NCBI GenBank assembly: GCA_963699165.1
Contig: OY969413.1
Coordinates: 724,562-788,561 of the forward strand
Length of the DNA stretch: 64,000 bases
Direction of reading: 5' to 3'
Source of the DNA: Candidatus Kaiserbacteria bacterium
Lineage (GTDB): Bacteria; Patescibacteriota; Minisyncoccia; Phycocordibacterales; Phycocordibacteraceae
In this document: positions 1 to 64,000 of the stretch, in pieces
Layout: each line of letters starts with the position of its first letter
Position numbering within the stretch: position 1 is the first letter of the stretch
Translations under genes and position numbers: made by a program
The notes under the pieces: generated by a model
What the model was told of the DNA's origin: nothing
Seen by the model: the letters and a program-made list of their open reading frames with translations, nothing else
The model's database searches: none

Positions 1-145
1 ACATCATCGGTTTTTTAAAAACTGCCCTTAAACATCTCGGCTGGAAGCCCCATCGATTACGCCCCTGCTCCTTTTTTGCTTCCGACCACCTAGGGCAGTT
101 TTTTGTACTCGAATGCAGTTACATGTGAAATCGGTTCACGTGTAA

Positions 146-1627
146 CTAACAAACATGATGTTTCTTCATTATGTTTCTGACCTCCTCGTCTTCTGCCTCC
201 TCTCGCCGCTGCTTACCGGTTTCGCCTAACTCTCGAAGGTTATCGTCAGTCATTTTTAAGAGCATTTCTGCCCGCTTATCTAGGTATTCCCTAGTGTTTC
301 TGGTTGAATCGTCCAGCACCTCTTCAAGGAGAGCATTGAGAACATACCCTATTCTGGGACCCGGTTTCTCGTAAAACTTCTCCATAATCCTATTTCCATC
401 GACCTTCAACATTTTCACCGATATTGGGTCGCGAAGGGCCTGCTCAACCATCGCCTTATATTTTCGAAAGCGAAAAGGTTGCTCTTTTGGACGGCCCGTG
501 CCGATGCGGTCGCAAATGCGCAAATTTAGCAAATCCCATATATTCGCTTCACCAACATTATTTATCATTCTTCGAACCGCAGATAAGGTGATTTGGTCGG
601 GATCAGAGAAAAACATGTGCCATCGGACCAACTTCGTAACCTTTTCTATGATTTCACGTGAAAAGCGCAAGTCCTCGAGTGCCTTTTTTGTTACACGTGA
701 ACCAACCACCTCGTGGCCATGGAAAGTCCACTCATGTTTTTCGTCTGACCAGCGGCGGGTCTCCGGCTTTGCAACGTCATGAAAGAGACCAGCCAGACGG
801 ACATCGAAGCTATAATCCTTATCCGCAGCGTGCTGCATTGTGCGCATGAGATGCTCAAAAACATCGTAGCTATGAGCTTGGTTTTGCTCAATTCCTATGC
901 CCCGCACTAAGTCCGGTGAAATAAACGTTAGAATATCGAGCTGCCTTGCGAGGAGCAGCGCATTCATCGGCTGGCTCGAATTAAGTATTCTAATGAGCTC
1001 ATCCCTAACCCTTTCACGTGAAACGTGTCTCAAATGCTTGCTATTTTCCTTTATCGCCATCGCGGTGTCGCCTTCAATGCCAAATCCAAGTTCTGCGACA
1101 AGACGTACGGCGCGCAGCATGCGGAGGGCATCTTCGTTGAATCGTTCCGAGGGATCTCCTACTGCCCGCACTATTTTGTCCTTTATGTCCTTTTGACCGT
1201 CATACGGATCAGTTAGATGTCCTTTAGAATCATCGAGCGCAATTGCATTCATTGTGAAGTCGCGGCGAGCAAGATCTTCGAGCAGGGAAGTGCCAAACTC
1301 AACTTTGTCCGGCCGCCGCTTGTCCGAATACTCGGACTCGGTCCGGAACGGCGTAACCTCAACGATTGCGAGTTTTTCATTTTCGGAACCTGTCTTTACT
1401 CCGACGGTTCCATAATCGTTTTCATAAAAAGAGTCAGGAAATACGGCCTGAATCTGTTCAGGGTTTGCATTGGTCGTGATATCCCAATCCTTAGGTTCAC
1501 GGCCTAAAATAAGGTCGCGAACGCATCCGCCGACCAAATACGCCTCGTAACCTGCGTTCCGCAGGCCGTCTGAAACTGCCGATATTTCCTTCGGTATCCT
1601 CTGCAGCATACGGGAATCGTAGCACAA
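146..1627 (-). CDS. cca: CCA-adding tRNA nucleotidyltransferase / poly(A) polymerase family with C-terminal HD domain
   Basis: N-terminal GGCVRDLILGREPKDWDITT nucleotidyltransferase motif; HD-domain-like region (HDVAKPE); 493-aa ORF. Confidence 0.85.
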   Translation of the reverse strand: MCYDSRMLQRIPKEISAVSDGLRNAGYEAYLVGGCVRDLILGREPKDWDITTNANPEQIQAVFPDSFYENDYGTVGVKTGSENEKLAIVEVTPFRTESEYSDKRRPDKVEFGTSLLEDLARRDFTMNAIALDDSKGHLTDPYDGQKDIKDKIVRAVGDPSERFNEDALRMLRAVRLVAELGFGIEGDTAMAIKENSKHLRHVSRERVRDELIRILNSSQPMNALLLARQLDILTFISPDLVRGIGIEQNQAHSYDVFEHLMRTMQHAADKDYSFDVRLAGLFHDVAKPETRRWSDEKHEWTFHGHEVVGSRVTKKALEDLRFSREIIEKVTKLVRWHMFFSDPDQITLSAVRRMINNVGEANIWDLLNLRICDRIGTGRPKEQPFRFRKYKAMVEQALRDPISVKMLKVDGNRIMEKFYEKPGPRIGYVLNALLEEVLDDSTRNTREYLDKRAEMLLKMTDDNLRELGETGKQRREEAEDEEVRNIMKKHHVC

Positions 1628-1669
1628 CGCGTCTGGTTTTTTCGGGTTTGTGCCGTAGTATGCAGGTAA

Positions 1670-1741
1670 GCCCTCGTGGTGAAATGGATATCACATCTGA
1701 CTTCGGATCAGACATTCCGGGTTCGAATCCTGGCGGGGGCA
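1670..1741 (+). tRNA. tRNA-Arg (anticodon TCG)
   Basis: Manual cloverleaf: acceptor GCCCTCG/CGGGGGC (one G-U), D-stem GTGA/TCAC, anticodon stem TCTGA/TCAGA with loop CTTCGGA, T-arm CCGGG-TTCGAAT-CCTGG, discriminator A; no encoded CCA. Confidence 0.75.
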
Positions 1742-1926
1742 CAAAACGAACGCAGTTAGATTTGTGCCCCGAAGCACGCCTCGGGGAGGCGTGCGTCCAG
1801 GATTCGAAGACCATGAGAGCATTTTATCGAGCATTCATATGCGAAGAGAAAATCCTCGTTCTCCAAGAGTCATTCTGCTGAATGAGGTGTACTGAAACTG
1901 TAAGTTTCGAATCCTGGTCGGGGCAC
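1742..1926 (+). repeat. tRNA-linked structured repeat unit R1 (Arg version): antisense copy of tRNA-Arg 3' end split by GC hairpin, AT-rich stem-loops, then direct copy of tRNA 3' end
   Basis: TTTGTGCCCC-[GCACGCCTCGGGGAGGCGTGC hairpin]-TCCAGGATTCGAA is the reverse complement of the tRNA-Arg T-arm/acceptor; GTTTCGAATCCTGGTCGGGGCAC at 1904-1926 is a direct near-copy of the tRNA 3' end. Confidence 0.6.
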
Positions 1927-1966
1927 TAGAAATTGAACGGGGGAACGTGCTATCATGGCGCACAGC

Positions 1967-2037
1967 GCGGGTATGGTTCAATGGTAGAACATCTGGTTGC
2001 CAATCAGATGATGGGAGTTCGATTCTCCCTACCCGCA
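1967..2037 (+). tRNA. tRNA-Gly (anticodon GCC)
   Basis: Acceptor GCGGGTA/TACCCGC perfect, D-arm GTTC-AATGGTA-GAAC, anticodon stem TCTGG/TCAGA loop TTGCCAA, T-arm GGGAG-TTCGATT-CTCCC, discriminator A. Confidence 0.85.
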
Positions 2038-2207
2038 CATACGAACAACGTGAGGATGTGCGGGTAAGCAGCCGCCTGCGCGGCTTGCGAGGGAGAATCG
2101 AAGGCCGCAGCGATATTCGGCTAGCAAGCCGAACCGCGAGGAGGGGCCGAGAAAATTCGTGAGCGGCGGCGAACGAATTATTCGTGGCCGATTCTCCCTA
2201 CCCGCAC
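2038..2207 (+). repeat. tRNA-linked structured repeat unit R2 (Gly-GCC version)
   Basis: TGTGCGGGTAAG-[CAGCCGCCTGCGCGGCTTG hairpin]-CGAGGGAGAATCGAAGGCC is antisense of the tRNA-Gly 3' end; two further hairpins (GCCGCAGCG..., GAGAAAATTCGT...ACGAATTATTC); ends with direct copy GATTCTCCCTACCCGCA. Confidence 0.6.
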
Positions 2208-2255
2208 CGAAGGAGGCCATAAGAAAATCGAGTAATCTCGTTTTTTCTTATGCGC

Positions 2256-2293
2256 CGAACGAGGTGACGGGTATGGACATTTCCATACACGCA
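2256..2293 (+). pseudogene. degenerate tRNA-Gly remnant (5' acceptor GGGTATGG ... CCATACACGCA)
   Basis: GGGTATGGACATTTCCATACACGCA mimics the start and end of the upstream tRNA-Gly(GCC) with the middle deleted; preceded by AAGAAAA...TTTTTTCTT hairpin. Confidence 0.35.
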
Positions 2294-2398
2294 CATACGA
2301 ACAACGTGAGGATGTGCGGGTAAGCAAGCCGCCGGTGCGGCTTGCGAGGGAGAATTGAAGGCTCGAATGCGTACTCGCCGGTTCTCCCCATGCCCGCA
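2294..2398 (+). repeat. tRNA-linked structured repeat unit R3 (shortened Gly-GCC version)
   Basis: CATACGAACAACGTGAGGATGTGCGGGTAAGCAAGCCGCCGGTGCGGCTTGCGAGGGAGAATTGAAGG ... GGTTCTCCCCATGCCCGCA; same architecture as R2 with one hairpin missing. Confidence 0.5.
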
Positions 2399-2509
2399 AT
2401 TCACCTTTCCACCCCATCTTCATCTTAAGTTCCGAATATGCTTTATATAAGCCGTTTTTGCTTGTCTTTTGGTTATGTGGTAGAAGTGGATAAAGGTGTT
2501 AACACTGGG

Positions 2510-2533
2510 GATAAGAGACATTTGTCTCTTATC
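2510..2533. promoter_or_regulatory. perfect 11-bp inverted repeat GATAAGAGACA-tt-TGTCTCTTATC (operator-like) upstream of yraN
   Basis: Seen directly in sequence about 60 nt upstream of the GTG start of the YraN-family gene. Confidence 0.3.
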
Positions 2534-2590
2534 TTTGGGTGCAGAAATGTCTGCTGTATACTTAGTAAATGAGCCGTTTTTCTAAAAGCC

Positions 2591-2986
2591 GTGGACGTTT
2601 CATCTAAGAGCCGCAAGGAAGTCGGGGCACTTGGGGAGAATGTCGCCTCCGAGTATCTGAGGCGGCGTGGTTTCTCGATTAGAGACCGCAACGTCGCGCG
2701 GAAAACCGGGGAGTTGGATATTGTTGCCAGAAAAGGCGACACGCTCCACTTTGTGGAGGTGAAGACGATGCTTGCTGATGCCTTCCCAAATGACACGGCG
2801 AAGTCCGATGAATATGATCCCTCCCTCAATTTGCACGAGGCAAAAATCAGGAAGGTCGCACGGACCGGCGAATGGTATGTCCTTGAGAACGATTGGGAAG
2901 GGGATTGGCAGGTTGATGGCTGCCTCGTTTGGATACGCCGACATGACGGCATGGCGTTTGTACGCTACCTGCCGCAAATTGTTTGA
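2591..2986 (+). CDS. yraN: YraN/UPF0102-family endonuclease-like protein
   Basis: GELDIVARKGDTLHFVEVKT motif matches the UPF0102 GE-x-D-hhA...hhFVEVK signature; GTG start. Confidence 0.65.
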   Translation: MDVSSKSRKEVGALGENVASEYLRRRGFSIRDRNVARKTGELDIVARKGDTLHFVEVKTMLADAFPNDTAKSDEYDPSLNLHEAKIRKVARTGEWYVLENDWEGDWQVDGCLVWIRRHDGMAFVRYLPQIV

Positions 2987-3016
2987 TTTCCCCTCACTAC
3001 CCCATATATGGTAGTA

Positions 3017-3196
3017 TTTCGCTCCGCTACGTTCGGGCCGCCGAGATTGGTCACGAATCTCGCCTCGCCGTCGCTCGGACTCGTTCGCGACCCCGCCTCG
3101 TCGTTTCGCCTGCTGGCGAAACATGACTGCGGCATTCAATTCTCGACGCATTGCGCGCAGGCGCAATGCTACGCCCCTCACTCCGCTCCGCTACGT
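3017..3196 (-). repeat. tRNA-linked structured repeat unit R6 (Pro version, minus orientation)
   Basis: On minus strand after tRNA-Pro: antisense T-arm TCGAGAATTGAATGCC, hairpins TTGCGCCTGCGCGCAA and GTTTCGCCAGCAGGCGAAAC (the latter identical to a hairpin in R4), GAGATTCGTGACCAATCTC, then direct copy GGCGGCCCGAACGTAGCGGAGCG of the tRNA-Pro 3' end. Confidence 0.55.
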
Positions 3197-3267
3197 TCGG
3201 GCCGCCGAGAATTGAACTCGGTCTGCCTGCTCCCAAAGCAGGTGTACTACCGGCATACTCCGGCCCG
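3197..3267 (-). tRNA. tRNA-Pro (anticodon TGG)
   Basis: Reverse complement gives acceptor CGGGCCG/CGGCCCG, anticodon stem CCTGC/GCAGG loop TTTGGGA, T-arm CCGAG-TTCAATT-CTCGG, discriminator A. Confidence 0.7.
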
Positions 3268-3428
3268 TCATACGAGATGGCATCATCCTGCGACGCCAGT
3301 ATGCAGTCCACAAACACTTTTCGTCCTTCAAGCACACCCTGCTTAGCGTTGCGAGCGCAGGACCAATCGCAATGCCATTTCGTGTGCACGGGCTCCGGCC
3401 CGTTATCTGCATCCTAACAGCTTTATTC

Positions 3429-4670
3429 TTATTGTGGCAATTGCGCGGCGATGACCGCTTCGAGCGAAGGCAACTGCGCCGCGAAGTTTGAAAGAGCAGT
3501 TGCTGTCGGTTCGGATATGAGTTGGTCAATCGGCTGTCCCGTTTCACTTGCGTATTCAGCCCGAACATAGGACGCGCTGATTGCATTTAGAGAACGCGAA
3601 TCCGTCGCGCCCTGCACCGTACTCGTGGTAATCGTACCAACGAGTTCGCCGGAAGCATCAGACACGCCGCCGCCTGAAGAACCTTCCTGCGCGGCCGCCG
3701 AACCGCCGAGCGCAAGCACGTCAACCGAACGCACGGCAAATGTGAGCACTTGCTTTATCGAACCGAACACGATGGTGGGGAAGAGATCGGACTGGATTTG
3801 GCTCGTATCAAGAAACTGCGCGCCATACGAAGCAATGACTACGGGCGTATTTGCAGCCGGTGGCGATTCGGCCAGCGCTATTGACGGGAACGAAGCGGGA
3901 AGGGGATGGGTTGTTTCGCTTTTTGTAATGGCAAGAAGCGCGAAGTCATACTGGCCGGTTCCGCTCGGATTTGCCTGCGTCAGCACGCTTTTGTTCGTTT
4001 GCAGCCAAATGGTTGGAATGTAGATAAGCGCCGCACTGTAACTGTCCACGGCCGGACTGCCGGTGCGGATGCTGCAACTCACATTTTTATCGACCAGAAG
4101 AAAATATTGCGCGATGTGCGCATTGGTGAGAATGATGCCTTTCGGGTCGATGATGACGCCGCTGCCGGAAATGGAATGCAGGCCGCTGTTCGCCGGTACA
4201 TAACAAAGAATATTTACGAGCGCGCCGCGAAGCAGAGCGGCCGACGCATTAAGCTGCGCATCCGCGGATTCGGAAAGAACCGTTGCCTGCGCAGGCGTGG
4301 AAGAGGGAACCGGGGAAGTCGGAGTCGAAATCGTCATCGGCGATGCGGGCGAAGTTGCCGAAGTGGGGTTTGTCTTCTTTTGATCGGCAACCGGCGCGGA
4401 ACTTGCGGCCGACTTTGCCGTTTCGGTTTTCGGCGCAATCTCTCCGCTAGAGGTTGCATTCTCGGTATTCTGCCTTTGAGTCGTCGAGTATTGAGGGGCG
4501 GGGGTCTTCTCGTGCACAATATTTAGTCCTGGCAGCGTTGTGCTTGTAATGTGCCCGTTCGACGCGGGCGCTTGAAATACGGATGGGCCGCCGATAAAAA
4601 TTGCGGCAAAACCGCCGACGACGAGAGCGGCCGCGATGCCGAGATAGGGAGTAAATCTCTCCACTTCCAT
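3429..4670 (-). CDS. membrane-anchored trypsin-like (S1/HtrA-like) serine protease with Ser/Thr/Pro-rich linker
   Basis: N-terminal TM helix; GSGVIIDPKGIILTNAHI (His region) and GSSGGGV (catalytic Ser GxSGG) motifs. Confidence 0.6.
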   Translation of the reverse strand: MEVERFTPYLGIAAALVVGGFAAIFIGGPSVFQAPASNGHITSTTLPGLNIVHEKTPAPQYSTTQRQNTENATSSGEIAPKTETAKSAASSAPVADQKKTNPTSATSPASPMTISTPTSPVPSSTPAQATVLSESADAQLNASAALLRGALVNILCYVPANSGLHSISGSGVIIDPKGIILTNAHIAQYFLLVDKNVSCSIRTGSPAVDSYSAALIYIPTIWLQTNKSVLTQANPSGTGQYDFALLAITKSETTHPLPASFPSIALAESPPAANTPVVIASYGAQFLDTSQIQSDLFPTIVFGSIKQVLTFAVRSVDVLALGGSAAAQEGSSGGGVSDASGELVGTITTSTVQGATDSRSLNAISASYVRAEYASETGQPIDQLISEPTATALSNFAAQLPSLEAVIAAQLPQ

Positions 4671-4702
4671 AAGGTAACCTAAAAATGGTATCCTCGCATT
4701 AC

Positions 4703-4773
4703 GCGGGATTAGTTTAATGGTAGAACGTCAGTTTTCCAAACTGAGAGCAGGAGTTCGATTCTCCTATCCCGCA
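4703..4773 (+). tRNA. tRNA-Gly (anticodon TCC)
   Basis: Acceptor GCGGGAT/ATCCCGC, anticodon stem TCAGT/ACTGA loop TTTCCAA, T-arm AGGAG-TTCGATT-CTCCT, discriminator A. Confidence 0.85.
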
Positions 4774-4944
4774 CATACGAACGAAGTGAGAATATGCGGG
4801 ATAAACAAGCCGCCTGCGCGGCTTGTGTGGAGAATCGAAGGCCGCAGCGATGTTTCGCCAGCAGGCGAAACCGCGAGGCGGGGCCGAGAAAATTCGTGAG
4901 TGACGACGAACGAATTATTCCTGGCCGGTTCTCCTATCCCGCAC
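4774..4944 (+). repeat. tRNA-linked structured repeat unit R4 (Gly-TCC version)
   Basis: CATACGAACGAAGTGAGAATATGCGGGATAAAC-[AAGCCGCCTGCGCGGCTT]-GTGTGGAGAATCGAAGGCC antisense to the tRNA 3' end; hairpins GTTTCGCCAGCAGGCGAAAC and GAGAAAATTCGT..ACGAATTATTC; ends GGTTCTCCTATCCCGCAC (direct copy). Confidence 0.6.
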
Positions 4945-5111
4945 AAAACGAGTCCACGAGATTTTGTGCGGGATTGAGCGGGACGCGGGGCGTCCCGCTC
5001 GGAGAATCGAAGGCCGGAGGCGCGACGGCGCCGAGGCGGGGTCGCGCAAATTTTCAGCAGAAAATTATGCGTGACCGAAAGGTGTAATCACCGGTTCTCC
5101 TATCCCGCACA
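4945..5111 (+). repeat. tRNA-linked structured repeat unit R5 (Gly-TCC version, variant)
   Basis: AAAACGAGTCCACGAGATTTTGTGCGGGAT-[GCGGGACGCGGGGCGTCCCGC hairpin]-TCGGAGAATCGAAGGCC ... GGTTCTCCTATCCCGCAC; layout parallels R1. Confidence 0.55.
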
Positions 5112-5159
5112 AATCACCATCAAGAAACCGGTTAAGCATTTCAGCAAAAGTGTTACTAT

Positions 5160-6476
5160 TTGCATAAATTGCCATTAGGAAAAGTTATGGGAAAAATGCA
5201 TCATGGAGAGAGAATTAATCCGCCTCACGAGAAACCTCCCGAGGAGGAAGCGAGAATTCCTGAACAACCCAGAGAAGGAACGCGGGGAAATATCGAGTTC
5301 GTGCCGGAGAATACGTTGGACGCAATAGACGTTGAAGATTTGACTCGTAAACTTTCCAAACTTGATTTTACCAATGACAGTGAGAATAACGTTGCACAGC
5401 TCCGGGATTTTATAAATTTTGACCTTAATCCGAGCGGGACACTTGGATTTCTGGATATTTTGCTTGCTTTGCGAACTGTCGCAAAGCAAGCGTTTGAACA
5501 GGATGGAATATCCGCACCACTCTATTGGACTATATTGGATTATTTTCAGACACGCGAGTCGCTTCCAAAACCATTTGGAACACCGGACGAATTAAACGAC
5601 GACGGTTACGTAGAAGACGGTTTCATCTATACAATCTTGAAAAAGAAGCTCTCCGAAGAACTTGTTACTTTCGCTCACAAACGCGAACGGGGTGCTGATG
5701 AAAGAGCTGTTTTTGTGCCGAGCGACAATACGAAGTTGGACGAAGAGGATGCCGCATTCCTGCATATCTTGAAAGAAAACCATATTACTGATGCCGTTGA
5801 ACATAAACTCGGGATAAAACTTGAAAATCTTGGCGAGCTCGCTCAAATCCGATTTCTTTCATACATTGCAGGACAATCGAACGAGGGCATGGATTGGACT
5901 GCGGAATTGTTCGAAAAGTACACCGAGGAAGAGCGCATACAAATATGCTACACGCTGCTTGCCTTTACGGAATATCCGGAATTAAGTTATACGCTTTTTT
6001 CTTTTTGCGAAGACCCGGAGTATGCGCGGCCGGTCATTAAAATCGTATCGGATATATTGCGGAATGTCGACAAAACGGAAGAATTTTTACGCGCCGAATT
6101 CAAATCGGAAGGGGATCATAAGGCAATTGATTTGCTCCGAAAGAAATTGATTGAGCGGGCAGATTCAGTGCTAAATACATACTTGCGTGCGTGGTATGGC
6201 TATCGTCATAAAGAATATGAAATATCGGAAGAAAATACCGATAGTAAAAAATTACCGGCCGGCGAAAAAGAACGCATTGCGGCAGAAATCGAGGAGTTAA
6301 AAAATGCATTGGCCGAGAAAGCGAAACGTGATCTTCAATACGCCAATGCCGACCAAGTGCTTTTCATGAACGCTTTTAAAACGTTAAAAGATCAAGGGAA
6401 GCTGCGCCTCGAAGATGTGCGAGGCGTTTCGCTTGTGACTGGAAGGTACCCCTTTCTTCGTACACTCATTCTATAA
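5160..6476 (+). CDS. hypothetical acidic protein (438 aa), no recognisable motif
   Basis: Long ORF with coding-like composition between the tRNA/repeat cluster and IS3 element. Confidence 0.45.
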   Translation: MHKLPLGKVMGKMHHGERINPPHEKPPEEEARIPEQPREGTRGNIEFVPENTLDAIDVEDLTRKLSKLDFTNDSENNVAQLRDFINFDLNPSGTLGFLDILLALRTVAKQAFEQDGISAPLYWTILDYFQTRESLPKPFGTPDELNDDGYVEDGFIYTILKKKLSEELVTFAHKRERGADERAVFVPSDNTKLDEEDAAFLHILKENHITDAVEHKLGIKLENLGELAQIRFLSYIAGQSNEGMDWTAELFEKYTEEERIQICYTLLAFTEYPELSYTLFSFCEDPEYARPVIKIVSDILRNVDKTEEFLRAEFKSEGDHKAIDLLRKKLIERADSVLNTYLRAWYGYRHKEYEISEENTDSKKLPAGEKERIAAEIEELKNALAEKAKRDLQYANADQVLFMNAFKTLKDQGKLRLEDVRGVSLVTGRYPFLRTLIL

Positions 6477-6486
6477 GTATAGGATA

Positions 6487-7269
6487 CTATGCTCTGCTCA
6501 GAGCAACAAACTCTCTTGGCGCCATACGCAGTGCTGAGTGAATGCGAGCGGTATTGTGATAGTGGATGGTGAGGTAGATCTCAGCCACTAATTCACCTAA
6601 CGTGTCGAATCGGTTCGGATCACCCAGGTCAATCTTGAACCCTTTGTAGAAGGACTCTTGGTAGCCATTCTCCCAGGGACATCCAGGACGAGACATAGAT
6701 TGCTGTATGCCGATCGTTGCCACGAGCATCGCATAATCCTTTGAGGCATACTCGCTGCCTTGATCCGAATGGATGACACGAGGTGGCGATTTGTGATGTA
6801 GCGCAGAGAGAAGTGCATTCATGATGAGTTGCGTGCTGTGGGTGGTGAGGACTGACACACCGACAATCTCTCGGGAATAGACGTCAAGGATGGTAGCGAC
6901 GTATACCCAGTACCCGTGGTACTTGAGGTAGGTGAAGTCACTCGCCCAGATGTCACCGTCCTGCTCGGGAGTTTGATGGAGCAAGAAGTTCGGGAATATA
7001 CTGTCTTTTGTCTTTAGCACAAATCGCTTCTTTGCGGTCCTCCGATATGGTTTGATACCGAACAATTTCATCACACGCAGAATGCGCTTTTTGTTGACTT
7101 TGAGGTAGAGTGCCAACCGTTTGTGCCCATAGGCGGGATGGCTATGCAGAGCTTCTTCGATGAGTTGCTTTGTGTGCCAATCCCTCCGAGCCTGCTTCGG
7201 CTCGTAGTACAGCGTACTGCGAGCAATACCGCTCTCGCGTGCAAGAGCACTCTTGTTTTCTCTCATCAA
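6487..7269 (-). CDS. IS3-family transposase OrfB (integrase catalytic core)
   Basis: DDE-region motifs WASDFTY, HSDQGSEYAS, C-terminal DLGDPNRFDTLGELVAEIY. Confidence 0.8.
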   Translation of the reverse strand: MMRENKSALARESGIARSTLYYEPKQARRDWHTKQLIEEALHSHPAYGHKRLALYLKVNKKRILRVMKLFGIKPYRRTAKKRFVLKTKDSIFPNFLLHQTPEQDGDIWASDFTYLKYHGYWVYVATILDVYSREIVGVSVLTTHSTQLIMNALLSALHHKSPPRVIHSDQGSEYASKDYAMLVATIGIQQSMSRPGCPWENGYQESFYKGFKIDLGDPNRFDTLGELVAEIYLTIHYHNTARIHSALRMAPREFVALSRA

Positions 7270-7526
7270 GAGCCCCTTTTTTCTCCGTTTGAGAGTTTAA
7301 ACGTCAATTCTCCGATGAGTGCTTTAAGGAGACCGTTCTCCTTCTTCACTCTGTTGTGCTCAATGATACTCACTCCTTTTGCAGAGGTGCCAAGCCAAGC
7401 ATAGATAGTGACGGTACTGACTCCGTGTTCTTTCGCTGCCTCAGCGACACTGATGCCATCGTTTTTGATACGGTTGATAATCTGCTCCTTAATCTCAGGA
7501 GCAATACGGTATGCTTTCTTTGCCAT
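7266..7526 (-). CDS. IS3-family transposase OrfA (HTH)
   Basis: Small HTH protein (ISVAEAAKEHGVSTVTIYAWL) immediately upstream of and overlapping orfB. Confidence 0.75.
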   Translation of the reverse strand: MAKKAYRIAPEIKEQIINRIKNDGISVAEAAKEHGVSTVTIYAWLGTSAKGVSIIEHNRVKKENGLLKALIGELTFKLSNGEKRGS

Positions 7527-7846
7527 AGGTACATTCTAAATTAGCTGCTGGTATTTAGAATGAGTGTCCGACGTTTGGGGTACCTTGCACAGCGGCTCGT
7601 GATTCCTCTTCGCCTGCATGATTTCACGCGCAACACGCACATATTATTTTGCGGCTGCCGGAACTCGTGCGGGTAAGAGGGATCGCATTTGCGATTCCTA
7701 AGCAAAGGCTTGTCTGTGTGCCCGAGAAACACAGAATGTGCGGACGAGACAATGTGCATAATCTTTTGCACATATCTTGCTCGAAGGAGCATCCTGCCGT
7801 GGTCGTCATTACCATGGGTCCGTCAGGAATCCCTAAGGAGGGAAAA

Positions 7847-8788
7847 ATGAACAACATAGCGAAAATTCGTAAGTCGGCCGCCGTCCGCATATGGCGGGTT
7901 TTGAGTCCTCAGGGACTCAACCACCCGATGGTGTGTGCACCATCGGAGTGGTTGCTCGAGCGGCTCGCGGAGTCCTTCGAGTCTGACGCCCAGATCTCTA
8001 AGGAGATCTGGAAAATTGCGTGCAGGGCGTTTGCTCTGCACTACCCGGGGCTCGAACGGCCCCTGGGGTCGTGCTACCACCCGGACGTGCACGACGTGCT
8101 CGACGTCGTGTATCACTACGGGGCGGCGGCGCAACGCGCGTTGCGCAAGACCGCTGCAGCGGCAGCAGTGGTCGTCACGTCCCAGCGCGAGCTGTGGACG
8201 AAGTCGGACGTGTTCCCGACGGAGGAGGGGACGTATTACGTCCCGCCGACCGGGAAGGGCTTCCGGCACGTCGAGTTGACGGCGGGGTATCTCGGCCGTC
8301 TCGCCGACGCGGTGCGCGAAGGTCGCGCACCGGAGGTGCGGGACATCCGTCCCGAATTCTTCGAAGTCGGCTGGGATGCGCGCATCGAAGCGATGCGTCG
8401 CATCGACGCCAAACTGCGCGAGCAGTATGGCGAACTGGCCGCGCTCGTCGCGCGCGACCACCGGGGCGCCATCGTCGAGTCGACTTCGGACCATCTCGAC
8501 TGGTCCGAACGGTGGTATGACAACGGGCACTGCCCGAACGGTCGTACTACCAACCGGATGGAGACCGACGGCCGAAAGGTCGTCATCTCCTCCGAGGAAA
8601 CCGAGGCGCCGCAGGGGTATTTCTGCGGTGGCGGCCGCAGGGAAATCCGGGTGGACAGCGCCACTTACGCCGTCGACGTTCAGTACGAGCCGAGGGTTGG
8701 GTACCGGCTCGGCCGCGTTTATTTGTGGCCGGGGTATAACCCGGCCACGGTCGCGGAGGCGCTCCACGACGCAATGAACCTCAAGTAG
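7847..8788 (+). CDS. hypothetical protein, high-GC island gene 1
   Basis: Strong RBS AAGGAGGG 8 nt upstream of ATG 7847; about 65% GC, unlike surrounding genome; no recognisable domain. Confidence 0.5.
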   Translation: MNNIAKIRKSAAVRIWRVLSPQGLNHPMVCAPSEWLLERLAESFESDAQISKEIWKIACRAFALHYPGLERPLGSCYHPDVHDVLDVVYHYGAAAQRALRKTAAAAAVVVTSQRELWTKSDVFPTEEGTYYVPPTGKGFRHVELTAGYLGRLADAVREGRAPEVRDIRPEFFEVGWDARIEAMRRIDAKLREQYGELAALVARDHRGAIVESTSDHLDWSERWYDNGHCPNGRTTNRMETDGRKVVISSEETEAPQGYFCGGGRREIRVDSATYAVDVQYEPRVGYRLGRVYLWPGYNPATVAEALHDAMNLK

Positions 8789-9014
8789 TTCGCCCCATGT
8801 GCCGTGCCGCATGGACAGTAGTTCTTTCCCGCAAGCGTAGCACGGAGCGCTGGCAACGAGTTTCGGAAAACTCGTAAATATTTCCGAGGTTGGCAGCGAG
8901 CCGGGCGTTAGTCCATTCGCTTGCAGGCAGGTCTGTGGAGTAGGCGACGGCGGTCCGTTGTCTACTCCACTCTATTCAGCCCGCGAATTGTTCGTTGGCT
9001 GATTGAGAATATGA

Positions 9015-9100
9015 AATCGAATTGCCGTTCCTCTTTTCCGATGGTACGCACTTGTGCGTAGTTTCAGGAAAGAGGAACGGCAATCAACGCGATTGTTGTT
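9015..9100 (+). repeat. island repeat B copy 1: long palindrome ATTGCCGTTCCTCTTTTCC..GGAAAGAGGAACGGCAAT with inner GTACGCAC/GTGCGTA hairpin, upstream of island gene 2
   Basis: Near-identical copy at 9826-9905 upstream of island gene 3. Confidence 0.6.
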
Positions 9101-9159
9101 CCGAAAAATACTCGGGCGCGTGAGCGCCAACCGGCACCGAAAGGTGCGAGGAGAGAGTC

Positions 9160-9690
9160 GTGAAATTTTTGCTCCCTAAGTTCGCCTATCACCACTGGTT
9201 GGGCAACCAGGGCCTCACGAGTTATCGTTGGGGGCAGCTCGAGGACCCCGACGTGGAGGTAATCGTTTTCCCGGATGGCCGGGTGTACCTGCCTGCGGGC
9301 GACTTCAAGCAGGCCTATGACCTGCAACAGGTCGGACCCGGAGTGTACCGGCTCCCCGCACCGGTGCCATACCACTGGGCCGGGGAGGAAGCAGACCTTG
9401 TCTGCTTTGGTTGGGGTGATGGGGACCCCGACCAAGAGCTCGTGGTCTGCCCGGATGGCCGTGGGGTCTATATGGCCGCCGGGGACTCCGGCCAGGCCTA
9501 TGCCCTTCGGCGTGGCCAGATGGGCCGGGAGGATTTCCCGATCGGCACCCGGGTCCGGTACCCGGATTTCGGCGAAGGGACCGTCGTCAGCCACGGGCCA
9601 AGTTGGTCCGTCTCCGTTCAATTCGATACGGATCATCCTGCGTCCCTGAGGGCTTTCCAGCCCAGGCGGCTGGAAAAAATCGTTCCGTAG
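9160..9690 (+). CDS. hypothetical protein with internal tandem duplication, island gene 2
   Basis: GTG start after GAGGAGAGAG RBS; internal repeat VFPDGRVYLPAGDFKQAYDL / VCPDGRGVYMAAGDSGQAYAL; high GC. Confidence 0.5.
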   Translation: MKFLLPKFAYHHWLGNQGLTSYRWGQLEDPDVEVIVFPDGRVYLPAGDFKQAYDLQQVGPGVYRLPAPVPYHWAGEEADLVCFGWGDGDPDQELVVCPDGRGVYMAAGDSGQAYALRRGQMGREDFPIGTRVRYPDFGEGTVVSHGPSWSVSVQFDTDHPASLRAFQPRRLEKIVP

Positions 9691-9825
9691 CGGGATGGTT
9701 CCCGCAAAATGGTTCGGGCGGCGCGCGAAAGCGCGCCGCCCACGAGGGACGAGTATGGAATACTCGTTCTTTCTGTATCGGGATGTGTGTCCCGACTGAT
9801 GAGCTCGAAAGGGCGAAACAGAAAT
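9690..9825 (+). repeat. island repeat A copy 1 (about 135 bp) containing hammerhead ribozyme
   Basis: Near-identical to 10456-10592; contains hairpins GGGCGGCGCGCG-AAA-GCGCGCCGCCC and ACGAGTAT-GGA-ATACTCGT, then the hammerhead motif. Confidence 0.7.
9766..9824 (+). ncRNA. type III hammerhead ribozyme (HHR-1)
   Basis: Helix III 5' strand UUCUUUCUG, cleavage triplet GUA (9775-9777), helix I hairpin UCGGGA-UGUGUG-UCCCGA, CUGAUGAG (9796-9803), helix II CUC-GAAA-GGG, CGAAAC (9814-9819), helix III 3' strand AGAAA; 7 Watson-Crick pairs in helix III including A15.1-U16.1. Confidence 0.8.
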
Positions 9826-9905
9826 TGCCGTTCCTCTTTTCCGACGGTACGCGTGGAGCGTAGTTTCAGGAAAGAGGAACGGCAATCAACGCGATTGTTG
9901 TTCCG
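9826..9905 (+). repeat. island repeat B copy 2
   Basis: AATTGCCGTTCCTCTTTTCCGACGGTACGCGTGGAGCGTAGTTTCAGGAAAGAGGAACGGCAATCAACGCGATTGTTGTTCCGA; directly follows HHR-1. Confidence 0.6.
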
Positions 9906-9968
9906 ATGAATTCACTCGGCGCATGTGCGCCGATTCTGCCGCACCGAAAGTGCGACGAGGAGGACACC

Positions 9969-10409
9969 ATGAGTTACTACGGACAAACGACGATTCAATG
10001 CCCGATATGCCAAGTTCAGGCAGGGGAACCATGCCGCGACGGGGGTCCTTTCGGCCACTCCGCGCGAGACACACTCGCGCGGGCGATGCGGTTGTCCGAG
10101 CCCAGAAGGGCTGCTGCGGCCGCTCGGCTGCCTGTCATCCGCCGCGTATGGGCGGATGACCGGGCCTGGATTGTTGATCCAGACCTAGCGGTGCTCCGCG
10201 CTTGGCTCAAGGCGCCGAGTCAAGAGACTTGGCTCGACGCCTACAAGACGGCTCTCAAAATTGAGAGCTGGCTGGCCGATTACGCCCAGCGTTGCAATCT
10301 CGCAATGGAGGCGAGACTAGACGCGGGCGGTCGCGCTATCCACGACCTCATAGACATCCTGCGGAACGAAACCGACGAAGCCGCCGCTGCCTCGCCCGTG
10401 CGCGAGTAG
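9969..10409 (+). CDS. hypothetical protein, island gene 3
   Basis: ATG after GAGGAGGA RBS; begins MSYYGQTTIQCPICQ; high GC. Confidence 0.5.
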   Translation: MSYYGQTTIQCPICQVQAGEPCRDGGPFGHSARDTLARAMRLSEPRRAAAAARLPVIRRVWADDRAWIVDPDLAVLRAWLKAPSQETWLDAYKTALKIESWLADYAQRCNLAMEARLDAGGRAIHDLIDILRNETDEAAAASPVRE

Positions 10410-10455
10410 TTCTTTCCAGTTAATCGCCAGCGCGGCACGGCGCGCTGGCACAAGC

Positions 10456-10592
10456 GCGGGATGGTTCCCGCAAAATGGTTCGGGCGGCGCGCGAAAGCGC
10501 GCCGCCCACGAGGGACGAGTATGGAATACTCGTTCTTTCTGTATCGGGATGTATGTCCCGACTGATGAGCTCGAAAGAGCGAAACAGAAAAG
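10456..10592 (+). repeat. island repeat A copy 2 containing hammerhead ribozyme
   Basis: About 97% identical to 9690-9825. Confidence 0.7.
10533..10591 (+). ncRNA. type III hammerhead ribozyme (HHR-2)
   Basis: GUA cleavage triplet 10541-10543, helix I UCGGGA-UGUAUG-UCCCGA, CUGAUGAG 10562-10569, helix II CUC-GAAA-GAG (perfect), CGAAAC 10580-10585, helix III AGAAA. Confidence 0.8.
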
Positions 10593-10721
10593 TCCACAAA
10601 GGGCTATAGGTCGTTCGAAGAACCGAAATGAAGTGCGGTGTGAGTTCTAAAATCTCTCTCCTCTAGCACTGCACTTTTATTCGAATCTCTCGGCCTGTAG
10701 CCCTTTTGGGATTTCGACAAA

Positions 10722-10749
10722 CCCCGCGCCGCAGGCGCGGGGCTTTTTG
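10722..10749 (+). terminator. rho-independent terminator CCCCGCGCC-GCAG-GCGCGGGG + TTTTT
   Basis: GC hairpin followed by T-run; identical hairpin recurs at 13707-13727. Confidence 0.6.
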
Positions 10750-10833
10750 TATGGTATGTCTTTGCTCAAAATAAACGAAGAATGTTTGGAATTCGAGCCG
10801 CATTTTTGAATGCAAACGTGGTATAATACACAT

Positions 10834-11082
10834 ATGACAGAATTACCGGCCAACATCAAGCGGCTATTCTGGGATATGGATTCGGATGCGCTCGACGCCG
10901 AAAAACACGCCGATGCGATAATCGAACGCGTATTGAATACGGGTTCACTTGCCGATTGGAAATGGCTCGTTCAAAATTATGGAACTGGCGCTATCCAGTC
11001 CCGTCTTTCCCGAAAAACAATGTTTGGCCGCGACAACTTCCGCCCGGAATCGCGCCGTCTTGCATCGCTCATCTTGCGATAA
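10834..11082 (+). CDS. small hypothetical protein upstream of AbiEii gene (possible cognate antitoxin partner)
   Basis: 83-aa ORF ending 1 nt before the AbiEii start codon; TATAAT-like -10 at about 10822. Confidence 0.4.
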   Translation: MTELPANIKRLFWDMDSDALDAEKHADAIIERVLNTGSLADWKWLVQNYGTGAIQSRLSRKTMFGRDNFRPESRRLASLILR

Positions 11083-11083
11083 C

Positions 11084-11710
11084 ATGATTCATTTTGAGGC
11101 ACTAACGTCGGAAGCGCGGGAATTGTTTCCACTCCTTTCGGCGTTCAAAAAAGATTTTTATCTGGCGGGCGGTACGGCGCTTGCACTTCAGCTCGGACAT
11201 CGCATATCCGTCGATTTCGATTTGTTTTCACCGGACCCGATAAAGAAAAATCTGCTCGGAAAAGTCGAGGCGCTGTATGCGCTCCGTACGATTGAAGTTT
11301 TTATAAATAATTCCCGCGAACTCACGCTCACTGTGAGTGGCGTGAAGCACACCTTTCTGCATTATCCGTTTCCGGTTCTTCTTCCTATATCCGAACATGA
11401 GCCGGTGGACACGCTTTCGCCGCAAGAGATTCTCGCCACCAAGGCGTACACGATAGGCAGGAGAGGTTCGCAGAAGGACTACGTCGATTTGTACACCGGA
11501 GTATCCGAGCACGTTTCAACACTCGCGGATGTGATTCAATCGGCACGGACGAAATACGGCGATGCATTTAACGACCGACTATTTCTAGAGCAGCTTCTCT
11601 ATCTAGACGACGTTCCGCAAGCAGCCATGCAGATGCTCAAAGGCGCCGCGCCCACGCGGGAAGAACTTGTAGATTTTTTTCAAAGACAAATTGCAGGACT
11701 CTTATTGTAG
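11084..11710 (+). CDS. nucleotidyltransferase AbiEii/AbiGii toxin-family protein
   Basis: FYLAGGTALALQLGHRISVDFDLFS N-terminal motif characteristic of AbiEii (Pfam PF08843-like) family. Confidence 0.6.
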   Translation: MIHFEALTSEARELFPLLSAFKKDFYLAGGTALALQLGHRISVDFDLFSPDPIKKNLLGKVEALYALRTIEVFINNSRELTLTVSGVKHTFLHYPFPVLLPISEHEPVDTLSPQEILATKAYTIGRRGSQKDYVDLYTGVSEHVSTLADVIQSARTKYGDAFNDRLFLEQLLYLDDVPQAAMQMLKGAAPTREELVDFFQRQIAGLLL

Positions 11711-11871
11711 AAAGAACGATTGAGAGGGAATACAAAAAACGGTCTAACAGTGAAAATTTCACCTTTCAATCGCACATATTGATGCATGGGATAAGAATTT
11801 TGAAAAACAAACTATGTAAGGTTCGTCAAAAATCGGACAACTTTATATAGTTTGCTATGACAAAAAAATTT

Positions 11872-12720
11872 CTACCCCGATGACTTGAGCGGTTTGTTTT
11901 TGAGACTGGCAAGAATGCGCCTGTGGTCTTCTTCCGCCAAATCCCAAAGGTAGTTAAAAATCATTTCAAATGTCGCATGAATGGCGGGATTTTCGATGAT
12001 GGTGGTTATGATTGATTCCTTATAGGCAGTTATGCCGACCTTGTTTCCATACATTAGAATCTGAGCAGGGATGTTCAATCTTTCTGCCGGAACAAAGCGC
12101 CGTGTCGTAAGTCGCTCGGAATCGCGGGCAATGATTTCTTCAAGACTTCTTTTCAAGAGATTTTCCGCCAGTGGAGTAATTGCTTGCGTCTGTATACCTA
12201 ACTTTCTTTGCTCCGCAATTTGAGCTCGTAGTACTTCCGCCAGTTCAGGATGACGATTATCTTCTGGTGAACGAATAAGCTTCATATCCTGCCGATTATT
12301 TAGGATGTCCTCGTACAGCTCTGCCACGCCGGCAACGCCCTCAAGTATCCGTATGCCGGGAGAGCCGGACTTTGCATTGAAATCCGAAATGAGTTTTGCA
12401 AGCACTCCGTCAACGGCGATTCTTGCCTCTTTTGCTTGTTCAAAGCGCTTGTCGACAATCTCTTTCAGTTTGAATGGATGCGCCGCTGAAAAGAGCGCTA
12501 CTTTGCCGGGCGCATCTTCTTTTTCAATAAGTCCCAGCTTTTGTAGTTCTTGAAGCGCTTTATACGCCAAGGTTCGAGGCACTCCCGCGAGCCGCGCTGC
12601 GCGACTCGCGGTCATTTTTCCTTGTCGAACAATCGTTTCGTACATCTTCGCTTGGTGCACCGTCAGACCGCCTTCAGCCAGCGATTGATAATTTGGAGAC
12701 CGCTTTTCATTTGAATTCAT
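11872..12720 (-). CDS. TrmB-family HTH transcriptional regulator
   Basis: N-terminal winged HTH (LTVHQAKMYETIVRQGKMTASRAARLAGVPRTLAYKALQELQKLGLIE). Confidence 0.55.
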   Translation of the reverse strand: MNSNEKRSPNYQSLAEGGLTVHQAKMYETIVRQGKMTASRAARLAGVPRTLAYKALQELQKLGLIEKEDAPGKVALFSAAHPFKLKEIVDKRFEQAKEARIAVDGVLAKLISDFNAKSGSPGIRILEGVAGVAELYEDILNNRQDMKLIRSPEDNRHPELAEVLRAQIAEQRKLGIQTQAITPLAENLLKRSLEEIIARDSERLTTRRFVPAERLNIPAQILMYGNKVGITAYKESIITTIIENPAIHATFEMIFNYLWDLAEEDHRRILASLKNKPLKSSG

Positions 12721-12937
12721 GGATTTAATCCTAATCCTCAATATTTGTTTTGTAAAGTATATTTTACAATTCTACAGTTTGAAATATCGATATTCGGCAA
12801 TAATTTAAAGCATATTTGCAATCATTGTATTTATATGTTGACATAATATATTTTATCGATTACTTTCCTACTTGTCATGGTGTTTCAGGTCAGGCCGACG
12901 CACCGTGACAACATTGATCTTTGTCTAGATGGTTTTG

Positions 12938-13050
12938 CCCCAGCTGAAAATACTTCAAACGCCGTATTGGAGTGTTACCAGCTGAGGCAAATGCCACAGT
13001 CCTTAACTCTCGGGCTAGAGAGTTTCCGACACAGTCGGAGAAGGAGAAAA
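12938..13050 (+). promoter_or_regulatory. conserved structured leader (copy 1) upstream of small high-GC ORF
   Basis: About 85% identical to 13374-13485; CAGCTG..CAGCTG, GGCAAATGCC and TCCGACACAGTCGGA stem-loops followed by GGAGAAGGAG RBS. Confidence 0.45.
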
Positions 13051-13051
13051 C

Positions 13052-13282
13052 ATGGACATGAATACCAACGGCTGCCTCTTGCTGGTCGAGGCAATAATCG
13101 ACCAAGCCCGCCTGGACGAGGCGCGCGAGCCCGGCGCGTTTGCGGAAGCGGTCCTCGAGTGGGGACCGTGGTCGGGGCTCTCTGACGAGGAGCTCGACAC
13201 CGCAATCGCATCGCGGCGGACGCGTCGTGGCCGGTCGGAGAACGGGAGAGATGTTTCCGGAAAAACTCCTCTCCCCCTTTGA
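13052..13282 (+). CDS. small hypothetical protein (76 aa), high GC
   Basis: ATG 8 nt after GGAGAAGGAG RBS. Confidence 0.4.
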   Translation: MDMNTNGCLLLVEAIIDQARLDEAREPGAFAEAVLEWGPWSGLSDEELDTAIASRRTRRGRSENGRDVSGKTPLPL

Positions 13283-13373
13283 TGGGCGCATAAGCATACG
13301 CTTGTGCACCCATAGAGGACGCTCATTGTCTTTATCTAGCGCAGACTATCTACTCTGCAAAATATGCCTTTGC

Positions 13374-13485
13374 CTTAGCTGAAAATACTTCAAGCTCATA
13401 TGGAGTGTTACCAGCTGGGGCAAATGCCACGACCCCATCTCTCGGGTATGAGAGTTTCCGACACAGTCGGAGAAGGGTCCCAACT
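13374..13485 (+). promoter_or_regulatory. conserved structured leader (copy 2)
   Basis: Paralogous to 12938-13050. Confidence 0.45.
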
Positions 13486-13692
13486 ATGAGCAAGACCGCC
13501 ACGAATCTGGTTGTGCTGGTGCTCATGGCCGCCATCGTGGCCGCCAATGTGTCGGGGTGGGTCCTCTACGGGATGCATCAGCATCCGTGGTGGGCAATGC
13601 CGGTACGCTGGACAGCGTTCTCCGTACTTGCAATCTTCGCGATTGCCGGCGCGGTGAAGTTGGCCGCTGACTGGAGGAAGCCATCGCCATGA
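13486..13692 (+). CDS. small membrane protein (68 aa), high GC
   Basis: MSKTATNLVVLVLMAAIVAANVSGWVLYG... two predicted TM helices; followed by terminator. Confidence 0.4.
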   Translation: MSKTATNLVVLVLMAAIVAANVSGWVLYGMHQHPWWAMPVRWTAFSVLAIFAIAGAVKLAADWRKPSP

Positions 13693-13706
13693 AATTCCTC
13701 CGTCCA

Positions 13707-13735
13707 ACCCCGCGCCGCAGGCGCGGGGTTTGTTG
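13707..13735 (+). terminator. rho-independent terminator CCCCGCGCCGCAGGCGCGGGG + TTTGTTGT
   Basis: Same hairpin sequence as at 10722. Confidence 0.55.
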
Positions 13736-13762
13736 TATTCAAAATCGGCGTAGTATGAGGGC

Positions 13763-14890
13763 ATGGAACCCCTCGCCGCTCGGATACGACCGCAGACGCT
13801 CGACGAAGTCGTGGGGCAGGAACACCTTGTGGGAGAAGGGAAGCCGCTTCGCGTCGCAGTCGAGAAGAAGCACAAGTTTTCTTTCATATTGTGGGGACCG
13901 CCCGGAACAGGGAAGACGACCATCGCGCGCATTTATGCGCGCGCGCTTCACGCGGCGCTTTTTGAACTATCGGCGGTTTCGGCAGGGAAGGACGACGTCC
14001 GAAAAATCATCGCCGCCGATGCGAAAGGGAAGGACAAGGTGTTGTTTCTCGACGAAATCCACCGGTTTAACAAAAGCCAGCAGGATTTTCTCCTGCCGTA
14101 TGTCGAAAGCGGGGAATTGACGCTCATCGGCGCGACGACGGAAAATCCTTCGTTTGAAGTCATCTCACCGCTTTTGTCGCGCTGCCGCGTCTTTGTGCTT
14201 GAACCGCTCTCGGAAGAAGCGCTTCGCGCCATCGTTAAGCGCACGAAGCTGAAAGTGAAAAAGGATGCATTTGATTGGCTTTTGGGGTACGCGAACGGCG
14301 ACGCCCGCAAAGCGCTCGGTATGATGGAAGGCGCACAGAGTTTATATGGAGAAATTACGGCCGAGACGCTAAGCAATGCGCTTGAGTCGCCGCATCTGCG
14401 CTACGACAAAAAGGGCGAGGAGCACTACGACACCGTGAGCGCGTTTATAAAAAGCATGCGCGCTTCGCAGGCAAATGCGGCGATGTATTATCTTGCGCGC
14501 ATGGTCGAAGCAGGGGAGGACCCGATATTTATTGCACGAAGGATGGTTGTTTTCGCTTCGGAAGACGTGGGCCTTGCTCAGCCGACGGCGCTCGTCGTCG
14601 CAAATGCCGTCTTTCGCGCATGCGAGACCATCGGCTACCCTGAATGCGCGATAAATCTGGCGCACGGCGTCGCGTACCTCGCACAGGCAAAGAAAGACCG
14701 CTCCGCTTACGACGCGTTACGCGCCGCGCAGGCGGACGTACGCGAGTACGGAAACCTGCCCGTGCCGAAGAAAATTCGAAACCCGGTCACGAAACTGATG
14801 AAAGACCTCGACTACGGCAAAGGATACGAAAAGTATGATTCCGAGGATTATCTGCCGGACGCATTAAAGAAAAAGAGGTATTTTAAATAA
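13763..14890 (+). CDS. rarA: replication-associated recombination protein A (AAA+ ATPase, MgsA/WRNIP1 family)
   Basis: IRPQTLDEVVGQEHL, Walker A GPPGTGKTT, FLDEIHRFNKSQQD motifs. Confidence 0.85.
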   Translation: MEPLAARIRPQTLDEVVGQEHLVGEGKPLRVAVEKKHKFSFILWGPPGTGKTTIARIYARALHAALFELSAVSAGKDDVRKIIAADAKGKDKVLFLDEIHRFNKSQQDFLLPYVESGELTLIGATTENPSFEVISPLLSRCRVFVLEPLSEEALRAIVKRTKLKVKKDAFDWLLGYANGDARKALGMMEGAQSLYGEITAETLSNALESPHLRYDKKGEEHYDTVSAFIKSMRASQANAAMYYLARMVEAGEDPIFIARRMVVFASEDVGLAQPTALVVANAVFRACETIGYPECAINLAHGVAYLAQAKKDRSAYDALRAAQADVREYGNLPVPKKIRNPVTKLMKDLDYGKGYEKYDSEDYLPDALKKKRYFK

Positions 14891-14898
14891 CATACGGT

Positions 14899-16341
14899 TT
14901 AAGGATTCCAATGGAGAATCGGCATTTGTATGTCGGTCGGTGAATACAAAAGGTCAAAGTAGCTGCCGGTATACAAAACTTTCAAATTCGGGAAATACGT
15001 TGCCCCCGCCGGACTGACTGCCATGTAGAACGGACCTTTAAATGGCTTTCCGGTCACATCGGCGGGATTGACCGGTATCGCGCGTGCATTTCCGTAATAA
15101 TCAAATGTTTCGACGGGTATGAAGTCGAGAAGGTACAGCGGTGTGCCGTTTGGATTTTGTTGTTTATACATCTCTCCGACTGCTTTCTCATCGCCGGTAT
15201 ATGGCGGTATTTTGGCAGGCATAAGATACATGCAAAATGCGGCTGCAATCAATATGCATATCGCCGTTATTGCGAAGAACATCGTCTTGTTTTGAGGCCA
15301 AATGAAAGATAGATCGTAATAGAGAATTGCCACGCAAATCGCAAAAAACGGAAAGGCGGGCATGATATATGGAGCCAAGTGAGTTTGAGCAGAAGTAAAC
15401 ACGGTGAAAATAAAGACGGCCGAGAGCACGGGCGGAAGGATGTTCGTAAACGTGACTTTTCTCTTACGTTGTTCCGAAAAAGCGGCTGCACATAAAGCAA
15501 TAAATCCTCCGACAATTAAAAAATTCCATGGCCAGTTCGAAGGCAGGAACCACGGAACGAAAAGCACAAAATAATCGCCCGGGTTATTTGTACCGGTCAT
15601 CGTTGCCGCAGCTCTGTGAAAGACCTGTACACCCAGGTAGTTATCCCAAAATGCATTTCCGAACCGAATTGTCTCGTATAGATGCCACGGAACGATGATG
15701 GCGAGCGCCGGCAAACCCCCGAGCCACAAATAGCGGCTTTTGATGAAAGTCCATTTTTTATAGAAGACACTGTAAAGGAGAATAATCGGCAGAACGAGCA
15801 AAATGATTACGCTTTTAAATAGAAAACCGATTGCGATGCACGGGAAAACCCAGAATAGATACTTTTCATTCTTCCGGGACTTGATAAAGAAAAATAAGGC
15901 CGCGAGCAAGGATGCAACGACCGCCGAATCAAGCCGCATTTCTCTTGCATATGCAAAAAAGGCGCTTGAAAAGAGCAGGGTTAGAAAGCCGAACATCGCC
16001 GCTATCGGGTCGCCGGTTAGCTCCAGGGCGATGAGATATACCAACCAGCAGCACAACACCGATGCGATAATGCCCGGCAAACGAAAGGCAAATTCGCGCT
16101 CGCCAAATATTTTTGCGCTAGCCATTGCCGACCATATATATAAAGGCGGTTTTTCAAACCAGTTGTTTCCTTGGTGTTGAAGGGTGAGGAAATTCCCGCT
16201 ATGCATCGTGTCGACAACCACTTGAGCATAAGTGGCTTCGTCATAGTCCACGAGTGGACGATTGGCGTCTATGCAAAGAAAAATCCCGGCAATCAAGACG
16301 AGGGCAAGCTGTGTAGCCAGAGCGTATTTTTTGAAAAAAGC
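14899..16341 (-). CDS. GT39/ArnT-like membrane glycosyltransferase (PMT_2-like)
   Basis: Polytopic membrane protein with DYDEATYAQVVVDTMHSGNFLTLQHQGNNWFEKPPLYIW motif typical of ArnT/PMT-family; N-terminal boundary uncertain (no in-frame ATG before HU gene; likely alternative start). Confidence 0.5.
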   Translation of the reverse strand, partial: AFFKKYALATQLALVLIAGIFLCIDANRPLVDYDEATYAQVVVDTMHSGNFLTLQHQGNNWFEKPPLYIWSAMASAKIFGEREFAFRLPGIIASVLCCWLVYLIALELTGDPIAAMFGFLTLLFSSAFFAYAREMRLDSAVVASLLAALFFFIKSRKNEKYLFWVFPCIAIGFLFKSVIILLVLPIILLYSVFYKKWTFIKSRYLWLGGLPALAIIVPWHLYETIRFGNAFWDNYLGVQVFHRAAATMTGTNNPGDYFVLFVPWFLPSNWPWNFLIVGGFIALCAAAFSEQRKRKVTFTNILPPVLSAVFIFTVFTSAQTHLAPYIMPAFPFFAICVAILYYDLSFIWPQNKTMFFAITAICILIAAAFCMYLMPAKIPPYTGDEKAVGEMYKQQNPNGTPLYLLDFIPVETFDYYGNARAIPVNPADVTGKPFKGPFYMAVSPAGATYFPNLKVLYTGSYFDLLYSPTDIQMPILHWNP

Positions 16342-16483
16342 ATCAAGTTTGGACACAATGCAAGGATAGCAAAATACCCGGGTATTGAAACGGCAATATG
16401 CCGCGAAGACAGGGTAAAACGGTATTTCAAATAAAAACAAGCGCGGCGCCAAAGGCGCCGCGCTTGTTTTTACTACACAAACC

Positions 16484-16759
16484 TTATTTAACCGCGTCCT
16501 TGAGGGCCTTTGCGGGGCGGAACTTCGCCGTGCGCGTTGCTGCGATATGAATCGTCTCGCCGGTGCGAGGATTGCGGCCCTGACGAGCAGGGCGTGCTTT
16601 CGTCGCAAAAATACCGAGACCGGCAACCGAGACCTCATCGCCCGACTTGAGCGAGGAGACGATTGAGTCAATGACTGTCTCAACAGCGCGCTCCGCATCG
16701 GCCTTCGTTGTGCCGAGAACTGCGTGCACTTTGTCGACAATGTCTGCTTTGTTTGCCAT
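16484..16759 (-). CDS. hup: DNA-binding protein HU
   Basis: MANKADIVDKVHAVLGTTKADAERAVETVID...GLGIFATKARPARQGRNPRTGETI canonical HU fold motifs. Confidence 0.9.
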   Translation of the reverse strand: MANKADIVDKVHAVLGTTKADAERAVETVIDSIVSSLKSGDEVSVAGLGIFATKARPARQGRNPRTGETIHIAATRTAKFRPAKALKDAVK

Positions 16760-17026
16760 GTATATTTGCTAACTGCTAATCCCACGACCTGTCTTTGGGT
16801 GGGTATGGGGAAAGTATAGGAAATGAGCCATTTTACGCAATGGCCTTTACAACCCGCCGTGGATAGCGCGAAATTTGGAACATTGGCATTAAAAGAGCTC
16901 CGCATAATTATGCGGAGCTCTGAAAACAGCCTTCGGCTCATATTGATCGATATCACTTTTCTGCCAAAGCCCTCGCTACTGGCTCGTGCGATCATTAGCT
17001 CGCGGGGGTACGGTTTAGAACACCCC

Positions 17027-17563
17027 TCAATGCTGTTCTTTTTCGCATTTGACGCGCCCGAGCTCAAGAAGTGGCTCGACGACATATTTGTTAACCTCGG
17101 GTACTCCCTTACGAATCCTCTTGAGCAGAAGCGGCAACGCTTTGTGCAGCAATACCACGTTTGCAGGCGGCATATCATTCAACTCGGCCGCGACTGACGT
17201 TCCCTCCTCTCCCGGAAACGGATTGACCCGTATCGTATTATCGCCCAGGAAGCGCACGTATGCATCTACTCCCCACGTTGATGTGTGACTGGCTTCAATA
17301 TCCCAGTAGACCGCGGCTACTTCTTGAGCCTCAACAAATTCCGGCCCGCCGCGACGTACATTCCAGATGTAATACGTGTCTACGAATAAGACCGACATGA
17401 ATTTGACGATTTCTTTCTTCTTTTCCTCCAGCCGGTCGCTGCCAACCAGAAGTTGGTCGACCATATTAGGCGGCCGCTTTGCCCGCTCAATCATGCTAAG
17501 CACAGCGCCGAGGATACCGATTAGACCAATCACTCCAACCATGACAATGATGTTGCTGTTCAC
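17027..17563 (-). CDS. hypothetical membrane-anchored protein
   Basis: N-terminal TM helix MNSNIIVMVGVIGLIGILGAVL; no known motif. Confidence 0.4.
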   Translation of the reverse strand: MNSNIIVMVGVIGLIGILGAVLSMIERAKRPPNMVDQLLVGSDRLEEKKKEIVKFMSVLFVDTYYIWNVRRGGPEFVEAQEVAAVYWDIEASHTSTWGVDAYVRFLGDNTIRVNPFPGEEGTSVAAELNDMPPANVVLLHKALPLLLKRIRKGVPEVNKYVVEPLLELGRVKCEKEQH

Positions 17564-17618
17564 GTTATTTCCCTTTCAAGGGAGCGTGCTATCTGATACA
17601 AGTGTAGTCCTTCGGACA

Positions 17619-18548
17619 CGTTTTCTAATCAATAGCTTGGACGCATTCTGTTAATATGGCGAGCGGCGTTTTGAGGTCGAGCCCGAAGTGGTGGCGGGTG
17701 GTGTTGTACCCGCTCAGATAGGTCGGCAGAATCGCATTGATTGCCCGTATCTCAATCGAAAGAGCATCAAGACACTCTTCACGCAGTGTGCGATTGAATC
17801 GCTCGACGTGCGCATTGTCGTTGCTCTGCCTGACTCTCGTGTGTCGATGGCGTATCGAGAGGCGTTCGGTGAAGTGCATGGAGAACTCGGGGCCATTGTC
17901 GGTCTGCACGCACTCGAACAGGAATGGTGCCGCAACCTGTGCCCGCTTCACGAAGAGGAGAGAGACGCGGCAGTTGATGCGCGGGGTCGCCCAGGCGTAC
18001 GCCCAACGGCTGTATACATCGATTAGTGTATACACGTACAGAACCGTTTTGCCGTGGAGTGCCAGATGGATGGTGTCCACCTCCACAAGAGCGCCCGGAT
18101 ATGCGGCTTCCGGACGTTCCGAGTGCGGGTGGTACCGTTTCCACGGGCTCCGCTTTTTGATGAGGCCGAAACGACCGAGCGTCCGCTTCACCGACGAGAG
18201 CGACACCGAGACACCCTCGTCTTCGAGCGCCCGGTGTACGACCTCGGCCGAGCGTTTGAGTACGAGACGCTTCTCGACAATCTTGTTCACAATCTTCGAC
18301 GGCAGCTCGTTTGGATGATTCCTCGGTTTTGATGAGAGCGTCGGAATCGGATGATACCCGTATATCTTCGCCTTCTTCACCCATTTGCATACCGTACTCG
18401 ACCCGACGCCGAACCGACGGCCAACCTCGGTGGGCGTATATCCTCTCCTCACCATGTCTGCAGCATCCCTTCTGACCTTGGGCATGTGCGGGTTTTGTGT
18501 GTATGCCATGACGCGATGATATCGCGTCCAAGCTATTGAACCATTACG
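17619..18548 (-). mobile_element. IS481-like (single-ORF rve/DDE) insertion sequence, copy A
   Basis: 100% identical over about 930 bp to inverted copy B at 29118-30046; terminal inverted repeats sharing TCAATAGCTTGGACGC. Confidence 0.8.
17625..18509 (-). CDS. IS481-family transposase
   Basis: N-terminal HTH (GYTPTEVGRRFGVGSSTVCKWV), DDE core TDNGPEF ... NAHVERFNRTLREE. Confidence 0.8.
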   Translation of the reverse strand: MAYTQNPHMPKVRRDAADMVRRGYTPTEVGRRFGVGSSTVCKWVKKAKIYGYHPIPTLSSKPRNHPNELPSKIVNKIVEKRLVLKRSAEVVHRALEDEGVSVSLSSVKRTLGRFGLIKKRSPWKRYHPHSERPEAAYPGALVEVDTIHLALHGKTVLYVYTLIDVYSRWAYAWATPRINCRVSLLFVKRAQVAAPFLFECVQTDNGPEFSMHFTERLSIRHRHTRVRQSNDNAHVERFNRTLREECLDALSIEIRAINAILPTYLSGYNTTRHHFGLDLKTPLAILTECVQAID

Positions 18549-18681
18549 CGGACATTGACAGTACAATTAAGTATTGCAGAACACGCTATGCGAGAATTTT
18601 GCGTCGTAAATACATGCTATATCTTAATATATAAATGTCGGAAATACTTTACAAATATGAGCATTTTGCTAGAATTGGCAT

Positions 18682-19485
18682 ATGGCCCTGAAAAATAATT
18701 TACGTTTACTCGGACTTTCCACCAAGGAAGAGAAGGTATTGCGGGCGCTCATGGACTGCAAAGATACGCCGCTTCTCATTGCGCGGGCGACAAAAGTCTC
18801 GCGTCCCGCCATCTACGCCATTTTGAACATCCTGCACGAGCGGGGAATTGCCGTGCGGCATACGGTAAACGGGAAAAAGAAATGGGCAATTGCCGACGAA
18901 CGCGGTATCGAAGAAACTTTGTATGACGCAAAGCGCACTTTGCTCGACATCCCGCACGGCCGAGAGGAACTTCGCGGCAGTTCGGATTCGATGGTCATCG
19001 TGCACCGCGGATTGGAAGCAATTAAGAAAGTCATGCCGACCTTGTTTGCCGCTCACAAGCACGAGCGCTTTTTCTGGGGCTTTCAGGGAGACATTGCCAC
19101 GGCAGAGTGGAACAAAACGTTTTCCCTCGCCGAAACGAACCGCATCAATCGCGAAATAAAAAACAACGGCATCATCACCGAAGCCATTTTGCCCGCCGGT
19201 TGGCTTGAAGAGCAAACGAAACTGCTCGGGGCGTTGTGGGCGAAAGATTTTGAAGGTCGAACTGCGCGCGTCAACATCATCGACCCGTCGTATTTCAAAC
19301 ACGGCGGACAGTGCTGGGTATTTCGCGACGCGCTCTATCTTTTCTCGCTGAGCGAGCAACTGGTCATCGAAATACGCAACTCCGAAATCCAGAAGATGGT
19401 TTTGGCGATATTCCAATTTATGCAGGATGCATCCATCACAATCGATGCCAATGAGGTGCTGCGGAAACTCATCTCTAAAAATTAG
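18682..19485 (+). CDS. TrmB-like HTH transcriptional regulator
   Basis: N-terminal HTH LGLSTKEEKVLRALMDCKDTPLLIARATKVSRPAIYAILNILHERGIAV; paralogous architecture to 11872-12720. Confidence 0.5.
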   Translation: MALKNNLRLLGLSTKEEKVLRALMDCKDTPLLIARATKVSRPAIYAILNILHERGIAVRHTVNGKKKWAIADERGIEETLYDAKRTLLDIPHGREELRGSSDSMVIVHRGLEAIKKVMPTLFAAHKHERFFWGFQGDIATAEWNKTFSLAETNRINREIKNNGIITEAILPAGWLEEQTKLLGALWAKDFEGRTARVNIIDPSYFKHGGQCWVFRDALYLFSLSEQLVIEIRNSEIQKMVLAIFQFMQDASITIDANEVLRKLISKN

Positions 19486-19499
19486 AAGCTGGTGACGTT

Positions 19500-21029
19500 C
19501 TAGCGTGCGAATTCTACGACACGATTTTCTCTAATAATGTTTACTTTAATCTCTCCCGGGTACTTTAGCTCCTCTTGAATGCGGGCGGCAATATTGCGGG
19601 CGAGCGCGTGCATTGCAACGTCGGAAACCTTTCCGGGATTTACAAAGACGCGGATTTCGCGGCCGGCGGCAATGGCATAGACCTTTTCGACGCCTTCAAA
19701 GGCGGCCGCGAGGCGCTCCAAGTCGCCGAGGCGCTCGAGGTAGCGGTCAACCGTGTCGCGGCGCGCGCCCGGACGGCCCGCGGAAATAGCATCCGCAACC
19801 TGCACAATCACCGCTTCCGGCGTTTCGTACGGATACTCATCGTGATGCGATTGCATTGCTAGAATGATGCTTTTGTCGACGCCGAACTTTTCAAGTATGC
19901 GGCGGCCGATTTCGACATGTGTACCCTGCACTTCGTGGTCGACCGCTTTGCCGATGTCGTGCAACAGCGCGCCGGTGCGGGCAACTTGCGGGTCTGCGCC
20001 AAGCTCGGTCGCGAGCATGCCCGCAATGTGCGCCATTTCAATAGAGTGCGTGAGCACATTTTGTCCGTAGCTTGTGCGGAAATGGAGTCGTCCCAAAAGA
20101 GAAATAAGTTTCGGATCAAGTCCGACGATGCCGACTTCAAATGCCGCCGCTTCGCCCTTTTGCTTGATGATTTCATTTACTTCCACGCGCGTTTTCTCAA
20201 CGGCCTCTTCAATCTTGGTCGGTTGGATTCGGCCGTCGGCAATGAGTTTCTCAAGCGCGATTTTCGCAATGGCTCGGCGAAGCGGGTCAAACGAAGAAAG
20301 CGTAATGCGGTCGGGAGCATCGTCGATAATGACGTCCACGCCGGTTGCGCGTTCAAATGACTTGATGTTGCGGCCTTCTTTGCCGATGATTTTTCCCTTC
20401 ACATCTTCGGAAGGCAGAATGACCGAGAGCGACATCACCTCTGCGTTCACCGCATTGCCGAGTCGGTGAATCGCATTTACGAGAATCGCATTTGCACGGC
20501 TTTCCAGACGCTCGCGACCGTTTGCTTCGAGTTTCTGGAGACGCAGAAGAATTGCATTCTCATACGCCCGCTCCAGTTCCGCAAAAAGCTCTTCGCGCGC
20601 TTTCTCTTCGGAAAGGTGTGCGATGCGGGCGAGCTCTTTCGAGCGCTCTGCGATGAGTTTCTCCGCTTCGCTTCGCACGCGCGCCGCCTCTTGTTCGCGC
20701 GCGCGCACTTCGTCTTCGTTTTCATCAAGGTCGAGCTGGCGCGCATCGAGAAAACTCTCGCGCGAGTCGAGATGCTCTTCGCGAAGCGCAAGTTTCTCTT
20801 CGCGCTCTTCGATAGGAGAGAGTCGCTCTGTTTCTATGACTTGGGCGCGGAATTCCGCGTCTTTGATTATTTTTGCTGCCTGTTCTTTCGCATCTAAAAG
20901 TTTCTGCCGCGTGCGAAGCTCGACCGAGCCGCGCTCGGCAAGCCCTATAAGCACTCGGAGGACGTAGCCGAGGACAATGCCGCCTACGCCCGAAAGCGCA
21001 AGCATAATAAGGATAATTTTGAGTGACAT
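19500..21029 (-). CDS. rny: ribonuclease Y
   Basis: N-terminal TM, coiled-coil, KH domain (KGKIIGKEGRNIK), HD domain (LLHDIGKAVDHE). Confidence 0.9.
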   Translation of the reverse strand: MSLKIILIMLALSGVGGIVLGYVLRVLIGLAERGSVELRTRQKLLDAKEQAAKIIKDAEFRAQVIETERLSPIEEREEKLALREEHLDSRESFLDARQLDLDENEDEVRAREQEAARVRSEAEKLIAERSKELARIAHLSEEKAREELFAELERAYENAILLRLQKLEANGRERLESRANAILVNAIHRLGNAVNAEVMSLSVILPSEDVKGKIIGKEGRNIKSFERATGVDVIIDDAPDRITLSSFDPLRRAIAKIALEKLIADGRIQPTKIEEAVEKTRVEVNEIIKQKGEAAAFEVGIVGLDPKLISLLGRLHFRTSYGQNVLTHSIEMAHIAGMLATELGADPQVARTGALLHDIGKAVDHEVQGTHVEIGRRILEKFGVDKSIILAMQSHHDEYPYETPEAVIVQVADAISAGRPGARRDTVDRYLERLGDLERLAAAFEGVEKVYAIAAGREIRVFVNPGKVSDVAMHALARNIAARIQEELKYPGEIKVNIIRENRVVEFAR

Positions 21030-21522
21030 AAACGGCCCGTTTATTATTCCCGGCCTCGCGGAGCGAGGCCGGGCCAAAGTGCTAAAAAGCGGCGAATCGG
21101 CTCGGCTTTCGGTTCAGTTCGTCAGAGGGGCAGTGTGAGGGGACTGTAGCATAAAACCGATAACGGCACACCTCTGATAGAAAAATTAGGCGCTCGCGGG
21201 GTTCGCGAGCGCCTGACGTGATTTAAGCCGCGGATCACATCAGAAGGTCACCTCCCTCCGATTCCAAGCCGCGTCTCGAAGCGCCTATGAAAAACATGAG
21301 CATAAGAGCCGCGAGAGATGCCCAAACGGCGACCCCGATAACAACCTTCTTCCACCGTGACACGGCTGTTCCTTTCTCCTGCCAAAGGCAGGAAGGACGG
21401 GCGACTAGTCTTTTGAATTCGAACGTTTGATACATTGAGCGAATGAAAAAACCTCCGGCGGTGCGCACTTCACAAGGTCCGAACGAGACGAAATACAGAT
21501 ACTGTTAGCGAAGGGATACTCT

Positions 21523-22446
21523 TTGCAAGATGTCGGAGATGCACTCGACCGACCGAAGAGTGTCATATGGTACGAGACGCAAAAGAAGAGGAAGGGACGG
21601 CCGTATGATGCTGCATATGCGCATCACATTTCATACGTACGAAGGAAACACAGCCGAGCGGTCGGCAAGATGATTGCTCTCGACCCGAAGCTCCGGAAGT
21701 TCATCGAGGCGCATCTCTTCGACGATCAGTCGCCCGAAAACATCTCACTTCGATTGAAGCGGATCGAGAAGGATATCGGATATGCTTCATCCTCGGCTAT
21801 ACGCCGATATATCAAGAGCCCGTATGGCAGACGGATCGAGTCGCATCGAGCAAAGTTATTCAAGAAGAGGCGACGCTCTCGGCCATCGAAACCACACATT
21901 GCCGACAAGCGCCTGATCGACAAACGACCGAGCAAAATCAACAAGCGATGGGGATTGGGTCACATGGAGGGCGACTTCATCGTGTCGGGCAAGAGCGGTC
22001 AAGGCATCATTCTTGGTCTGCGGGATCGCAGGGTGCGCAAAAACCTGCTGGAGCGGATCCTGCCAGTGTCAGTGCGAAACGTGGAGCGAGCGCTTCGCAG
22101 AATGAAAAAGCGGTATCCCGAGATGCAGACCATCACATTCGACAACGATATTCTCTTTCTCGAACACAAACGGCTAGAGAAGGTGCTTGGGGTGAAGATA
22201 TATTTCTGTCATGTGCATGCGCCATGGGAGAAGCCATCAATCGAGAATCTGAACAAGGACTTGCGGCGGTACATCCCGAAAAGCTCGGATATTTCAAAGT
22301 ATTCAAAAAGATTTGTGCAGAAACTCGAAGCAAAGATGAATCGCCGCTTCATGGATGTGCTCGGTTCACTCACGCCAGATGAGGCGTATGCTGCGGAAAA
22401 GAAACAACGCGCTCAGAGGAGCGCAAAAAACCGTCGTTCGAATTGA
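21523..22446 (+). CDS. IS30-family transposase
   Basis: GHMEGDFIV (GHWEGD-like), TFDNDILF, HAPWEKPSIENLNKDLRRYIPKSSD (IS30 C-terminal signature). Confidence 0.7.
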   Translation: MQDVGDALDRPKSVIWYETQKKRKGRPYDAAYAHHISYVRRKHSRAVGKMIALDPKLRKFIEAHLFDDQSPENISLRLKRIEKDIGYASSSAIRRYIKSPYGRRIESHRAKLFKKRRRSRPSKPHIADKRLIDKRPSKINKRWGLGHMEGDFIVSGKSGQGIILGLRDRRVRKNLLERILPVSVRNVERALRRMKKRYPEMQTITFDNDILFLEHKRLEKVLGVKIYFCHVHAPWEKPSIENLNKDLRRYIPKSSDISKYSKRFVQKLEAKMNRRFMDVLGSLTPDEAYAAEKKQRAQRSAKNRRSN

Positions 22447-22829
22447 GGGGTTTGGGTGCCACGACTACACTGTTGCGAAAATAACATTTCCTTGCAACTT
22501 GTCAAACCTTTCAAAACAAAAGCTAAGCGCTCGCGGGGTGTAAATCCGCGAGCGCTTGGTTCCCGGCCTGCATATCAGTTGAGCGCAGGCCCGGTTTCGG
22601 ACTCACTCGCCTGCGGCTCCTCGCATACCGCCGCGAACGCGAGAAATCGGGTCTTGAAAAGCAGGGCAACCCCAAACCCTGCCAGTAGCCAGGCGAAAAG
22701 CCCGGCGATGATTTGAATGAGCACGAGCGACCCTTCCCCTGCTTAACGGCAGAGATAAATGCAAGCTTCTGCAAGTATTACATACTTGCAGAAGCTTGTC
22801 AACCCTTTCGTTCAGCGCTGTGGATATCT

Positions 22830-23402
22830 TTATCCGTACACTTTGTCGACCAGGCCGTACTTCTTCGCTTCATCGGCGGACATGAAAAAGTCGCGCTCCA
22901 CATCTTTTTCGATTTTTGCGAGCGGCTGACCGGTGTTTTTTGAAAGAATTTTATTGAGGCGCTCGCGGAGCTTGATAATTTGCTTCGCGGTGATTTCAAT
23001 ATCGGTTGCTTGGCCTTCGGCGCCGCCGTGCGGCTGATGAATCATCACTTCGGCATTCGGCAGGGAAAAGCGTTTCCCTTTCTCGCCCGCGGAGAGAAGA
23101 ATCGCCGCTCCGGACGCCGCCATGCCGACGCACACGGTCGAAACGGCCGGCTTCACATGGTTCATCGTGTCCACCATGGCGAGCGTGGCCGTCACCGAGC
23201 CGCCCGGAGAATTGATGTAGAGCGAAATGTCTTTCTTCGGGTCTTCAGCTTCAAGGAAGAGAAGTTGGGCGATGACGAGATTCGCCACATCGTCGTCAAT
23301 CGGACCGCCGAGAAAAACGATGCGCTCCTTCAAGAGGCGCGAATAAATGTCGTAGGCGCGTTCGCCGAACTGGCTTTTTTCGATAACCATCGGGACGAGC
23401 AT
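22830..23402 (-). CDS. clpP: ATP-dependent Clp protease proteolytic subunit
   Basis: [33 protein letters not shown]... [20 protein letters not shown] catalytic Ser region. Confidence 0.9.
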
Positions 23403-23514
23403 TGAGGCGCGGGGTTGTGTGCGGGTGTTCATGGAATAAATGTATTACGTTTCGCGGAGTTGGCAAAGAATACCACATTCGCCGCCGCAATGGATAGATG
23501 CGTGCGCCGCAAAC

Positions 23515-23709
23515 CTATTGTGCGGCAGCCGGCAGTTGATATTGCGAGTCCTGCGCGACGCGCTGGCCCCACGCGTAAAATGCGCCGATGATAATCATGA
23601 GCATAATCACGATAATGGAGACGACGGCGCCCCACGACTGCGCTTTCCGAGAAGGTACACCGGGCTCCGGCGCCGCCTCGTCTTGCGGAACGATTTTCTC
23701 CGGCTCCAT
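23515..23709 (-). CDS. small membrane protein (64 aa)
   Basis: Single hydrophobic helix VVSIIVIMLMIIIGAFYAW; adjacent and co-oriented with ppa. Confidence 0.3.
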   Translation of the reverse strand: MEPEKIVPQDEAAPEPGVPSRKAQSWGAVVSIIVIMLMIIIGAFYAWGQRVAQDSQYQLPAAAQ

Positions 23710-23710
23710 A

Positions 23711-24232
23711 TTATTTCTTCTTCGCCTCGTACAGCTCGCGCGCGCGGTCGAAAGCCGCCTCGGCTTCGGCTCGGCCCTCGAATTCGCCGACCGCTACTTC
23801 TTTTTTCTGAATTTGCTTGTAGGTCGCGAAGAAGTGCGCAATTTCCTTTAAGAGGTGCGGATTTGCATCTTTTATGTCCTGCACGTGCGCGTACCGCGGA
23901 TCGCCGACCGCGACCGCGATGACTTTTTCATCCGGCTCGCCGCTGTCAATCATGTGCATGATGCCGATGGGGCGCGCCTCGACGAGAATGCCGGGCGCAA
24001 GCGGATAGGTCGTGAGCACGACCACGTCGAGCGCATCGCCGTCGTCCCAATGCGTCTGCGGCACAAAACCGTAATCGAACGGATAGTCCTGGGCGGAATG
24101 CAGAACGCGGTCGAGCTTGATGACGCCCGTCTTTTTATCGATTTCGTATTTATTGTGCGACCCTTTCGGAATCTCGATGATGACGTTCATCTCTTCTTTC
24201 GTGCCCGGAACAATATCGTGAAGTAGGTTCAT
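23711..24232 (-). CDS. ppa: inorganic pyrophosphatase
   Basis: IIEIPKGSHNKYEIDKKTG..KLDRVL, DGDALDVVVL family I PPase motifs. Confidence 0.9.
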   Translation of the reverse strand: MNLLHDIVPGTKEEMNVIIEIPKGSHNKYEIDKKTGVIKLDRVLHSAQDYPFDYGFVPQTHWDDGDALDVVVLTTYPLAPGILVEARPIGIMHMIDSGEPDEKVIAVAVGDPRYAHVQDIKDANPHLLKEIAHFFATYKQIQKKEVAVGEFEGRAEAEAAFDRARELYEAKKK

Positions 24233-24298
24233 CCCGTTAGAAATTAGTTTGCAAAAACTGCAGATTTTTAAGTATTCCTCCCGCGAAACCGGAAATTT

Positions 24299-25390
24299 CT
24301 AACGGGATTCATATGCAACCAAGTATAACGCCGGCGCCGACTTTTTTAAAGTCGGTGTACGCGTCCAGTACTTTTGGCAGTCCCCGACGGTTAATGTACA
24401 CACAATATACCGCAAGGGGGACACCATGCCGAGCGACTGGTGCGGGCGTTTGGTGTTGTACCAGATCAGCCAGTCGACAAGCTTCAGATTGAAGGAATGA
24501 ATATCGTCCCGCAGCAGGCCCCGATTCAGCATGATGAAGTCCTCGGACACGGTGCGATTGAATCGTTCGACGTGGGCATTCATCTTGGGAGTGCGGGGGC
24601 GGGTGTGAAAGTGCGTGAGCCCGAGTTCGGCACAGGCATCCTCGAAGTGTTTGGCGAACTCGCTCCCGTTGTCGGTCTGCAACTCGTCGATATCGAAGGG
24701 GCAAACCTCGATGACTCGGCGAAGGAAGTCGTCCGCGCTTCTCGACGAGTGGTTCGTATACGCGCCCGCAAAGGCGAACTTCCGCTCCACGTCCACTGCC
24801 GTGAGGACGTACCGCTTCACGCCGTCGATGAAGCGTACGACGGTATCGAGCTCCATGCCGCGCTTGCCGGTGCGGCGAAGCTTGGTACGGCGTTTCTGCG
24901 GTGTTTCCGTGTGATTGCCCGTACGTGCGTGGAACGAGAGCCGGCTCTGCTGCGGGAGCAGACCGCGGTTCTTCAAATCCAGAATGACCCGCCCAACGTA
25001 TGACTCCGACACGGAGTACCCTTCTTCGCGCAGGAGAACGGCAAGCTTTGCTTTCCCAAGCCGGGGATGCGCCTGTCGTTCGCGGATGATGAAATCCTCG
25101 ACCTCGGGCAGAACAGTCCTCCTTCGACGCGCCTTCGGCGCAGTGCTCTTCGGGTCAAGTGCATCAATGCGGCCCTCGTGGGCTTTGAGTTCCTCCTTCC
25201 AGCGATACAAGGTGCGCTCCGAGGTGCCAAAGGCGTCGTATGTGGCCTCCGTCCCGTGCATGTCCCAGAATCCCAATATCTTCACCCGTCTGTCGACTTC
25301 CTTTGGTTTCCGCATATGCCGCAATCGTATCGTCCTTTCCCACATGCTCAACCAGCCCTTCGTACCCCTGAAATTGCTTCTGATGCGCAT
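24299..25390 (-). CDS. IS481-family transposase
   Basis: DDE core QTDNGSEF, TPKMNAHVERFNRTVSED. Confidence 0.75.
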   Translation of the reverse strand: MRIRSNFRGTKGWLSMWERTIRLRHMRKPKEVDRRVKILGFWDMHGTEATYDAFGTSERTLYRWKEELKAHEGRIDALDPKSTAPKARRRRTVLPEVEDFIIRERQAHPRLGKAKLAVLLREEGYSVSESYVGRVILDLKNRGLLPQQSRLSFHARTGNHTETPQKRRTKLRRTGKRGMELDTVVRFIDGVKRYVLTAVDVERKFAFAGAYTNHSSRSADDFLRRVIEVCPFDIDELQTDNGSEFAKHFEDACAELGLTHFHTRPRTPKMNAHVERFNRTVSEDFIMLNRGLLRDDIHSFNLKLVDWLIWYNTKRPHQSLGMVSPLRYIVCTLTVGDCQKYWTRTPTLKKSAPALYLVAYESR

Positions 25391-25451
25391 ATATCCTCGG
25401 TTATGAGGACTGCCAAATGTATCTGAACTTATGCAGTCGGCGCCGGCGTTC
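24326..25451 (-). mobile_element. IS481-like insertion sequence no. 2 with about 50-bp imperfect terminal inverted repeats
   Basis: Ends AACGCCGGCGCCGACT...TTTGGCAGTCC (24326-24385) and inverse GGACTGCCAAA...AGTCGGCGCCGGCGTT (25405-25451). Confidence 0.65.
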
Positions 25452-25468
25452 TGCGTCCTATGTTAGGA

Positions 25469-26833
25469 TCATTCGTCTTTTGCGCTGTCGCGGTCTTCTT
25501 CTTTTTCGGAAACCGTTTCATCGCTCGCCGGAAGTTCGGCAAGTTCCTCCTCGGCGGGAAGCACCGTCGTTTGCGGCGCTTCGCCGTCAACAACTTCAAT
25601 GCTCTCGGTCGGCATGAGACCTGCGGCCTCGGCGGGGTCTTCTTCGATTTCCGCGACGGCGACCGTTTCGCCGTCCGACTCGGCAACTTCCTCGCCGGCG
25701 GCCGAAACGATGTCAATGTTCCATCCCGTGAGTTTCGCCGCGAGCCGCACATTTTGTCCGCCGCGGCCGATGGCGAGCGACTGTTCGTCTTCGGAGACGG
25801 TCACCGTTGCGCGATGCTCGGATTCATCAAGCACGACTTCGAGCGGCGTGGCGGGAGAAAGCGCTTCTTTAATAAATTCTTTCGCGTCGTCGCTCCATTC
25901 GATAATGTCGATGCGTTCGCCACCGAGTTCGCTCATGACGGTCGATACGCGCACGCCGCGCTGGCCGACGAGCGAACCGACCGGGTCCACATGCGGGTCA
26001 ATAGACGAAAGCGCAATCTTCGTGCGACTGCCCGGTTCGCGCGCAAGCGCTTTCACTTCGATGGAACCGGCGGCAAGTTCCGGCGCTTCAAGCTCGAAGA
26101 GCTTCACGACAAACTTCGGATGTGCACGAGAAAGTCGAAGATATACGCCGCGGAATCCCTCATCAACGGCGTACAAATACGCGCGAATGCGTTCGCCCAT
26201 GCGATAGCGTTCACCCGGAATTTGTTCCTCGTAGGGAATGATGCCGGTCGTGCGGCCGAGATCGACAAAAATCGCGCCGCGCTCCATGCGCTGCACGATA
26301 CCGCCCACGATTTGCCCTTTCTTCTCGCTGAATTCTTGCATCATCGAGAGTTTCTCGGCCTCGCGCACCTTTTGAATAACCACTTGCTTTGCGGTCTGCG
26401 CGGCGATGCGGCCGAAGTCGTCCTGCGGCTCAAGCGGGAAGATGATTTCCTCGCCGAGCGTAACGCCGCGCTTCATAAGTTTCGCATCGGCAAGGAGAAT
26501 GTGCTTTTCGGAATCAAAACGCGGCAATTCTCCTTCCGCAAGCTGTTCCTCTTCGCTATGAAACGGATGCGCGTGCATCGGCTTTTCCTCGGCATCTTCC
26601 TCTTCGGTCGGGAAACGGACCGTCGTTTCGTCGACAACCGTTTTCACCTGTTCAAAAGTGATGGTGCCGGTATTGAGCTCAAGTTTGGCGCGCACAACCT
26701 GTCCGCGTTTGCCGTATTCGCGCTTGTACGCGGTCGCCATCGCGCTCTCGATAGCGCTTATCATCGTCTCGCGACTGATGCCCCTGTCTTCAAACTCCCC
26801 CAGCACCGCGCCCATTGTTTTCAAATCAATCAT
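25469..26833 (-). CDS. nusA: transcription termination/antitermination factor NusA
   Basis: N-terminal domain, S1 and two KH domains (GSRTKIALSSIDPHVDPVGSLVGQRGVRV), acidic C-terminus. Confidence 0.9.
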   Translation of the reverse strand: MIDLKTMGAVLGEFEDRGISRETMISAIESAMATAYKREYGKRGQVVRAKLELNTGTITFEQVKTVVDETTVRFPTEEEDAEEKPMHAHPFHSEEEQLAEGELPRFDSEKHILLADAKLMKRGVTLGEEIIFPLEPQDDFGRIAAQTAKQVVIQKVREAEKLSMMQEFSEKKGQIVGGIVQRMERGAIFVDLGRTTGIIPYEEQIPGERYRMGERIRAYLYAVDEGFRGVYLRLSRAHPKFVVKLFELEAPELAAGSIEVKALAREPGSRTKIALSSIDPHVDPVGSLVGQRGVRVSTVMSELGGERIDIIEWSDDAKEFIKEALSPATPLEVVLDESEHRATVTVSEDEQSLAIGRGGQNVRLAAKLTGWNIDIVSAAGEEVAESDGETVAVAEIEEDPAEAAGLMPTESIEVVDGEAPQTTVLPAEEELAELPASDETVSEKEEDRDSAKDE

Positions 26834-26931
26834 ATGGAATGTGTATGTCGCACCTTGTAAAGAGAAACTCCGCGTCGCGGAGTTTCATATGTATATAAGG
26901 TATCGCCGATTGGTCACATTGTCAATCCGGT

Positions 26932-27906
26932 GTACGCGTCCAGTACTTTTGGCAGTCCCCGACGGTTAATGTACACACAATATACCGCAAGGGGGACACC
27001 ATGCCGAGCGACTGGTGCGGGCGTTTGGTGTTGTACCAGATCAGCCAGTCGACAAGCTTCAGATTGAAGGAATGAATATCGTCCCGCAGCAGGCCCCGAT
27101 TCAGCATGATGAAGTCCTCGGACACGGTGCGATTGAATCGTTCGACGTGGGCATTCATCTTGGGAGTGCGGGGGCGGGTGTGAAAGTGCGTGAGCCCGAG
27201 TTCGGCACAGGCATCCTCGAAGTGTTTGGCGAACTCGCTCCCGTTGTCGGTCTGCAACTCGTCGATATCGAAGGGGCAAACCTCGATGACTCGGCGAAGG
27301 AAGTCGTCCGCGCTTCTCGACGAGTGGTTCGTATACGCGCCCGCAAAGGCGAACTTCCGCTCCACGTCCACTGCCGTGAGGACGTACCGCTTCACTGTAC
27401 GCGTCCAGTACTTTTGGCAGTCCCCGACGGTTAATGTACACACAATATACCGCAAGGGGGACACCATGCCGAGCGACTGGTGCGGGCGTTTGGTGTTGTA
27501 CCAGATCAGCCAGTCGACAAGCTTCAGATTGAAGGAATGAATATCGTCCCGCAGCAGGCCCCGATTCAGCATGATGAAGTCCTCGGACACGGTGCGATTG
27601 AATCGTTCGACGTGGGCATTCATCTTGGGAGTGCGGGGGCGGGTGTGAAAGTGCGTGAGCCCGAGTTCGGCACAGGCATCCTCGAAGTGTTTGGCGAACT
27701 CGCTCCCGTTGTCGGTCTGCAACTCGTCGATATCGAAGGGGCAAACCTCGATGACTCGGCGAAGGAAGTCGTCCGCGCTTCTCGACGAGTGGTTCGTATA
27801 CGCGCCCGCAAAGGCGAACTTCCGCTCCACGTCCACTGCCGTGAGGACGTACCGCTTCACTGTACGCGTCCAGTACTTTTGGCAGTCCCCGACGGTTAAT
27901 GTACAC
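26932..27906 (-). repeat. tandem array (2 x 465 bp + 45 bp) of a truncated fragment of IS481-like element no. 2 (left TIR portion + 3' half of transposase gene)
   Basis: Units 26932-27396 and 27397-27861 are identical to each other and to 24356-24820; junction joins ...ACCGCTTCAC directly to TGTACGCGTCCAGTAC; produces chimeric 312/330-aa ORFs. Confidence 0.8.
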
Positions 27907-27936
27907 TGTACCGACCCCTATTCTTCAGACCACTTC

Positions 27937-28749
27937 CTAGACGAGTGAAGATAGTGTACGGGTGATGTGCGATTTCGCAAACTCTCTCGGTGCCATCTTG
28001 AGTGTTGAGTGTATACGCACGGTGTTGTACCGGTGAATTGTCTGATAGATTTCAGCAACAAGTTCACCAAGCGTATCGAAGCGATTGGGATCGCCCAGAT
28101 CAGTTTTGAATTTTCCATAGAACGATTCTTGGTACCCGTTCTCCCACGGACAGCCCTTTTTTGAGCGAGAGATGCTGATGCCGAAATTGATGAGCATCTC
28201 TCGGAAGGATGCGGCATTGTATTCCACTCCGTTGTCGCTGTGAAAGATGGTGGGACGAGGATGGTTGAGAAGTGCCGCGCACAATGCCTGCGTCACAAGT
28301 ACGGTTCCACCTCGCGTACCAATGGCGAGCCCAACGACACTTCGAGTGTATACGTCCATGGTGGTTGCCACACGAATGTCTTTCCCTTTGAAATACACAT
28401 GAGTGAAATCAGCGACCCATGCTTGATGCGGATAGGCGGGTACAATCCGCATCAGGAGATTTGGATACTCCACGGCTTGTTTCCTTGATTTCCTCCACCG
28501 TCTTCCTCTTCTTCGATATGCTTTGATACCAAAGAGTCGCATGACTCTTTGAACCTTCTTTTTGTTCTCCTTGAGATACAGGGCAACTCTCCGGTATCCA
28601 TACGAAGGAAACTCTCGAAGGACTTCTTCAATACGGCATTTGAGTGCCCAGTCTTTGTCAGGCTTCTTCTTTTGATACCAGAAGGTGGAACGAGCTATAC
28701 CAAGAGTACGCGCTGTTGTGCGCGTACCAATCGGAGATTCTTTGCTCAC
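27937..28749 (-). CDS. IS3-family transposase OrfB
   Basis: WVADFTHVY, HSDNGVEYNAASF, DLGDPNRFDTLGELVAEIYQ. Confidence 0.8.
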   Translation of the reverse strand: MSKESPIGTRTTARTLGIARSTFWYQKKKPDKDWALKCRIEEVLREFPSYGYRRVALYLKENKKKVQRVMRLFGIKAYRRRGRRWRKSRKQAVEYPNLLMRIVPAYPHQAWVADFTHVYFKGKDIRVATTMDVYTRSVVGLAIGTRGGTVLVTQALCAALLNHPRPTIFHSDNGVEYNAASFREMLINFGISISRSKKGCPWENGYQESFYGKFKTDLGDPNRFDTLGELVAEIYQTIHRYNTVRIHSTLKMAPREFAKSHITRTLSSLV

Positions 28750-29003
28750 TTCTTTTTTTGGGTTTCAGACAGCTTGAGCGTCATGAGTCCAACAAGACGA
28801 AGGAGTTCGTCATTCTCTTTTCGAAGTCTCGCAATCTCAAGAACAGATGCGGTACCGTCTTGCACTTTCGCACCAAGCCAGCCATAGATGGTGGTCTCGT
28901 GGATACCATGCTCTTTGGCCGCTTGGGCGACAGTGACACCATCGTTCTTGATTCGATTAATGATTTGTTCCTTCACCTCAGGAGCGATGCGGTATTGCTT
29001 CAT
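28746..29003 (-). CDS. IS3-family transposase OrfA
   Basis: HTH (VTVAQAAKEHGIHETTIYGWL). Confidence 0.75.
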   Translation of the reverse strand: MKQYRIAPEVKEQIINRIKNDGVTVAQAAKEHGIHETTIYGWLGAKVQDGTASVLEIARLRKENDELLRLVGLMTLKLSETQKKK

Positions 29004-29117
29004 ATGACGTCATTCTAGCGGTTAATCCCGTCTAGAACATGGTCTGAAATTTGGGGGTCAGGTCAGACTGCCAAATGTATCTGAACTTATGCATCCGGCA
29101 CCGCGCCCAGGATTCCC

Positions 29118-30046
29118 GTAATGGTTCAATAGCTTGGACGCGATATCATCGCGTCATGGCATACACACAAAACCCGCACATGCCCAAGGTCAGAAGGGAT
29201 GCTGCAGACATGGTGAGGAGAGGATATACGCCCACCGAGGTTGGCCGTCGGTTCGGCGTCGGGTCGAGTACGGTATGCAAATGGGTGAAGAAGGCGAAGA
29301 TATACGGGTATCATCCGATTCCGACGCTCTCATCAAAACCGAGGAATCATCCAAACGAGCTGCCGTCGAAGATTGTGAACAAGATTGTCGAGAAGCGTCT
29401 CGTACTCAAACGCTCGGCCGAGGTCGTACACCGGGCGCTCGAAGACGAGGGTGTCTCGGTGTCGCTCTCGTCGGTGAAGCGGACGCTCGGTCGTTTCGGC
29501 CTCATCAAAAAGCGGAGCCCGTGGAAACGGTACCACCCGCACTCGGAACGTCCGGAAGCCGCATATCCGGGCGCTCTTGTGGAGGTGGACACCATCCATC
29601 TGGCACTCCACGGCAAAACGGTTCTGTACGTGTATACACTAATCGATGTATACAGCCGTTGGGCGTACGCCTGGGCGACCCCGCGCATCAACTGCCGCGT
29701 CTCTCTCCTCTTCGTGAAGCGGGCACAGGTTGCGGCACCATTCCTGTTCGAGTGCGTGCAGACCGACAATGGCCCCGAGTTCTCCATGCACTTCACCGAA
29801 CGCCTCTCGATACGCCATCGACACACGAGAGTCAGGCAGAGCAACGACAATGCGCACGTCGAGCGATTCAATCGCACACTGCGTGAAGAGTGTCTTGATG
29901 CTCTTTCGATTGAGATACGGGCAATCAATGCGATTCTGCCGACCTATCTGAGCGGGTACAACACCACCCGCCACCACTTCGGGCTCGACCTCAAAACGCC
30001 GCTCGCCATATTAACAGAATGCGTCCAAGCTATTGATTAGAAAACG
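29118..30046 (+). mobile_element. IS481-like insertion sequence, copy B (inverted relative to copy A)
   Basis: Identical to 17619-18548 in reverse complement. Confidence 0.8.
29156..30040 (+). CDS. IS481-family transposase (identical to copy A)
   Basis: Same protein sequence as 17625-18509. Confidence 0.8.
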   Translation: MAYTQNPHMPKVRRDAADMVRRGYTPTEVGRRFGVGSSTVCKWVKKAKIYGYHPIPTLSSKPRNHPNELPSKIVNKIVEKRLVLKRSAEVVHRALEDEGVSVSLSSVKRTLGRFGLIKKRSPWKRYHPHSERPEAAYPGALVEVDTIHLALHGKTVLYVYTLIDVYSRWAYAWATPRINCRVSLLFVKRAQVAAPFLFECVQTDNGPEFSMHFTERLSIRHRHTRVRQSNDNAHVERFNRTLREECLDALSIEIRAINAILPTYLSGYNTTRHHFGLDLKTPLAILTECVQAID

Positions 30047-30460
30047 GATTCCGAGGAACGTGGGGATATCCGGGACTCTAGTAACCGACTGGTGAAAGTA
30101 AAACACCGACCGGTCGTTTCCTTCGCCAACAACGTAGATGCGTTTCCGCGGTCCTGCGCCGATGAAGGCCAGAATGATACCGGCGACGAGCGCACCGCCG
30201 GTTTCGATGTGATACCCGACGCCGTTAGGAGAACAAAGAACGATCAAAATGTCGCACTCCATGACAGCCCTCGCCATGCGTTCCGCCGCTTCCGCCGCCA
30301 GATTGGCATGCTTCTCGAACGGTTTCGGTACCGGGTTTTCCGTCCAATCATACGCCACGACGTATCCGAGAATGGTGAGTATATGAAATAAGTCACGCAC
30401 GACGGCTTCCATTTTCCCGGTTTTGCTTGCAATATACACTGACTTTCTTTGATCCTGCAT
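30011..30460 (-). CDS. nucleoside 2-deoxyribosyltransferase-like protein, C-terminus replaced by IS-encoded residues
   Basis: YIASK...CSPNGVGYHIETGGALVAG resembles the NDT/LOG Rossmann-like D-x-GT-x-E region (tentative); last residues RFLINSLDAFC are read from the IS481-like terminal repeat. Confidence 0.35.
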   Translation of the reverse strand: MQDQRKSVYIASKTGKMEAVVRDLFHILTILGYVVAYDWTENPVPKPFEKHANLAAEAAERMARAVMECDILIVLCSPNGVGYHIETGGALVAGIILAFIGAGPRKRIYVVGEGNDRSVFYFHQSVTRVPDIPTFLGIRFLINSLDAFC

Positions 30461-30583
30461 TGCGACTCCTTTCTTCCAAATGCAGATGAGAACGGCTTGC
30501 TTCGAGCGTCAAACGCCGACGTTTTCACCGTTTTGAGAAAGTATTTCAACTACGCGACGCGCAACGCGTTATACTTCACATAT

Positions 30584-32332
30584 ATGCACGTTTCGGAAAG
30601 CGAATTGAAAGAATTCATCATCGACTCCGGTCTGGTCGCAAAAAAAGACATCGATGCGGCCGCGCTCGTCGCGCAGGAGCGTAACCAACCGCTCGGCGAC
30701 ATTCTTGTTTCGCAAGGTTCGCTGACCGAAGACGCGCTTCGGCGCATTCAGGCGTATGTGCTCGGCGTGCCTTTCGTAAACCTGAAGGAATACCGCATTC
30801 CGCTCGATGTTCTCATGCTCATTCCCGAGCCGATTGCGCGCACGCACAACATCATCGCGTACAAAAAAGACAACGAGTCGCTCGAAGTGGCGATGCTCGA
30901 CGTCGACGACCTCGCCTCCATCGATTCTTTGCGCAAAAAAACCGGCTTTAAAATTCTCGTTCGGCTCACGGACACCGACAGCATCAAGCATTCGCTGTTG
31001 CAGTATCAAAAATCGCTCAAAGACGAGTTCGGCGACATTATCTCGACCGAGGCGGGAAAAATCCGCGTTGTTACGACAAACGAAAAAGACCCGACCGGCG
31101 ACGACCTTAAAAAAATGGCCGAGGATTTGCCGATTGTGCGCATTGTCGACACGCTTTTGCGCCACGCGATTGTGCAGGGCGCGTCCGACATCCACATCGA
31201 ACCGATGGAGGAAGAGGTGCTCGTGCGGTATCGCATCGACGGCATTTTGCACGACGCGATGACGCTGCCGAAAGTCGCGGCGGCCAGCATCGCTGCGCGC
31301 ATCAAAGTGCTCTCCAACTTGAAGCTCGACGAAAAACGCTTGCCGCAGGACGGCCGTTTCAAAATGGAAACCGAGGCAGACCGCGTTTCCTTCCGCGTGT
31401 CGGTTCTGCCGACGTTTTTCGGCGAAAAAATCGTCATGCGCCTCCTTCGCGAGACGGGCGAAGGATTTACGCTTGAGGCGCTCGGTCTGCACGGCGAAAA
31501 TCTTGAGCGCATCGAGCACGCGCTCAACCAGACGACCGGCATCGTGCTTATTTCCGGACCGACCGGCTCGGGCAAAACCACGACACTGTACACGATGCTC
31601 GACATTTTGAACAAGCCGGACGTGAATATTTCCACCGTCGAAGACCCGGTCGAGTACCAGATGAAGCGCATCAACCAAACGCAGGTAAATCCGCAAATCG
31701 GATTCACGTTTGCAAACGGACTGCGCTCGCTCTTGCGCCAGGACCCCGACATCATCATGGTCGGAGAAATCCGAGACAACGAAACGGCATCGCTCGCCAT
31801 CAATGCCGCGCTTACGGGGCACCTTGTGCTTTCGACCATTCACACAAACAGCGCGGCGGGCGCGATTCCGCGCCTCATCGACATGGATGTGGAGCCGTTT
31901 CTTCTAACCTCGACGATTCGCGTCGTGGTGGGACAGCGGCTCGTGCGCAAACTCTGCGACAACAAAGAACCGTACGCGGTCGACAAAACCATGCGCGCAA
32001 AAATCGCGAGCGAAGAAGCGTTCAATAACGCGTTCAAAGCGCTCGTCGACGAAAAACTCGTAAAAAAGGGAGCGACGCTCGATGACACGGCATTTTATCG
32101 GCCGGTTCCGTCGGACGATTCCGAGGACGGCTACAAGGGCCGCATCGGCATTCACGAGGTGCTTGCGGTGTCGCCGGCCATTCGCGAAGCGATACTGCAT
32201 TCGAGCGCGCCGGACGCGATTGAAGCGCAGGCGAAAAAAGAGGGGATGCTCACGATGCTCGAAGACGGCTTGTACAAAGCGATGCGCGGCATTACCAGTT
32301 TGGAAGAAGTGTTGCGCGCTATTTCCGAATGA
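30584..32332 (+). CDS. pilB: type IV pilus assembly ATPase PilB / GspE family
   Basis: N-terminal GSPII_E_N-like domain, Walker A GPTGSGKTTTLYTML, His box, tetracysteine-less CPR-type. Confidence 0.85.
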   Translation: MHVSESELKEFIIDSGLVAKKDIDAAALVAQERNQPLGDILVSQGSLTEDALRRIQAYVLGVPFVNLKEYRIPLDVLMLIPEPIARTHNIIAYKKDNESLEVAMLDVDDLASIDSLRKKTGFKILVRLTDTDSIKHSLLQYQKSLKDEFGDIISTEAGKIRVVTTNEKDPTGDDLKKMAEDLPIVRIVDTLLRHAIVQGASDIHIEPMEEEVLVRYRIDGILHDAMTLPKVAAASIAARIKVLSNLKLDEKRLPQDGRFKMETEADRVSFRVSVLPTFFGEKIVMRLLRETGEGFTLEALGLHGENLERIEHALNQTTGIVLISGPTGSGKTTTLYTMLDILNKPDVNISTVEDPVEYQMKRINQTQVNPQIGFTFANGLRSLLRQDPDIIMVGEIRDNETASLAINAALTGHLVLSTIHTNSAAGAIPRLIDMDVEPFLLTSTIRVVVGQRLVRKLCDNKEPYAVDKTMRAKIASEEAFNNAFKALVDEKLVKKGATLDDTAFYRPVPSDDSEDGYKGRIGIHEVLAVSPAIREAILHSSAPDAIEAQAKKEGMLTMLEDGLYKAMRGITSLEEVLRAISE

Positions 32333-33549
32333 CCATGAAATTCCGCGCGCATATACGAAAAGAGGGTTTACCGGATACGACGACCGTCATCGAGGCGCCG
32401 ACGCGGTTCGCCGTATATGAACAGGTCGAAAAAGAAGGAGGCGTTGTAGTCGAACTGACCGAGGATACCGGAGGGTTCGCGCTTCCCAAATGGATGAGTA
32501 TCGAAATCGGCGGCGGCGTAAAGCGCAGCGATGTCATTCACATGGCGACGAATCTTTCCGCGATGCTTACTGCCAGCTTGTCGCTTTCGCGCGCTCTTTC
32601 CGTCATCGAACGGCAAACGAAAAAGAAACGGCTCAAAGCGGTCCTGGACGACCTTTCCGAATCAATCAAGAAAGGACTTTCGTTCCACGAAGCGCTTGCA
32701 AAACATCCGGACGTATTCCCGGATTTATTCGTCGCGATGGTGCGCGCCGGCGAAGAGTCGGGGTCGCTTTCCGAATCGCTCACGAACGTTGCGGTGCAAA
32801 TGCAGCGCTCCGAAGAACTTGTCGGCAAGGTGCGCGGCGCGATGATTTATCCGTCCATCGTGCTTACGGCCGTGCTCATCGTCGGCGTGCTCATGCTCAT
32901 CTTCGTCGTGCCGACGCTGACGAGCACGTTTACTTCGCTCAAAGTTCAAGTGCCACTCGCGACGCAAATCATTGTCGCAGTTTCAAACTTCATGGTGTCA
33001 AACGTGCTTCTCGTGCTCGCGGGACTTGTCGTTCTTGTCATCGGCGGCATCCTCTTTCTGCGCTCGCGCGCCGGCGGCCGCTGTGTGCTTGCTTTGGCGC
33101 GGCGCATGCCGGTCGTCGGCGAACTCGTGTGCGAAACCTACGCCGCGCGCACCGCTCGCACACTTTCGTCTCTGCTTTCGTCCGGCGTGCCGGTCCTCGA
33201 TGCGCTTGCCATAACGAAACAGGTCGTCGGCGCCGACGTCTTTGCAAAAGTCATCGCGGAAGCGGAAGAGCATGTGAAGAAAGGGGAGCTGCTTTCGACG
33301 GCATTTACGGAACATACGGCTCTGTATCCGGTATTGCTGAGCGAGATGCTCACGGTGGGCGAAGAGACCGGCAAGGTCTCGGACATGCTGAAACAGATTG
33401 CGGAGTTTTATGAAGGCGATGTCGCGGAAAAAACAAAAGATCTTTCTACTATCATCGAACCGGTACTGATGCTTTTCATCGGCGCATTCGTCGGCGTCTT
33501 TGCGGTATCGATGATTGCGCCGATTTATTCGCTTTCATCGGCATTTTAA
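32329..33549 (+). CDS. pilC: type IV pilus inner-membrane platform protein PilC / GspF family
   Basis: Two GspF-like repeats with three TM segments; start overlaps pilB stop. Confidence 0.8.
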   Translation: MTMKFRAHIRKEGLPDTTTVIEAPTRFAVYEQVEKEGGVVVELTEDTGGFALPKWMSIEIGGGVKRSDVIHMATNLSAMLTASLSLSRALSVIERQTKKKRLKAVLDDLSESIKKGLSFHEALAKHPDVFPDLFVAMVRAGEESGSLSESLTNVAVQMQRSEELVGKVRGAMIYPSIVLTAVLIVGVLMLIFVVPTLTSTFTSLKVQVPLATQIIVAVSNFMVSNVLLVLAGLVVLVIGGILFLRSRAGGRCVLALARRMPVVGELVCETYAARTARTLSSLLSSGVPVLDALAITKQVVGADVFAKVIAEAEEHVKKGELLSTAFTEHTALYPVLLSEMLTVGEETGKVSDMLKQIAEFYEGDVAEKTKDLSTIIEPVLMLFIGAFVGVFAVSMIAPIYSLSSAF

Positions 33550-35250
33550 ATGTTGCCTCGCGCGCGCGCATTCAGCTTGATTGATGTGGTGGTGGGAGTG
33601 GCGCTCTTGCTCGTGCTGTTTATGGCGCTTTTCGGCGTCTTGCGCGCGTCGCTCGTTCTTTCCACGGTCGCGAAAGCGCAGGCGGCGGCCGTCGAACTTG
33701 CAAATACTCAGATGGAATATTTGCGCGGCCTTTCGTACGACTCGCTCGGAACCGTTGGCGGCATTCCTTCGGGCGCCGTACCACAGTATGCGACTTCTAC
33801 GGTCGACGGAATCCAGTATGTCACCCGCACCTATGTCGAATATTACGACGATCCGGCCGACGGCATCGGCGTAAACGATTCAAACGGCGTTACGACCGAC
33901 TATAAGGTGGGGAAGGTGACCGTTTCGTATTCGTACGAAGGCCTTGCGAAATCAATCGTCCTCGTCTCCAATTTTGTCCCGCCCGGACTCGAGTCCTCGA
34001 CGGGCGGCGGCACGCTGGTGCTGCATATCGTGGGCGCAGCGGGACAAAACCTGAGCGATGCGAGCGTGCAAATCGTCAACGCCTCCACGACACCGGCGGT
34101 GAATTTCACCACATTCAGCGACACATCGGGACTTGTGATGATTGGCGGAGCCGCAACCTCGTCGATGTACCAAATATATGTATCGCGGAGCGGCTACTCG
34201 AGCGCGCAAACCTATGCCCGCGCCGGCCAAAACGTGAACCCTACTCCGGGATATTTGACCGTCGTAAAAAATCAGACAACGAGCGCGACGTTTGCCATCG
34301 ACCAGTTGTCATCCCTCACGCTTTCGAGTTTCTCGCCCGCAACGACCACCGCCTTTTCCGATTTGTTCTCGAATGCGTCAAATCTCGCCTCGCAAACCAA
34401 TACGCAAGTTGCGGGCGGCGCACTTACGCTTGCGAGCCAGGCGCTTTCGGGAAACGCTCATTCAATCTCGATTGCGCCGAATGCGCTTGCCGGCTGGGGA
34501 ATTCTTTCGGCAACTATTTCAACGCCGAACGGCACAACGGCGGTTATCCGCGTCGATGACGCATCCGGCAATCCGGTGCCCGATGCTATGCTTCCTGGCA
34601 ACGCCGCGGGATTCTCGTCGTTCCCGATCTCGCTCACCGCCATCGCGACAAGCACATATCCCGCGCTTACGCTCGAAGCGGATTTGACGAGCAATGCAAC
34701 CACAACCACTTCTTCCATTCTCGATTGGTCACTGTCATACACGCAAGGGTTGCTCGCATTGTCGAATGTTTCTTTCACGCTCACCGGCGCGAAAACCATC
34801 GGAACGAACGGGAGCGGCCTGCCGATCTATAAAACGATCGTGAATGACACGACCGGAGCGACGGGAACGGTAACGGAACCGCTCGAGTGGGATGCCTATA
34901 CGCTTGGTCTCGGCGGCGGCAATCTTATCGAAGCGTGCCCGAGTTCGCCGATTTCGCTCATGCCCGCACAAGCGTCGTCGACCGCACTTATCGTCGGACA
35001 GCCGACGCAAAATACGCTGCTCGCCGCTATTCAAGACGGCAGCCATAACGTTATCTCCGGTGCACGCGTGACGCTCGCAAAAGCGGGCTACGCGGCAACG
35101 GTGCCAACGTCGGCATGCGGACTTGCGTATTTCGGCGGTCTTGCCGCCGGCACGTATAGCGCCAGCGTTTCGGCGGCGGGCCATACGACGACCGTGTTTC
35201 CGAATATTTCCGTTGCCGGACATGCGACAACGACGCTGACTTTGCCATGA
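33550..35250 (+). CDS. large pilin-like protein (566 aa) with class III prepilin signal
   Basis: N-terminus RAFSLIDVVVGVALLLVLF = prepilin peptidase motif (G/A-F-S/T-L-I-E/D) + hydrophobic helix; long Ser/Thr-rich extracellular region. Confidence 0.65.
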   Translation: MLPRARAFSLIDVVVGVALLLVLFMALFGVLRASLVLSTVAKAQAAAVELANTQMEYLRGLSYDSLGTVGGIPSGAVPQYATSTVDGIQYVTRTYVEYYDDPADGIGVNDSNGVTTDYKVGKVTVSYSYEGLAKSIVLVSNFVPPGLESSTGGGTLVLHIVGAAGQNLSDASVQIVNASTTPAVNFTTFSDTSGLVMIGGAATSSMYQIYVSRSGYSSAQTYARAGQNVNPTPGYLTVVKNQTTSATFAIDQLSSLTLSSFSPATTTAFSDLFSNASNLASQTNTQVAGGALTLASQALSGNAHSISIAPNALAGWGILSATISTPNGTTAVIRVDDASGNPVPDAMLPGNAAGFSSFPISLTAIATSTYPALTLEADLTSNATTTTSSILDWSLSYTQGLLALSNVSFTLTGAKTIGTNGSGLPIYKTIVNDTTGATGTVTEPLEWDAYTLGLGGGNLIEACPSSPISLMPAQASSTALIVGQPTQNTLLAAIQDGSHNVISGARVTLAKAGYAATVPTSACGLAYFGGLAAGTYSASVSAAGHTTTVFPNISVAGHATTTLTLP

Positions 35251-35837
35251 CATACCGCGGCATGACCTTAATCGAAACCGTTGTGACCGTCGCATTGACG
35301 CTGATCATCTTTCTCGCGCTCGGCTCGATGATTATTTATTTTTACCGGACAAACGCGTATACGCTTCAGCAATCGACTGCCGTCGGACAGGCCCGCCGCG
35401 GCGTCGAAGATGCAATGCGGTATTTGCGCCAGTCGTCCTACGGCAGCGACGGTTCGTATCCCATTGAAGTCGCCGCGACATCGTCGATTACGTTTTACAC
35501 AAACACCGACAGCGATTCCGCAATCGAACGCGTGACATACTTGCTCTTAAACGGTGTGCTGTATCGCACCATTCAAAATCCGTCTGGCAATCCGCTTAGC
35601 TATGTCGGCGCAAGCACCGCGACTTCGACGGTTGCCGTTTCGGTCGTAAACGGCACGTCGACGCCGGTCTTCCGTTATTTCGATAACACTGGTTCGGAAC
35701 TTGCCCAACCGGTGAATGTCTCGAGGGTGGCCTCCGTCAGAACAACGGTCATCATCGATGTCGACGTAAACCGCGCGCCGGTCGCGTTCACGCTTTCCGG
35801 CGGCGCAACGTTGCGCAACCTGCGCAACCAACCATGA
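35247..35837 (+). CDS. type IV pilin/pseudopilin
   Basis: MTYRGMTLIETVVTVALTLIIFLAL: prepilin-type N-terminal cleavage/methylation motif. Confidence 0.7.
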   Translation: MTYRGMTLIETVVTVALTLIIFLALGSMIIYFYRTNAYTLQQSTAVGQARRGVEDAMRYLRQSSYGSDGSYPIEVAATSSITFYTNTDSDSAIERVTYLLLNGVLYRTIQNPSGNPLSYVGASTATSTVAVSVVNGTSTPVFRYFDNTGSELAQPVNVSRVASVRTTVIIDVDVNRAPVAFTLSGGATLRNLRNQP

Positions 35838-37255
35838 AAAAGACGATCTTCGCCGGTTCGGTCACGCTGCTCGTCATCGTATTCGGTGCAATCTTTTTCT
35901 CCCTTCTCGCAGCGCTGTCGAGCTTCGTGCTTGTGCAAAATCATTCGCAGGACATAACGCGCGAACACTCGGAGGCCTTTGCGGTTGCCGAGGCCGGGCT
36001 TGAGTATTATCGCTGGTTTCTTTCTCACTATCCTGGCAATACGACAAACGGCACCGGACACGCCGGACCGTATGTGACGACGTATGCCGATCCGGAATAC
36101 GGCACGGCAGGGACGTATTCGCTTTCCGTTGTCGGCAACAGCTCCTGCGGCGCCGTACAATCGATTGATGTGACGAGCACCGGTGTACCGGGCGACGCTC
36201 CGAACGTTTCTGCGGTGCTTGTCGCGCGCTATGCGCAGCCATCCGTCGCGGCGTATTCCTATATTGTGAACAGCAGCGTGTGGGCCGGTTCCGACCGCAT
36301 CATCAACGGCCCGTACCACAGCAACGGCGGCATTCGCATGGACGGCACCGCGAACGCGCCGGTTACCAGTTCGGTTTCATCATGGACCTGCGACAGTAAC
36401 TTCGGCTGCTCGAATTCGCAAACCGTCGCGGGCGTGTTCGGCGCGGGCACCAACCAAAATTTGTGGGCATATCCGACGCCGAACGTCGACTTCAGCGGCA
36501 TACAGTCGAGTTTCGCGCCACTCAAAGCAACGGCGGTGGCGAGCGGATTATACTTGCCGCGATACTCGAGCAATTCGGGAAACAATTCGCACCGCGGCTA
36601 TCATCTCATTTTCAACGCCAACGGAACGATAACCGTAAACAAAGTGACCTCCACCACGGCGCTCGGCGAGCAGCCCGTGAATCCGGGCGACCCGCCGATC
36701 GATTACACACTAATCAACACTGAAACGCCGTACCAAACGCTGACCATCCCGAGCGGTTGCGGACTTATTTTCGTCGAAGACAACGTCTGGATTGAAGGTG
36801 TCATACCGAGCAAAGTTACGTTGGTTGCCGCCGGCGTCATCGATACCAGCTTCACGCCCGACGTCGTTCTGCACGACAACATAACCTATGCCGCAACCGA
36901 CGGTTCGGACGGACTTACCGTCATCGGCGCTCACGATATTCTCATTGCTCCCGATTCGCCGCAAAACATGACGCTTAACGGCATTTTCATAGCACAATCG
37001 GGCGCCTTCGGACGCAACAGTTACAGCTGCGATAATGGCACCTATGACCCGCGCGGCACGCTCACCATTCTCGGCACGACCGTTTCGAATTTGCGCACCG
37101 GCACAAAGTGGGAAAATGGATGCGGCCAAAACAACGACGGCGGGTATCAGACGCGCATCGATGCGTATGACCGGCAGAACTCGACCAATCCGCCGCCGTT
37201 TACGCCATACACTTCTTCGCAATGGCAATTCGTCGACTGGCAGGAGAAGTCATAG
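35834..37255 (+). CDS. pilus-associated membrane-anchored protein (minor pilin/PilX-like)
   Basis: N-terminal TM helix, translationally coupled to upstream pilin genes; no catalytic motif. Confidence 0.45.
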   Translation: MKKTIFAGSVTLLVIVFGAIFFSLLAALSSFVLVQNHSQDITREHSEAFAVAEAGLEYYRWFLSHYPGNTTNGTGHAGPYVTTYADPEYGTAGTYSLSVVGNSSCGAVQSIDVTSTGVPGDAPNVSAVLVARYAQPSVAAYSYIVNSSVWAGSDRIINGPYHSNGGIRMDGTANAPVTSSVSSWTCDSNFGCSNSQTVAGVFGAGTNQNLWAYPTPNVDFSGIQSSFAPLKATAVASGLYLPRYSSNSGNNSHRGYHLIFNANGTITVNKVTSTTALGEQPVNPGDPPIDYTLINTETPYQTLTIPSGCGLIFVEDNVWIEGVIPSKVTLVAAGVIDTSFTPDVVLHDNITYAATDGSDGLTVIGAHDILIAPDSPQNMTLNGIFIAQSGAFGRNSYSCDNGTYDPRGTLTILGTTVSNLRTGTKWENGCGQNNDGGYQTRIDAYDRQNSTNPPPFTPYTSSQWQFVDWQEKS

Positions 37256-37271
37256 CAAGCTGATATACTGA

Positions 37272-38021
37272 GTGCCTATGATCATTGTCGCCAACTGGAA
37301 GGCCTACGTTGAGGATTTGCCGAAAGCAAAAAAATTGGCGGCCGCCGCAAAGCGGCTTTCGGGCGCAAAAAATGTGAGCATCGTGCTTGCGCCGCCCGCG
37401 CCGCTCTTGAGCGCGCTTGCCGCGTCCAACAAGTCGGCGGTTGCTTTTTCCGCACAGGACATTTCGACGAGCGCGGGCGGCGCTCATACCGGCGAATCGA
37501 CCGCGCAAGCATTCTCCGCCGCAGGTGCCGCCTACACGATTGTCGGCCACTCGGAACGAAGGGCGGCAGGCGAAACGAATGCCGTCATCGCGGAAAAACT
37601 CGTGCGCGCGTTTGCGCACGGTCTTACGCCGATGTTGTGCGTGGGCGAGAAAGAACGCGACGGCGAGGGGCGGTACCTCGCACAAGTGCGCGAGGAACTT
37701 ACCGCGGCGCTCGTGGCGCTCGCGCCGAAAGAACGCGCGAAAGTCATCATCGCGTACGAGCCCCGGTGGGCCATCGGCAAAGGCGCGGCGTTTGCCATCG
37801 CCCCGAATGATTTGGCCGAGATGGTTCTCTACATTCGCAAGGTGCTCGGTGAACTTTTGAAAGGGAAAAGCGCCGCTCATTCAATCGTGCTCTACGGAGG
37901 TTCGGTTGAACCGGGCAATATCGCGATGCTCGCCAAAGGATCGGGAGTCGACGGCTTTCTCATCGGACATGCATCGGTGGAACCGGCAACGTTCTCGCTT
38001 CTCGTGAAAAATCTTTTGTGA
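37272..38021 (+). CDS. tpiA: triosephosphate isomerase
   Basis: IVANWKAY, IVGHSERR, AYEPRWAIGKG motifs. Confidence 0.9.
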   Translation: MPMIIVANWKAYVEDLPKAKKLAAAAKRLSGAKNVSIVLAPPAPLLSALAASNKSAVAFSAQDISTSAGGAHTGESTAQAFSAAGAAYTIVGHSERRAAGETNAVIAEKLVRAFAHGLTPMLCVGEKERDGEGRYLAQVREELTAALVALAPKERAKVIIAYEPRWAIGKGAAFAIAPNDLAEMVLYIRKVLGELLKGKSAAHSIVLYGGSVEPGNIAMLAKGSGVDGFLIGHASVEPATFSLLVKNLL

Positions 38022-38022
38022 C

Positions 38023-39186
38023 ATGCGCTCGATACGCGATATCCGGGTCTTTGCAAATATTCCGATACTGGTGCGCGCGGCGCTCAACGTGCCGATTGAA
38101 AACGGGCGCGTTACGAACGACTACCGCCTGCAGCGCGCTGCGTCGACCATCCGCTTTCTCGCGGAACGCGGCGCGAAAGTCATTCTCATCAGCCATTTGG
38201 GAGAACTCGGCACCGAGACGCTGGCGCCGGTTGCCGAAGCGCTCGGGAACATCGTTCCGAATGTTTCTTTTTTCGGCGAGACCGTCGGTGAACGGGCGCG
38301 CGCCGCGGTGCGCGATTTGCCCGCGGGACATGTTCTCGTGCTAGAAAACCTGCGCCGCAACGCCGGTGAAAAAAATAACGATAAGGACTTCGCGCGCGAA
38401 CTTGCCGCGCTCGGCGATGCGTTTGTCGAGGATTCGTTCGATACCTGCCACCGAATGCACGCGTCGATTGTCGGCGTGCCGCAATTTTTGCCGAGTTATG
38501 CCGGTCTCCTGCTCGAAGAAGAGATTAGGCAGCTGACCCAAGCACTTGCGCCCGAGCATCCGGCGCTTGCCGTTATCGGCGGCGCCAAATTCGGCACAAA
38601 AGAAGCGGTGCTGACCTCGATGTTGAATTCGTACGACCATGTGTTTGTCGGAGGCGCGCTCGCAAACGATTTTTTGAAAGCTGCGGGGCATCCGGTGGGG
38701 CAGTCGCTCGTGTCCGACGGAGACGACGCCGAGATAAAAAAATTAATTGCAAATCCCAGAATCGTTTTGCCGGTGGATTCGTACGTTGTGCCGAAAGCCG
38801 CGCTTGACACTCCGGACGCGCACGGAAAAGCGCGCATCGTGCCGGTGCAGGACGTGCGGGACGACGAAGTGATTTGCGACCATGGACCCGGAACGGCAGC
38901 GCTGCTTTCGCATTTGGCGCACGATGCAAAGTCGGTTTTGTGGAACGGACCGCTCGGGCTCTATGAAAAAGGGTTTGTCGATACGACCGAAGAACTCGCC
39001 CGCGCAGTCGCGGATTCCGGCGCGCATTCGGTTGTCGGCGGCGGCGATACCATCGCCGCCATTGAAGACCTCGGTCTTCTACCGCGCTTCTCGTTCGTTT
39101 CAAGCGGCGGCGGCGCGATGCTCGATTTTCTCGCAAAAGGAACGCTGCCCGGCATTGAAGCGCTTGATGCTCATCCGAGTGCCTGA
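38023..39186 (+). CDS. pgk: phosphoglycerate kinase
   Basis: N-terminal substrate domain, C-terminal GGGDTIAAIE and SSGGGAMLDFLAKG motifs. Confidence 0.9.
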   Translation: MRSIRDIRVFANIPILVRAALNVPIENGRVTNDYRLQRAASTIRFLAERGAKVILISHLGELGTETLAPVAEALGNIVPNVSFFGETVGERARAAVRDLPAGHVLVLENLRRNAGEKNNDKDFARELAALGDAFVEDSFDTCHRMHASIVGVPQFLPSYAGLLLEEEIRQLTQALAPEHPALAVIGGAKFGTKEAVLTSMLNSYDHVFVGGALANDFLKAAGHPVGQSLVSDGDDAEIKKLIANPRIVLPVDSYVVPKAALDTPDAHGKARIVPVQDVRDDEVICDHGPGTAALLSHLAHDAKSVLWNGPLGLYEKGFVDTTEELARAVADSGAHSVVGGGDTIAAIEDLGLLPRFSFVSSGGGAMLDFLAKGTLPGIEALDAHPSA

Positions 39187-39581
39187 CGAATTTTCTCGGC
39201 AAGTGCCGCGGCATCGGTTTTCTCCAATGGTTTTTCCGGCCAAAAAGAAAATTCGCTACGCGTGCCGCGCGGAATGATGTGGAAGTGCAGGTGCGGAACA
39301 ATCTGTCCGGCTGCCGCTCCGTGGTTTGAATTGATATGAACGCCATGCGCGCCGACCGCATCGCGAACCGCGGGTGCTAGTTTCCGAACCGCCCGCATCA
39401 CGGCCGCCAGTGTCTCCTCGTCGGCATCGAAAATATTTTCGACCGGTTTTTTCGGGACCACGAGCGCGTGCCCAATCGAAACCGGATGGATATCGAGAAA
39501 TGCAATGGTCTCGTCATCTTCATACACAATGTCGGCGGGAATCTCGCGCCGAATGATTTTCATAAACACGGTGTCTTCCAT
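39171..39581 (-). CDS. HIT-family hydrolase
   Basis: Histidine triad HLHFHIIP; N-terminal boundary uncertain (MEDTVF or MKII). Confidence 0.75.
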   Translation of the reverse strand: MEDTVFMKIIRREIPADIVYEDDETIAFLDIHPVSIGHALVVPKKPVENIFDADEETLAAVMRAVRKLAPAVRDAVGAHGVHINSNHGAAAGQIVPHLHFHIIPRGTRSEFSFWPEKPLEKTDAAALAEKIRQALG

Positions 39582-39609
39582 TGCCAAAGAGTATACAATA
39601 ACCGTCACG

Positions 39610-41340
39610 ATGTTTCCGCTCCACGACCCGCTTGAAAAAAAACTTCGCGACAACCTCGCGTCGTATGACGACCTTACCGCGGCGCTGCTTGCGCGCCGCG
39701 GCATTTCTTCAAAAGCGGACGCGGAAAAGTTTTTGAGTCCTTCCTATGACAATCATCTGCACGATCCGTTTTTGATGACCGACATGAAAAAGGCGGAGCG
39801 GCGTTTTGCGGACGCGATTCTTTCGGGAGAAAAAATAGCGGTGTGGAGCGACTACGATTGCGACGGCATTCCGGGCGCCGTGCTGCTGCACGACTTTCTA
39901 AAAAAAACGGCTGCAAATTTTGAAAACTATATTCCGCACCGCCATGAGGAAGGGTATGGCATGAATATTGCGGGCATCGAAAAGCTCGCGAAGAAAAGCG
40001 GTGTGAAGCTCGTCGTCACGGTCGACTCGGGCATCACGGACGTCGAGCCGATTGCACGCGCAAACGAGCTCGGCATGGAAGTCATCGTCACCGACCATCA
40101 TTTGCCGGGAGAGACATTGCCGCCCGCGTTTGCGATTTTAAATCCGAACGCGCGCCCCGACGAGGACTATCCATTTCGAGGCCTGTGCGGTTCGGGTGTC
40201 GCGTGGAAACTCGCATGCGCAACGCTTTCAGTCGAACCGAAACTTCGCGAGCAGGTGCCGGAAGGATGGGAGAAGTGGTTGCTTGATATGGTTGGTCTCG
40301 CGACCATTGCCGACATGGTTCCGCTCCTCGATGAAAATCGCGTGCTCGCAAAATTCGGCATACTCGTCATGCGCAAATCACCGCGCATCGGACTGCAAAA
40401 ATTGTGCCGCGGCATGCGCGTCGAACAGCGCGCTATTACGGAAGACGATATCGGCTTTATGGTTGCGCCGCGCGTGAACGCCGCCAGCCGCATGGGCAAT
40501 GCGCGCGATGCGTTTCAACTCTTTGTGACGACCGATGAGGACGAGGCGGACGCGCTTGCTAAAAAACTCGAGAAAGCGAATCGCACGCGAAAAGCGGAAG
40601 CGGGCGCCATCACGCGCGCCGTGCATGCGCGGCTCAAAGACCGCGCAGAAATTCGAAGCGTGATTGCGCTCGGCGATCCCGAGTGGCGGCCCGCGCTCCT
40701 CGGTCTTGTCGCAAACACGATTGCCGACGAATACGAGCGGCCGGTGTTTTTGTGGGGACGAGAAGGAAATATGCGCCTTAAAGGTTCGGTGCGAAGCGGA
40801 GGAGCAACGCACATTATGGAACTCATGCGCGCGACGGAAAACGCATTTACCGAGTTTGGCGGGCATGCGGCCGCAGGCGGTTTCACCGTGGCCGATACCG
40901 AAGTATTTTTTCTCGAAGACCGTCTCGTCGACGCATACGAACGGGTGGCCGCAAATGCGGTTCACGACGACGACCTTTCAAAACACGCCGATGCGGCAAT
41001 CGCGCCCGAAGACATCACGGATTCTTTTTTTAAAAAAATCGATCTCTTTGCCCCGTTCGGCATGGACAATCCAAAACCGACGTTTCTATTGCACGACGTT
41101 TTTGTGCGTGAGATTTCATCGTTTGGAAAAGCGCAGGAACATTTGAAATTAAAAATTTCCGGAAACGAACCGGCGCAAACAATTGATGCGGTTACATTTT
41201 TCGTGAAAGGGCATCTCTTGCGCGCATCAAAAACGATTGCGCCGGGCAGCCGCGTGAACCTGCTTGCGCATCTCGAGCGCGACACATTTTCGCGGAGCAA
41301 TCCGGTCCGGCTGCGACTTCTCGACCTCCGCTTGGTATAG
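39610..41340 (+). CDS. recJ: single-stranded-DNA-specific exonuclease RecJ
   Basis: DHH motifs (VTVDSGITD, IVTDHH), DHHA1 region. Confidence 0.85.
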   Translation: MFPLHDPLEKKLRDNLASYDDLTAALLARRGISSKADAEKFLSPSYDNHLHDPFLMTDMKKAERRFADAILSGEKIAVWSDYDCDGIPGAVLLHDFLKKTAANFENYIPHRHEEGYGMNIAGIEKLAKKSGVKLVVTVDSGITDVEPIARANELGMEVIVTDHHLPGETLPPAFAILNPNARPDEDYPFRGLCGSGVAWKLACATLSVEPKLREQVPEGWEKWLLDMVGLATIADMVPLLDENRVLAKFGILVMRKSPRIGLQKLCRGMRVEQRAITEDDIGFMVAPRVNAASRMGNARDAFQLFVTTDEDEADALAKKLEKANRTRKAEAGAITRAVHARLKDRAEIRSVIALGDPEWRPALLGLVANTIADEYERPVFLWGREGNMRLKGSVRSGGATHIMELMRATENAFTEFGGHAAAGGFTVADTEVFFLEDRLVDAYERVAANAVHDDDLSKHADAAIAPEDITDSFFKKIDLFAPFGMDNPKPTFLLHDVFVREISSFGKAQEHLKLKISGNEPAQTIDAVTFFVKGHLLRASKTIAPGSRVNLLAHLERDTFSRSNPVRLRLLDLRLV

Positions 41341-41347
41341 TACCGAT

Positions 41348-41788
41348 ATGTCCGAACACACTCCGCACTTCACCATCCACGCCGACGGCGGCTCCAGAGG
41401 CAATCCGGGGCCGGCGGGTGCGGGCGCACTCGTGCGAGATGAATTCGGGAATGCGGTCGCGAGCGTCTCGCAGTATCTCGGAATTCGCACAAACAACTTT
41501 GCCGAGTACGAAGCGGTGATTCTCGCGTTTGAAGCACTCCTCGACATCGTGCCCGAAAAGAAACGCGAGGCGACGATTGTGCAGGTAAAACTCGACAGCG
41601 AACTCGTGGTGAAACAAATGCGCGGCGAATATAAAGTGAAGCATCCGGTGCTGAAGCAGCAGCAGGCGAAGCTCGCGCACGTTGCGGGTTCATTCGGCAC
41701 CGTCACGTTCTTGCATGTCCCGCGTGCGCAGAACAGCGATGCCGACGCGCTTGCAAACGAAGCGATGGACGAAGGCGAACGCATATGA
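41348..41788 (+). CDS. rnhA: ribonuclease HI
   Basis: FTIHADGGSRGNPGPAG, NFAEYEAVILAFE, DSELVVKQM, SDADALANEA (DEDD catalytic residues). Confidence 0.85.
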   Translation: MSEHTPHFTIHADGGSRGNPGPAGAGALVRDEFGNAVASVSQYLGIRTNNFAEYEAVILAFEALLDIVPEKKREATIVQVKLDSELVVKQMRGEYKVKHPVLKQQQAKLAHVAGSFGTVTFLHVPRAQNSDADALANEAMDEGERI

Positions 41789-42569
41789 ACCAAGAATCGA
41801 ATACGGTACTTTTTTACGGACCGGAGTGGTACGTCTTCTCGAATTTTTCATCTTTTGCTGTCGAATACGCCGGGGCGCTGTGGCCTACCTCCGAACATGC
41901 GTACCAAGCGGCAAAATTTACCGACGAAAAAATAATCGACCGAATTAAACGTGCGCGGTCCGCGCATGCTGCGTACAAATTGGCGCAGGAACTAAAACCC
42001 AATGCGCGCCCGAATTGGAATGAAATCAAACTTGGCGTCATGGAAGAAATCGTTCGTGCAAAATTGCGGCAGCATCCGTACATCCAAAAAAATTGCTCGA
42101 GACCGGCGACAAAACGATTATCGAGGACTCGCCGAAAGATTCGTTTTGGGGATGGGGACCGAACAAGGACGGCGAAAATCATTTGGGAAAAATCTGGATG
42201 AAGCTGCGCGCCGAATTTGTGCGCAACCAACATGCAACGGCACAAAAGAAAACGCTTAAATTTCGCGAGTCGCTTGTGCCGCTCGTGCTTGCGGGAGAAA
42301 AGTATGCGTCATGGCGATTGTTTGACGATAAGGATTTAACGGAGGGCGATACGATTGAATTGCTCAACTGGAATACCGGAGAAAAGTTTGCAGACGCTGT
42401 CCTGACTTCAGTTTGGGAAAAGAAAATGAAAGATATTAACGGCATTGATTTTGACGGGCACGAAAAATTCTCAAGCAGTGAGGAACTGTACGCGACATAT
42501 CGCGCCTACTACGGCGACTGTGTTGGGCCGGAAACCGTAGTAAAAATCATTCGGTTTCGGCTAACCTAG
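41785..42569 (+). pseudogene. NADAR(YbiA-like)-ASCH fusion gene interrupted by a frameshift in an A7 homopolymer (about 42086-42092)
   Basis: ORF 41785-42201 carries NADAR N-half; ORF 42093-42569 continues NADAR (LLETGDKTIIEDSPKDSFWGWG) plus ASCH-like C-domain; one extra A would restore a single 261-aa frame. Confidence 0.55.
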
Positions 42570-42696
42570 AGTGACCGTTTGCAGAGCGAAAGGAGAGGGT
42601 AATGAAATAGGCGACATCAAACGCTCAGATAAAAGCCGCGCGGCTCATTTAATCGCTGTAGACCATGCCAATGCTTTATTCTGGTAATATTTCATC

Positions 42697-43104
42697 ATGA
42701 CTACACTTCAAGTGGGCGTTAAAGCGCTGTTAAAAAATCCGGAGGGGCGGTATTTGCTGGTAAAAAGGAATTCGGAAAAATACAAAAATGCACGCGGATC
42801 ATGGGACATCGTCGGCGGACGAATCGAACCCGGCACGCCGCTTGTTGAAAACCTCAGAAGGGAAGTTCGAGAAGAAACGCAGCTCGAAATCAATTCGGAG
42901 CCGCGGCTCATTTGCGCCCAGGATATTTTGCTTCCCGAAAAACACGTTGTCCGGCTCACGTACACTGCCGACACGCAAGAGGAACCGGTGCTCGACACAT
43001 CCGAGAATATCGAATACAAATGGCTGACTCCGGATGAAATCAAAGCGCAGGACGATTTGGACATCTACGTCAAAGACATTTTTGGGATGGACATAATTAA
43101 ATAA
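42697..43104 (+). CDS. NUDIX hydrolase
   Basis: Nudix box GGRIEPGTPLVENLRREVREETQLEI. Confidence 0.85.
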   Translation: MTTLQVGVKALLKNPEGRYLLVKRNSEKYKNARGSWDIVGGRIEPGTPLVENLRREVREETQLEINSEPRLICAQDILLPEKHVVRLTYTADTQEEPVLDTSENIEYKWLTPDEIKAQDDLDIYVKDIFGMDIIK

Positions 43105-43107
43105 TGT

Positions 43108-43884
43108 ATGGAATCATTTCCCAAACAAAACGAACACTCTGGGAAAACAGAAAAAGATCCGCGAGTTAAGTCGGGCTTGGATGACTGGGCGCGATCTCTT
43201 TTAAAACGGGGCGTAATCAATCAGGATGTCTTTGACGCATTTATCGTGCAAAACAACTCCAAGGAGCAAAACATGCAAGCGTGGCGCGTTCCGCAACTGA
43301 AGCATTACGGTTTTTTTACCTCCGAGGATGAAATCCGCGAAAAATTATCTTCGCTCAAAGGGGAAAAGTTTATCATCCGGTGCGTATCAAAAAAAGATGG
43401 CAAGGTTACACGCCTCCTGGATGTGACGTTGGAGGAGGCCTGCGAATTCGCCGAAAAATTGGAGGGTGGATTTGACGCGTGGAATGTTGAAATGAAGGAA
43501 TTTGCGAAAACGAAAGCAGCAGGAACGATTATCGTCAACGCATCGGGAAGAGCCATGATTGAGATGTGGCACGGGCCCCACTATATGAACGTGAAAGGCG
43601 CAACAGAAGTGCCTAAATACAGCGCCATACTTGATCCCGACCAATTCCATCACGGTTTCCACTGGTCCGGGCCGCAGGATTCTACTGACCTATCCGAGAT
43701 GCAGCGGTATGCGATTGATGCTCTTCGGTATCTTTTCCCTCATTTGAAACCGCGTGAAAATGATCCGGTATACGCCGAATATGGGGTACGCCCCGATGAC
43801 AGTATCTATTTTATCGAGGTCAGCAACTCTCCTTTGCTCACGGGCGAATTTTGGAAGATGTATTCGCGCCGCTCGGAAAGTTGA
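43108..43884 (+). CDS. hypothetical protein (258 aa)
   Basis: Coding-like ORF, no recognised motif. Confidence 0.4.
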   Translation: MESFPKQNEHSGKTEKDPRVKSGLDDWARSLLKRGVINQDVFDAFIVQNNSKEQNMQAWRVPQLKHYGFFTSEDEIREKLSSLKGEKFIIRCVSKKDGKVTRLLDVTLEEACEFAEKLEGGFDAWNVEMKEFAKTKAAGTIIVNASGRAMIEMWHGPHYMNVKGATEVPKYSAILDPDQFHHGFHWSGPQDSTDLSEMQRYAIDALRYLFPHLKPRENDPVYAEYGVRPDDSIYFIEVSNSPLLTGEFWKMYSRRSES

Positions 43885-43961
43885 GGGTATCGCGCATCTG
43901 AACAATAACGCACACCACCCGGCCATATTCGTGCGCTACCGGGGTTTGATACAATTTTCTG

Positions 43962-45461
43962 ATGGCACCACTCATCGCCATCACGGCCGGATTTGCGGGC
44001 GGAGTGTTTCTCCGCTCGCTTTTCGTTTTTAGTTGGCAACCTGCGGCTTTTGCAATTTTGGTCGCGGGACTTTTTGGAATCGGGTTGGTGTGGCGGCCGC
44101 GCCTTGCGTACTCGCTTGGCGCGGTTTTTTGCATTTGTCTTGCGCTTGGGATGATTCGCGCAACACTCGCGGACACTGCCGCGCCGCAATCGTTTTCGAG
44201 TGAGCTCCGTCATCGCGTTTCATATGAGGGCGTAGTCGTTGCCGACCCGGATGTTCGAGACGCGAACCAGCGCGTCGAAGTCCGTATTTCAAACGGAACC
44301 GCAACGACAAACATGCTGGTCGTTGCTCCGCGCTACCCAAGCGTGATGGTGGGGGACACGGTCGACGTTTCAGGCACCCTGCTTACGCCCGAACCGTTTG
44401 CAGACGATGGCGGCCGCATCTTCCGCTACGACAAATATTTACAGCGTGACGGCGTCCGTTTCATTTTGAACTTTGCGTACATGCGAGTCGCGCAAGAAGC
44501 GCCGTGGTATTCCATTCCCGCGCTCCTAGCGCGCATCAAACATTCCTTTCTCACCGGCCTCGCAAACACGCTCCCCGAACCATACGCCTCGCTTGCGGGC
44601 GGCGTCGTAATAGGAGGGAAGTCCGGTCTCGGCAACGATTTGCAAAATGCATTTACAAAAAGCGGCATGGTGCAAATCATCGTGCTTTCGGGATACAACG
44701 TGATGGTGGTCGCAGATTGGGTGATGAAACTGCTTGCGCTTACGAATATTCGCAAACGATGGAGCTCGGCGGCGGGAGCACTCGCAATTCTCGTTTTCAT
44801 CGGCATCGCGGGCGCGTCCGCAACGGCGCTTCGCGCCGCCCTCATGGCATTCATTGCGCTCTATGCGCGCGCAAGCGGTCGCACCTATGCGGCCGGTCGC
44901 GCGCTCCTTCTTGTCGTATTCCTCATGCTCGCATGGAATCCGCTCTATCTCGTTTTTGACCCCGGCTTCGGACTGTCGGTCGCGGCAACCGTGGGAATCA
45001 TTTGGCTTGCCGTTCCGATTGAGATACTGCTCTCGTTTATTAAAAATGCTTTCTGGAAAAATGCGCTTGCGACAACACTTGCCGCGCAAATCGCCGTGCT
45101 GCCGCTCCTCCTGTACGACACCGGCAACCTTTCATTCGTCGCCATACCCGCAAACCTGCTCACACTTCCCGTCGTCCCGCTTACGATGGGACTTTCGGTT
45201 CTCGCGGGAATCGCAGGGATGCTATTTAGCGCAAGCGTTCCAATTGTTGGCATCGTGCTTTCATTCCCCGCATATCTCGCAAACGCATACTTGATTTTCA
45301 TTGCACAAGAATCCGCGTCACTGCCGCTTGCGGCAGTGACGCTTCCTCCGTTTCCTTTTTGGCTCGTGCTCGTCGCCTACGCCGCGCTATTTTTCATCGC
45401 CTCATCAAAACGCTTTTCGGGAACGCTCCAATTAACGTTGGCCAAAAACGCATCAACGTAG
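43962..45461 (+). CDS. comEC: ComEC/Rec2 DNA-uptake channel protein (N-terminal OB/DUF4131 + competence domain)
   Basis: VGDTVDVSGTLLTPEP...RYDKYLQRDGVRFIL N-domain, polytopic competence domain with SGMVQIIVLSGYNVMVV. Confidence 0.75.
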   Translation: MAPLIAITAGFAGGVFLRSLFVFSWQPAAFAILVAGLFGIGLVWRPRLAYSLGAVFCICLALGMIRATLADTAAPQSFSSELRHRVSYEGVVVADPDVRDANQRVEVRISNGTATTNMLVVAPRYPSVMVGDTVDVSGTLLTPEPFADDGGRIFRYDKYLQRDGVRFILNFAYMRVAQEAPWYSIPALLARIKHSFLTGLANTLPEPYASLAGGVVIGGKSGLGNDLQNAFTKSGMVQIIVLSGYNVMVVADWVMKLLALTNIRKRWSSAAGALAILVFIGIAGASATALRAALMAFIALYARASGRTYAAGRALLLVVFLMLAWNPLYLVFDPGFGLSVAATVGIIWLAVPIEILLSFIKNAFWKNALATTLAAQIAVLPLLLYDTGNLSFVAIPANLLTLPVVPLTMGLSVLAGIAGMLFSASVPIVGIVLSFPAYLANAYLIFIAQESASLPLAAVTLPPFPFWLVLVAYAALFFIASSKRFSGTLQLTLAKNAST

Positions 45462-45982
45462 TTTTTCTTGTCTGCGGGTATATAGTCAACCATGTAGGCG
45501 TGCTCCCACAAATCAACCGCCAAAATAATCGGCAGACCGGCGAGCTGTCCGAGCTCGTGGTCGCCGACGAAAACCGTATGCACGGTGTTCGCCGAGGGGT
45601 CGGCATACACGACGACCCAGCCGATGCCGCGGCTGCCGGCGACTTCTTTGATGTGCGCCATGAAATTTTCTCCGCTGCCGTATTTTTCATTGACCGCAAG
45701 CGCGAGTCCGGATTTCTCATCGCCGCCTTTCTCGCCTTCGAATTGAGAAAAATAATATTCATGCATGCGCATGCCGTCGAATTCAAATGCAAAGCGGCGG
45801 CGCAATTCCGCCATCGCGTATGCATTTCCTTCGGCGTCGGTTTTTTTTAACTCGCGCAACTTTTCGTGGATAAGATTCACATGCTTCACATATCCTTCGT
45901 ACAACGCAAGATGCACTTTAATTTGTTTTTCCGAAATTCCTTCGAGCACGGGCAGGTTGAATGTTTTTACGGGGTAGGTCAT
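45377..45982 (-). CDS. sodA: Fe/Mn superoxide dismutase
   Basis: DLWEHAYMVDY (D-x-W-E-H-A-Y signature), N-terminal FNLPVL..; 3' end overlaps comEC 3' end convergently. Confidence 0.85.
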   Translation of the reverse strand: MTYPVKTFNLPVLEGISEKQIKVHLALYEGYVKHVNLIHEKLRELKKTDAEGNAYAMAELRRRFAFEFDGMRMHEYYFSQFEGEKGGDEKSGLALAVNEKYGSGENFMAHIKEVAGSRGIGWVVVYADPSANTVHTVFVGDHELGQLAGLPIILAVDLWEHAYMVDYIPADKKNYVDAFLANVNWSVPEKRFDEAMKNSAA

Positions 45983-46010
45983 AGGAATAAAAGTACCATA
46001 TACTTCGTGT

Positions 46011-46583
46011 ATGCCGCGTGAATTATCCATTAGTTTCTCCATTCTTCTCTTTGCGGGTCTTATAGCCGCAAACGCATATGTGTTTCAAAAACTGCACGCG
46101 CCTGCGGCAACCGAGGTTACTGTTTTTGCGGCGGGGAAGGGAACGGCCGCACTCGTGCGCGCACCAAGCGGCGAAACGCTTCTCGTCAACGCCGGTTCCG
46201 ATGCAAGTATCTTGCGCGCGCTCGGAGCGGCGCTGCCGCCGTGGCAGAGAAATCTCGATGCCGTCATGGTGACCGACATGTCTGCAAATAACGCCGGGGG
46301 ATTGCCGGATGTGCTTCATCGCTACAAAGTCGCGGCGCTCATACGGCCGGATTTGGAGGGTTCGAAAGGTCTGGAAGCCGCGCTCGCCGCAGCGGCGAGC
46401 GCGAATACGTCCGTGCGCCGCCTAAGGGCGGCGCACGGCATTCGCATCACGCTTGCAAGCTCGACTTCAATCGACATTCTCTCGTCCGATACATTCGACA
46501 TTTCCTACGGGCAGTCCGTTCTTCATATCTCATCAAGCACGCCAAAAAGCCTGTATATACTTGATGGAAATCCGATTAAATAA
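46011..46583 (+). CDS. ComEC-associated degenerate metallo-beta-lactamase-fold domain protein
   Basis: VTVFAAGKGTAALVRAPSGETLLVNAGSD ... VMVTDMSANNAGGL resembles the ComEC MBL domain with the HxHxDH motif degenerated. Confidence 0.5.
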   Translation: MPRELSISFSILLFAGLIAANAYVFQKLHAPAATEVTVFAAGKGTAALVRAPSGETLLVNAGSDASILRALGAALPPWQRNLDAVMVTDMSANNAGGLPDVLHRYKVAALIRPDLEGSKGLEAALAAAASANTSVRRLRAAHGIRITLASSTSIDILSSDTFDISYGQSVLHISSSTPKSLYILDGNPIK

Positions 46584-46818
46584 CCTTCGCCTTTTTGAGC
46601 GATGCAAACGCGCCGTTCTTTTTAATCGTCTTCAAACCCTTCATGGAGACATCGACAATGACCGTCTTGCCGAGTTCGGCGACATAGATGCGGCGGCGCT
46701 GGAGATTGGCCTTCCGGCGGACCTTGCCGGTAGGGTTAAATTGCGTCGCGCGGGTTCGGTTTGAATACCGTCCGCCGATTTGCGTGCTTTTGCCGGTTAT
46801 TTCACATGCTCGTGCCAT
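46576..46818 (-). CDS. rpmB: 50S ribosomal protein L28
   Basis: MARACEITGKSTQIGGRYSNRTRATQFNPTGKVRRKANLQ. Confidence 0.8.
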   Translation of the reverse strand: MARACEITGKSTQIGGRYSNRTRATQFNPTGKVRRKANLQRRRIYVAELGKTVIVDVSMKGLKTIKKNGAFASLKKAKVI

Positions 46819-46857
46819 AGTCGTCGCATGGTACCATACGGTACGAATCCCGCAAAC

Positions 46858-47505
46858 ATGGACATCGCTCTCACCATTTTAACCTTTATAGTGCTCATTC
46901 TTTCCGTCATTGCCCACGAGGTGGCGCACGGCTATGCGGCCAACTCGCTCGGCGACCCGACCGCGCGGCTTGCCGGCCGTCTGACACTCAATCCTATTCC
47001 GCACATCGACCCGCTCGGCTCGATTATTTTGCCCGCACTCCTTATGTTGACCAACTCGCCCATCTTTTTCGGCTGGGCGAAACCGGTCCCGTACAATCCG
47101 CATAATTTGCGCGACCAGCGATGGGGCGAAACGATTGTTGCGCTTGCGGGCGTTGCGACAAACTTTTTTTTCGCGCTTGTCTTCGGCCTTCTCGTCCGCT
47201 TCGGCGCGTCTCTCGGACTTGATGCGGCCATGCTTTCTTTTGCGTCAACCATTGCCTTTATCAACCTTTTCCTCGGGATGTTCAATTTGATTCCTTTTCC
47301 GCCGCTCGACGGTTTTACCGCGCTCCGCTCCGCGCTTCCGTGGCGTTTTTCTTCGGGCCTTTATCGTTTTGAGAACCGCATGCGAAGCACGGGCTTTGTG
47401 TCGCTCATTCTTTTTCTGTTCGTGTTTTCATACATCCTTGCGGGACCATTCTATGATTTCGTCGGCTGGATGTTTCATCTTTTAACGAACACCTACTATG
47501 CCTGA
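46858..47505 (+). CDS. site-2 protease family (M50) zinc metalloprotease
   Basis: HEVAHGY (HExxH) in first TM helix, LNPIPHIDPLGS motif. Confidence 0.75.
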   Translation: MDIALTILTFIVLILSVIAHEVAHGYAANSLGDPTARLAGRLTLNPIPHIDPLGSIILPALLMLTNSPIFFGWAKPVPYNPHNLRDQRWGETIVALAGVATNFFFALVFGLLVRFGASLGLDAAMLSFASTIAFINLFLGMFNLIPFPPLDGFTALRSALPWRFSSGLYRFENRMRSTGFVSLILFLFVFSYILAGPFYDFVGWMFHLLTNTYYA

Positions 47506-48838
47506 ATCGAGCATCATCATCATTGTCGGAATTACGGGCGATTTGTCGAGGCGGTATTTGCTCCCTGCGCTTGGCGAGATGGCTTTCGCCGGAGTGTTTT
47601 CGAAACCGTTTCGCATCGTCGGCATCACGCGGCAGGAACATATGAATCTCGATGAGTTACTCTCGGGAATCGCCAACGCCGAGCACATTCGCCCGCACAT
47701 TGAATTATTTTCCATGTCGCTTGTCGATGACGCAGAATATAAAATTCTTTCGTCAAAACTTTCAGCCATCGAGGTCGATTTCGGCGGCGGAGCGCAGCGC
47801 CTCTGGTATCTTGCGGTGCCGCCGAAAACCGCATGGCCGATTATCGAACATCTCGGCGTATCCGGGCTTTCAAAAGCGCCGCATACAAAACTGCTACTCG
47901 AGAAGCCGTTCGGCATCGATGAAGAAAGCGCTCGCGAACTCATTACACACGTCGAAAAATCGTTTACCGAACAGCAGGTGTACCGTATCGACCACTATCT
48001 CGCAAAAGAAACGGTTCAAAACATCGTCGTGTTTCGCCGAGACAATCCGCTCTTTGAACAAACATGGAACGGCGACTTCATAGAACGAGTCGACATTCTT
48101 GTGAGCGAGAAAATCGGCATTGAAGGCCGCGCCGCCTTTTACGAACAAACGGGAGCGCTTCGCGATGTCGTGCAAAGCCACTTGCTGCAGCTTGCCGCGC
48201 TCACGCTCATGGAGCTGCCCGAAGACGGCGAATGGGCGCGCATTCCCGAGGCGCGCCGGAAAATTTTGAGCACGCTCGCCGTCGCACCCGAACGTGCGCG
48301 GCGCGGACAATATGCCGGCTACCGCGACGAAGTCGGCAACCCGGGTTCAATGGTTGAAACATTCGCATCGCTTACGCTCGTTTCGAGCGAGCCGCGCTGG
48401 CGCGATGTTCCGATACGGCTCACGACCGGCAAAGCACTCGGGGAGCGGAAAATGGAAATCGTCACAACCTATCGCCATACTGCAGCGACGGAAGGGAATC
48501 GCCTGTCCATCCGAATCCAGCCCGACGAAAGTATCGAGTTTTGCATTAATGCGAAAAAGCCGGGCTATGAGCAGGCAACGGAACGCATTCCGCTCACTTT
48601 TACCTACGCCGACCATTTTGGCGCGCTTTCCGGCGCCTATGAGCGCGTCTTCCTCGATGCGCTCCATGGAAACCACGCCCTCTTCGTCGGAAGCGAAGAA
48701 GTGCTCGAATCGTGGCGCATTATCGACGCCGCAAGAAAAATTTTCGAATCGACCCCAGGCAATCTTCTTATACATGAGCGCGGGGAATCGCCCGAACGCA
48801 TTTTGAGCATGGACGCTTCGGGTTCGATGCGGAAGTAA
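47498..48838 (+). CDS. zwf: glucose-6-phosphate 1-dehydrogenase
   Basis: NADP site IIVGITGDLSRRYLLPAL, active-site RIDHYLAKE. Confidence 0.9.
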   Translation: MPESSIIIIVGITGDLSRRYLLPALGEMAFAGVFSKPFRIVGITRQEHMNLDELLSGIANAEHIRPHIELFSMSLVDDAEYKILSSKLSAIEVDFGGGAQRLWYLAVPPKTAWPIIEHLGVSGLSKAPHTKLLLEKPFGIDEESARELITHVEKSFTEQQVYRIDHYLAKETVQNIVVFRRDNPLFEQTWNGDFIERVDILVSEKIGIEGRAAFYEQTGALRDVVQSHLLQLAALTLMELPEDGEWARIPEARRKILSTLAVAPERARRGQYAGYRDEVGNPGSMVETFASLTLVSSEPRWRDVPIRLTTGKALGERKMEIVTTYRHTAATEGNRLSIRIQPDESIEFCINAKKPGYEQATERIPLTFTYADHFGALSGAYERVFLDALHGNHALFVGSEEVLESWRIIDAARKIFESTPGNLLIHERGESPERILSMDASGSMRK

Positions 48839-48886
48839 ACAGCGTTTTTGCATTTTTTGACGCAAACAACTGGTATACTGGAGGGA

Positions 48887-49318
48887 ATGGAATATCAGGT
48901 GCCGCAATTTATCGAGGTCGAGGACAAAATTATCGGACCGCTGACCTTGAAACAGTTCATTTATATCGCCGGCGGCGCCGGGTTATGCGTCGTCTTTTTC
49001 ACTTTTTTGCCGTTCTTTCTCGCGGCGTTGTTGTCCCTGCCGATTGCGGTGCTTACATGGGCGCTCGCTTTTTACAAAGTAAACGGCAAGCCGTTCATCG
49101 AGGTTCTCGAAGCCGGATTCAATTACTGGATCGGCGCAAAACTGTTTCTCTGGAAACACCAAGATGCGGAGGTTCCGCAGAGAAAACCGGTTCCGGTTGC
49201 GCCGGAAACGCATGCGGTGGCGGGCGCGCCGCGGCTGTCGCGCGGAAAACTTTCCGAACTGGCGTGGTCGCTTGACGTAAACACGGAAGGCGGCGCGGCC
49301 GCCGACCGCGAGAAATAA
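48887..49318 (+). CDS. PrgI-like small membrane protein (T4SS-like cluster)
   Basis: Two TM helices after conserved QFIEVEDKIIGPLTLKQFIYI; GGAGGGA RBS. Confidence 0.5.
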   Translation: MEYQVPQFIEVEDKIIGPLTLKQFIYIAGGAGLCVVFFTFLPFFLAALLSLPIAVLTWALAFYKVNGKPFIEVLEAGFNYWIGAKLFLWKHQDAEVPQRKPVPVAPETHAVAGAPRLSRGKLSELAWSLDVNTEGGAAADREK

Positions 49319-49319
49319 T

Positions 49320-49961
49320 ATGGCAACTCAGCAAACGGGCATCACGCAGCAATTCGTTCCGGTCAAGGAAATCCGGAACGGCATCGTCATTCTGAAGGAC
49401 GGCAGCTACCGCGGCGTTCTTATCTGTTCGGCAATTAACTTCGGCCTGAAATCGCCCGACGAACAGCAGGCGATTACGCTCGGATTTCAAAACTTTCTGA
49501 ATACGCTCGATTTTTCGATTCAGATTGTCGTGAATTCCCGAAAAATGGATTTGCGTCCGTATCTTGCCATGCTTGAAGAGAAGACAACCGACCAAAAGAC
49601 CGAGCTGATGAAAATCCAGCTTCGCGAATACATTGAGTTCATCCGTTCGTTTACGGACCAGGCGAACATTATGACAAAATCGTTTTATATCGTCGTGCCG
49701 TATACGCCGCGCGTTACCGTCGCTTCCGCTACGAACTTTTTGCGGCGAGACAAAACTGCGGCGGCGGCTCCCGTTACCGACAGCCGCACTTTCGAGGAAG
49801 ATCGCGCGCAGCTCGAACAGCGGCTTACGCTTGTCGCGAGCTCGCTTGGAAACACGGGCGTGCGTGCGGCGCCGCTCGGCACCGAAGAAGTCATCGAACT
49901 GTTGTACCGCTCCTTTAATCCCGGCGAGCTCGAAAACCCGATTCGCCTCGATGAAAACTGA
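49320..49961 (+). CDS. hypothetical protein of T4SS-like cluster
   Basis: Translationally coupled between PrgI-like and VirB4-like genes. Confidence 0.45.
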   Translation: MATQQTGITQQFVPVKEIRNGIVILKDGSYRGVLICSAINFGLKSPDEQQAITLGFQNFLNTLDFSIQIVVNSRKMDLRPYLAMLEEKTTDQKTELMKIQLREYIEFIRSFTDQANIMTKSFYIVVPYTPRVTVASATNFLRRDKTAAAAPVTDSRTFEEDRAQLEQRLTLVASSLGNTGVRAAPLGTEEVIELLYRSFNPGELENPIRLDEN

Positions 49962-51783
49962 TATGGCCCTGCTTGATTTTCTCAACCGCAAGAATAGTGC
50001 CGAGATACCCGAAGTCATACCGGTGCTGCCGAAAGATATTTATAAGCGCGGCGCGCTCGATCTCGTCGACACCATCGCGCCGGCTGCACTCAAGATAAAT
50101 TCCCGCGACATAGAGCTCGGTGAAAAATTCGTTCGCGCGTTTTACACGGTTTCGTATCCGCGCTTCCTTTCCGACAGCTGGTTTTCACCCGTTATCAATC
50201 TCGACCGCGTGCTCGATGTTTCGATTTTCATTCATCCGGTCGCAACCGAGCAGGCGCTTCGCGCATTCCAGAAAAAAGTCGCGGAAGTGCAGAGCCAAAT
50301 CAGCGAGCGGGAATCGAAAGGCCTTGTGCGCGACCCGCTTCTTGATACCGCGTATCAGGACCTCGAAAGCTTGCGCGACAATCTGCAGCAGGCGCAGGAA
50401 AAACTCTTTGATGTCGGCCTCTATCTCGCGCTCTACGGCGATACCCAGGAAGAAATCGACAAAACCGAAGGCGATATACGAGGCATCCTCGATGCGAAAC
50501 TCGTGTACACGAAACCCGCGCTATTCCAACAAGAACAGGGTTTTCGTTCGTGCCTGCCGCTCGGGACCGACGAACTCCTCGTCAATTCAAAATTGAATTC
50601 GTCCCCCCTTTCCTCCATTTTCCCGTTCGTCTCCTTCGACCTCACGAGCGACCGCGGCATTCTCTACGGCATCAACCGCCACAATGCATCGCTCATTCTG
50701 TTCGACCGCTTCTCGCTCGAAAACTACAACTCGGTCGTCTTCGCAAAATCCGGTTCGGGAAAAAGCTACGCGACCAAACTCGAAGTACTGCGCTCGCTCA
50801 TGTTCGGCGTCGATGTCATCGTTATCGACCCGGAAAAAGAATACGAACAGCTTGCCGAGGCGACCGGCGGCCGCTCTTTCCATATTTCGCTGTCGTCCGA
50901 ACATCACATCAATCCGTTCGATTTGCCGCCGGTGAAAGAAGACGAGGATCCGAAAGATATTTTGCGCTCGAACATTATCGCGCTCGTCGGACTCTTCCGT
51001 ATTATGCTCGGCGGTCTTTCGCCGGAAGAAGACGCAATCATCGACCGGGCCATCAGCGAAACCTATGCGCTGAAAGACATCACGGGCGACACCGATTTCA
51101 CGGGCGCCGAGCCGCCGCTGCTTTCCGATTTCGAGCAGGTGCTCTCGAACATGGCCGGCAGCGAGTCGCTCGTACAGCGCCTCTCGAAATACACGCATGG
51201 CACTTGGGCCGGATTCCTCAATCAGCCGACAAACATCGACATCAACCAGCAGTTCGTCGTCTTCTCGGTGCGTGAGATGGAAGACGAGCTTAAACCGGTC
51301 GCGATGTACATCATCACGCACTACATATGGAACGCCGTGCGCCACGAACTTAAAAAGCGCCTCCTTGTCATCGATGAGGCGTGGTGGATGATGAAGAGCG
51401 ACGACACCGCGTCGTTCTTGTATTCGGTCGCGAAGCGCGGTCGCAAATACTATCTTGGCGTCTGTACCATCACGCAAGACGTCGAGGACTTCCTCAAGAG
51501 CCCGTACGGCCGTCCGATTCTCACCAACTCATCGATGCAGCTTCTGCTCAAACAATCGCCGACGACAATCGACGTACTCCAACAGACGTTCAGCTTAACC
51601 GATGAAGAAAAATATCTCCTGCTCGAAGCGGGCGTCGGGGAAGGACTGTTCTTCGCGGGACTGAAACACGTCGCGATTCGCGTTGTCGCAAGCTACACCG
51701 AGGATCAAATCATTACGTCCGACCCGTCGCAACTGATTGCCATTAAACAGGAGAAGGCGCGGTATGCCGCAGATGGAAAATAA
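49950..51783 (+). CDS. VirB4/TrbE/TraC-family type IV secretion ATPase
   Basis: Walker A FAKSGSGKSYATK, Walker B LLVIDEAWWMM, C-terminal GxCTITQ region. Confidence 0.8.
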
Positions 51784-52666
51784 CGAACCGCCGCCGGAAA
51801 CAATGACGTGGGGGAAAGCCGCGCCCGTACTCGCGCTTTCCGTTATCTTTGACGCGTTGCGGTTTGTTTTCGATATGTTTTGGCTCTTCGCTCCGCTTAT
51901 CGCGTCCGGTATTGCGGCTGTTGTGGCAAGCGGGGTCGTCAATCAGTGGGTAGGGTGGGCGCCGGGAGCGATAAAGGACGGCATTGTTTCGGCGACCGTC
52001 ACCATCGCCGGTCTCGGCACGGTTGCCGGAACTGAGGTTATTGCCCCTTTCGGAGTTTTTATGGCGATGGCAACGGGCTTGTGCGGCTGGCTCACCATCG
52101 GCGCCATTTTGGTAGTCACAAACCGACGCATTTTCGCTGAAAACACGGAAACCGTGCTTGAATACGGATCAACTCTTGCAGGAAGCGAACTGCCTATCTT
52201 GAATGCTCTTCCGATGCTAACCGTAGTGACGACGAGAATGTACCGGAAGCAAATTCGTCTCGAGAAAGCGGCATTGAAAAAATATGAACAAGGACTGGCC
52301 CAAGCAAGGATGTTTCAACATAATGCGCGAGACGCAAAAGTGACGGAAATTCTGCGGCATCGCGAGGCAAAGGCGCGCGCCCAAGAGGAAAGTGGGGAGG
52401 ATGGGGAGAGCGGACGGAATCAGAGCCGCTCGGCGACCGGCACGTTCCCGGGTGATTCCGCCATTCCGCAAGCAGTCCGTCCGCCTTCTGCGGCGAGCAC
52501 AGTAACGTCCCTCGAGGACTTTAAAGCAAATCGGCAATCGGCTCGGCAGATGCCAAGAGGATCGGTCATTCCAAGAGCCCCGGGCACCGTTGCGTCCCTT
52601 GATGACCATCGCGCAAATCGGCAGCCGCCCGGCACAATCCCCGAAACGGACAAAATACCGGCATGA
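51764..52666 (+). CDS. polytopic membrane protein (VirB6/TrbL-like) with C-terminal tandem repeats
   Basis: Several TM helices then repeats LEDFKANRQSARQMP / LDDHRANRQPPGTIP. Confidence 0.45.
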   Translation: MPQMENNEPPPETMTWGKAAPVLALSVIFDALRFVFDMFWLFAPLIASGIAAVVASGVVNQWVGWAPGAIKDGIVSATVTIAGLGTVAGTEVIAPFGVFMAMATGLCGWLTIGAILVVTNRRIFAENTETVLEYGSTLAGSELPILNALPMLTVVTTRMYRKQIRLEKAALKKYEQGLAQARMFQHNARDAKVTEILRHREAKARAQEESGEDGESGRNQSRSATGTFPGDSAIPQAVRPPSAASTVTSLEDFKANRQSARQMPRGSVIPRAPGTVASLDDHRANRQPPGTIPETDKIPA

Positions 52667-53679
52667 CGTATCTCTGCACGCGATATACTAGCAGCATGCG
52701 CTTTCTTTCTTCCGCAATCATTCTCATCCTTGCGCTTCCCGTTGCGGCGCTCGCGCAATCCGTAGCCAGCACCAATCCGTTTGACATATCGGTGAATCCG
52801 CAATATCCGACCCCGAACAGTACGGCAACGATTTCCTTTACCTCGAATTCTCTCGACCTTGCAAATGCAACCGTTACGGTCACCGCAAACGGCACGCGGT
52901 TATACCAAGGAGCCGTGGAACCGGTTCCTATCACGCTTGGTCGCGCGGGAAGCGCCACAAACATATCCGCAACTGTGGTCTCGGAAGGAGAAAGTTATAC
53001 CCAACAGATAACCATCCAACCGGAGGATGTTGTTCTCGTTGTCGAGCCGATTTCTTCCGCACCGCCCTTATACCCCGGGAAATCATTGGTGCCGCTCGAA
53101 GGGAGTTCGCGCATCGTGGCTATGGCAAATCTTGAGACCGCGAGCGGTAAAACGCTTGACCCGTCAACGCTGTCCTACGCATGGACGGTAGACGACGCGC
53201 AAATCGGAGATTCCTCCGGCATCGGCAAGGATTCCATCATCGTCGCTTCGCCGATGCAATACCGAAGACGCACCGTTTCCGTCGTCGTTATGAGTACCGA
53301 CGGAGCGCTTGTCGGAAGCGCCGGACTCTCGCTCATTCCACAACAGCCGACCGTGCGCATCTATGAAAATGATTCTTTGCTCGGTATCGAATACAACCGC
53401 GCTCTCGCTGGCAGTTACGCGCTTCCCGGCGCTGAAGAATCGCTCTACGCCGGAACATTCTCTTTTCCAACCGCCACCGGCGCGCCGAGCGTTCGCTGGT
53501 TTTTAAACGGCGCGGCCGCTCAAACCGGCGATTCCATCACACTGCGTCCGACGGGCTCGGGACAGGGAGCCGCTTCGCTTTCGCTCACCGCTTCGGCCGG
53601 CACGTTTACGACGGCCACACAGGCGTTGACCGTTATGTTCGGACAAACGTCCCGGGGTTTTAATTTATTTGGCTTATGA
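52663..53679 (+). CDS. secreted hypothetical protein
   Basis: Signal peptide MRFLSSAIILILALPVAALAQ. Confidence 0.45.
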   Translation: MTYLCTRYTSSMRFLSSAIILILALPVAALAQSVASTNPFDISVNPQYPTPNSTATISFTSNSLDLANATVTVTANGTRLYQGAVEPVPITLGRAGSATNISATVVSEGESYTQQITIQPEDVVLVVEPISSAPPLYPGKSLVPLEGSSRIVAMANLETASGKTLDPSTLSYAWTVDDAQIGDSSGIGKDSIIVASPMQYRRRTVSVVVMSTDGALVGSAGLSLIPQQPTVRIYENDSLLGIEYNRALAGSYALPGAEESLYAGTFSFPTATGAPSVRWFLNGAAAQTGDSITLRPTGSGQGAASLSLTASAGTFTTATQALTVMFGQTSRGFNLFGL

Positions 53680-54557
53680 AAAAGATTCTCGCTCCGCTTC
53701 TCATTCTATTCACCGTCGTTGGCATTGCGGTTCCGCACGTTCTTGCACAGGGTTTTGTGCCGCTCGCGCCGATTCCGGGTCTCACCGATAACGTGCAGGC
53801 AAGCCAGGGCGGTCTCGCCGACTTTCTGAACAATCTGTATAAATTCCTCATTGGCATTGCAGCCGCGCTTGCCGTCATCGTGATTATTTGGAGCGGCCTT
53901 GAAATTGCGCTCAATCCGGGAAACGTTAGCAAAATGGGCGAGAGCCGAAGCAGAATCGTCGGCGCTATTTTCGGCCTTATCCTTGTTCTTTCACCCGTTC
54001 TTGTTTTTTCAATCATCAATCCGAGCATCTTGAATCTGTCGCTCGACCTGCCGGTTATCGGCAACACAATGTCGGGCACCTCCGGACAAACCCCACCGAC
54101 CACAACCACGACTCCGGGATGTACGCTGTCTTCCGGCACGACTTATCTGCTGACCTATTCCTGCACGGACACAAACACCGCGAATAGCTATACCTGCCCG
54201 GGCGGTTTTACCCTCAATAAAAGCGGAAGCAGTTCGAGCGTATATTGCGAAGATCCGAATTATAAAGTCACGTTTTATGTGACTACGGATAACACCGGCG
54301 GCATGAATCCGGCGGTTCAGCCCTTTTATAATCAAGCCGTCCCGTCGGGCACGTGGGGAAAAACGACACTGCAAGCGTTTGAGAGCGGGTGCTCCGCTGA
54401 TGGCGGACAAACCTATGCCGACGGTTCACCGATAAATGCAACGCAAATCACGCCCGGCGAAGCCGGCAGCGCCGCCTCCTGTCCGGCAAATTCCGGTGCC
54501 CCTGCCGGAGCAAAATGCGTTGATGTACAATTGCTTTGCCAGCCGTCGTCGCCATAA
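53676..54557 (+). CDS. VirB2/TrbC-like pilin-family protein with Thr/Ser/Cys-rich C-terminal extension
   Basis: Signal peptide, then two hydrophobic helices LYKFLIGIAAALAVIVIIWSG and IVGAIFGLILVLSPVLVFSI typical of T4SS pilins. Confidence 0.5.
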   Translation: MKKILAPLLILFTVVGIAVPHVLAQGFVPLAPIPGLTDNVQASQGGLADFLNNLYKFLIGIAAALAVIVIIWSGLEIALNPGNVSKMGESRSRIVGAIFGLILVLSPVLVFSIINPSILNLSLDLPVIGNTMSGTSGQTPPTTTTTPGCTLSSGTTYLLTYSCTDTNTANSYTCPGGFTLNKSGSSSSVYCEDPNYKVTFYVTTDNTGGMNPAVQPFYNQAVPSGTWGKTTLQAFESGCSADGGQTYADGSPINATQITPGEAGSAASCPANSGAPAGAKCVDVQLLCQPSSP

Positions 54558-55759
54558 TTGCCATGCGCCGAACACTTCTCATCGCTTCAGTCATAATTGT
54601 CATCCTCGGCATCGGCGTGCTCGTGTATTTCTTTTTCTTCGCAAAATCGCCGAGCATCACAACCACACCCGGAGGAAACACAAACTTCCCGACGGCAGGG
54701 CAGGGCACTGCGGCAACTCAAACAACGGAAAATGAATCTGCTCCGAGCGCTCCGGTCGTCGTCTCGCCGCGGCTGGTGCAAATAAGCGCAGGGCCGGTAG
54801 TGACCGGCGAAGCCGTCATTGATGAAAAGTCCGCGGAGGCAAGTTCCACGACTGATATCGCCGTCGACTACATCGAGCGGCAAAGCGGTAACGTATTTAC
54901 ATATCTTGAGAACGAAAAAACGAACACCCGCATCTCGAACAAGACCATTCCCGGCATCCAGTCGGCTTCATGGCTTCCCGACGGTTCGCGGGCGTTTGTC
55001 CGCTATCTCTCCGGAACGGACTTTTTAACCGTAAACACCTACGCTCTTTCGGCAAGCTCCACCGATGGATTTTTCCTGCCGCAAAACCTTACCGATATTG
55101 CGGTATCATCGACAAGCGTGCTTGCGCTTGCATCGGGCGTAAACGGTTCAACGGCTTCACTGTCGCGTGCCGACGGCACAAACGCAATGAATGTTTTTTC
55201 CACGCCGCTTTCCTCGCTACGTGTCGGTTTTGCGGGTAAGTCGCAATATCTCGCGACAACAAGGGCCTCCGCGACACTTCCGGGCGATGCGTTTTTGGTC
55301 GACGCAACCGGACATTTTTCGCGCATCGCGGGCCCGCTAAACGGCCTCGTCGCGCTTGCCAGCCCATCGGGAAAATACGTACTTGCCAGCTATTCTCTCA
55401 ACGGGAGCATGGAGATGGAGTTGGTTGACGCTTCGAGCGGACAAACCATCCCTCTTCCGATCGCAACCATCGCCGATAAATGCGTATGGGCGCCGGATAG
55501 TTCCTCCATCTACTGCGGTATCCCGGTGAGTCCGCCATCCGGCTTTTCATATCCGGACGACTGGTATCAAGGTGCCGTTCCGTTTGCCGACCGCATCTGG
55601 AAAATAGACGTTGCAAACCGTGTCGCGGAGCTGGTGTTGGATTTTTCGGGGCAAACAAAAGATTCCATCGATATCGAATCGCCCGCCATCGACGCCAACG
55701 GCTCAACGCTCGTCTTTGTCAATAAAAACGACGGATCCCTTTGGAGTTATTCGCTATAA
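54536..55759 (+). CDS. membrane-anchored hypothetical protein (possible beta-propeller)
   Basis: N-terminal TM helix; repeated W-x-PDGS motifs. Confidence 0.4.
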   Translation: MPAVVAIIAMRRTLLIASVIIVILGIGVLVYFFFFAKSPSITTTPGGNTNFPTAGQGTAATQTTENESAPSAPVVVSPRLVQISAGPVVTGEAVIDEKSAEASSTTDIAVDYIERQSGNVFTYLENEKTNTRISNKTIPGIQSASWLPDGSRAFVRYLSGTDFLTVNTYALSASSTDGFFLPQNLTDIAVSSTSVLALASGVNGSTASLSRADGTNAMNVFSTPLSSLRVGFAGKSQYLATTRASATLPGDAFLVDATGHFSRIAGPLNGLVALASPSGKYVLASYSLNGSMEMELVDASSGQTIPLPIATIADKCVWAPDSSSIYCGIPVSPPSGFSYPDDWYQGAVPFADRIWKIDVANRVAELVLDFSGQTKDSIDIESPAIDANGSTLVFVNKNDGSLWSYSL

Positions 55760-56485
55760 CGCCTCCTCGGCTACGATACTGCGCCGCACATACCACTCCT
55801 GCAGCGAACCGACGAGGTTCGTCGTTATGAAATACAGCGCTACGGCGCCCGAAGTCGAATATGAAATCGCGCCGATGATAAACGGGAAAACGTATTTAAG
55901 CTGCGTTCCCATGATCTTTTGGAAATCGGCCTGCACGCCCTCCGAATCGGAAGGTTTCATCGTACCCGAAAGCGCCATATGGGCCTGCAGGAACTGGGTT
56001 AGGCCGGCGAGCACCGCAAGAACGATGCTTTTCCCGGCAACCGATATCAGACCGAGAAAGTGTAGCGAAATGATGTGCGGCACCGGGGTAAACGCGTAGA
56101 GCCGCGCGGTATCGATTGCCGAAAACGGCTCGTAATAAAAAACCCAGTACAGCGCAAGCAGAACGGGAATTTGAATAAACGCCGTTAAAATGCTCGCGAA
56201 CGGATTTACTTTCGCGTCACGGTAGAGCGCGAGCGTTTCAACCGCCTCTTTTTCTTTGTCGTCCTTATAGGTTTCTTTCAGCGCCTTGATTTTCGGCTCG
56301 AGCGTTTTCATCGCCCGCTGCGTGCGCGCCGCAGAGAGCGAAAAAGGCAGTAATATGACCCGAATGCCTATCGTGAGCACAATGACGGCAACACCGACAT
56401 CTCCGCCCGGCAAAAACGCGACAAGCGCGACAAGCGCGTTGTAAATCGGATTATAGAAGGCGGCGTGAAAAAAATTTGAAATCAC
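55754..56485 (-). CDS. yidC: membrane protein insertase YidC/Oxa1 family (short form)
   Basis: LTIGIRVILLPFSLSAARTQRAMKTLEPKIKALKE conserved YidC TM1-2 region; located next to rnpA. Confidence 0.85.
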   Translation of the reverse strand: MISNFFHAAFYNPIYNALVALVAFLPGGDVGVAVIVLTIGIRVILLPFSLSAARTQRAMKTLEPKIKALKETYKDDKEKEAVETLALYRDAKVNPFASILTAFIQIPVLLALYWVFYYEPFSAIDTARLYAFTPVPHIISLHFLGLISVAGKSIVLAVLAGLTQFLQAHMALSGTMKPSDSEGVQADFQKIMGTQLKYVFPFIIGAISYSTSGAVALYFITTNLVGSLQEWYVRRSIVAEEAL

Positions 56486-56488
56486 AAA

Positions 56489-56815
56489 CTATGCATTAGA
56501 GCGCCGGTTAATTTTTAAGAGCGATTGCGCAATCTCTCCTCTGATATCTTCGTAGGATACACTATGCGCGGATGATTTGGGAAATACGATGAGTCCGCCG
56601 CGGGGGAGGGAAAGGGTGCTGAGCGCCGCAAGCACGCGCCGCTTGATGCTGTGGCGGGTAACGGACAGACGGGCGGTTTTTTTAGACACTACCACGGCGC
56701 ATCCCTTCATGTTATCGGAAAATACAACCGTGAAATGCGGGGAATCCACCCGCCGGCCGGTTTTAAGCACCAAGGGAAAATCCGCACGCGGGAGCCGTTC
56801 TCGGCGCGGAAACAC
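56489..56815 (-). CDS. rnpA: ribonuclease P protein component
   Basis: RLPRADFPLVLKTGRRVDSPHFTVVF, RNR-like KRRVLAAL motif; synteny rpmH-rnpA-yidC. Confidence 0.8.
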   Translation of the reverse strand: MFPRRERLPRADFPLVLKTGRRVDSPHFTVVFSDNMKGCAVVVSKKTARLSVTRHSIKRRVLAALSTLSLPRGGLIVFPKSSAHSVSYEDIRGEIAQSLLKINRRSNA

Positions 56816-56818
56816 GAG

Positions 56819-56959
56819 TTAGGCGCTGAGGCGCTTGCGGCCGATGCGTCGGCGTCCTTGCACTATTTTTCGACCTGCAGAGGTCGCGGTTCGGGAAAGA
56901 AACCCGTGCGCGCGGGCCCGCTTTCGTTTTTTTGGCTGATACGTTTGTTTTGTTGACAT
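56819..56959 (-). CDS. rpmH: 50S ribosomal protein L34
   Basis: Manual translation [46 protein letters not shown]; not in ORF track (46 aa). Confidence 0.8.
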
Positions 56960-57055
56960 GCCGATGCGGAATTAGTTTATGCACATGATATTAACAGATT
57001 CTCCCCGAAAAACCAGTATGTTTTCTTTTTGCGGAGAAGGTATACTCCCATCAAT
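56960..57055. promoter_or_regulatory. rpmH-dnaA intergenic region with DnaA-box-like TTATGCACA (56977-56985)
   Basis: Divergent promoters region; single near-consensus box. Confidence 0.4.
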
Positions 57056-58408
57056 ATGGACACACGGAATCCGAAAGAGTTATGGGAGTATGTGATGAAT
57101 CAAGTAGAACTGTCTATATCGCCCGCAAATTTCAATACATGGTTCCGCAACAGTTTTATCGTTAAAATAGGCGACGATGGTGTGTTGTATATCGGTGTTC
57201 CGAGTCAATTTTTCAAGGATTGGTATTTGAAAAAATTTCATTCTTTGCTGCTGAAGATCGTTCGCGGCGTGTCCTACGAGTTCCGCAATATCGAATATGT
57301 CATTGTAAAAGACGAGCACCGAAAATCGGTGAAGGAGGTGAAAAATGCGCGCGGAGCGCTTGAACTGCCGCTCGACGAGTTCTACATAAACAAAAGCGAT
57401 AATTTGAATCCGCGATATACCTTCGACACGTTTGTTGTCGGTTCGTTCAATGACCTGGCGTTTGCCGCCTCGCAAGCCGCATTGAACCGCCCCGGCATCA
57501 CCTATAATCCTCTTTTCATTTACGGCGACACCGGGCGCGGCAAAACGCACCTTATCCAATCCATCGGAAATCAGTTTAAAAAACAGTATCCCGGCCGGCG
57601 GGTCTTTTATCTCACGTCGGAAAAATTCGCGGTCGATTATACCGATTCGGTGCAGGCCGGAACCGCAAACCGTTTTAAAGACAAGTACCGGCAGTACGAC
57701 CTACTCATTATGGATGATGTGCAGTTCCTTTCGAAGAAAGAAAAAACACAGGAAGAATTGTTCCACCTCTTCAATGCGCTGCATGACACCAATAAACAGA
57801 TTATCTTTTCATCCGACCGCGCGCCCGCATCCATTCCGGACATTGCCGAACGCCTTAAAGGCCGTCTCGCGAGCGGTATGGCGGTCGACATCGGAGAACC
57901 GGACACCGAGTCAAGAATGGCGATTGTGCAGAAAAAAGCCGCCTCGCACGGTGTGATACTGTCGCCCGAGGTGGTCGAGTACGTTGCTACCACGATGGGC
58001 GGCTCCATACGCGAACTTGAAGGCATGGTGAACAGCATTATTTGCCATACGCAGGTAAAAGGGACGGTTCCGGACATTGCCGAGGTCCGCCAGTCGCTGC
58101 GGTCATTCACCCTGCCGCAGAAAAATATTTCCGTTAAAAATATCGTTGATAAAGTCGCCGATTTTTACGGCATTGATGAGGAAAGTATTTATGAGAAAAC
58201 GCGCCGGAGGGAAATCGTGCGGCCGCGGCAGGTCATTATGTATCTGTTGCGCGAGGATTTTAATATTTCATACCCGACCATAGGCACAAAACTGGGTGGG
58301 CGCGACCACACGACAGTTATCCACTCTTGTGAGAAAATAAAGAAGGAGGTAGGTGTGGATACCGAACTCGCGAAAGAAATCCAAAATATTCGCACCCTTC
58401 TTGTATGA
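57056..58408 (+). CDS. dnaA: chromosomal replication initiator DnaA
   Basis: AAA+ Walker A GDTGRGKTHL, Walker B LLIMDDVQF, C-terminal HTH DNA-binding domain (GGRDHTTVIHSCEKI). Confidence 0.9.
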   Translation: MDTRNPKELWEYVMNQVELSISPANFNTWFRNSFIVKIGDDGVLYIGVPSQFFKDWYLKKFHSLLLKIVRGVSYEFRNIEYVIVKDEHRKSVKEVKNARGALELPLDEFYINKSDNLNPRYTFDTFVVGSFNDLAFAASQAALNRPGITYNPLFIYGDTGRGKTHLIQSIGNQFKKQYPGRRVFYLTSEKFAVDYTDSVQAGTANRFKDKYRQYDLLIMDDVQFLSKKEKTQEELFHLFNALHDTNKQIIFSSDRAPASIPDIAERLKGRLASGMAVDIGEPDTESRMAIVQKKAASHGVILSPEVVEYVATTMGGSIRELEGMVNSIICHTQVKGTVPDIAEVRQSLRSFTLPQKNISVKNIVDKVADFYGIDEESIYEKTRRREIVRPRQVIMYLLREDFNISYPTIGTKLGGRDHTTVIHSCEKIKKEVGVDTELAKEIQNIRTLLV

Positions 58409-58519
58409 GCATTTCACGACACTTATCAACATTATACCGGTCGCGCTGTGCGATAGATTTCTTTTATTTTATAGCTCTTTTGGGTTTATCCCCTTATCCA
58501 CACCCATAATAAAGATTGT
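58409..58519. promoter_or_regulatory. probable oriC core: DnaA boxes TTATCCACA (58494-58502), TTATCAACA (58423-58431), TTTATCCCC, plus AT-rich DUE-like stretch
   Basis: Perfect consensus DnaA box and AT-rich CTTTTATTTTATAGCTCTTTT between dnaA and dnaN. Confidence 0.6.
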
Positions 58520-59620
58520 ATGAATATTTCAATTGAAAAAAAGAAATTCTCGGAAGCGGTATATATCGTTTCGCGGTTTGCGGAACGAAAGAGTGCAACA
58601 CTTCCGGCTCTTTCTTCGATTTTGATTATTGCCGGTGATGAAGGGATAAAGATGCGTGCCACCAACCTCGAAACGGGCATTGATTTGAAATTGGACGGCA
58701 CCTGCAGAACACACGGTGTTGTTGCGGTTCCAGCAACCGTCCTTCAACAGTTTGCAAGCTCTCTTACGCAGGAAGGAACACTTACTCTTGAACATACCGG
58801 CGACATCGTTTCACTCGATAGCGGTATGGGAAAAAGTTTAATAAAGACCGTTCCGTATGACGATTTCCCATCCATACCATTTCCGGAAAATCCAAAAAAC
58901 CGAATCGTGGTTCCGGGCGCCATTCTAAAAAATCTTTTTACCGCCATTGCATCCTGTGCATCAACATCAACTGTGCGACCCGAATTGTCGAGCGTGTATC
59001 TTTCGATAGAAGGCGGTTCACTAACGGCGGTTGCAACCGACTCGTTTCGTCTTGCGGAGAAAAAAATTCCTCTTTCAAATAAGGGAACACAAGGAAAATT
59101 TCTTATACCAACAAAGAACGCACTCGATATCGCTCAAGCGCTTCCCGATGACGACATTATTATGTCGTTTGATGAACATCAGTGCGCGTTTATCAACACC
59201 GGAAGCATGATTGTGTCGCGGCTCACTAATGCGGTGTATCCGGATTACCGGCAAATTATTCCGAAAGAGTCCGTCGTTGAGGGGGTCGTGCTACGTAAAG
59301 ATTTCGAGGCGGCGCTCAAACGCACCACTATTTTTTCCGATTCGTTTCAAAAAATACGCATCGGTTTCGATTCGAAAAAGAACACATTGTCGTTTTTTGC
59401 GAGAAATACCGATATCGGAGAATCTTCGGAAACGCTGCCGGCAAGCATTTCCGGCAGCCCGCTTGAACTATCGTTCAATCACCGGTATTTATCAGCAGCT
59501 CTCTCACTCACACCAGCGGAAAGCATTTCGCTGCTTGCGGCAGGTATTGGGCGCCCGCTTATTATAAAAGGCGTCGGAGATACCTCGCTTCTATACCTTG
59601 TTTCACCGATGAATCAATAA
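58520..59620 (+). CDS. dnaN: DNA polymerase III beta sliding clamp
   Basis: Three-domain beta-clamp architecture; position immediately after dnaA. Confidence 0.85.
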   Translation: MNISIEKKKFSEAVYIVSRFAERKSATLPALSSILIIAGDEGIKMRATNLETGIDLKLDGTCRTHGVVAVPATVLQQFASSLTQEGTLTLEHTGDIVSLDSGMGKSLIKTVPYDDFPSIPFPENPKNRIVVPGAILKNLFTAIASCASTSTVRPELSSVYLSIEGGSLTAVATDSFRLAEKKIPLSNKGTQGKFLIPTKNALDIAQALPDDDIIMSFDEHQCAFINTGSMIVSRLTNAVYPDYRQIIPKESVVEGVVLRKDFEAALKRTTIFSDSFQKIRIGFDSKKNTLSFFARNTDIGESSETLPASISGSPLELSFNHRYLSAALSLTPAESISLLAAGIGRPLIIKGVGDTSLLYLVSPMNQ

Positions 59621-59632
59621 TTTGGCAGTACA

Positions 59633-61813
59633 TTATTGAGGGGTCGAGGTTTGCATTGGGTTGGGTGATGAATATGAGATAGGAACGGGAAGCATCACGC
59701 CGCCCGAGAATGCGGCGGGATGGGAGGCGAACCAGGCCGAAACCCCGTATTCCCAATAGGAAAATTGAGGATCTTGTCCGGGGTTTGACGGCGGCGGACC
59801 TTGAGGGTCGTTTTTATTCGTCCAGTAGAGCAAGTCATGCGGGATGACATTTCCCTGTGCATCCGGTATGCGCCAGTTTCCTTGCAACATTTGCGGAACC
59901 GAAGATGGAATTGGGTCCGGTTCGCCGAAATATGCTTTTGGATATTTTGTAAGTGCATACGCCATAGCATCGTGCCACATCGGAGCCGCAATAAATCCGG
60001 CGATTGTTTTCACCATCGGCGTATTATCGTTATTTCCAGCCCACACACCGACTGCGATGGATGGCGTGTAGCCGATGACCCACGCGTCGCGCGTATCGTT
60101 CGTGGTTCCCGTTTTGACTGCAACATCGTATCCCGGAAAAGAAAGGGGGGAATTAAGCGGATATTCCGGAACGCGGGCCGGTGCATCGGAGAGCATTGCG
60201 GACATGTCGCGAGCGATATTTTGCGGAATTACAACGGACGGATCGGGCGCAAATTTTTGAAGCACATTTCCCTGCGCATCATCGACCTCAAGAATACCTG
60301 TCGGTGTATTTTTAACGCCGTCATTTGCAAACGCGGCATAAGCGCCGGTTAAGTCGAGCAAGCGAACTTCGCCGCCGCCGAGCACGAGCGTGAGTCCGTA
60401 CTTGCTCGGGTCGCCGAGCGTTGTGAGACCGAATGATTTTGCAAGATTAACGGCATTTTGTATGCCGACAAGATACAGTGCTTTAATGGCCGGGACGTTT
60501 ATTGATTGAGCAAGCGCAGTTTCAAAAGTCATCGGGCCGCGGAACGAGCTATCGAAATCCTGCGGCGCATAGCAAGGAGGAGTATCGTTTGTCGTGTCGG
60601 AGGGGCTGCAATCGGTTGAAAATTGCGTCGGGACATCGAATACAACCGTATCGCGCGTATACCCGTGCTGGAGCGCCAATGAATAAATAAAGGGCTTCAT
60701 CGTCGAACCCGGCTGGCGAAGCGCTAGTGCGGCGTTGTACTGCCCGTCGATTGTAGTGTCGAAAAAGTTTCGTGAACCGACCATCGCAAGAATTTGTCCG
60801 GTCGCCGGATCAATCGCGACCAGAGAAGCATTCGACGCTTTGTATTTGGTGACATTCTGAAGCGCATACTGGCTGACAATCGACTCCGCTTTAACTTCAA
60901 GATCCGCATCCAACGTTGTTGTAACTTTCAGTCCGGATTGCAGCGCTTGCGCTCCATAGGAACTTTCAAGCTGATTCAAAATATAAAAAACGAAATGCGG
61001 GGCAATGATGGAGTTTTGCGCGGCAGGTGCAAATGTCACTTTCTCGGCTTGCGCCGAGGCATAGGTAGCATCGTCTATGAATCCGAGGTCATGCATGCGG
61101 CTCAATACCAGATTTTTTCGGGTGGTTAGATCCGCAAGATGCGTACCGTACGGAGAATAATAGGTCGGCGCCTGAATCATTGCGGCAAGATATGCCGCTT
61201 CTGCGACAGACAAATCTTTTGCCGATTTTCCAAAATAGGCCTCGGAAGCGGCTTCAATGCCGTAGAGCGTTCCGCCGTAGGGAATATTATTCAAGTATGT
61301 TTCAAGAATTTGGTCCTTCGAATACGACTGCTCCAATTTTACGGCAAGAACCCATTCGTGGATTTTTCGAACAATGCTTTTTTGATTGGTCAAAAGAACG
61401 TTCTTTATGACTTGTTGTGTAATCGTCGATCCGCCTTGCGAAACCGCTCCGCCGAGCACGTCGGCGAGAAATGCACGGATGATGGATGTAAATCGAATGC
61501 CGCCGTGTTCGTAAAAACCGGAATCCTCGATGGCGAGAGTCGCATTAATCGTATTTGGAGAAATTTGAGTAAGAGGAACGATGCTTCGCTTTGCGTCACG
61601 GTTGTAGTCATAGAGCAAAACTTGTCCGGTGCGGTCGTAGATTTTGGTTGACTGGTCGACCTGACGGTCTGCAAAAGAATTGATATCGGGCACCGGAGTG
61701 ACTGCTACCACAATAAGCAAACCGCCAACAGCAAAAAGGCCGATGCCGAGAAGCACGAGAAGAATTGCAATGATAGTGTGCCGCCAGGATATATGTCGCA
61801 TGCGCCGTCGCTT
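59633..61813 (-). CDS. mrcA: penicillin-binding protein 1A (bifunctional glycosyltransferase/transpeptidase)
   Basis: GT51 motifs EDSGFYEHGG, GGSTITQQ; transpeptidase SxxK (PGSTMKPF), KTGT; N-terminal TM. Confidence 0.85.
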   Translation of the reverse strand, partial: KRRRMRHISWRHTIIAILLVLLGIGLFAVGGLLIVVAVTPVPDINSFADRQVDQSTKIYDRTGQVLLYDYNRDAKRSIVPLTQISPNTINATLAIEDSGFYEHGGIRFTSIIRAFLADVLGGAVSQGGSTITQQVIKNVLLTNQKSIVRKIHEWVLAVKLEQSYSKDQILETYLNNIPYGGTLYGIEAASEAYFGKSAKDLSVAEAAYLAAMIQAPTYYSPYGTHLADLTTRKNLVLSRMHDLGFIDDATYASAQAEKVTFAPAAQNSIIAPHFVFYILNQLESSYGAQALQSGLKVTTTLDADLEVKAESIVSQYALQNVTKYKASNASLVAIDPATGQILAMVGSRNFFDTTIDGQYNAALALRQPGSTMKPFIYSLALQHGYTRDTVVFDVPTQFSTDCSPSDTTNDTPPCYAPQDFDSSFRGPMTFETALAQSINVPAIKALYLVGIQNAVNLAKSFGLTTLGDPSKYGLTLVLGGGEVRLLDLTGAYAAFANDGVKNTPTGILEVDDAQGNVLQKFAPDPSVVIPQNIARDMSAMLSDAPARVPEYPLNSPLSFPGYDVAVKTGTTNDTRDAWVIGYTPSIAVGVWAGNNDNTPMVKTIAGFIAAPMWHDAMAYALTKYPKAYFGEPDPIPSSVPQMLQGNWRIPDAQGNVIPHDLLYWTNKNDPQGPPPSNPGQDPQFSYWEYGVSAWFASHPAAFSGGVMLPVPISYSSPNPMQTSTPQ

Positions 61814-61881
61814 CATGCGGCATATGCTAACACGCGCGGTTCCGCCTGTGGCTGAACCGCGCGTGTTCATTTCAAGCCGTC

Positions 61882-62013
61882 TTAAATTTCCTCTTCTTCG
61901 AATTCATCATCATCCAGCTCGTCGTCGTCAAGTTCATCATCATCCAGCTCGTCGTCGTCGAGCAGACCTGCTTCTAGCGTCTCGGCGTCAAATTCTTTTT
62001 CGTCATCCGACAT
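61882..62013 (-). CDS. highly acidic 43-aa micro-protein with (DDDEL)4 repeats
   Basis: Manual translation MSDDEKEFDAETLEAGLLDDDELDDDELDDDELDDDEFEEEEI; below ORF-track length cutoff. Confidence 0.3.
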   Translation of the reverse strand: MSDDEKEFDAETLEAGLLDDDELDDDELDDDELDDDEFEEEEI

Positions 62014-62104
62014 ATACATATGGTTACAAGTAGCCCCGGAGGGGACGGGTATATTTGAGCAAATCTAGTATGCAATGCAAGGTCGCCGAAGCGAAGAGTG
62101 GGGA

Positions 62105-62581
62105 TTAATGATTCTGCAATCCGAATGCGAGCGCCGTGATGCCGATTGCGATGGCATCGAGTTCGTCGTCGAGACGTTTTTTCTTAGAGAGTGCGAGCAG
62201 TTTCGGAACCATCCCCAGTATGTCCGCTTTGCCCGCGCCCCCGTGCCCGGTGACTGCAATCTTCACCTGTTGGGGGGAACATTCGATAACCGGCAAAGAC
62301 GCCAGACCGGCTGCCGCAAGTATAGCGCCGCGGGCTTCGGCGACGCCGACCGCCGTTTTTTTATTGGCGTTAAAAAAAAGCGTCTCAAGCGCAAGCGCAT
62401 CCGGAGCGAATTCCCGTATCGCATTTGTGATGGCGCTTGAGACGGCGGCGAGGCGGTTTTCGCGGAGTCCTTTCTCCGGCTGAACGCAGTCGCTCATGAC
62501 TAGTGTCGGTCGCGAAGGGTCGCCCTCGACGACTGCGATGCCGAGGCGGTCGTAGCCCGGGTCAATCGCCAGTATCCTCAT
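62105..62581 (-). CDS. ruvC: crossover junction endodeoxyribonuclease RuvC
   Basis: MRILAIDPGYDRLGIAVVEG (catalytic Asp), ...DAIAIGITAL C-terminal motif. Confidence 0.75.
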   Translation of the reverse strand: MRILAIDPGYDRLGIAVVEGDPSRPTLVMSDCVQPEKGLRENRLAAVSSAITNAIREFAPDALALETLFFNANKKTAVGVAEARGAILAAAGLASLPVIECSPQQVKIAVTGHGGAGKADILGMVPKLLALSKKKRLDDELDAIAIGITALAFGLQNH

Positions 62582-63116
62582 ACCCGCGCGCATTTGTGAA
62601 AATGCGTTGCACATCCTCATGATTGTCGAGCGCGTCGAGAATGGCGGACAAGCGTTCCTCATCTGCTTCGGAAATTTCTACGAGCGGTTCGTTCGGGGCA
62701 TACAGTGCGCCGGTTTTTGTAAATGCCCAGCTCGCGGCACCCGGAGAAGCAAGTTCCGCACCTTGCAAGACGAGCAGATGCTTTATCTCCTGCGTCGTTC
62801 TGTTTTTATTGTCGGTGAGCGCGTCAATGAGAATGGCGACGCCGCTCGGTCCGTACGTTTCGTAGATCACTTGCTCCAAGCTATCGGAATCCTTTGAGGT
62901 GCCTTTGGCGATGGCGCGCTCGATGTTTTCTTTCGGCATGTTTGCGGCCTTTGCGCGGGAAACAGCCACAGATAGTCCCGGCGCCGAGAGAACGCCTTTC
63001 GCCTTCTTTGATTCAAGCGTGATGAGCCGCGCAAGACGAGAAAATACGCGGCTTTTTGCGGCATCGGTTACTGATTTTTGGCGCTTAATTTGCGACCATT
63101 TGCTGTGTCCTGACAT
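62562..63116 (-). CDS. yebC: YebC/PmpR-family DNA-binding regulator (short form)
   Basis: MSGHSKWSQIKRQK N-terminal signature. Confidence 0.7.
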   Translation of the reverse strand: MSGHSKWSQIKRQKSVTDAAKSRVFSRLARLITLESKKAKGVLSAPGLSVAVSRAKAANMPKENIERAIAKGTSKDSDSLEQVIYETYGPSGVAILIDALTDNKNRTTQEIKHLLVLQGAELASPGAASWAFTKTGALYAPNEPLVEISEADEERLSAILDALDNHEDVQRIFTNARGYEDTGD

Positions 63117-63154
63117 GCGTGCACTATAGCAAAACGGGCGTCAATTAGACAATA

Positions 63155-63988
63155 TTATTTTTCCAAATACGCTCGTCCTTGTTGCGTCAAAATGCGTCCG
63201 CGCAGCGAGCGTTCTATAAATCCAAGTCGCAGCAAGTAAGGTTCGTAAATGTTTTCTATAGTATCGGAATCTTCGTGAAGAGCAGCGGCAATCGCACCCA
63301 CGCCTGCCGGCCCTCCGCGGAACCCTTTTAGAAGGGTTTCAAGATAGCGGCGGTCGTCTTTAGTGAGCCCATGCGCATCAATACCGAAAAGTTCGCAAGC
63401 ATCGTCGCATACGGCGGCGGAAAGCGGCCGTTCGCGCACTTCGGAGAAATCGCGAACACGTTTCAAAAGTGCATTTGCAACGCGTGGGGTGGCGCGGCTC
63501 CTCGCCGCTATGCGGCCGATGACTTCTTCGGGCACCGACAAGTCAAGCAGTTTTCCGGAGCGGCGGATGATGTCTCGCAAATCGTCTTCATTGTAAAAAT
63601 CGAGCTGATGAATGCCGCCGCCAAAGCGGGAGCGAAGCGGCCCCGAAAGTTCGGAGACGCGCGTCGTGGCGCCGACGAGCGTAAACGAGGGAAGCGCAAG
63701 TTCGACGGTGCGAGCTGACGGTCCTTTGCCGAGAATGATGTCGAGATGTCCCGATTCAAGCGCCGGATACAACAGCTCCTCGATTTTTCGAGAGAGCCGA
63801 TGAATTTCATCGATGAAGAGCACCGTGTTCGGTTCGAGGTTGGTTAGAATCGCCGCGAGGTCGCCCGCCCGTTCGATTGCGACCCCTGACGTTGTTTTCA
63901 GCGGCGCTTCAAGCGTGATGGCAATCAAATGGGCGAGCGTTGTCTTGCCGACACCCGGCGGACCGTAAAAAAGAATATGTTCGGGCAT
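63155..63988 (-). CDS. ruvB: Holliday junction DNA helicase RuvB (probably 5'-partial at window edge)
   Basis: Walker A GPPGVGKTTLAHLIA, Walker B LFIDEIHRL, sensor/arginine finger, C-terminal winged helix. Confidence 0.8.
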   Translation of the reverse strand: MPEHILFYGPPGVGKTTLAHLIAITLEAPLKTTSGVAIERAGDLAAILTNLEPNTVLFIDEIHRLSRKIEELLYPALESGHLDIILGKGPSARTVELALPSFTLVGATTRVSELSGPLRSRFGGGIHQLDFYNEDDLRDIIRRSGKLLDLSVPEEVIGRIAARSRATPRVANALLKRVRDFSEVRERPLSAAVCDDACELFGIDAHGLTKDDRRYLETLLKGFRGGPAGVGAIAAALHEDSDTIENIYEPYLLRLGFIERSLRGRILTQQGRAYLEK

Positions 63989-64000
63989 GCTTCCGCGCTT

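Follow-up and report, generated by a model that had tools for sequence, protein, structure and literature searches.

The window analysed here, a 64-kb stretch of DNA, carries four tRNA genes, which ARAGORN and Rfam both recovered where the preliminary description had placed them: tRNA-Arg (TCG) at 1670-1742 (+ strand; Rfam tRNA score 62.1 bits), tRNA-Gly (GCC) at 1967-2038 (+), tRNA-Pro (TGG) at 3197-3267 (-) and tRNA-Gly (TCC) at 4703-4774 (+). The sequence confirms six units (R1-R6, 105-184 nt long) directly 3' of these tRNAs and in tRNA orientation, and the overall plan proposed for them (an antisense tRNA 3' end, a structured interior and a sense copy of the same end) is borne out. A unit after every tRNA, as originally claimed, is found for R1, R2 and R4-R6, but R3 lies behind the remnant of a deleted tRNA-Gly and not behind a tRNA. 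Elsewhere in the window no unit modules were found. An island of 6.7 kb, with IS3 and AbiEii, lies beyond R5. The YraN gene and its palindrome, previously placed in the middle of the cluster, occupy the same position in relatives that have no units, so that the association is coincidental and, on sequence comparison, the gene is a bystander.

At least two conserved interior types occur in the units, the G-type core (GCCGGAG-hairpin-GAGGCGGGGTCGCG-hairpin-GTGACC) and the A-type core (...GGTGTACTG-hairpin(CTGTAAG)), which are unrelated to each other. Unit R1 (1743-1926, +; fold z -4.8; nhmmer A-profile E 8.5e-33) follows tRNA-Arg and has an A-type core; it consists of a spacer (1743-1763), the anti-acceptor segment gtgccccg (1764-1771), a GC hairpin, P2 (1774-1794), the anti-T arm tccaggattcgaa (1796-1808), the interior (1809-1904; ...ggtgtactgaaactgtaag) and the sense copy tttcgaatcctggtcggggcac (1905-1926). 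The arms of R1 match each other (tcggggcac), but not, as had been assumed, their own tRNA: they differ at two positions from the 3' end of the tRNA-Arg in the window (cgggggcac) and match the tRNA-Arg of other species. Unit R2 (2039-2207, +; fold z -4.8; profile match), after tRNA-Gly (GCC), illustrates that the arms and hairpins quoted earlier are present as described, with the anti-acceptor gtgcgggta (2058-2066), P2 (2069-2087), the anti-T segment agggagaatcgaa (2090-2102), a variant of the G-type core (ggccgcag...gaggaggggccgag...gtggcc) and the sense copy (2190-2207). It is followed by a terminator-like hairpin (aagaaaa-tcgag-taat-ctcg-ttttttctt; 2219-2252, +), similar hairpins being located 3' of tRNA-Gly-GCC or of its unit in the relatives L033, L050 and L011, and by the tRNA-Gly remnant tccatacacgcac (2267-2294, +; acceptor 5' strand plus tgg ... 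cca plus 3' strand), which is also kept in L033/L034 and stands in as the "tRNA end" ahead of R3. Part of this remnant is taken in by a 45-nt repeat (2282-2326, equal to 2026-2070). Unit R3 (2295-2399, +; fold z -3.5; profile match) is core-less and partly decayed, with the anti-acceptor at 2316-2324, P2 at about 2327-2346, anti-T at 2348-2359, the small hairpin cgaatgcgtactcgcc and the sense copy ggttctccccatgcccgca (2380-2398).

The unit after tRNA-Pro, R6 (3020-3196, -; fold z -3.4; profile match), has a G-type core and is 84% identical to R4 over 80 nt. Read in the tRNA sense, it comprises a spacer (3196-3170), P2 (3169-3148), the anti-T segment tcgagaattgaa (3146-3135), the core up to gtgacc (3054-3049), the sense copy aatctcggcggcccga (3048-3033) and the trailer repeat acgtagcggagcg (3032-3020). 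A GC hairpin splitting the antisense arm at the acceptor/T-stem junction is the usual arrangement. A convincing anti-acceptor segment is missing from R6, as it is from other tRNA-Pro units. After tRNA-Gly (TCC), two units are stacked. R4 (4775-4944, +; fold z -6.6; profile match) is a G-type variant of the subtype of R2 (83% identity over 133 nt), with the anti-acceptor atgcgggat (4794-4802), P2 (4805-4826), anti-T ggagaatcgaa (4829-4839), core (4840-4926) and sense copy (4927-4944). R5 (4945-5110, +; fold z -8.7; profile match; included in the covariation alignment) has the canonical G-type core (ggccggag...gaggcggggtcgcg...gtgacc, 5012-5076), preceded by the anti-acceptor gtgcgggat (4966-4974), P2 (4976-5000) and anti-T (5001-5011), and followed by a small hairpin, P6 (5077-5094), and the sense copy (5095-5110). 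The GC hairpin at the acceptor/T-stem junction and P6, which lies inside the sense T-loop, are optional extras of the units.

The arms follow the identity of the adjacent tRNA, as first proposed, and this holds for at least about 17 amino-acid specificities. The antisense copy spans T54 to the 3' terminus of the tRNA gene (its end lies opposite T54 in 63 of 83 units), while the sense copy begins at C56 in 53 of 66 units, R57 being an alternative start. At 690 of 732 positions the tRNA has the same base as the sense copy and the complemented antisense copy, and CCA or trailer bases appear in the arms as the gene encodes them. At the non-Watson-Crick pairs of the tRNA stems, the antisense arm is the Watson-Crick complement of the 3' strand at 16 of 17 informative positions, and not a copy of the tRNA 5' strand, which lends support to the earlier idea that the arms are templated. 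On paper, one antisense segment can indeed pair with either the tRNA 3' end or the downstream sense copy. Compensated arm changes (sense and antisense in agreement, both unlike the tRNA) numbered zero in the 89-unit set, and the changes in the antisense arm showed no enrichment for wobble-compatible ones, so that the arms look newly made or repeatedly renewed by copying, and not like a helix that selection preserves.

All six units form the same multi-branch structure, more stable than that of shuffled sequences (z -3.4 to -8.7), and the helices covary in both core types. In the G-type core alignment, 86% of the cells are paired (73% in shuffles) and 148 are double-change cells, against 50 in shuffles (none of 500 reaching 148) and at most 28 when the partners were slid; one G.U pair is invariant in all 31 G-type sequences, and the pair adjacent to it alternates between G.U and G-C. 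The A-type core, whose family alignment provides the covariation support for R1, has compensatory changes at 18 of 51 pairs. Orthologous copies compensate as well, the R6 orthologue in the relative L212 (88% identity) having compensatory double changes in P2 and P4. Additionally, in 23 of 26 units the fold of the sense strand is better than that of the reverse complement (94 G.U pairs versus 46). RNA is most likely the functional form, judging from sequence, but G.T wobbles and sheared G.A pairs are tolerated in DNA hairpins too, and the form may instead be single-stranded DNA. Several unit hairpins contain GCGAAGC or GCGGAGC, which form unusually stable DNA minihairpins.

More widely, nhmmer searches with unit profiles gave 48 matches across 87 loci, almost every one of them immediately behind a tRNA on the same strand, and a core-pattern scan of metagenomes gave at least 66 places with a core less than 200 nt 3' of a same-strand tRNA. 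Among the matches listed, the core lies 43-177 nt from the tRNA, which may be Arg, Ser, Leu, Val, Lys, Trp, Glu, Ile, Pro, Ala, His, Phe, Met, Tyr, Gln, Asn or Gly. One core-bearing contig can be assigned to Elusimicrobiaceae from its LysRS, whose best matches are 92-93% identical. The family is found behind tRNAs of almost all kinds and in at least two bacterial phyla. A few cores have no called tRNA (e.g. after rplL in L143), the arms there being short or not above chance. Among the 305 tRNAs in the syntenic loci, 33 have a copy of their last 15 nt (up to 2 mismatches) within 500 nt downstream and none has one in the 400 nt searched upstream, the chance expectation being about 5e-4 per tRNA by simple arithmetic; the antisense T-arm occurs downstream of 34 and upstream of 6. 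Comparisons with Rfam, phages, plasmids and the literature gave no match, in agreement with the initial impression that no described family has this design. R1-R6 are members of a large, unannotated and apparently undescribed family of small non-coding structured elements at tRNA gene 3' ends, with defined boundaries, covarying structure and strand polarity, which turns over between relatives and spans phyla.

Integration at tRNA genes classically leaves a direct repeat of the tRNA 3' end, the island lies beyond R5, and snap-back switching gives rise to just this forward-inverted-forward order with its junctions at hairpins; the units could accordingly be read as decayed attL/attR scars of integrative elements formerly inserted at these tRNAs or as functionless by-products of template switching during replication at two natural hairpins (the terminator and the T-arm, in an event of the tandem-inversion-duplication type). 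We regard this as very improbable. The same 60-100-nt cores follow many different tRNAs in different phyla, they covary, retain the invariant G.U pair and exceed the coding flanks in conservation, and, as they turn up in hundreds of independent assemblies, they are very unlikely to be artefacts of assembly or binning. We looked for an integrase or ORF between the repeats and for a further tRNA-end copy on the far side of the island, and found none, which contradicts ordinary att scars; the conserved core largely refutes both variants.

The analysis also qualifies the earlier statement that this is not a fixed-sequence mobile element, which is right for the arms but not for the interior core, common to different tRNAs, genomes and phyla. 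The interior of R5 is 95% identical to that of the first unit 3' of tRNA-Gly-TCC in L005, and interiors share 83-97% identity between species with a nucleotide identity of 70-75% in the protease domain. An A-type interior stands behind tRNA-Arg in the window and behind tRNA-Gly-TCC in L005 and L009; in L013 the tRNA-Pro unit is a mosaic. Units are patchily present at orthologous tRNAs. L005 has one 163-nt unit more than L009, and the unit common to both is 98.7% identical (87-90% for syntenic genes). The close relative L212 lacks the whole segment 2039-2294 (R2, the hairpin and the remnant), precisely the stretch expected to be lost if the 45-nt repeats recombined, and its R3 orthologue (91% identical) lies directly 3' of tRNA-Gly-GCC. 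This patchy distribution, together with the whole-unit indels, gives the appearance of a mobile or copy-number-dynamic element; since neither an enzyme gene nor a circular form came to light, and no single population yielded an empty/filled pair, mobility is deduced from distribution only.

The strong conservation, together with the compensatory change between orthologous copies, would be equally compatible with an RNA that benefits the host, co-transcribed with the tRNA and either cut out and stabilised, its closing helix imitating the acceptor/T-arm stack as a substrate of RNase P, RNase Z or RNase III, or acting in cis, through competition of the tRNA 3' half and the sense copy for the antisense arm, to tune 3' maturation or termination. 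Besides the covariation, the invariant G.U pair and interiors more conserved than the flanking genes, this reading is favoured by the constant tRNA orientation of the units, by the branching of the GC hairpin at the acceptor/T-stem junction (tRNA positions 65/66, +/-1, in the inspected Arg, Gly, Ala and His units) and, in the window, by the position of the terminator-like hairpin after R2 and not before it. Precedents exist among tRNA-linked RNAs released by tRNA enzymes, such as mascRNA and the E. coli 3'ETS-leuZ sponge. Plant tRNA-snoRNA genes, cited in PMC12045711, are a further one. Nevertheless, only about one in ten orthologous tRNAs has a unit, and whole units distinguish close relatives, which is odd for a regulator of essential tRNAs. 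The antisense arm does not keep the G.U pairs of the tRNA itself (G3.U70 of tRNA-Ala is lost in two of three cases) and pairs through the T-loop, discriminator and CCA, so that the closing helix is not a faithful tRNA top half; moreover, the same arms are found on two unrelated cores and on core-less units. Outside Kaiserbacteria, tRNA and unit are in many cases separated, by eye, by a terminator-like hairpin (A-tract/GC-hairpin/T-tract), which argues against obligatory co-transcription, since those units could be transcribed only by read-through. On balance, we consider a host-serving role less likely than not.

Those units beyond terminators, together with the fixed strand polarity, the conserved structure with variable hairpin sequence and the foreign arm pair of R1 (expected if both arms travel with the element), can alternatively be seen by analogy with folded single-stranded-DNA recombination sites, such as the integron attC cassette or the attP of CTX-phi. 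The sense-strand duplex would imitate the tRNA gene 3' end, and a recombinase or HUH nuclease acting in trans would insert the unit beside the real one, giving the order target, short body, inverse site, folded core, site, with repeats stacking into arrays. The topology (X - spacer - X' - core - X) is that of integrons (core site - cassette - inverse core - attC - core site), and so is the tandem stacking (R4-R5; L005, L093, L108). However, the unit "site" is 20 nt long and different for every tRNA, whereas the integron core site is 7 nt and common; no spacer was seen with a gene, and the units have no linked integrase, HUH nuclease or other candidate enzyme, the Xer-like gene of the syntenic loci being also present in unit-less genomes and the transposases of the window being ordinary rve types. 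Additionally, R1-R5 (+) and R6 (-) share one replichore (dnaA and dnaN at 57-59.6 kb, cumulative GC-skew minimum near 56 kb), so that orientation is set by the tRNA and not by the replication fork, which speaks against lagging-strand-template targeting but not against site-specific recombination. We hold this reading to be improbable.

The explanation that we tentatively prefer, at slightly less than even confidence, is that the units are a copy-number-dynamic, probably mobile non-coding element, with a single-stranded fold of the sense strand, most likely as RNA, and arms templated on the adjacent tRNA gene. A unit consists of a conserved branched core closed by a helix in which the 5' strand is antisense to the 3' end of the adjacent tRNA gene and the 3' strand repeats that end in sense; the fold would arise in the sense strand, most probably in RNA from transcription continuing past the tRNA gene, and selection would work on it. 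The arms would not be a fixed part of the element, being made or reset by templated copying of the 3' strand of the neighbouring gene, and the T-loop, the sole sequence common to all tRNAs, would form the junction of core and arms. Copies may be gained, lost and stacked through the direct repeats formed by the tRNA end and the sense copy, and this repeat-driven change in copy number would lead to the patchy, multi-copy distribution of the family and to the exchange of interiors between units.

The four tRNA genes of the window, located with ARAGORN and Rfam, are tRNA-Arg-TCG (1670-1742, plus strand), tRNA-Gly-GCC (1967-2038, plus strand), tRNA-Pro-TGG (3197-3267, minus strand) and tRNA-Gly-TCC (4703-4774, plus strand), and a reading of the sequence confirms that, as the preliminary description had it, structured units lie directly 3' of each tRNA and on its strand: R1 (1743-1926, plus strand) after tRNA-Arg, R2 (2039-2207, plus strand) after tRNA-Gly-GCC, R6 (3020-3196, minus strand) after tRNA-Pro, and R4 (4775-4944, plus strand) after tRNA-Gly-TCC, followed in turn by R5 (4945-5110, plus strand). 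Some details of that description did not stand. R3 (2295-2399, plus strand), which had been counted as one more unit behind a tRNA, is core-less and is preceded by a deleted tRNA-Gly remnant (2267-2294); R6 has no convincing anti-acceptor arm in its sequence; and the arms of R1 (gtgccccga/tcggggcac), supposedly copied from its own tRNA, agree with one another and with the tRNA-Arg of other species but differ from the cgggggcac of the window's own tRNA-Arg. A repeat finder detects both the sense copies and the inverted arms, and it also picks up the resemblance of the units to one another within the window, including 83% identity over 133 nt between R2 and R4 and 84% over 80 nt between R4 and R6 (on opposite strands, that is, in the same orientation relative to their own tRNAs). 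On folding, all six show one architecture, in which P1 (the anti-acceptor segment paired with the sense acceptor strand) is followed by the GC-rich P2, then by P3 (the anti-T-arm paired with the sense T-arm) and then by distal hairpins, with folding energies 3.4-8.7 standard deviations below those of shuffled sequences. Neither the unit modules nor the tRNA ends have any further copy beyond the units in the 64-kb window. At 2219-2294, a terminator-like hairpin is followed by a minimal "acceptor-stem hairpin", which is a tRNA-Gly with positions ~10-60 deleted; this pair recurs 3' of tRNA-Gly-GCC in several species (for instance at the loci L033 and L034), even in unit-less ones.

When the units are aligned side by side, it becomes clear that their interiors are not idiosyncratic. 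Contrary to the earlier view that the units have no fixed sequence, a conserved core is found in them. The G-type core consists of cGAA-aGCCGGAg, a variable hairpin (P4), cGAGGCGGGGTCGCG, a second variable hairpin (P5) and yGTGACC, and the A-type core of GACCTTGCGAG and, further on, CGCAAGGTGTACTG, followed by a hairpin with the loop CTGTAAG. An optional hairpin, P6 (cgaWaagYGTAATCRCgg), stands ahead of the sense T-stem, and a spacer (aYacgaRc..agYgagga) 3' of the tRNA is kept across the Kaiserbacteria-like loci. The same interior can be found with different tRNAs, the A-type standing behind tRNA-Arg in the window and behind tRNA-Gly-TCC in the related loci L005 and L009, and the tRNA-Pro unit of another locus, L013, is a mosaic of the A and G types. 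R3 and its orthologue in the related contig L212 possess arms, P2 and a P6-like hairpin, without the core.

The preliminary description knew of no repeat family of this design, and this holds for Rfam, for phage and plasmid records and for the literature. Rfam 15 (4227 models), run over the whole window at gathering thresholds, assigned no family to any unit; with E relaxed to 10 over 1600-5250, just two models overlap a unit, mir-233 and isrK, on the minus strand in R4 and far below gathering, and RF00005 scores just the four genuine tRNAs even at that E. BLAST of R4 and R5 found nothing similar among 50,697 phage and 72,556 plasmid records, and open-access papers and bioRxiv preprints, searched by topic and by core sequence, held nothing relevant. 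In a scan of viral contigs, the A-type core had no match, and the G-type core gave one real locus (L087) and two chance matches in GC-rich phages. At L087 (an IMG/VR contig, positions 2840-3319), as in the contig L188, tandem G-type units carry the arms of a tRNA with the T-loop ttcaaatccct. The neighbouring ORFs of L087 are by eye of housekeeping type (e.g. an NAD-dependent epimerase), and because they look ordinary and cellular the viral label is doubtful.

The protease gene between tRNA-Pro and tRNA-Gly-TCC places the window in the Minisyncoccia/Paceibacterota, among Kaiserbacteria-like CPR bacteria, and the block Gly-TCC/protease/Pro/YraN/Gly-GCC/Arg/CCA-adding enzyme is syntenic in more than 80 species. 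YraN, the nuclease-family gene inside the cluster to which the units had been linked, occupies the same place in unit-less genomes such as L001, and so does the CCA-adding enzyme, whose association with the units was likewise considered and dropped; both genes are therefore bystanders. About 60 nt upstream of the YraN start lies a perfect palindrome, GATAAGAGACA-TT-TGTCTCTTATC (2509-2532), described earlier as operator-like, which is partly kept in L005 and L212 and is unrelated to the units. Among 305 tRNAs of the syntenic loci, a copy of the last 15 nt of the tRNA is present at most 500 nt downstream of 33, and within the 400 nt searched upstream of none; an antisense T-arm follows 34 and precedes 6. 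Additionally, nhmmer profiles built from the units match 48 places. Except at contig edges or behind tRNA remnants, essentially every one of these directly follows a tRNA on the same strand. Hence the units are real and are specific to tRNA 3' ends, at only about one in ten of the orthologous sites.

A metagenome scan with the pattern GAGGCGGGGTCGCG-N18-48-GTGACC returned at least 120 stretches; about a dozen among the matches listed are chance occurrences in GC-rich coding DNA. In at least 66 places the core lies less than 200 nt (43-177 nt) 3' of a same-strand tRNA, and the tRNAs ahead of it, among the matches listed, are those for Arg, Ser, Leu, Val, Lys, Trp, Glu, Ile, Pro, Ala, His, Phe, Met, Tyr, Gln, Asn and Gly. 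Many other matches listed are located at a contig end, or come after another unit or a tRNA-like end that ARAGORN did not call. A few cores follow protein genes; for example, G-type cores with short or doubtful arms stand directly after rplL (contig L143, ~9660-9790) and after the end of a ribosomal-protein operon containing rpsI (contig L118, ~4900-5040), and the family is therefore not strictly bound to tRNAs. The contig L159 carries a G-type unit after tRNA-Gln together with a LysRS 92-93% identical to Elusimicrobiaceae proteins, so that the family spans at least the Patescibacteria and the Elusimicrobiota; the loci fetched through LysRS from cultured Elusimicrobium and Parelusimicrobium had no unit, but no tRNA either, and are uninformative.

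The case for a structure under selection was built on sequences recovered by regular expression and nhmmer and on manual structure counts. In 31 sequences of the G-type core, 86% of the cells are paired, against 73% in column shuffles, and double changes occupy 148 cells, against 50 in the shuffles (none of the 500 reached the observed value) and no more than 28 after sliding of the partners. At the base of P5 (GGTCGCG/CGTGACC) a G.U pair is kept in all 31 sequences, and the pair adjoining it is G.U in 17 and G-C in 13. The A-type core shows compensatory changes in 18 of its 51 pairs. For 23 of 26 units, folding is better in the sense strand than in its reverse complement (mean difference 7.3 kcal/mol; 94 G.U pairs versus 46). 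Conservation points the same way: interiors are 83-97% identical between species in which the most conserved protease domain stands at 70-75% nucleotide identity, the unit common to L005 and L009 is 98.7% identical (syntenic genes, 87-90%), and R6 is 88% identical between the window and L212 (coding DNA, ~80%), six of its ~18 differences forming three compensatory pairs in P2 and P4. Covariation, strand polarity and conservation together therefore indicate that the structure is under selection as a single strand of sense polarity.

A selected sense strand downstream of a tRNA gene could be a trailer RNA that serves the host, possibly through the three-way competition proposed earlier; we hold this to be a possible but rather unlikely account. 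On paper, the antisense arm can pair alternatively with the tRNA end or with the sense copy. Non-coding elements beside a tRNA or a tRNA-like fold have precedents in mascRNA, the plant tRNA-snoRNA dicistrons, the herpesvirus tRNA-miRNA and the E. coli 3'ETS-leuZ, which make use of tRNA transcription and processing. In contrast to the units, none of these is known to carry both an antisense and a sense copy of the 3' end of its own tRNA, and they are neither multi-copy over many tRNAs nor subject to turnover of presence and absence. In a riboswitch or attenuator, mutually exclusive pairings set a terminator ahead of the gene that is regulated; the units lie downstream of the tRNA gene, often past a terminator-like hairpin. 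Hairpins of this kind, seen by eye between tRNA and unit in many examples outside the Kaiserbacteria, weaken the reading of the units as RNA.

In a set of 89 units, the sense copy begins at C56 in 53 of 66 cases and the antisense copy terminates opposite T54 in 63 of 83; because the C that ends GTGACC falls on C56, either C56 or R57 is where the sense copy truly begins. At 690 of 732 comparable positions, the tRNA, the sense copy and the complement of the antisense copy are identical. Among the disagreements, the antisense arm alone deviates 30 times, the sense copy alone 12 times and the tRNA alone never, a count for the 89-unit set, outside which falls R1, whose tRNA alone deviates from both arms. 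The arms contain CCA where this is gene-encoded (contig L109), and in the longer repeats (R6, L109) they take in trailer bases and at times an entire terminator hairpin. P2, where present, branches at 65/66 (±1), the boundary between acceptor and T-stem, in all the Arg, Gly, Ala and His units inspected by eye; some Gly-GCC units lack P2 and the Pro units lack the anti-acceptor segment.

The origin of the arms can be read at the G.U and mismatch positions of the tRNA stems, where, in 16 of 17 instances, the base of the antisense arm is Watson-Crick complementary to the 3' strand (in two of the three tRNA-Ala units, it is an A facing U70). It follows that the 3' strand of the gene was the template from which the antisense arm was copied, in support of the templating suggested by the preliminary description. 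The same test rules out that the arm represents the tRNA 5' strand, a decayed tRNA duplicate or a mimic keeping identity elements, and with these an origin as a tRNA pseudogene and synthetase mimicry. No compensated changes were seen in the arms, and wobble-compatible substitutions are not over-represented in the antisense arm (9 wobble versus 14 non-wobble transitions); judged from these sequences, the arms seem to be copies that are either recent or continually reset. They may be created and reset by polymerase copying, through template switching or palindrome correction, seeded at the T-loop, which would be the seeding point as the only sequence common to all tRNAs.

Template switching at quasi-palindromes and tandem inversion duplications are known to leave perfect inverted copies adjoining their template, which matches the arms (16 of 17), as well as forward-inverted-forward triplications with junctions at hairpins. 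By itself, such a process brings no conserved foreign core, nor the same core across phyla. The integration of phages and islands into tRNA genes likewise offers a direct repeat of the tRNA 3' part from the T-loop and an intact tRNA at the left, and att scars had been among the meanings first suggested. Unlike the products of such integration, the units have just 105-184 nt between the repeats, without an ORF between them, an additional inverted copy, and an interior that is conserved across species, covaries and recurs after ~17 amino-acid specificities. No integrase is found in the tRNA cluster or its flanks (1-14.9 kb), and in the remainder of the window the larger ORFs that were tested gave only rve-type transposases, the ORFs at 41-49 kb being partly scanned. 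That the units are functionless rearrangement products or att scars thus seems to us very improbable.

Copy number and position change rapidly among close relatives. L005 has one additional 163-nt G-type unit between tRNA-Gly-TCC and the unit it has in common with L009; L009 has a complete unit after tRNA-Pro, of which L005 keeps just the spacer, P2 and the anti-T arm. In the window, R4 (of the R2 subtype) lies between the tRNA and R5, and the orthologue of R5 is tRNA-proximal in L005. In L212 the orthologue of R3 is directly 3' of tRNA-Gly-GCC, and the additional 256 nt of the window consist of R2, the hairpin and the tRNA remnant, bounded by 45-nt repeats (2026-2070/2282-2326); recombination between the repeats explains the difference. 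The locus L050 has a Gly-TCC-type antisense arm and P2 at the Gly-GCC site, a mismatch best explained by exchange between units. Units could be gained, lost and stacked via direct repeats. The positions of dnaA and dnaN (57-59.6 kb) and the minimum of the cumulative GC skew (near 56 kb, the probable origin) place R1-R5 (plus strand) and R6 (minus strand) in one replichore. The orientation of the units tracks the tRNA and not the replication fork, which fits either a transcription-linked function or target-defined insertion, and mechanisms acting on the lagging-strand template are disfavoured by the presence of units on both strands of one replichore.

The window has further features besides the units. 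An apparent island (5160-11800) adjoins tRNA-Gly-TCC, R4 and R5; it is missing from the syntenic loci L003 and L005 and has no tRNA-end copy at its far side. It holds a 438-aa ORF without assigned function, an IS3-type element (6487-7526, inverted repeats 6440-6473/7556-7589), a block of 61% GC at 8-10 kb and an AbiEii toxin gene (10949-11710). Its cassette-like region (9020-10600) consists of two small GC-rich ORFs (9160-9690, with no Pfam match, and 9906-10409, with a phage zinc-finger domain) flanked by a 135-nt direct repeat of 99% identity (9690-9824 and 10456-10590), itself cassette-like, and by copies of a 64-nt palindromic hairpin (9021-9084, 9824-9886). Five rve-family (IS3/IS481-like) transposase genes (6487-7269, 17625-18566, 24299-25390, 27937-28749, 29051-30040) make these 64 kb unusually IS-rich for a small CPR genome; no other type of IS transposase was seen among the ORFs tested in the window, and their ends (e.g. 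6440-6473, 7556-7589) are unrelated to the units. The spans 30449-33549, 43962-45461, 49831-54557 and 57029-59620 hold a type IV pilus ATPase and platform protein, ComEC, a TraG/T4SS-pilin cluster and dnaA-dnaN; the DNA-uptake machinery bears on any account in which the units spread horizontally.

Several known mobile systems resemble the units in part. With integron attI/attC sites and the folded single-stranded attP of CTX-phi they share the order site-body-inverse site-folded region-site, stacking beside a fixed anchor, structure partly kept above sequence and strand polarity of the fold. They differ from integrons in that their "site" is a ~20-nt copy of the adjacent tRNA and not the common GTTRRRY, that no integrase is linked to them, that their bodies are without genes, and that they have an invariant ~35-nt core, which attC sites do not. 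The unit boundaries, as tRNA-specific copies of the local tRNA end, have no common 7-nt GTTRRRY/RYYYAAC and do not fit attC sites proper, and we regard a single-stranded DNA recombination site of the attC or CTX kind as improbable. REP/BIME/REPIN elements, MITEs, Correia elements and RPE are also short, GC-rich, hairpin-forming, multi-copy and often tandem, lie just after genes or terminators and are patchy among relatives; in contrast to the units, whose termini are re-made from the neighbouring gene which occur, in a single orientation, almost exclusively at tRNA 3' ends, and for which no parent transposase or RAYT was identified in the window, they have fixed termini and use all intergenic space. 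The constant terminal inverted repeats and fixed-length target-site duplications of MITE/REP-type transposons do not fit arms that vary with the tRNA and repeats of ~15 to more than 45 nt. TIGR-Tas systems are long arrays of short dual-spacer units giving 36-nt RNAs, with an adjoining Nop-domain tas gene (PMC12045711); our units are 105-184 nt long, each tRNA has one or two of them, and no gene with a Nop domain lies in their vicinity. Versions that bear genes (autonomous or cassette-like) were also discarded: where a core lies far from a tRNA, the locus is a tandem array, has a tRNA remnant that had been missed or contains additional non-coding spacer, and no recurrent ORF was found in these loci.

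What these comparisons establish is a widespread family with conserved cores, a selected single-strand fold of sense polarity, templated arms with T-loop junctions, and fast change of copy number and position. The reading we favour, tentatively and at somewhat under even odds, is an element dynamic in copy number and probably mobile, whose selected form would be an RNA made by read-through from the tRNA gene. Its mobility is weakened by our finding neither an enzyme nor an empty/filled pair within one population. A bolder version, which we consider doubtful, would make the unit a protein-less self-propagating element with target-programmed homing, its closing helix being rewritten from the target at each new tRNA gene colonised; the universal T-loop would serve as docking point, both arms would arise by templated copying of the 3' strand, and the element, acting as RNA or as single-stranded DNA, would have spread across bacterial phyla unnoticed. 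Each of the closest analogues fails at least one defining feature tested. Within the open-access papers and bioRxiv preprints searched, we know of no described counterpart to a conserved core within arms re-made from the neighbouring tRNA.

With its invariant T54/C56 junctions and simple core motif, the family should be easy to census and to test. If the units are RNAs, they would form a new abundant class of structured RNA in the Patescibacteria and Elusimicrobiota, with a core whose conservation equals that of a tRNA; if mobile, they would combine target choice with copying in which the arms are re-made from the neighbouring gene, a device that to our knowledge is used by no described insertion sequence, MITE, integron cassette or intron. 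Either way, they may confuse the annotation of tRNAs and att sites in metagenome-assembled genomes, they enlarge the "intergenic" space of very small genomes, and they surround essential genes with direct and inverted repeats of 15-45 nt, leading to local deletions and duplications such as the one that separates the window from L212.

Follow-up and report, generated by a model that had tools for sequence, protein, structure and literature searches.

The window, the whole 64-kb stretch of DNA that was analyzed, contains a short GC-rich island (7847-10590) in which three genes, all on the plus strand, alternate with duplicated modules. A second pair of genes with the same design lies 2.3 kb downstream. 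The features are as follows.

6440-7589, minus strand: IS3-family insertion sequence, the left border of the island (context, outside the operon)
7700-7846, plus strand: gene 1 leader, a conserved structured 5' leader ending in an AAGGAGG Shine-Dalgarno (SD) sequence
7847-8788, plus strand: gene 1 (313 aa), with a helical N-terminal part and a beta-sandwich C-terminal part
8789-9019, plus strand: gene 1-gene 2 spacer, a run of stable hairpins (for example, 8830-8855 and 8935-8970)
9020-9159, plus strand: repeat B copy 1, made up of a 64-nt hairpin (9021-9084), the small CAACGCGATTGTTG hairpin, a pair of GC hairpins, and a GAGGAG SD
9160-9690, plus strand: gene 2 (176 aa, GTG start), with two blade-like repeats of ~60 aa and a small C-terminal beta domain
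9690-9824, plus strand: repeat A copy 1, three hairpins (9690-9705, 9716-9741, and ~9744-9772), then HHR-1
9770-9824, plus strand: HHR-1, type III hammerhead, predicted cleavage between A9777 and U9778
9823-9968, plus strand: repeat B copy 2, with hairpin 9824-9886, a diverged leader with compensated hairpins, and a GAGGAGG SD
9969-10409, plus strand: gene 3 (146 aa), with an N-terminal phage-type zinc finger and a helical C-terminal part
10456-10590, plus strand: repeat A copy 2, three hairpins as in copy 1, then HHR-2
10536-10590, plus strand: HHR-2, type III hammerhead, predicted cleavage between A10543 and U10544
10722-10750, plus strand: intrinsic terminator, nine G-C pairs and then a T-run, where the transcription unit probably ends
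12936-13740, plus strand: second pair of cassettes, built alike, C-gene 4-C-gene 5-duplicate terminator
~12936-13050 and ~13367-13482, plus strand: repeat C copies, 84% identical
13052-13282, plus strand: gene 4 (76 aa)
13486-13692, plus strand: gene 5 (68 aa, hydrophobic)

No other part of the window is as rich in GC as the island (61.7% versus 53.6% for the whole), which tops all 2,744-nt windows (mean, 0.537; SD, 0.029; top 0.16%). In 500-nt windows, GC content is 0.60 to 0.67 across 7751-10500 and 0.47 to 0.48 on both sides. The initial annotation had reported a GC island with a sharp rise to ~65%; the profile confirms the island and the rise, but the mean is ~62%, and 65 to 67% is reached in gene cores only. 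Tetranucleotide usage also deviates, although modestly (z of 1.7 raw; GC-corrected correlation of 0.77, z of -1.5) and less than in the IS-rich stretch at 26.5 to 30.5 kb. The surroundings form a variable region that is rich in IS elements, adjoins a tRNA, and neighbors AbiE. The IS3 element, whose OrfA carries HTH_Tnp_1 and whose OrfB carries rve, has 34-nt terminal inverted repeats (6440-6473 and 7556-7589) and so extends to 7589 rather than ~7560, as first placed; its insertion clipped the final four codons of a 438-aa ORF (5160-6476). The composition of the island is foreign, as had been claimed, and gene 1 homologs are likewise local GC peaks in all five other loci measured (59 to 71%, against flanks of 40 to 57%). 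The island is probably a 3-kb GC-rich three-gene operon imported into a tiny candidate-phyla (Minisyncoccia) bacterium.

Repeat A, 135 nt long, lies 3' of genes 2 and 3; the earlier statement that each gene is followed by a 130-bp copy holds for these two and not for gene 1. The copies are 99% identical, and both mismatches keep pairing, one in loop I (9787) and the other turning a U-G of stem II into U-A (9812); at such identity, conservation of the repeat is uninformative on function. Each copy contains a hammerhead, as had been noted, and this is a complete type III ribozyme at the end of the repeat. In alignments, both show three helices and the core CUGAUGA, GAAA, U16.1-A15.1, and A at H17, intact at every invariant position. 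Against Rfam RF00008, HHR-1 scores 45.1 bits (E of 6.7e-8) and HHR-2 46.4 bits (E of 2.7e-8), 2 to 3 bits under the gathering score of 48.5. Against R1, a covariance model built from 25 IMG/VR phage hammerheads only, both score 72.4 bits over the full length (E of 4e-20), and nothing else in the 64 kb matches. The phage examples share the order of hairpin, ribozyme, and SD: a hairpin of at least -10 kcal/mol strength stands just 5' of the ribozyme in 26 of 30, as here, and the next ORF, led by an SD, lies a median of 29 nt further on, whereas in the island the 145-nt B hairpin and leader intervene before the start codon. A stable hairpin plus ribozyme is a standard phage unit, and three phage contigs (L007, L013, and L020) have paired hammerheads around single genes.

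Repeat B precedes genes 2 and 3. Described initially as an ~85-bp element with a GAGGAG ribosome-binding site, it is indeed present before both genes and consists of the 64-nt hairpin, a diverged leader, and an SD; the SD of copy 1 serves gene 2, and copy 2, which starts directly at the 3' end of HHR-1, provides that of gene 3. Identity is 96 to 97% between 9020-9109 and 9823-9911, homology with indels reaches the SD (85% over 144 nt), and the apical differences keep pairing. The inverted repeat, reported as 18 perfect bp, is 16 perfect pairs, a 1-nt bulge, and 2 pairs, with arms of 19 nt (left) and 18 nt (right); the 19-mer arm has four matches against 0.03 expected, and the 31-nt arms are 84% complementary. 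Exact-pattern scans, which diverged copies may escape, found neither B (IMG/VR included) nor the non-ribozyme part of A elsewhere, and no family of other cargo bounded by A or B, the outcome that the initial annotation had named as counting against a mobile cassette array. Ten GTDB matches and one metagenome match to B were chance RBS-like matches.

Upstream of B copy 1, the gene 1-gene 2 spacer has no active ribozyme. At ~8975-9019, alignment with repeat A gives CTGAtTGAG...GAAAtcG, a possible decayed hammerhead to which R1 gives no score. Hairpin 8830-8855 is homologous to 10425-10450, and TAGTTCTTTCC plus a hairpin is common to the 3' flanks of genes 1 and 3. The intergenic RNAs fold at z of -8.5 (8789-9162, -172 kcal/mol) and -8.7.

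Gene 1 has eight homologs, with which it forms a small family; none has a Pfam domain. Its AF2 model (pLDDT of 78, pTM of 0.68) has no match in PDB or BFVD at an E of ≤0.001. Over 53 nt, the leader is 94% identical to that at locus L002, whereas the proteins are only ~45% identical. In an alignment of six to eight loci, the RNAalifold consensus has 30 pairs, of which 8 show compensatory changes; the share of cells that pair is 91.6%, versus 28 to 53% with slid partners, and covariation is 0.318 versus 0.210 ± 0.026, a value reached by 0 of 500 shuffles. The leader has no match in Rfam and is a candidate for a new cis-regulatory RNA. In a second lineage (L004/L005), a candidate type III hammerhead lies 180 nt 3' of the gene 1 homolog and is followed by a terminator, the one other lineage with such a ribozyme of ~6 with downstream sequence. 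The family, with its GC peaks, its leader, and the candidate 3' hammerhead in one other lineage, is a new point.

A further new point is that the whole island is saturated with hairpins, coding regions included. The MFE of gene 1 has a z of -10.1 against dinucleotide shuffles, and synonymous-codon shuffles give -8.1, -6.4, -4.4, and -6.2 in four homologs, the first value being that of gene 1 itself; the gene 3 coding sequence reaches -4.9 to -5.1. For the gene 1 family, the alifold z is -7.0, and the consensus folds at -87.3 kcal/mol in sense versus -65.8 in antisense, with compensatory changes in 48 of 148 sense pairs and 186 G-U cells versus 32 A-C. These dense, conserved sense-strand hairpins point to selection for compact RNA that may resist nucleases. 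The island (mean z of ~-5.5) exceeds most phage hammerhead surroundings (-1.9) in hairpin content, so mRNA stabilization may not explain everything.

The three proteins had been listed as 313, 176, and 147 aa without domains. This stands for the gene 1 family, but gene 3 encodes 146 aa and carries the phage zinc finger PF24623 (E of 2.7e-6; 27.4 bits versus a cutoff of 24); a perfect SD precedes its ATG at 9969 and none precedes the ATG at 9906 used in public records (167 aa). The internal duplication reported for gene 2 is well borne out (local score of 90 versus 26.5 ± 5.1 for shuffles), with the motif DPDxExxVxPDGRxVYxxAGDxxQAY. The AF2 model of gene 2 (pLDDT of 39) is unusable. A word-index search of 5.8 billion proteins returned only the query itself for genes 2 and 3 at an E of ≤0.001. 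With phmmer against 1.8e9 representatives, gene 2 has weak multi-stretch matches (best E of 5e-9) to proteins of 445 to 631 aa, and 9 of 10 scanned carry seven-bladed Lactonase propellers. No relatives of the island proteins were found in 50,697 phage genomes or IMG/VR, so the suggestion that the island is phage derived draws on the ribozyme class, the zinc finger as the one Pfam domain, and composition. The accessory operon would have been acquired horizontally, most likely from a phage of candidate-phyla bacteria or another of their mobile elements.

The repeat-gene-repeat layout first described is real and recurs in the second cassette pair, a new point. The 21-nt hairpin of the terminator after HHR-2 has an exact second copy at 13708-13728, windows across the pair are structured (z of -4 to -7), and genes 4 and 5 have no Pfam or PHROG matches. 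A, B, C, and the terminator thus each occur in two copies, around unrelated genes. GC hairpins between genes lack T-runs, and 10722-10750 is the sole canonical plus-strand intrinsic terminator in the scan, other matches being weak or intragenic. No promoter-like (sigma-70-like) site was found inside the island, and promoters of candidate phyla radiation (CPR) bacteria are poorly known, so that co-transcription is inferred.

We judge it reasonably likely that the island is a ribozyme-processed, stability-engineered imported accessory operon, put together as regulatory RNA modules recombined with one another. One message would start upstream of the gene 1 leader (~7.65 to 7.7 kb), end at the terminator, and be cut in cis by both hammerheads, after A9777 and A10543. 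The upstream mRNA would then carry a 2',3'-cyclic phosphate end a few bases past a stable hairpin block, protecting it from 3' exonucleases, and the downstream mRNA a 5'-OH and a folded ribozyme, with the long B hairpin in addition for gene 3, protecting it from decay that depends on the 5' end. Genes 2 and 3 would be released as separate, individually stabilized messages while transcription continued. B with its leader would be a 5'-untranslated-region module delivering a strong SD, and possibly a stabilizer or a site for RNase III or a regulator; as B has no second example elsewhere, this role is purely inferred. In the early region of phage T7, a single transcript has long hairpins between successive genes, which as RNase III processing sites delimit and stabilize single-gene mRNAs, and the B hairpin (~27 pairs) matches the size of an RNase III substrate. 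In the island, by contrast, cutting at two sites at least is predicted to be by a cis ribozyme.

Clustered hammerheads around single genes in prophages are already described and not new (Perreault et al. 2011, PLoS Comput Biol, PMC3088659); ~2-kb polycistronic RNAs were cleaved in vitro, and processing into single-gene mRNAs was proposed. As in the island, several same-strand intergenic hammerheads stand on either side of single genes, which vary in identity and mostly have no known function, with the cutting of long transcripts into single-gene mRNAs as the proposed role. The island differs in its host, a Minisyncoccia (CPR) chromosome with no integrase or recognizable prophage genes found nearby; in its ribozymes, each part of a 135-nt module with three hairpins whose two copies are 99% identical; and in its coding regions, themselves saturated with hairpins. 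The library searched held no literature linking hammerheads to CPR bacteria.

A recombinational origin has a parallel in T4-type phages, where PeSL-mediated shuffling is documented (Arbiol et al. 2010, PMC2839356; Comeau et al. 2014, PMC4122927). There, too, short repeated stem-loop regulatory modules flank ORFans in variable regions, and recombination between copies inserts, deletes, or swaps single genes. PeSLs, however, combine an early promoter with a terminator stem-loop in ~50 to 70 nt, whereas the island modules are 135 to 145 nt, with a ribozyme or a long hairpin and SD, and no sigma-70-like promoter was detected. Duplication and homologous recombination of this kind would be the most economical way for unrelated ORFs to become flanked by near-identical modules (A, B, C, and the terminator), and site-specific recombination would have no part in the layout.

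An unlikely alternative is a decaying mobile-element remnant, in which some or all ORFs and ribozymes are inert and the repeats are a recent local duplication without present function. Genes 2 and 3 lack a close homolog in the protein databases searched, gene 2 resembles a pair of beta-propeller blades with a stub, neither an integrase nor structural phage genes were found nearby, and IS3 abuts the island; the possible dead hammerhead before B copy 1 and the near-identical A and B copies also fit decay. Against this, both ribozyme cores are intact, every island ORF has a strong, correctly spaced SD, and the differences between copies of A and at the apex of B preserve pairing. Seven lineages conserve gene 1 together with its leader and internal structure, and in each of the three genes GC3 is higher than GC1 and GC2.

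It is very doubtful that the hammerheads serve RNA circles, as in retrozymes, viroid-like RNAs, or Obelisks, which also have type III hammerheads in direct repeats delimiting a unit. In such a scheme, a 766-nt RNA (HHR-B-gene 3-hairpins), the distance between the predicted cleavage sites, would be released with 5'-OH and 2',3'-cyclic-phosphate ends and circularized by an RtcB-type ligase into a stable, translatable, or mobile RNA; more broadly, a viroid- or Obelisk-like coding RNA would have its DNA "launch copy" in the leader, gene 1, and 3' hammerhead taken together. Consistent with this, the tandem ribozymes belong to direct repeats of 99% identity, the folding energy of the excised unit is -389 kcal/mol (z of -11), conserved sense-strand structure runs through gene 1 as in RNA viruses, and gene 1 homologs keep their own GC in every host context, with a candidate 3' hammerhead in a second lineage. 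However, the locus is protein-coding chromosomal DNA with host genes on its flanks, pairing is local (median span, 25 to 31 nt) rather than rod-like, neither RtcB nor a reverse transcriptase was found among the window ORFs scanned, and a ribozyme follows gene 1 homologs in only one other lineage of ~6. Perreault et al. (PMC3088659) sought circular or spliced products of clustered bacterial hammerheads and found none.

Least credible, at a very low probability, is the integron-like array first proposed, in which A and/or B would be attC-like and an integrase elsewhere would capture and reshuffle ORF cassettes: small ORFs mostly without known homologs do form single-orientation repeat-gene-repeat units next to an IS element in foreign composition, separated by imperfect inverted repeats, and either DNA strand of B, when single, forms a stable hairpin (-25 to -28 kcal/mol; z of -5.9 to -7.2), but none of the 45 ORFs scanned across the window (64 kb of a 993-kb genome) was recognized as a tyrosine recombinase such as IntI, the only recombinases being DDE transposases; no attI was seen in the window; the attC R/L-box consensus RYYYAAC...GTTRRRY is absent from both strands of the island (shuffles give 0.33); B lies 5' of genes, fused to an SD leader, and is not a 3' attC; spacers of 278 to 372 nt far exceed attC sites; and the conserved structure of gene 1 favors sense over antisense RNA and draws on G-U pairs.

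If the reading of a ribozyme-processed operon is true, single-gene messages would be cut from one operon by phage-type hammerheads residing in duplicated RNA modules.

The locus is a variant of a known arrangement, clustered phage-type hammerhead ribozymes, in an unusual host. The island lies beside an IS3 element, as the initial annotation described. Its GC content between 7847 and 10590 is 61.7%; the whole window has 53.6%, and no other window of that size is as GC-rich (mean 0.537, sd 0.029). In 500-nt windows, GC is 0.60 to 0.67 across 7751-10500 and 0.47 to 0.48 on both flanks, with GC3 values of 0.81, 0.74 and 0.69 in genes 1, 2 and 3. A foreign composition had been proposed; GC does stand out clearly, but tetranucleotide usage of the island deviates only moderately. 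The features are as follows.

6440-7589, IS3 element
7700-7846, leader of gene 1
7847-8788, + strand, gene 1
9020-9109, repeat B, first copy (B1), 5' of gene 2
9160-9690, + strand, gene 2
9690-9824, repeat A, first copy, 3' of gene 2, ending in hammerhead HHR-1 (9770-9824, + strand)
9823-9911, repeat B, second copy (B2), 5' of gene 3
9969-10409, + strand, gene 3
10456-10590, repeat A, second copy, 3' of gene 3, ending in hammerhead HHR-2 (10536-10590, + strand)
10722-10750, terminator
12936-13740, repeat C, gene 4 (76 aa), repeat C, gene 5 (68 aa, hydrophobic) and terminator, beyond AbiEi/AbiEii and a TrmB-like regulator

The gene 2 product is identical to "MAG: hypothetical protein [Minisyncoccia bacterium]" on contig JBAPNL010000088 of GCA_049279115.1 (L001), which matches 7464-18548 of the window at 100% identity. 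This match, together with the record of the gene 3 product on a 993-kb contig, identifies the window as chromosomal DNA of a candidate-phyla-radiation (Patescibacteria) bacterium. Its gene content includes dnaA/dnaN, glycolysis, pilus and competence genes and five DDE transposases (rve). A 930-nt segment with an rve transposase is present twice, at 17619-18548 and 29117-30046, at 100% identity and in opposite orientation. The IS3 insertion replaced the last four codons of an ORF at 5160-6476 (438 aa, GC 44%) that has no family match in Pfam, PHROGs, NCBIfam or PADLOC.

The repeat-gene-repeat layout read from the sequence was correct save for small points. Repeat A does follow genes 2 and 3, as a 135-nt module whose copies mismatch only at 9787 and 9812. 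Repeat B precedes both genes in copies 96 to 97% identical, and the homology extends, diverged and with indels, as far as the Shine-Dalgarno sequence GAGGAG(G) (mean column identity 86% in a 184-column alignment; 85% over 144 nt). The inverted repeat of B, given as an 18-bp perfect palindrome, is real but consists of 16 perfect pairs and, past a single bulged base, two more; within it lies a small apical hairpin, and the stem of this hairpin persists in shortened form in the second copy. The reported internal duplication of gene 2 is significant (score 90 versus 26.5 +/- 5.1). Modular sharing extends further: TAGTTCTTTCC and a hairpin occur both in the 3' flank of gene 1 and in that of gene 3, the copies of repeat C are 84% identical, and the terminator hairpin at 13708-13728 is identical to the one at 10722-10742 after HHR-2. 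Genes 4 and 5 have no protein family matches.

Several lesser features accompany these modules. Directly 5' of B1, CTGAtTGAG...GAAAtcG aligns with the ribozyme and hints at a dead copy; the covariance model gives this stretch no score, and we keep a relic hammerhead here as a possibility only. TAGTTC stands at the gene 1 stop and again 33 nt on (8786-8830), bracketing a small hairpin, CCATGTGCCGTGCCGCATGG, in what looks like a very small insertion accompanied by duplication of 6 bp. Two antisense ORFs were rejected as high-GC artefacts, one (7823-8812) because gene 1 homologs conserve the + frame, the other (9064-9885) because it runs through repeats A and B.

At Rfam gathering thresholds, the whole window yields four tRNAs only, and neither hammerhead is listed. 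With E-value reporting, both repeat A copies match Hammerhead_3 (RF00008) over the full model, at 46.4 bits (E 2.7e-8) and 45.1 bits (E 6.7e-8), neither reaching the gathering score of 48.5 bits. Both read UGUA/UCGGGA...UCCCGA CUGAUGA GCUC GAAA GRGC GAAA CAGA (the slash marks the predicted cut), with A as H17. Every invariant core position is present (C3 U4 G5 A6 N7 G8 A9, G12 A13 A14, A15.1-U16.1, H17, and G10.1-C11.1 closing stem II). The helices comprise stem I of 6 to 7 bp with a UGUGUG or UGUAUG loop, stem II of 4 bp with a GAAA loop, and stem III of 5 bp (UCUGU/ACAGA); stems I and II are loop-closed and stem III is open, the three-helix layout of type III. Cleavage is predicted after A9777 (before U9778) and after A10543 (before U10544). 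HHR-1 lies between genes 2 and 3, and the two ribozymes, 766 nt apart, bracket gene 3.

Comparison with viral sequences places these ribozymes in a recognizable class. A search of IMG/VR viral contigs with a degenerate core pattern gave 48 loci. About thirty distinct sites among them are type III ribozymes built alike: stem III has 4 to 5 bp and stem I 6 bp under a (U)GUGUG-like loop, CUGAUGA follows, stem II has 4 bp and a loop of GAAA or GAAAC type, and GAAAC comes last. A covariance model built from 25 of the IMG/VR viral sites, none from the window, scores both repeat A copies at 72.4 bits (E 4e-20) and has no other match in the 64 kb. A stable hairpin ends just 5' of the ribozyme in 26 of 30 phage cases, and the Shine-Dalgarno-led ORFs that could be assigned begin at a median distance of 29 nt 3' of the ribozyme. 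Several phage contigs (L007, L013, L020) carry two such ribozymes around one gene. On the strength of the phage-model score and the shared hairpin-ribozyme build, we identify the 3' part of repeat A, by sequence, as the standard phage unit of hairpin plus type III hammerhead. The sbcD RNA motif (RF01757), a Burkholderiales family, was considered for repeat A hairpins 1 to 3 (9684-9779) and rejected; the match reaches 38.2 bits, below the gathering score of 40, skips 51 model positions and is probably a GC-hairpin resemblance.

The best-supported reading takes the island for an imported accessory operon, with two hammerheads that cut its transcript in cis. A co-transcribed message would be cleaved at the predicted sites, the new 3' ends would be guarded by the hairpin blocks and the new 5'-OH ends by the folded ribozyme and the B hairpin, and each piece would be translated from a strong Shine-Dalgarno leader. 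The layout itself may have arisen by duplication and homologous recombination between regulatory modules. Cleavage, co-transcription, the stabilizing roles and the recombination history are what we infer from the arrangement of these elements. Hundreds of bacterial hammerheads have been described, many near prophage integrases; in that work, polycistronic RNAs of about 2 kb were cleaved in vitro, processing into single-gene mRNAs was proposed, and spliced or circular products were sought and not seen (Perreault 2011, PMC3088659). [quoted passage not shown] A 2019 review still listed the biological role as open (PMC6765202), and our literature search found no paper tying hammerheads to Patescibacteria or candidate phyla radiation bacteria.

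Only three features at the locus point towards a prophage context: a phage zinc finger (PF24623) in gene 3, the sole family match of the island proteins among Pfam, PHROGs, NCBIfam and PADLOC; the neighboring AbiE; and att-like repeats of a tRNA-Gly. In these repeats, the 3' end (16 to 23 nt) of tRNA-Gly(UCC) recurs at 4755, 4925 and 5091 (within 4755-5113), spaced 166 to 170 nt apart, and they look like integration scars at a tRNA or, alternatively, an unrecognized structured RNA. The 340 nt downstream of this tRNA fold at -184 kcal/mol, with 300-nt window z scores down to -13.7. A search for prophage context around the island genes returned no integrase and no PHROG match. Against 50,697 phage genomes, the island DNA shows no similarity and tblastn of genes 1 to 3 no hits. 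PDB sequence searches returned nothing. Genes 2 and 3 find only themselves at E <= 0.001 in a word-index protein search. The C-terminal part of gene 3 has a weak match in viral locus L050, at E 1.5e-4 in a tiny database. Gene 2 contains two propeller-blade-like repeats, and its single-sequence structure model is unusable; a UvrD/PcrA-type Tudor domain suggested by eye for its C terminus was dropped without Pfam support.

A documented analogue of the module recombination is the PeSL-mediated shuffling of T4-type phages (PMC2839356). The island resembles PeSL cassettes in having repeated modules (A, B, C and the terminator, two of each) around five unrelated small ORFs. However, a PeSL module consists of a strong sigma-70 early promoter and a terminator stem-loop, whereas the island has no promoter-like + strand site and its A and B hairpins lack T-runs.

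Gene 1 forms a conserved unit of its own. Its eight relatives, the window's own protein among them, are 32 to 60% identical, and none has a Pfam domain. Their contexts differ, L002 lying beside uvrD and glycolysis genes and L006 beside tRNAs, and in five of five loci measured the homolog is a local GC peak (59 to 71% versus 40 to 57%). The AlphaFold model of gene 1 is of decent quality (pLDDT 78); it is helical towards the N terminus and forms a beta-sandwich towards the C terminus, and Foldseek found nothing for it in PDB or BFVD at E <= 0.001. The family is absent from IMG/VR, searched by profile, and from sequenced phages. Every member is preceded by a conserved structured leader of about 150 to 170 nt, and two loci (L004, L005) carry a candidate hammerhead 180 nt 3' of the homolog.

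L002:3690-3859, leader of gene 1 homolog
L004:1866-2041, leader of gene 1 homolog
L006:1-182, leader of gene 1 homolog
L066:296-470, leader of gene 1 homolog
L067:338-512, leader of gene 1 homolog
L068:1-143, leader of gene 1 homolog
L004:3174-3240, candidate type III hammerhead, core CUGACGA, 17-nt stem II loop
L005:2089-2155, candidate type III hammerhead, core CUGACGA, 17-nt stem II loop

Between the window and L002, 53 nt of the leader are 94% identical, with proteins about 45% identical. The predicted fold has a hairpin (CUGUGU/ACACAG) and a long-range helix (ACGGAC/GUCCGU) around two hairpins, one of which shows clear covariation (GUGG/CCAU, GUGA/UCAC, GAGU/ACUC). Overall, 91.6% of cells pair, compared to 28 to 53% with partners slid, and the covariation score was reached by none of 500 shuffles. 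Rfam holds no match to the leader, and its pattern has none in IMG/VR. We propose it as a candidate new cis-regulatory RNA of Patescibacteria. For the L004/L005 hammerhead, the phage model gives 30.6 bits (E ~1e-7) and Rfam only 20.6 bits; the ribozyme stands between a GC hairpin and an intrinsic terminator, the same order as at HHR-2 and the terminator that follows it.

The island is also saturated with hairpins. Its spacers fold at z -8.5 and -8.7. Unexpectedly, the coding regions are structured too: against dinucleotide shuffles, genes 1, 3 and 2 score -10.1, -5.1 and -2.9, compared to -2.3 to +1.0 for 20 control coding pieces of the window. In a 300-nt sliding profile, all windows across 7501-10650 have z of -2.2 to -8.5, with flanks near zero and the rest of the window at -0.43 +/- 1.5; a single background window outside the island, at about 22501-22800, reaches -7.5. 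All seven gene 1 homologs tested (L002, L003, L004, L006, L066, L067, L068) fold at z -5.4 to -7.6, which their neighbors do not. The gene 1 signal persists against codon permutation (z -11.9) and against synonymous-codon shuffles that keep the protein (z -8.1); in the latter test, three homologs score -6.4, -4.4 and -6.2 and three control genes -0.8, -2.3 and -4.75. The consensus fold of a protein-guided codon alignment of seven homologs has -87.3 kcal/mol, compared to -52.5 +/- 5.0 for shuffled codon columns (z -7.0), with compensatory double changes in 48 of 148 consensus pairs. Because this sense fold is more stable than the antisense fold (-65.8) and G-U cells exceed A-C cells (186 versus 32), the structure points to the mRNA strand, not DNA. 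Codon-position differences of 0.41, 0.35 and 0.56 are still consistent with a protein-coding gene. Regions around phage hammerheads of the same class show a weaker signal than the island (mean z -1.9; z of -4 or lower in 17% of windows). RNA structure so strong and so conserved along a whole gene is familiar in RNA viruses rather than in chromosomal genes, and that inside gene 1 exceeds the usual need of simple mRNA stabilization.

Owing to the strength and conservation of this structure, we see a slight possibility that the unit leads an independent existence as RNA. The leader, gene 1 and the 3' hammerhead, and by extension the 766-nt gene 3 unit, would then be a chromosomal launch copy of a ribozyme-processed, protein-coding RNA element of candidate-phyla bacteria, a proposal we consider very improbable. 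Such an RNA would be self-excised by its own ribozyme(s) and compacted by conserved hairpins in the coding sequence, as in RNA-virus and viroid-like genomes, and might be circularized, packaged or transferred. If true, this would explain why the family keeps a GC content and an RNA structure of its own whichever genome hosts it. Retrozymes and viroid-like RNAs as such are circular, with a rod-like or branched global fold, and are non-coding or, in the case of Obelisks, RNA-only, whereas the island is chromosomal DNA and coding. The median pair span is 25 to 31 nt, and neither RtcB nor a reverse transcriptase was found among the ORFs scanned.

The finding is real. An integron-like array had been suggested, but on what the 64 kb shows the island is not an integron. 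An integron cassette has an attC imperfect palindrome at its 3' end and depends on IntI with attI; neither was found in the stretches scanned, and the B palindrome lies 5' of the ORFs, continuous with the ribosome-binding leader. Scanning 45 ORFs of the 64 kb brought up no tyrosine recombinase of the Phage_integrase type, only five transposases of the rve type, and the attC consensus RYYYAAC...GTTRRRY has zero matches on both strands of 7590-10810. The expectation that repeats A and B would bound other cargo likewise failed in exact and degenerate pattern scans of IMG/VR, JGI metagenomes and GTDB. Patterns for the 29-mer ribozyme and 26-mer hairpin 2 of repeat A, exact and degenerate, had no match in IMG/VR or JGI metagenomes, and the B 19-mer had none in IMG/VR. 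GTDB representatives, evidently without the window's genome, gave 10 single matches to the 19-mer, none with a partner arm and several of them an antisense ribosome-binding site plus ATG. The two-arm B pattern found one metagenome contig (L065), through the shared Shine-Dalgarno-like arm only; the contig is otherwise unrelated. These GTDB and JGI matches are chance ribosome-binding-site-like sequences. L065 itself has, at 1737-1791, a hairpin sequestering the ribosome-binding site, AAGAGGAACGGC, before a 445-aa transposase-like ORF flanked by inverted repeats. For a cargo-delivering cassette system, the exact-pattern scans add no support beyond the local layout. REP/BIME-type palindromes need many dispersed copies, and the B arm occurs in the 64 kb at the two B copies only, even with 3 mismatches.

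What hammerheads do when clustered in bacteria and phages has been an open question since 2011, and this locus, which places phage-type hammerheads in a candidate-phyla-radiation chromosome, offers a compact case in which it can be tested: two intact ribozymes sit in identical modules, four RNA ends are clearly predicted and hairpin blocks flank each cut. Two further features are worth following up, the leader of gene 1 and the hairpin saturation with its conservation. The gene 1 mRNA combines a covarying 5' leader, shuffle-resistant hairpins in its coding sequence and, in two lineages, a candidate 3' hammerhead; if this structure reflects nuclease evasion or an RNA-level life cycle, it would be of real interest.

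Follow-up and report, generated by a model that had tools for sequence, protein, structure and literature searches.

Two type III hammerhead ribozymes in intergenic repeat modules of a high-GC island in a Minisyncoccia chromosome

What do two hammerhead ribozymes do behind the small genes of a GC-rich island in a Minisyncoccia (CPR) chromosome? Both are present in the window (the whole 64-kb stretch of DNA that was analysed), at 9770-9824 and 10536-10590, and both are canonical type III hammerheads. The reading that we favour, at a probability of roughly two in three, is that they are active cis-cleaving ribozymes in intergenic modules and that they cut a polycistronic RNA, as it is being made, into mRNAs of one gene each, whose ends are structured.

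The two hammerhead motifs

The motifs were located by Rfam covariance match, fold and inspection of the core:

9770-9824, plus strand: HHR-1, type III hammerhead, predicted cleavage between A9777 and U9778
10536-10590, plus strand: HHR-2, type III hammerhead, predicted cleavage between A10543 and U10544

Both copies are arranged as type III: helix III is the open one, and loops close helices I and II. In HHR-1 the 7 bp of helix III are formed by UUUCUGU (9770-9776) and ACAGAAA (9818-9824), and the cleavage triplet GUA occupies 9775-9777. Helix I is a 6-bp stem (UCGGGA/UCCCGA) in both copies, and its loop reads UGUGUG in HHR-1 and UGUAUG in HHR-2; CUGAUGA lies directly 3' of this hairpin. Helix II reads GCUC-GAAA-GGGC in copy 1, with a U.G wobble, and has GAGC in place of GGGC in copy 2, giving a U-A pair; it is followed in both ribozymes by GAAA and then by the A15.1-U16.1 pair that closes helix III. 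The catalytic core is complete in both (C3 U4 G5 A6 N7 G8 A9, G12 A13 A14, A15.1-U16.1, cleavage after H17). The earlier note had described two such cores in the right topological order, and all of its coordinates and elements are correct on inspection; the pair-neutral change in helix II and the change in loop 1 that it reported between the copies are confirmed by alignment of the repeats.

The model RF00008 (Hammerhead_3) is covered in full (positions 1-54) by both copies, with cmscan scores of 45.1 bits for HHR-1 and 46.4 bits for HHR-2; a search of 2.1 kb gives E-values of 4e-8 and 1.7e-8, which become 1.3e-6 and 5e-7 when both strands of the whole window are searched. Both copies miss the gathering score of 48.5 bits by 2-3 bits, which is accounted for by a loop 1 that is 5 nt longer and a loop 2 that is 4 nt shorter than the model consensus, and not by the core or helices. 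The earlier note took an Rfam score below threshold to count against the motif. Formally the scores do lie below it, but this is no real refutation, since the E-value is ~1e-7, the core is complete and the ribozymes belong to a family of 99 sequences that shows covariation. The window ribozymes share with RF00008 an identical core (CUGAUGA, GAAA, A15.1-U16.1 and a GUH site) and the type III topology, and differ from it in the longer loop 1 (6-nt UGUGUG on a 6-bp stem), in a minimal helix II of 4 bp with a GAAA tetraloop, and in the host, which is a CPR bacterium and not a viroid, satellite or plant.

Scanned at Rfam gathering thresholds, the window yields only 4 tRNAs, and the hammerheads surface with E-value thresholds only; no further hammerheads or other ribozyme classes are found in the 64 kb at E<=0.05. 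A match of the sbcD RNA motif (RF01757) to repeat A (38.2 bits against a gathering score of 40, in copy 1 only) was rejected, as it has a 51-nt model deletion and mispairs, depends on filter settings and is absent from the whole-window scan. Also set aside were NLPC-P60, ftsZ-DE and other weak Rfam matches, which lie on GC-rich hairpins and fall far under their own thresholds.

The island, its genes and its repeats

The features around the ribozymes, all on the plus strand, are as follows:

7847-8788, plus strand: ORF0, 313 aa, the gene that opens the high-GC island, GC 64.6%, GC3 81%, no family match
8816-8875, plus strand: region 3' of ORF0, with AGTAGTTCTTTCC, a CCAGCGC..GCGCTGG-type hairpin and an ACGAGT..ACTCGT hairpin
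9020-9157, plus strand: repeat B copy 1, a 5' UTR module: imperfect hairpin of 64 nt (9021-9084), two small ones (9115-9128, 9134-9147) and Shine-Dalgarno GAGGAG (9148-9153)
9160-9690, plus strand: ORF1, 176-aa orphan with a GTG start and two internal repeats of ~60 aa
9690-9769, plus strand: 5' part of repeat A copy 1, with hairpins at 9690-9705, 9716-9741 and ~9747-9769, the last abutting helix III
9823-9962, plus strand: repeat B copy 2, with the long hairpin (9824-9886) directly after helix III, then small hairpins and Shine-Dalgarno GAGGAGG ahead of ORF2
9969-10409, plus strand: ORF2, 146 aa from the ATG at 9969, with an N-terminal phage zinc-finger domain (PF24623), otherwise an orphan
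10404-10450, plus strand: AGTAGTTCTTTCC and the CCAGCGCGGCACGGCGCGCTGG hairpin past the ORF2 stop
10456-10535, plus strand: 5' part of repeat A copy 2, with the same three hairpins as copy 1
10590-10714, plus strand: imperfect long hairpin of ~125 nt directly 3' of HHR-2, unrelated in sequence to B
10722-10752, plus strand: intrinsic terminator with a stem of 9 G-C pairs and a U run behind it

The island has 61.7% GC, with GC3 of 69-81% against a window GC of 53.6%; it is compositionally foreign, and probably a horizontally acquired operon of ORF1, ORF2 and perhaps ORF0 that ends at the terminator near 10750. Its neighbours are an IS3 transposase, an AbiE toxin-antitoxin pair (DUF6922/AbiEii) and TrmB, and the IS3 transposase, the zinc-finger domain of ORF2 and the foreign GC are the sole phage-related signs. 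Among 5.8 billion proteins ORF1 and ORF2 match only themselves, and an exhaustive HMMER search with ORF1 gave just weak matches to beta-propeller-blade repeats. Homologues of ORF0 were traced to four contigs in CPR chromosomal contexts, none with a hammerhead. Searches with PADLOC, NCBIfam and PHROGs returned nothing useful, with no PHROG match of note, and a blastn comparison of the island with 50,697 phage records gave no match.

Repeat A is 135 nt long, and its two copies (9690-9824 and 10456-10590) are direct repeats 766 nt apart that differ at 2 positions, one in loop 1 and one, pair-preserving, in helix II. HHR-1 follows ORF1, and the two ribozymes bracket ORF2; the distance from the end of the ORF to the ribozyme is 80 nt for ORF1 and HHR-1 and 127 nt for ORF2 and HHR-2. 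That each ribozyme lies within a repeat and behind a small, GC-rich ORF read from the same strand had been pointed out before and is fully supported. Repeat B stands in front of each of ORF1 and ORF2 and consists of the long hairpin, two small hairpins and the Shine-Dalgarno site. The hairpins abut helix III on both sides with no spacer. The region 3' of ORF0 resembles a diverged A-like module without a ribozyme.

The isolated 61-nt RNAs adopt the hammerhead fold both as MFE and as centroid structure (z -3.1 and -3.6; 0/200 shuffles). In native context, with repeat A and the downstream hairpin, a fold that allows the hammerhead costs 0.4-1.3 kcal/mol more than the MFE; the active structure is predicted to be accessible. 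In the MFE structure of the full repeat, hairpin 3 is extended into the 5' strand of helix III, so that part of the RNA population could be inactive.

No promoter was found in the island. The GTTCTTTnAAAA element may be a binding site for a TrmB-like protein, or a pause or terminator mark. A switch in which the GTTCTTT motif pairs with helix II or loop 2 was dropped because the motif shows no covariation with helix II variants, and a decayed hammerhead upstream of B copy 1 is unsupported, the global alignment being no better than 202/1000 shuffles.

Relatives in other genomes

A scan of 185,579 species genomes, restricted to the subtype with a 4-bp helix II and a GAAA loop, found at least 102 loci with the hammerhead fold; 86 of 102 (~84%) are in CPR MAGs, and among the matches listed CPR genomes are the main reservoir of this subtype. 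The window is therefore a typical case and not an oddity. The earlier note knew of no report of such a layout from CPR-like genomes; this agrees with the literature, in which we found no paper linking hammerheads with CPR, but in sequence data CPR is the main reservoir.

Covariation was evaluated in 99 distinct sequences among the matches listed. Double changes occur in 14 of the 17 pairs, the covariation score is 0.69 as compared with 0.22 for shuffles (0/500) and 0.07-0.14 for slid registers, and pairing is kept in 91% of cells, where shuffles reach 67% and slid registers 31-45%. In helix II, the three pairs that the search pattern left free are paired in 99% of cases and show 3-4 pair types apiece. 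Among the matches listed, the family keeps UGUGUR as loop 1, with U15 invariant and G16 and U19 at 90% or more, and loop 2 is GAAA as set by the search pattern. A tertiary contact between loops 1 and 2 of type III hammerheads allows fast cleavage at low Mg2+.

The surroundings of the relatives resemble those in the window. Stable hairpins immediately 5' of the ribozyme are over-represented (Mann-Whitney p 6e-11 in genomes and 1e-11 in viral contigs), and the end of a same-strand ORF lies within 200 nt upstream in 70 of 100 listed relatives (median 84 nt), against 34 of 100 random positions. A Shine-Dalgarno site and start follow within 150 nt downstream in 33 of 100 listed relatives, compared with 7-10 in controls. 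Arrays of 2-5 ribozymes, spaced 0.3-1.8 kb apart between small ORFs, recur (L072, L139, L080, L057). Among the matches listed, the ORFs alongside are small and unannotated, and a gene for a TrmB-like regulator is often upstream of the ribozyme loci.

Proposed processing of the transcript and the alternatives

If the ribozymes are active, each module would act as the RNA is transcribed: the ribozyme would fold between its two abutting hairpins and cut after GUA (9777 and 10543). The upstream mRNA would end in a 2',3'-cyclic phosphate a few nt past the three-hairpin stack, which would shield its 3' end, and the downstream mRNA would carry its 5'-OH inside the folded body of the ribozyme, followed in the case of HHR-1 by the long B hairpin, an arrangement that would shield its 5' end. 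A short structured leader and then the Shine-Dalgarno site would follow, and the net effect would be to uncouple the stability and translation of neighbouring small genes. The island has a single strong terminator, 3' of the second ribozyme, which supports a joint transcript and likely marks the end of the transcription unit.

The RiboJ element is an engineered insulator in which the sTRSV hammerhead and a downstream hairpin are placed in the 5' UTR, and its cleavage strips upstream context from the downstream mRNA. The window locus, with a type III hammerhead, a hairpin directly after it and then a ribosome-binding site, is a natural counterpart, and differs in that it would also give the upstream gene a hairpin-protected 3' end.

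A gene-flanking hammerhead layout in prophages was described by Perreault et al. in 2011 (PMC3088659) and reviewed in 2017 (PMC6155905), and the earlier note was right that it had been reported for phage contexts. In vitro as well as in E. coli, prophage hammerhead arrays have been shown to cleave, and processing into single-gene mRNAs has been proposed for them (PMC3088659; PMC6155905); for bacterial hammerheads at large, function is still described as an open question (PMC6155905). As in the window, several same-strand ribozymes bracket small non-conserved ORFs in mobile or foreign DNA. The window differs in having no integrase or recognisable prophage, in setting its ribozymes within larger modules (A with three hairpins and the ribozyme, B with a long hairpin leader), and in a CPR host lineage in which the subtype is concentrated, often downstream of a TrmB-like regulator gene. 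The earlier proposal of a co-transcript cut into single-gene units is the best-supported mechanism, the one put forward for the prophage arrays and partly demonstrated for them in vitro (PMC3088659); at this locus the motif, its fold, the covariation of the family and the same-strand position 3' of genes are observed, and we infer the cleavage, the co-transcription and the stabilising effect.

Repeats A and B could instead be mainly recombination or mobility boundaries of gene cassettes, integron-like or akin to phage 'boundary sequences' for module shuffling, with the ribozyme as a passenger. We consider this unlikely, even though two unrelated ORFs are framed by the same B...A modules, abutting exactly at 9823/9824, the foreign island adjoins the IS3 transposase and the AbiE pair, and in L080, too, different ORFs are preceded by repeats of a ribozyme with its downstream leader. 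In the B hairpin the polarity is GTT...AAC (GTTCC...GGAAC), opposite to the AAC...GTT of attC core sites, R''(RYYYAAC)...R'(GTTRRRY), and neither IntI nor a tyrosine recombinase is adjacent; the only nearby recombinase is the IS3 transposase, and 'cassette-like' in the integron sense, as the genes had been called, does not hold. Nor is B found in the viral and metagenome contigs searched, where viral contigs gave one chance 18-mer match (L050) with neither hairpin nor ribozyme and JGI metagenomes gave 0 matches. The window-type ribozyme body has 0 matches in viral contigs, and its exact sequence has a sole match in metagenomes, L173 (= L080). Strong purifying selection and covariation in the 99 listed sequences act on the ribozyme itself.

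It is quite improbable that a degraded prophage left the ribozymes behind as inert relics with no function in the present genome. The zinc-finger domain of ORF2, the small IS-flanked island devoid of phage structural genes and the ribozyme-less A-type module after ORF0 would fit such decay; against it, every catalytic nucleotide is kept in both copies, the sole helix substitution keeps pairing, helix III is flanked by hairpins on both sides with no spacer, and the 50,697 phage records show no similarity.

A circular ORF2 mRNA, freed as a 766-nt RNA (9778-10543) by cuts at both ribozymes and closed, once its ends re-form a hammerhead, by the reverse reaction or an RtcB-type ligase, is very improbable: the same-strand type III pair in direct repeats, a 7-bp helix III that is longer than in most listed relatives (7 bp in 10/157) and a loop 1 and loop 2 combination shared with two records of viroid size in the viral collection (L019, 366 nt; L045, 322 nt) recall retrozymes and viroid-like circular RNAs, in which type III hammerheads in direct repeats delimit a sub-kilobase RNA, but the window is protein-coding bacterial chromosome with ordinary SD-led ORFs, no ligase identified and no sign of circles, reverse transcription or target-site duplications, the listed relatives occur at any spacing and number and often singly, and Perreault et al. 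sought circular or spliced products of bacterial arrays and found none (PMC3088659).

We return, then, to processing into single-gene mRNAs as the likeliest role. The locus adds a clean case of a ribozyme placed precisely where a 3' hairpin stack meets a 5' leader hairpin, so that a model of mRNA processing and insulation can be put to a direct test. Prophages had already shown the layout, and it is the concentration of the subtype in CPR that goes beyond earlier observation. Tentatively, the subtype could be a lineage-enriched RNA-processing module of CPR/Patescibacteria and not an occasional phage passenger, punctuating operons of hypervariable small proteins, usually with a TrmB-like regulator gene upstream or in divergent orientation, and perhaps replacing RNA-processing functions in reduced genomes; the window would then be an IS-rearranged example of an undescribed CPR-wide system. 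The survey may matter more than the locus, as it points to CPR as a lineage in which ribozymes are common enough for statistical study, and since some Saccharibacteria are cultivable, the mapping of transcript ends is feasible there.

A compositionally foreign island with two hammerheads

The host is a Minisyncoccia (CPR/Patescibacteria) MAG, and positions 7464-18548 of the window are identical to contig JBAPNL010000088 of GCA_049279115.1. The island carrying the ribozymes is compositionally foreign, its genes ORF0-2 having 63-65% GC and 69-81% GC3 against 53.6% in the window. It is flanked on one side by an IS3 transposase (an IS3-family orfA/orfB pair at the island border, 6487-7526, minus strand) and on the other by a DUF6922/AbiEii nucleotidyltransferase toxin pair (10834-11710, plus strand), a type IV toxin-antitoxin/abortive-infection module directly 3' of the island terminator. 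A 930-nt stretch carrying an rve-domain ORF is present in two identical, mutually inverted copies (17619-18548 and 29117-30046), at which the fragmented MAG assembly is broken. Four tRNA genes, three on the plus strand and one on the minus, lie within 3.1 kb (1670-4773) upstream of the IS/island region. The locus order is ORF0, B, ORF1, A with HHR-1, B, ORF2, A with HHR-2, a 125-nt hairpin and a terminator.

Features of the island and its surroundings
7847-8788, plus strand: ORF0
8789-9020: ORF0-ORF1 spacer (z = -7.4), with a 16-bp hairpin at ~8935-8970
9020-9157 and 9823-9962, plus strand: repeat B, a 5' leader module in which an imperfect 64-nt hairpin is followed by a pair of small hairpins and a Shine-Dalgarno sequence
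9160-9690, plus strand: ORF1
9690-9824 and 10456-10590, plus strand: repeat A, a 135-nt direct repeat with two mismatches between copies
9770-9824, plus strand: hammerhead ribozyme HHR-1
9969-10409, plus strand: ORF2
10536-10590, plus strand: hammerhead ribozyme HHR-2
10590-10714: long near-perfect hairpin of ~125 nt, directly 3' of HHR-2 and ahead of the terminator
10722-10742: strong intrinsic terminator, after the 125-nt hairpin
11872-12741, minus strand: TrmB-like gene, downstream of and convergent with the ribozymes

Direct reading of 9000-11200 bears out every element that the earlier note had listed for the two hammerheads. Both copies have a 7-bp helix III (UUUCUGU/ACAGAAA), a GUA cleavage triplet with predicted cuts after A9777 and A10543, and a 6-bp helix I (UCGGGA/UCCCGA) with a 6-nt loop, followed by CUGAUGA, a 4-bp helix II with a GAAA loop, GAAA and the A15.1-U16.1 pair. 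A scan of the window at the Rfam gathering threshold reports neither hammerhead, but with an E-value threshold RF00008 (Hammerhead_3) matches both copies end to end at 45.1 and 46.4 bits, under its gathering score of 48.5, with E-values of 4e-8 and 2e-8 (2.1 kb searched) or 1e-6 and 5e-7 (whole window). The shortfall is due to loop lengths and not to the core. The MFE and centroid structures of the isolated RNAs are both the hammerhead fold, and the 64-kb window shows no additional ribozyme, whatever the class, at E<=0.05. HHR-1 and HHR-2 are very probably genuine hammerheads, predicted to be cleavage-competent.

Repeat modules and proposed transcript processing

In repeat A the ribozyme comes after three hairpins; the two mismatches between copies fall in loop 1 and in helix II, where a U.G wobble becomes U-A; the repeat B copies diverge chiefly in loops. 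No spacer separates hairpin 3 of repeat A, helix III and the B hairpin, and in this native setting the hammerhead-competent fold costs only 0.4-1.3 kcal/mol more than the MFE. Engineered RiboJ insulators are similar to this exact hairpin-ribozyme-hairpin sandwich. We favor, with a probability of roughly 65%, an explanation in which the ribozymes would cut themselves co-transcriptionally, leaving 3' ends capped by hairpins and 5'-OH ends capped by a ribozyme or hairpin, and so uncouple neighbouring cistrons. That the elements are recombination or cassette boundaries is improbable. An integron reading was rejected, the core polarity of the B hairpin being wrong and an integrase absent; a near-threshold match to sbcD RNA is a hairpin artefact.

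The 212-nt 3' fragment with the ~125-nt hairpin has z = -8.9; this hairpin matches no Rfam family, and its sequence is not related to that of repeat B. The ORF0-ORF1 spacer lacks a ribozyme and has three short elements in common with the ORF2 3' region. Searches of viral and metagenome collections place repeat B and the ribozyme body in its exact form practically only in this MAG, and 50,697 phage records contain nothing similar to the island. Among 5.8 billion proteins ORF1 and ORF2 match only themselves. At the N terminus of ORF2 is a PF24623 phage zinc-finger domain, and ORF1 has two internal repeats of ~60 aa each (DNA repeats D3/D4, 180-183 nt apart) with a weak likeness to beta-propeller blade motifs; the match of its C-terminal ~50 aa to the UvrD/PcrA C-terminal domain is non-significant (E 0.6). 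ORF0 has eight homologues, in CPR-type chromosomal contexts without hammerheads.

Ribozyme relatives and their genomic context

Only the core, the GAAA loop and the first pair of helix II are fixed in the scan pattern CTGATGAGNNNGAAANNNCGAAAC, which matches 48 viral-contig loci and, in GTDB contigs sampled at one genome per species, at least 118 loci. Of the 187 pattern matches listed, 157 also pass a structural test for a perfect helix I, GUH and helix III. Relatives typically have a 6-bp helix I with a 6-nt loop (UGUGUA or UGUGUG) and a helix III of 4-6 bp, the GUA site and 7-bp helix III of the window copies being minority states. Covariation is strong in an alignment of 99 distinct genomic sequences that includes both window copies, with 91% of cells paired and double changes in 14 of 17 pairs; at the three helix II pairs that the pattern leaves free, pairing reaches 99% and each has 3-4 pair types. 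None of 500 shuffles matches these values and slid registers are all far lower, and the window ribozymes therefore belong to a real, selected family. Their being inert relics is less probable still than boundary elements.

In relatives, secondary structure in the 45 nt 5' of helix III significantly exceeds that of controls (p 6e-11 in genomes, 1e-11 in viral contigs), a same-strand ORF ends within 200 nt upstream of 70 of 100 ribozymes (median 84 nt; 80 and 127 nt in the window), and a same-strand Shine-Dalgarno sequence and start codon within 150 nt downstream are 3-5 times commoner than in controls. Flanking ORFs have a median of ~130 aa and nearly all lack Pfam or PHROG matches, the few found being heterogeneous (exonuclease, helicase, repressor, MazF). 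Some relatives form arrays of 2-5 ribozymes, and in one (L080) ribozyme and downstream leader are repeated, like A and B here.

Known arrays, CPR genomes and a TrmB-like gene

Perreault et al. (PMC3088659) found three arrays to be cleaved in vitro and one in E. coli, and proposed processing into single-gene mRNAs. A 2017 review (PMC6155905) describes hammerheads as often clustered and flanking ORFs of small non-conserved proteins, with a persistent phage link and a function it calls open. The arrangement in the window thus adds a further case to a known layout, and the earlier proposal of cleavage into single-gene units holds for the most part but had been put forward before for prophages (Perreault et al.). 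A circular 766-nt RNA is the least probable alternative, circular or spliced products not having been detected in that study.

By record titles, 86 of the 118 genomic matches listed are CPR (Saccharibacteria, Paceibacterota, Parcubacteria, Minisyncoccia, Kaiser-, Taylor-, Nomura-, Wolfe-, Uhr-, Ames- and Shapirobacteria), seven are 'uncultured bacterium' and nine are other phyla; some of these are sequence-identical to CPR contigs. The remaining 16 pattern matches listed lack the hammerhead fold and include no CPR; such chance matches are an internal control for the composition of the collection. About 17 are expected across the full 596 Gb, so the scan covered most of it. Many matches lie on 100-800 kb contigs and are therefore chromosomal. 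Ribozyme regions are identical or nearly so between L056 and L112 and between L064 and L088, loci in non-CPR (Phycisphaerales, Polynucleobacter) and CPR (Wolfebacteria, Saccharimonadales) bins, which suggests mis-binning or a shared mobile element. A full-text literature search found no paper relevantly linking hammerheads with Patescibacteria, Candidate Phyla Radiation, Saccharibacteria or Parcubacteria.

Among the matches listed, just one protein family recurs near CPR hammerheads, a TrmB-like HTH protein of ~255-290 aa, with 39 genes at 35 of 99 loci (the next commonest family reaches at most six) and none at the 48 viral loci. Of these, 32 are upstream and 5 downstream, upstream sequence being 41% of flanking bases (binomial p 1.7e-8), with 17 co-directional and 15 divergent. 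The conserved motif (A/T)GTTCTTTnAAAA lies 3-10 nt past helix III in 53 of 115 CPR versus 1 of 42 viral hammerheads listed, and does not covary with helix II. In the window AGTAGTTCTTTCC is at 8816-8828 (past the ORF0 region) and 10404-10416 (past the ORF2 stop), and GTTCTTT at 9766-9772 and 10532-10538 forms the 5' edge of helix III. What goes beyond the known layout is the concentration of this hammerhead subtype in CPR genomes, apparently unreported, and its association with a TrmB-like regulator gene.
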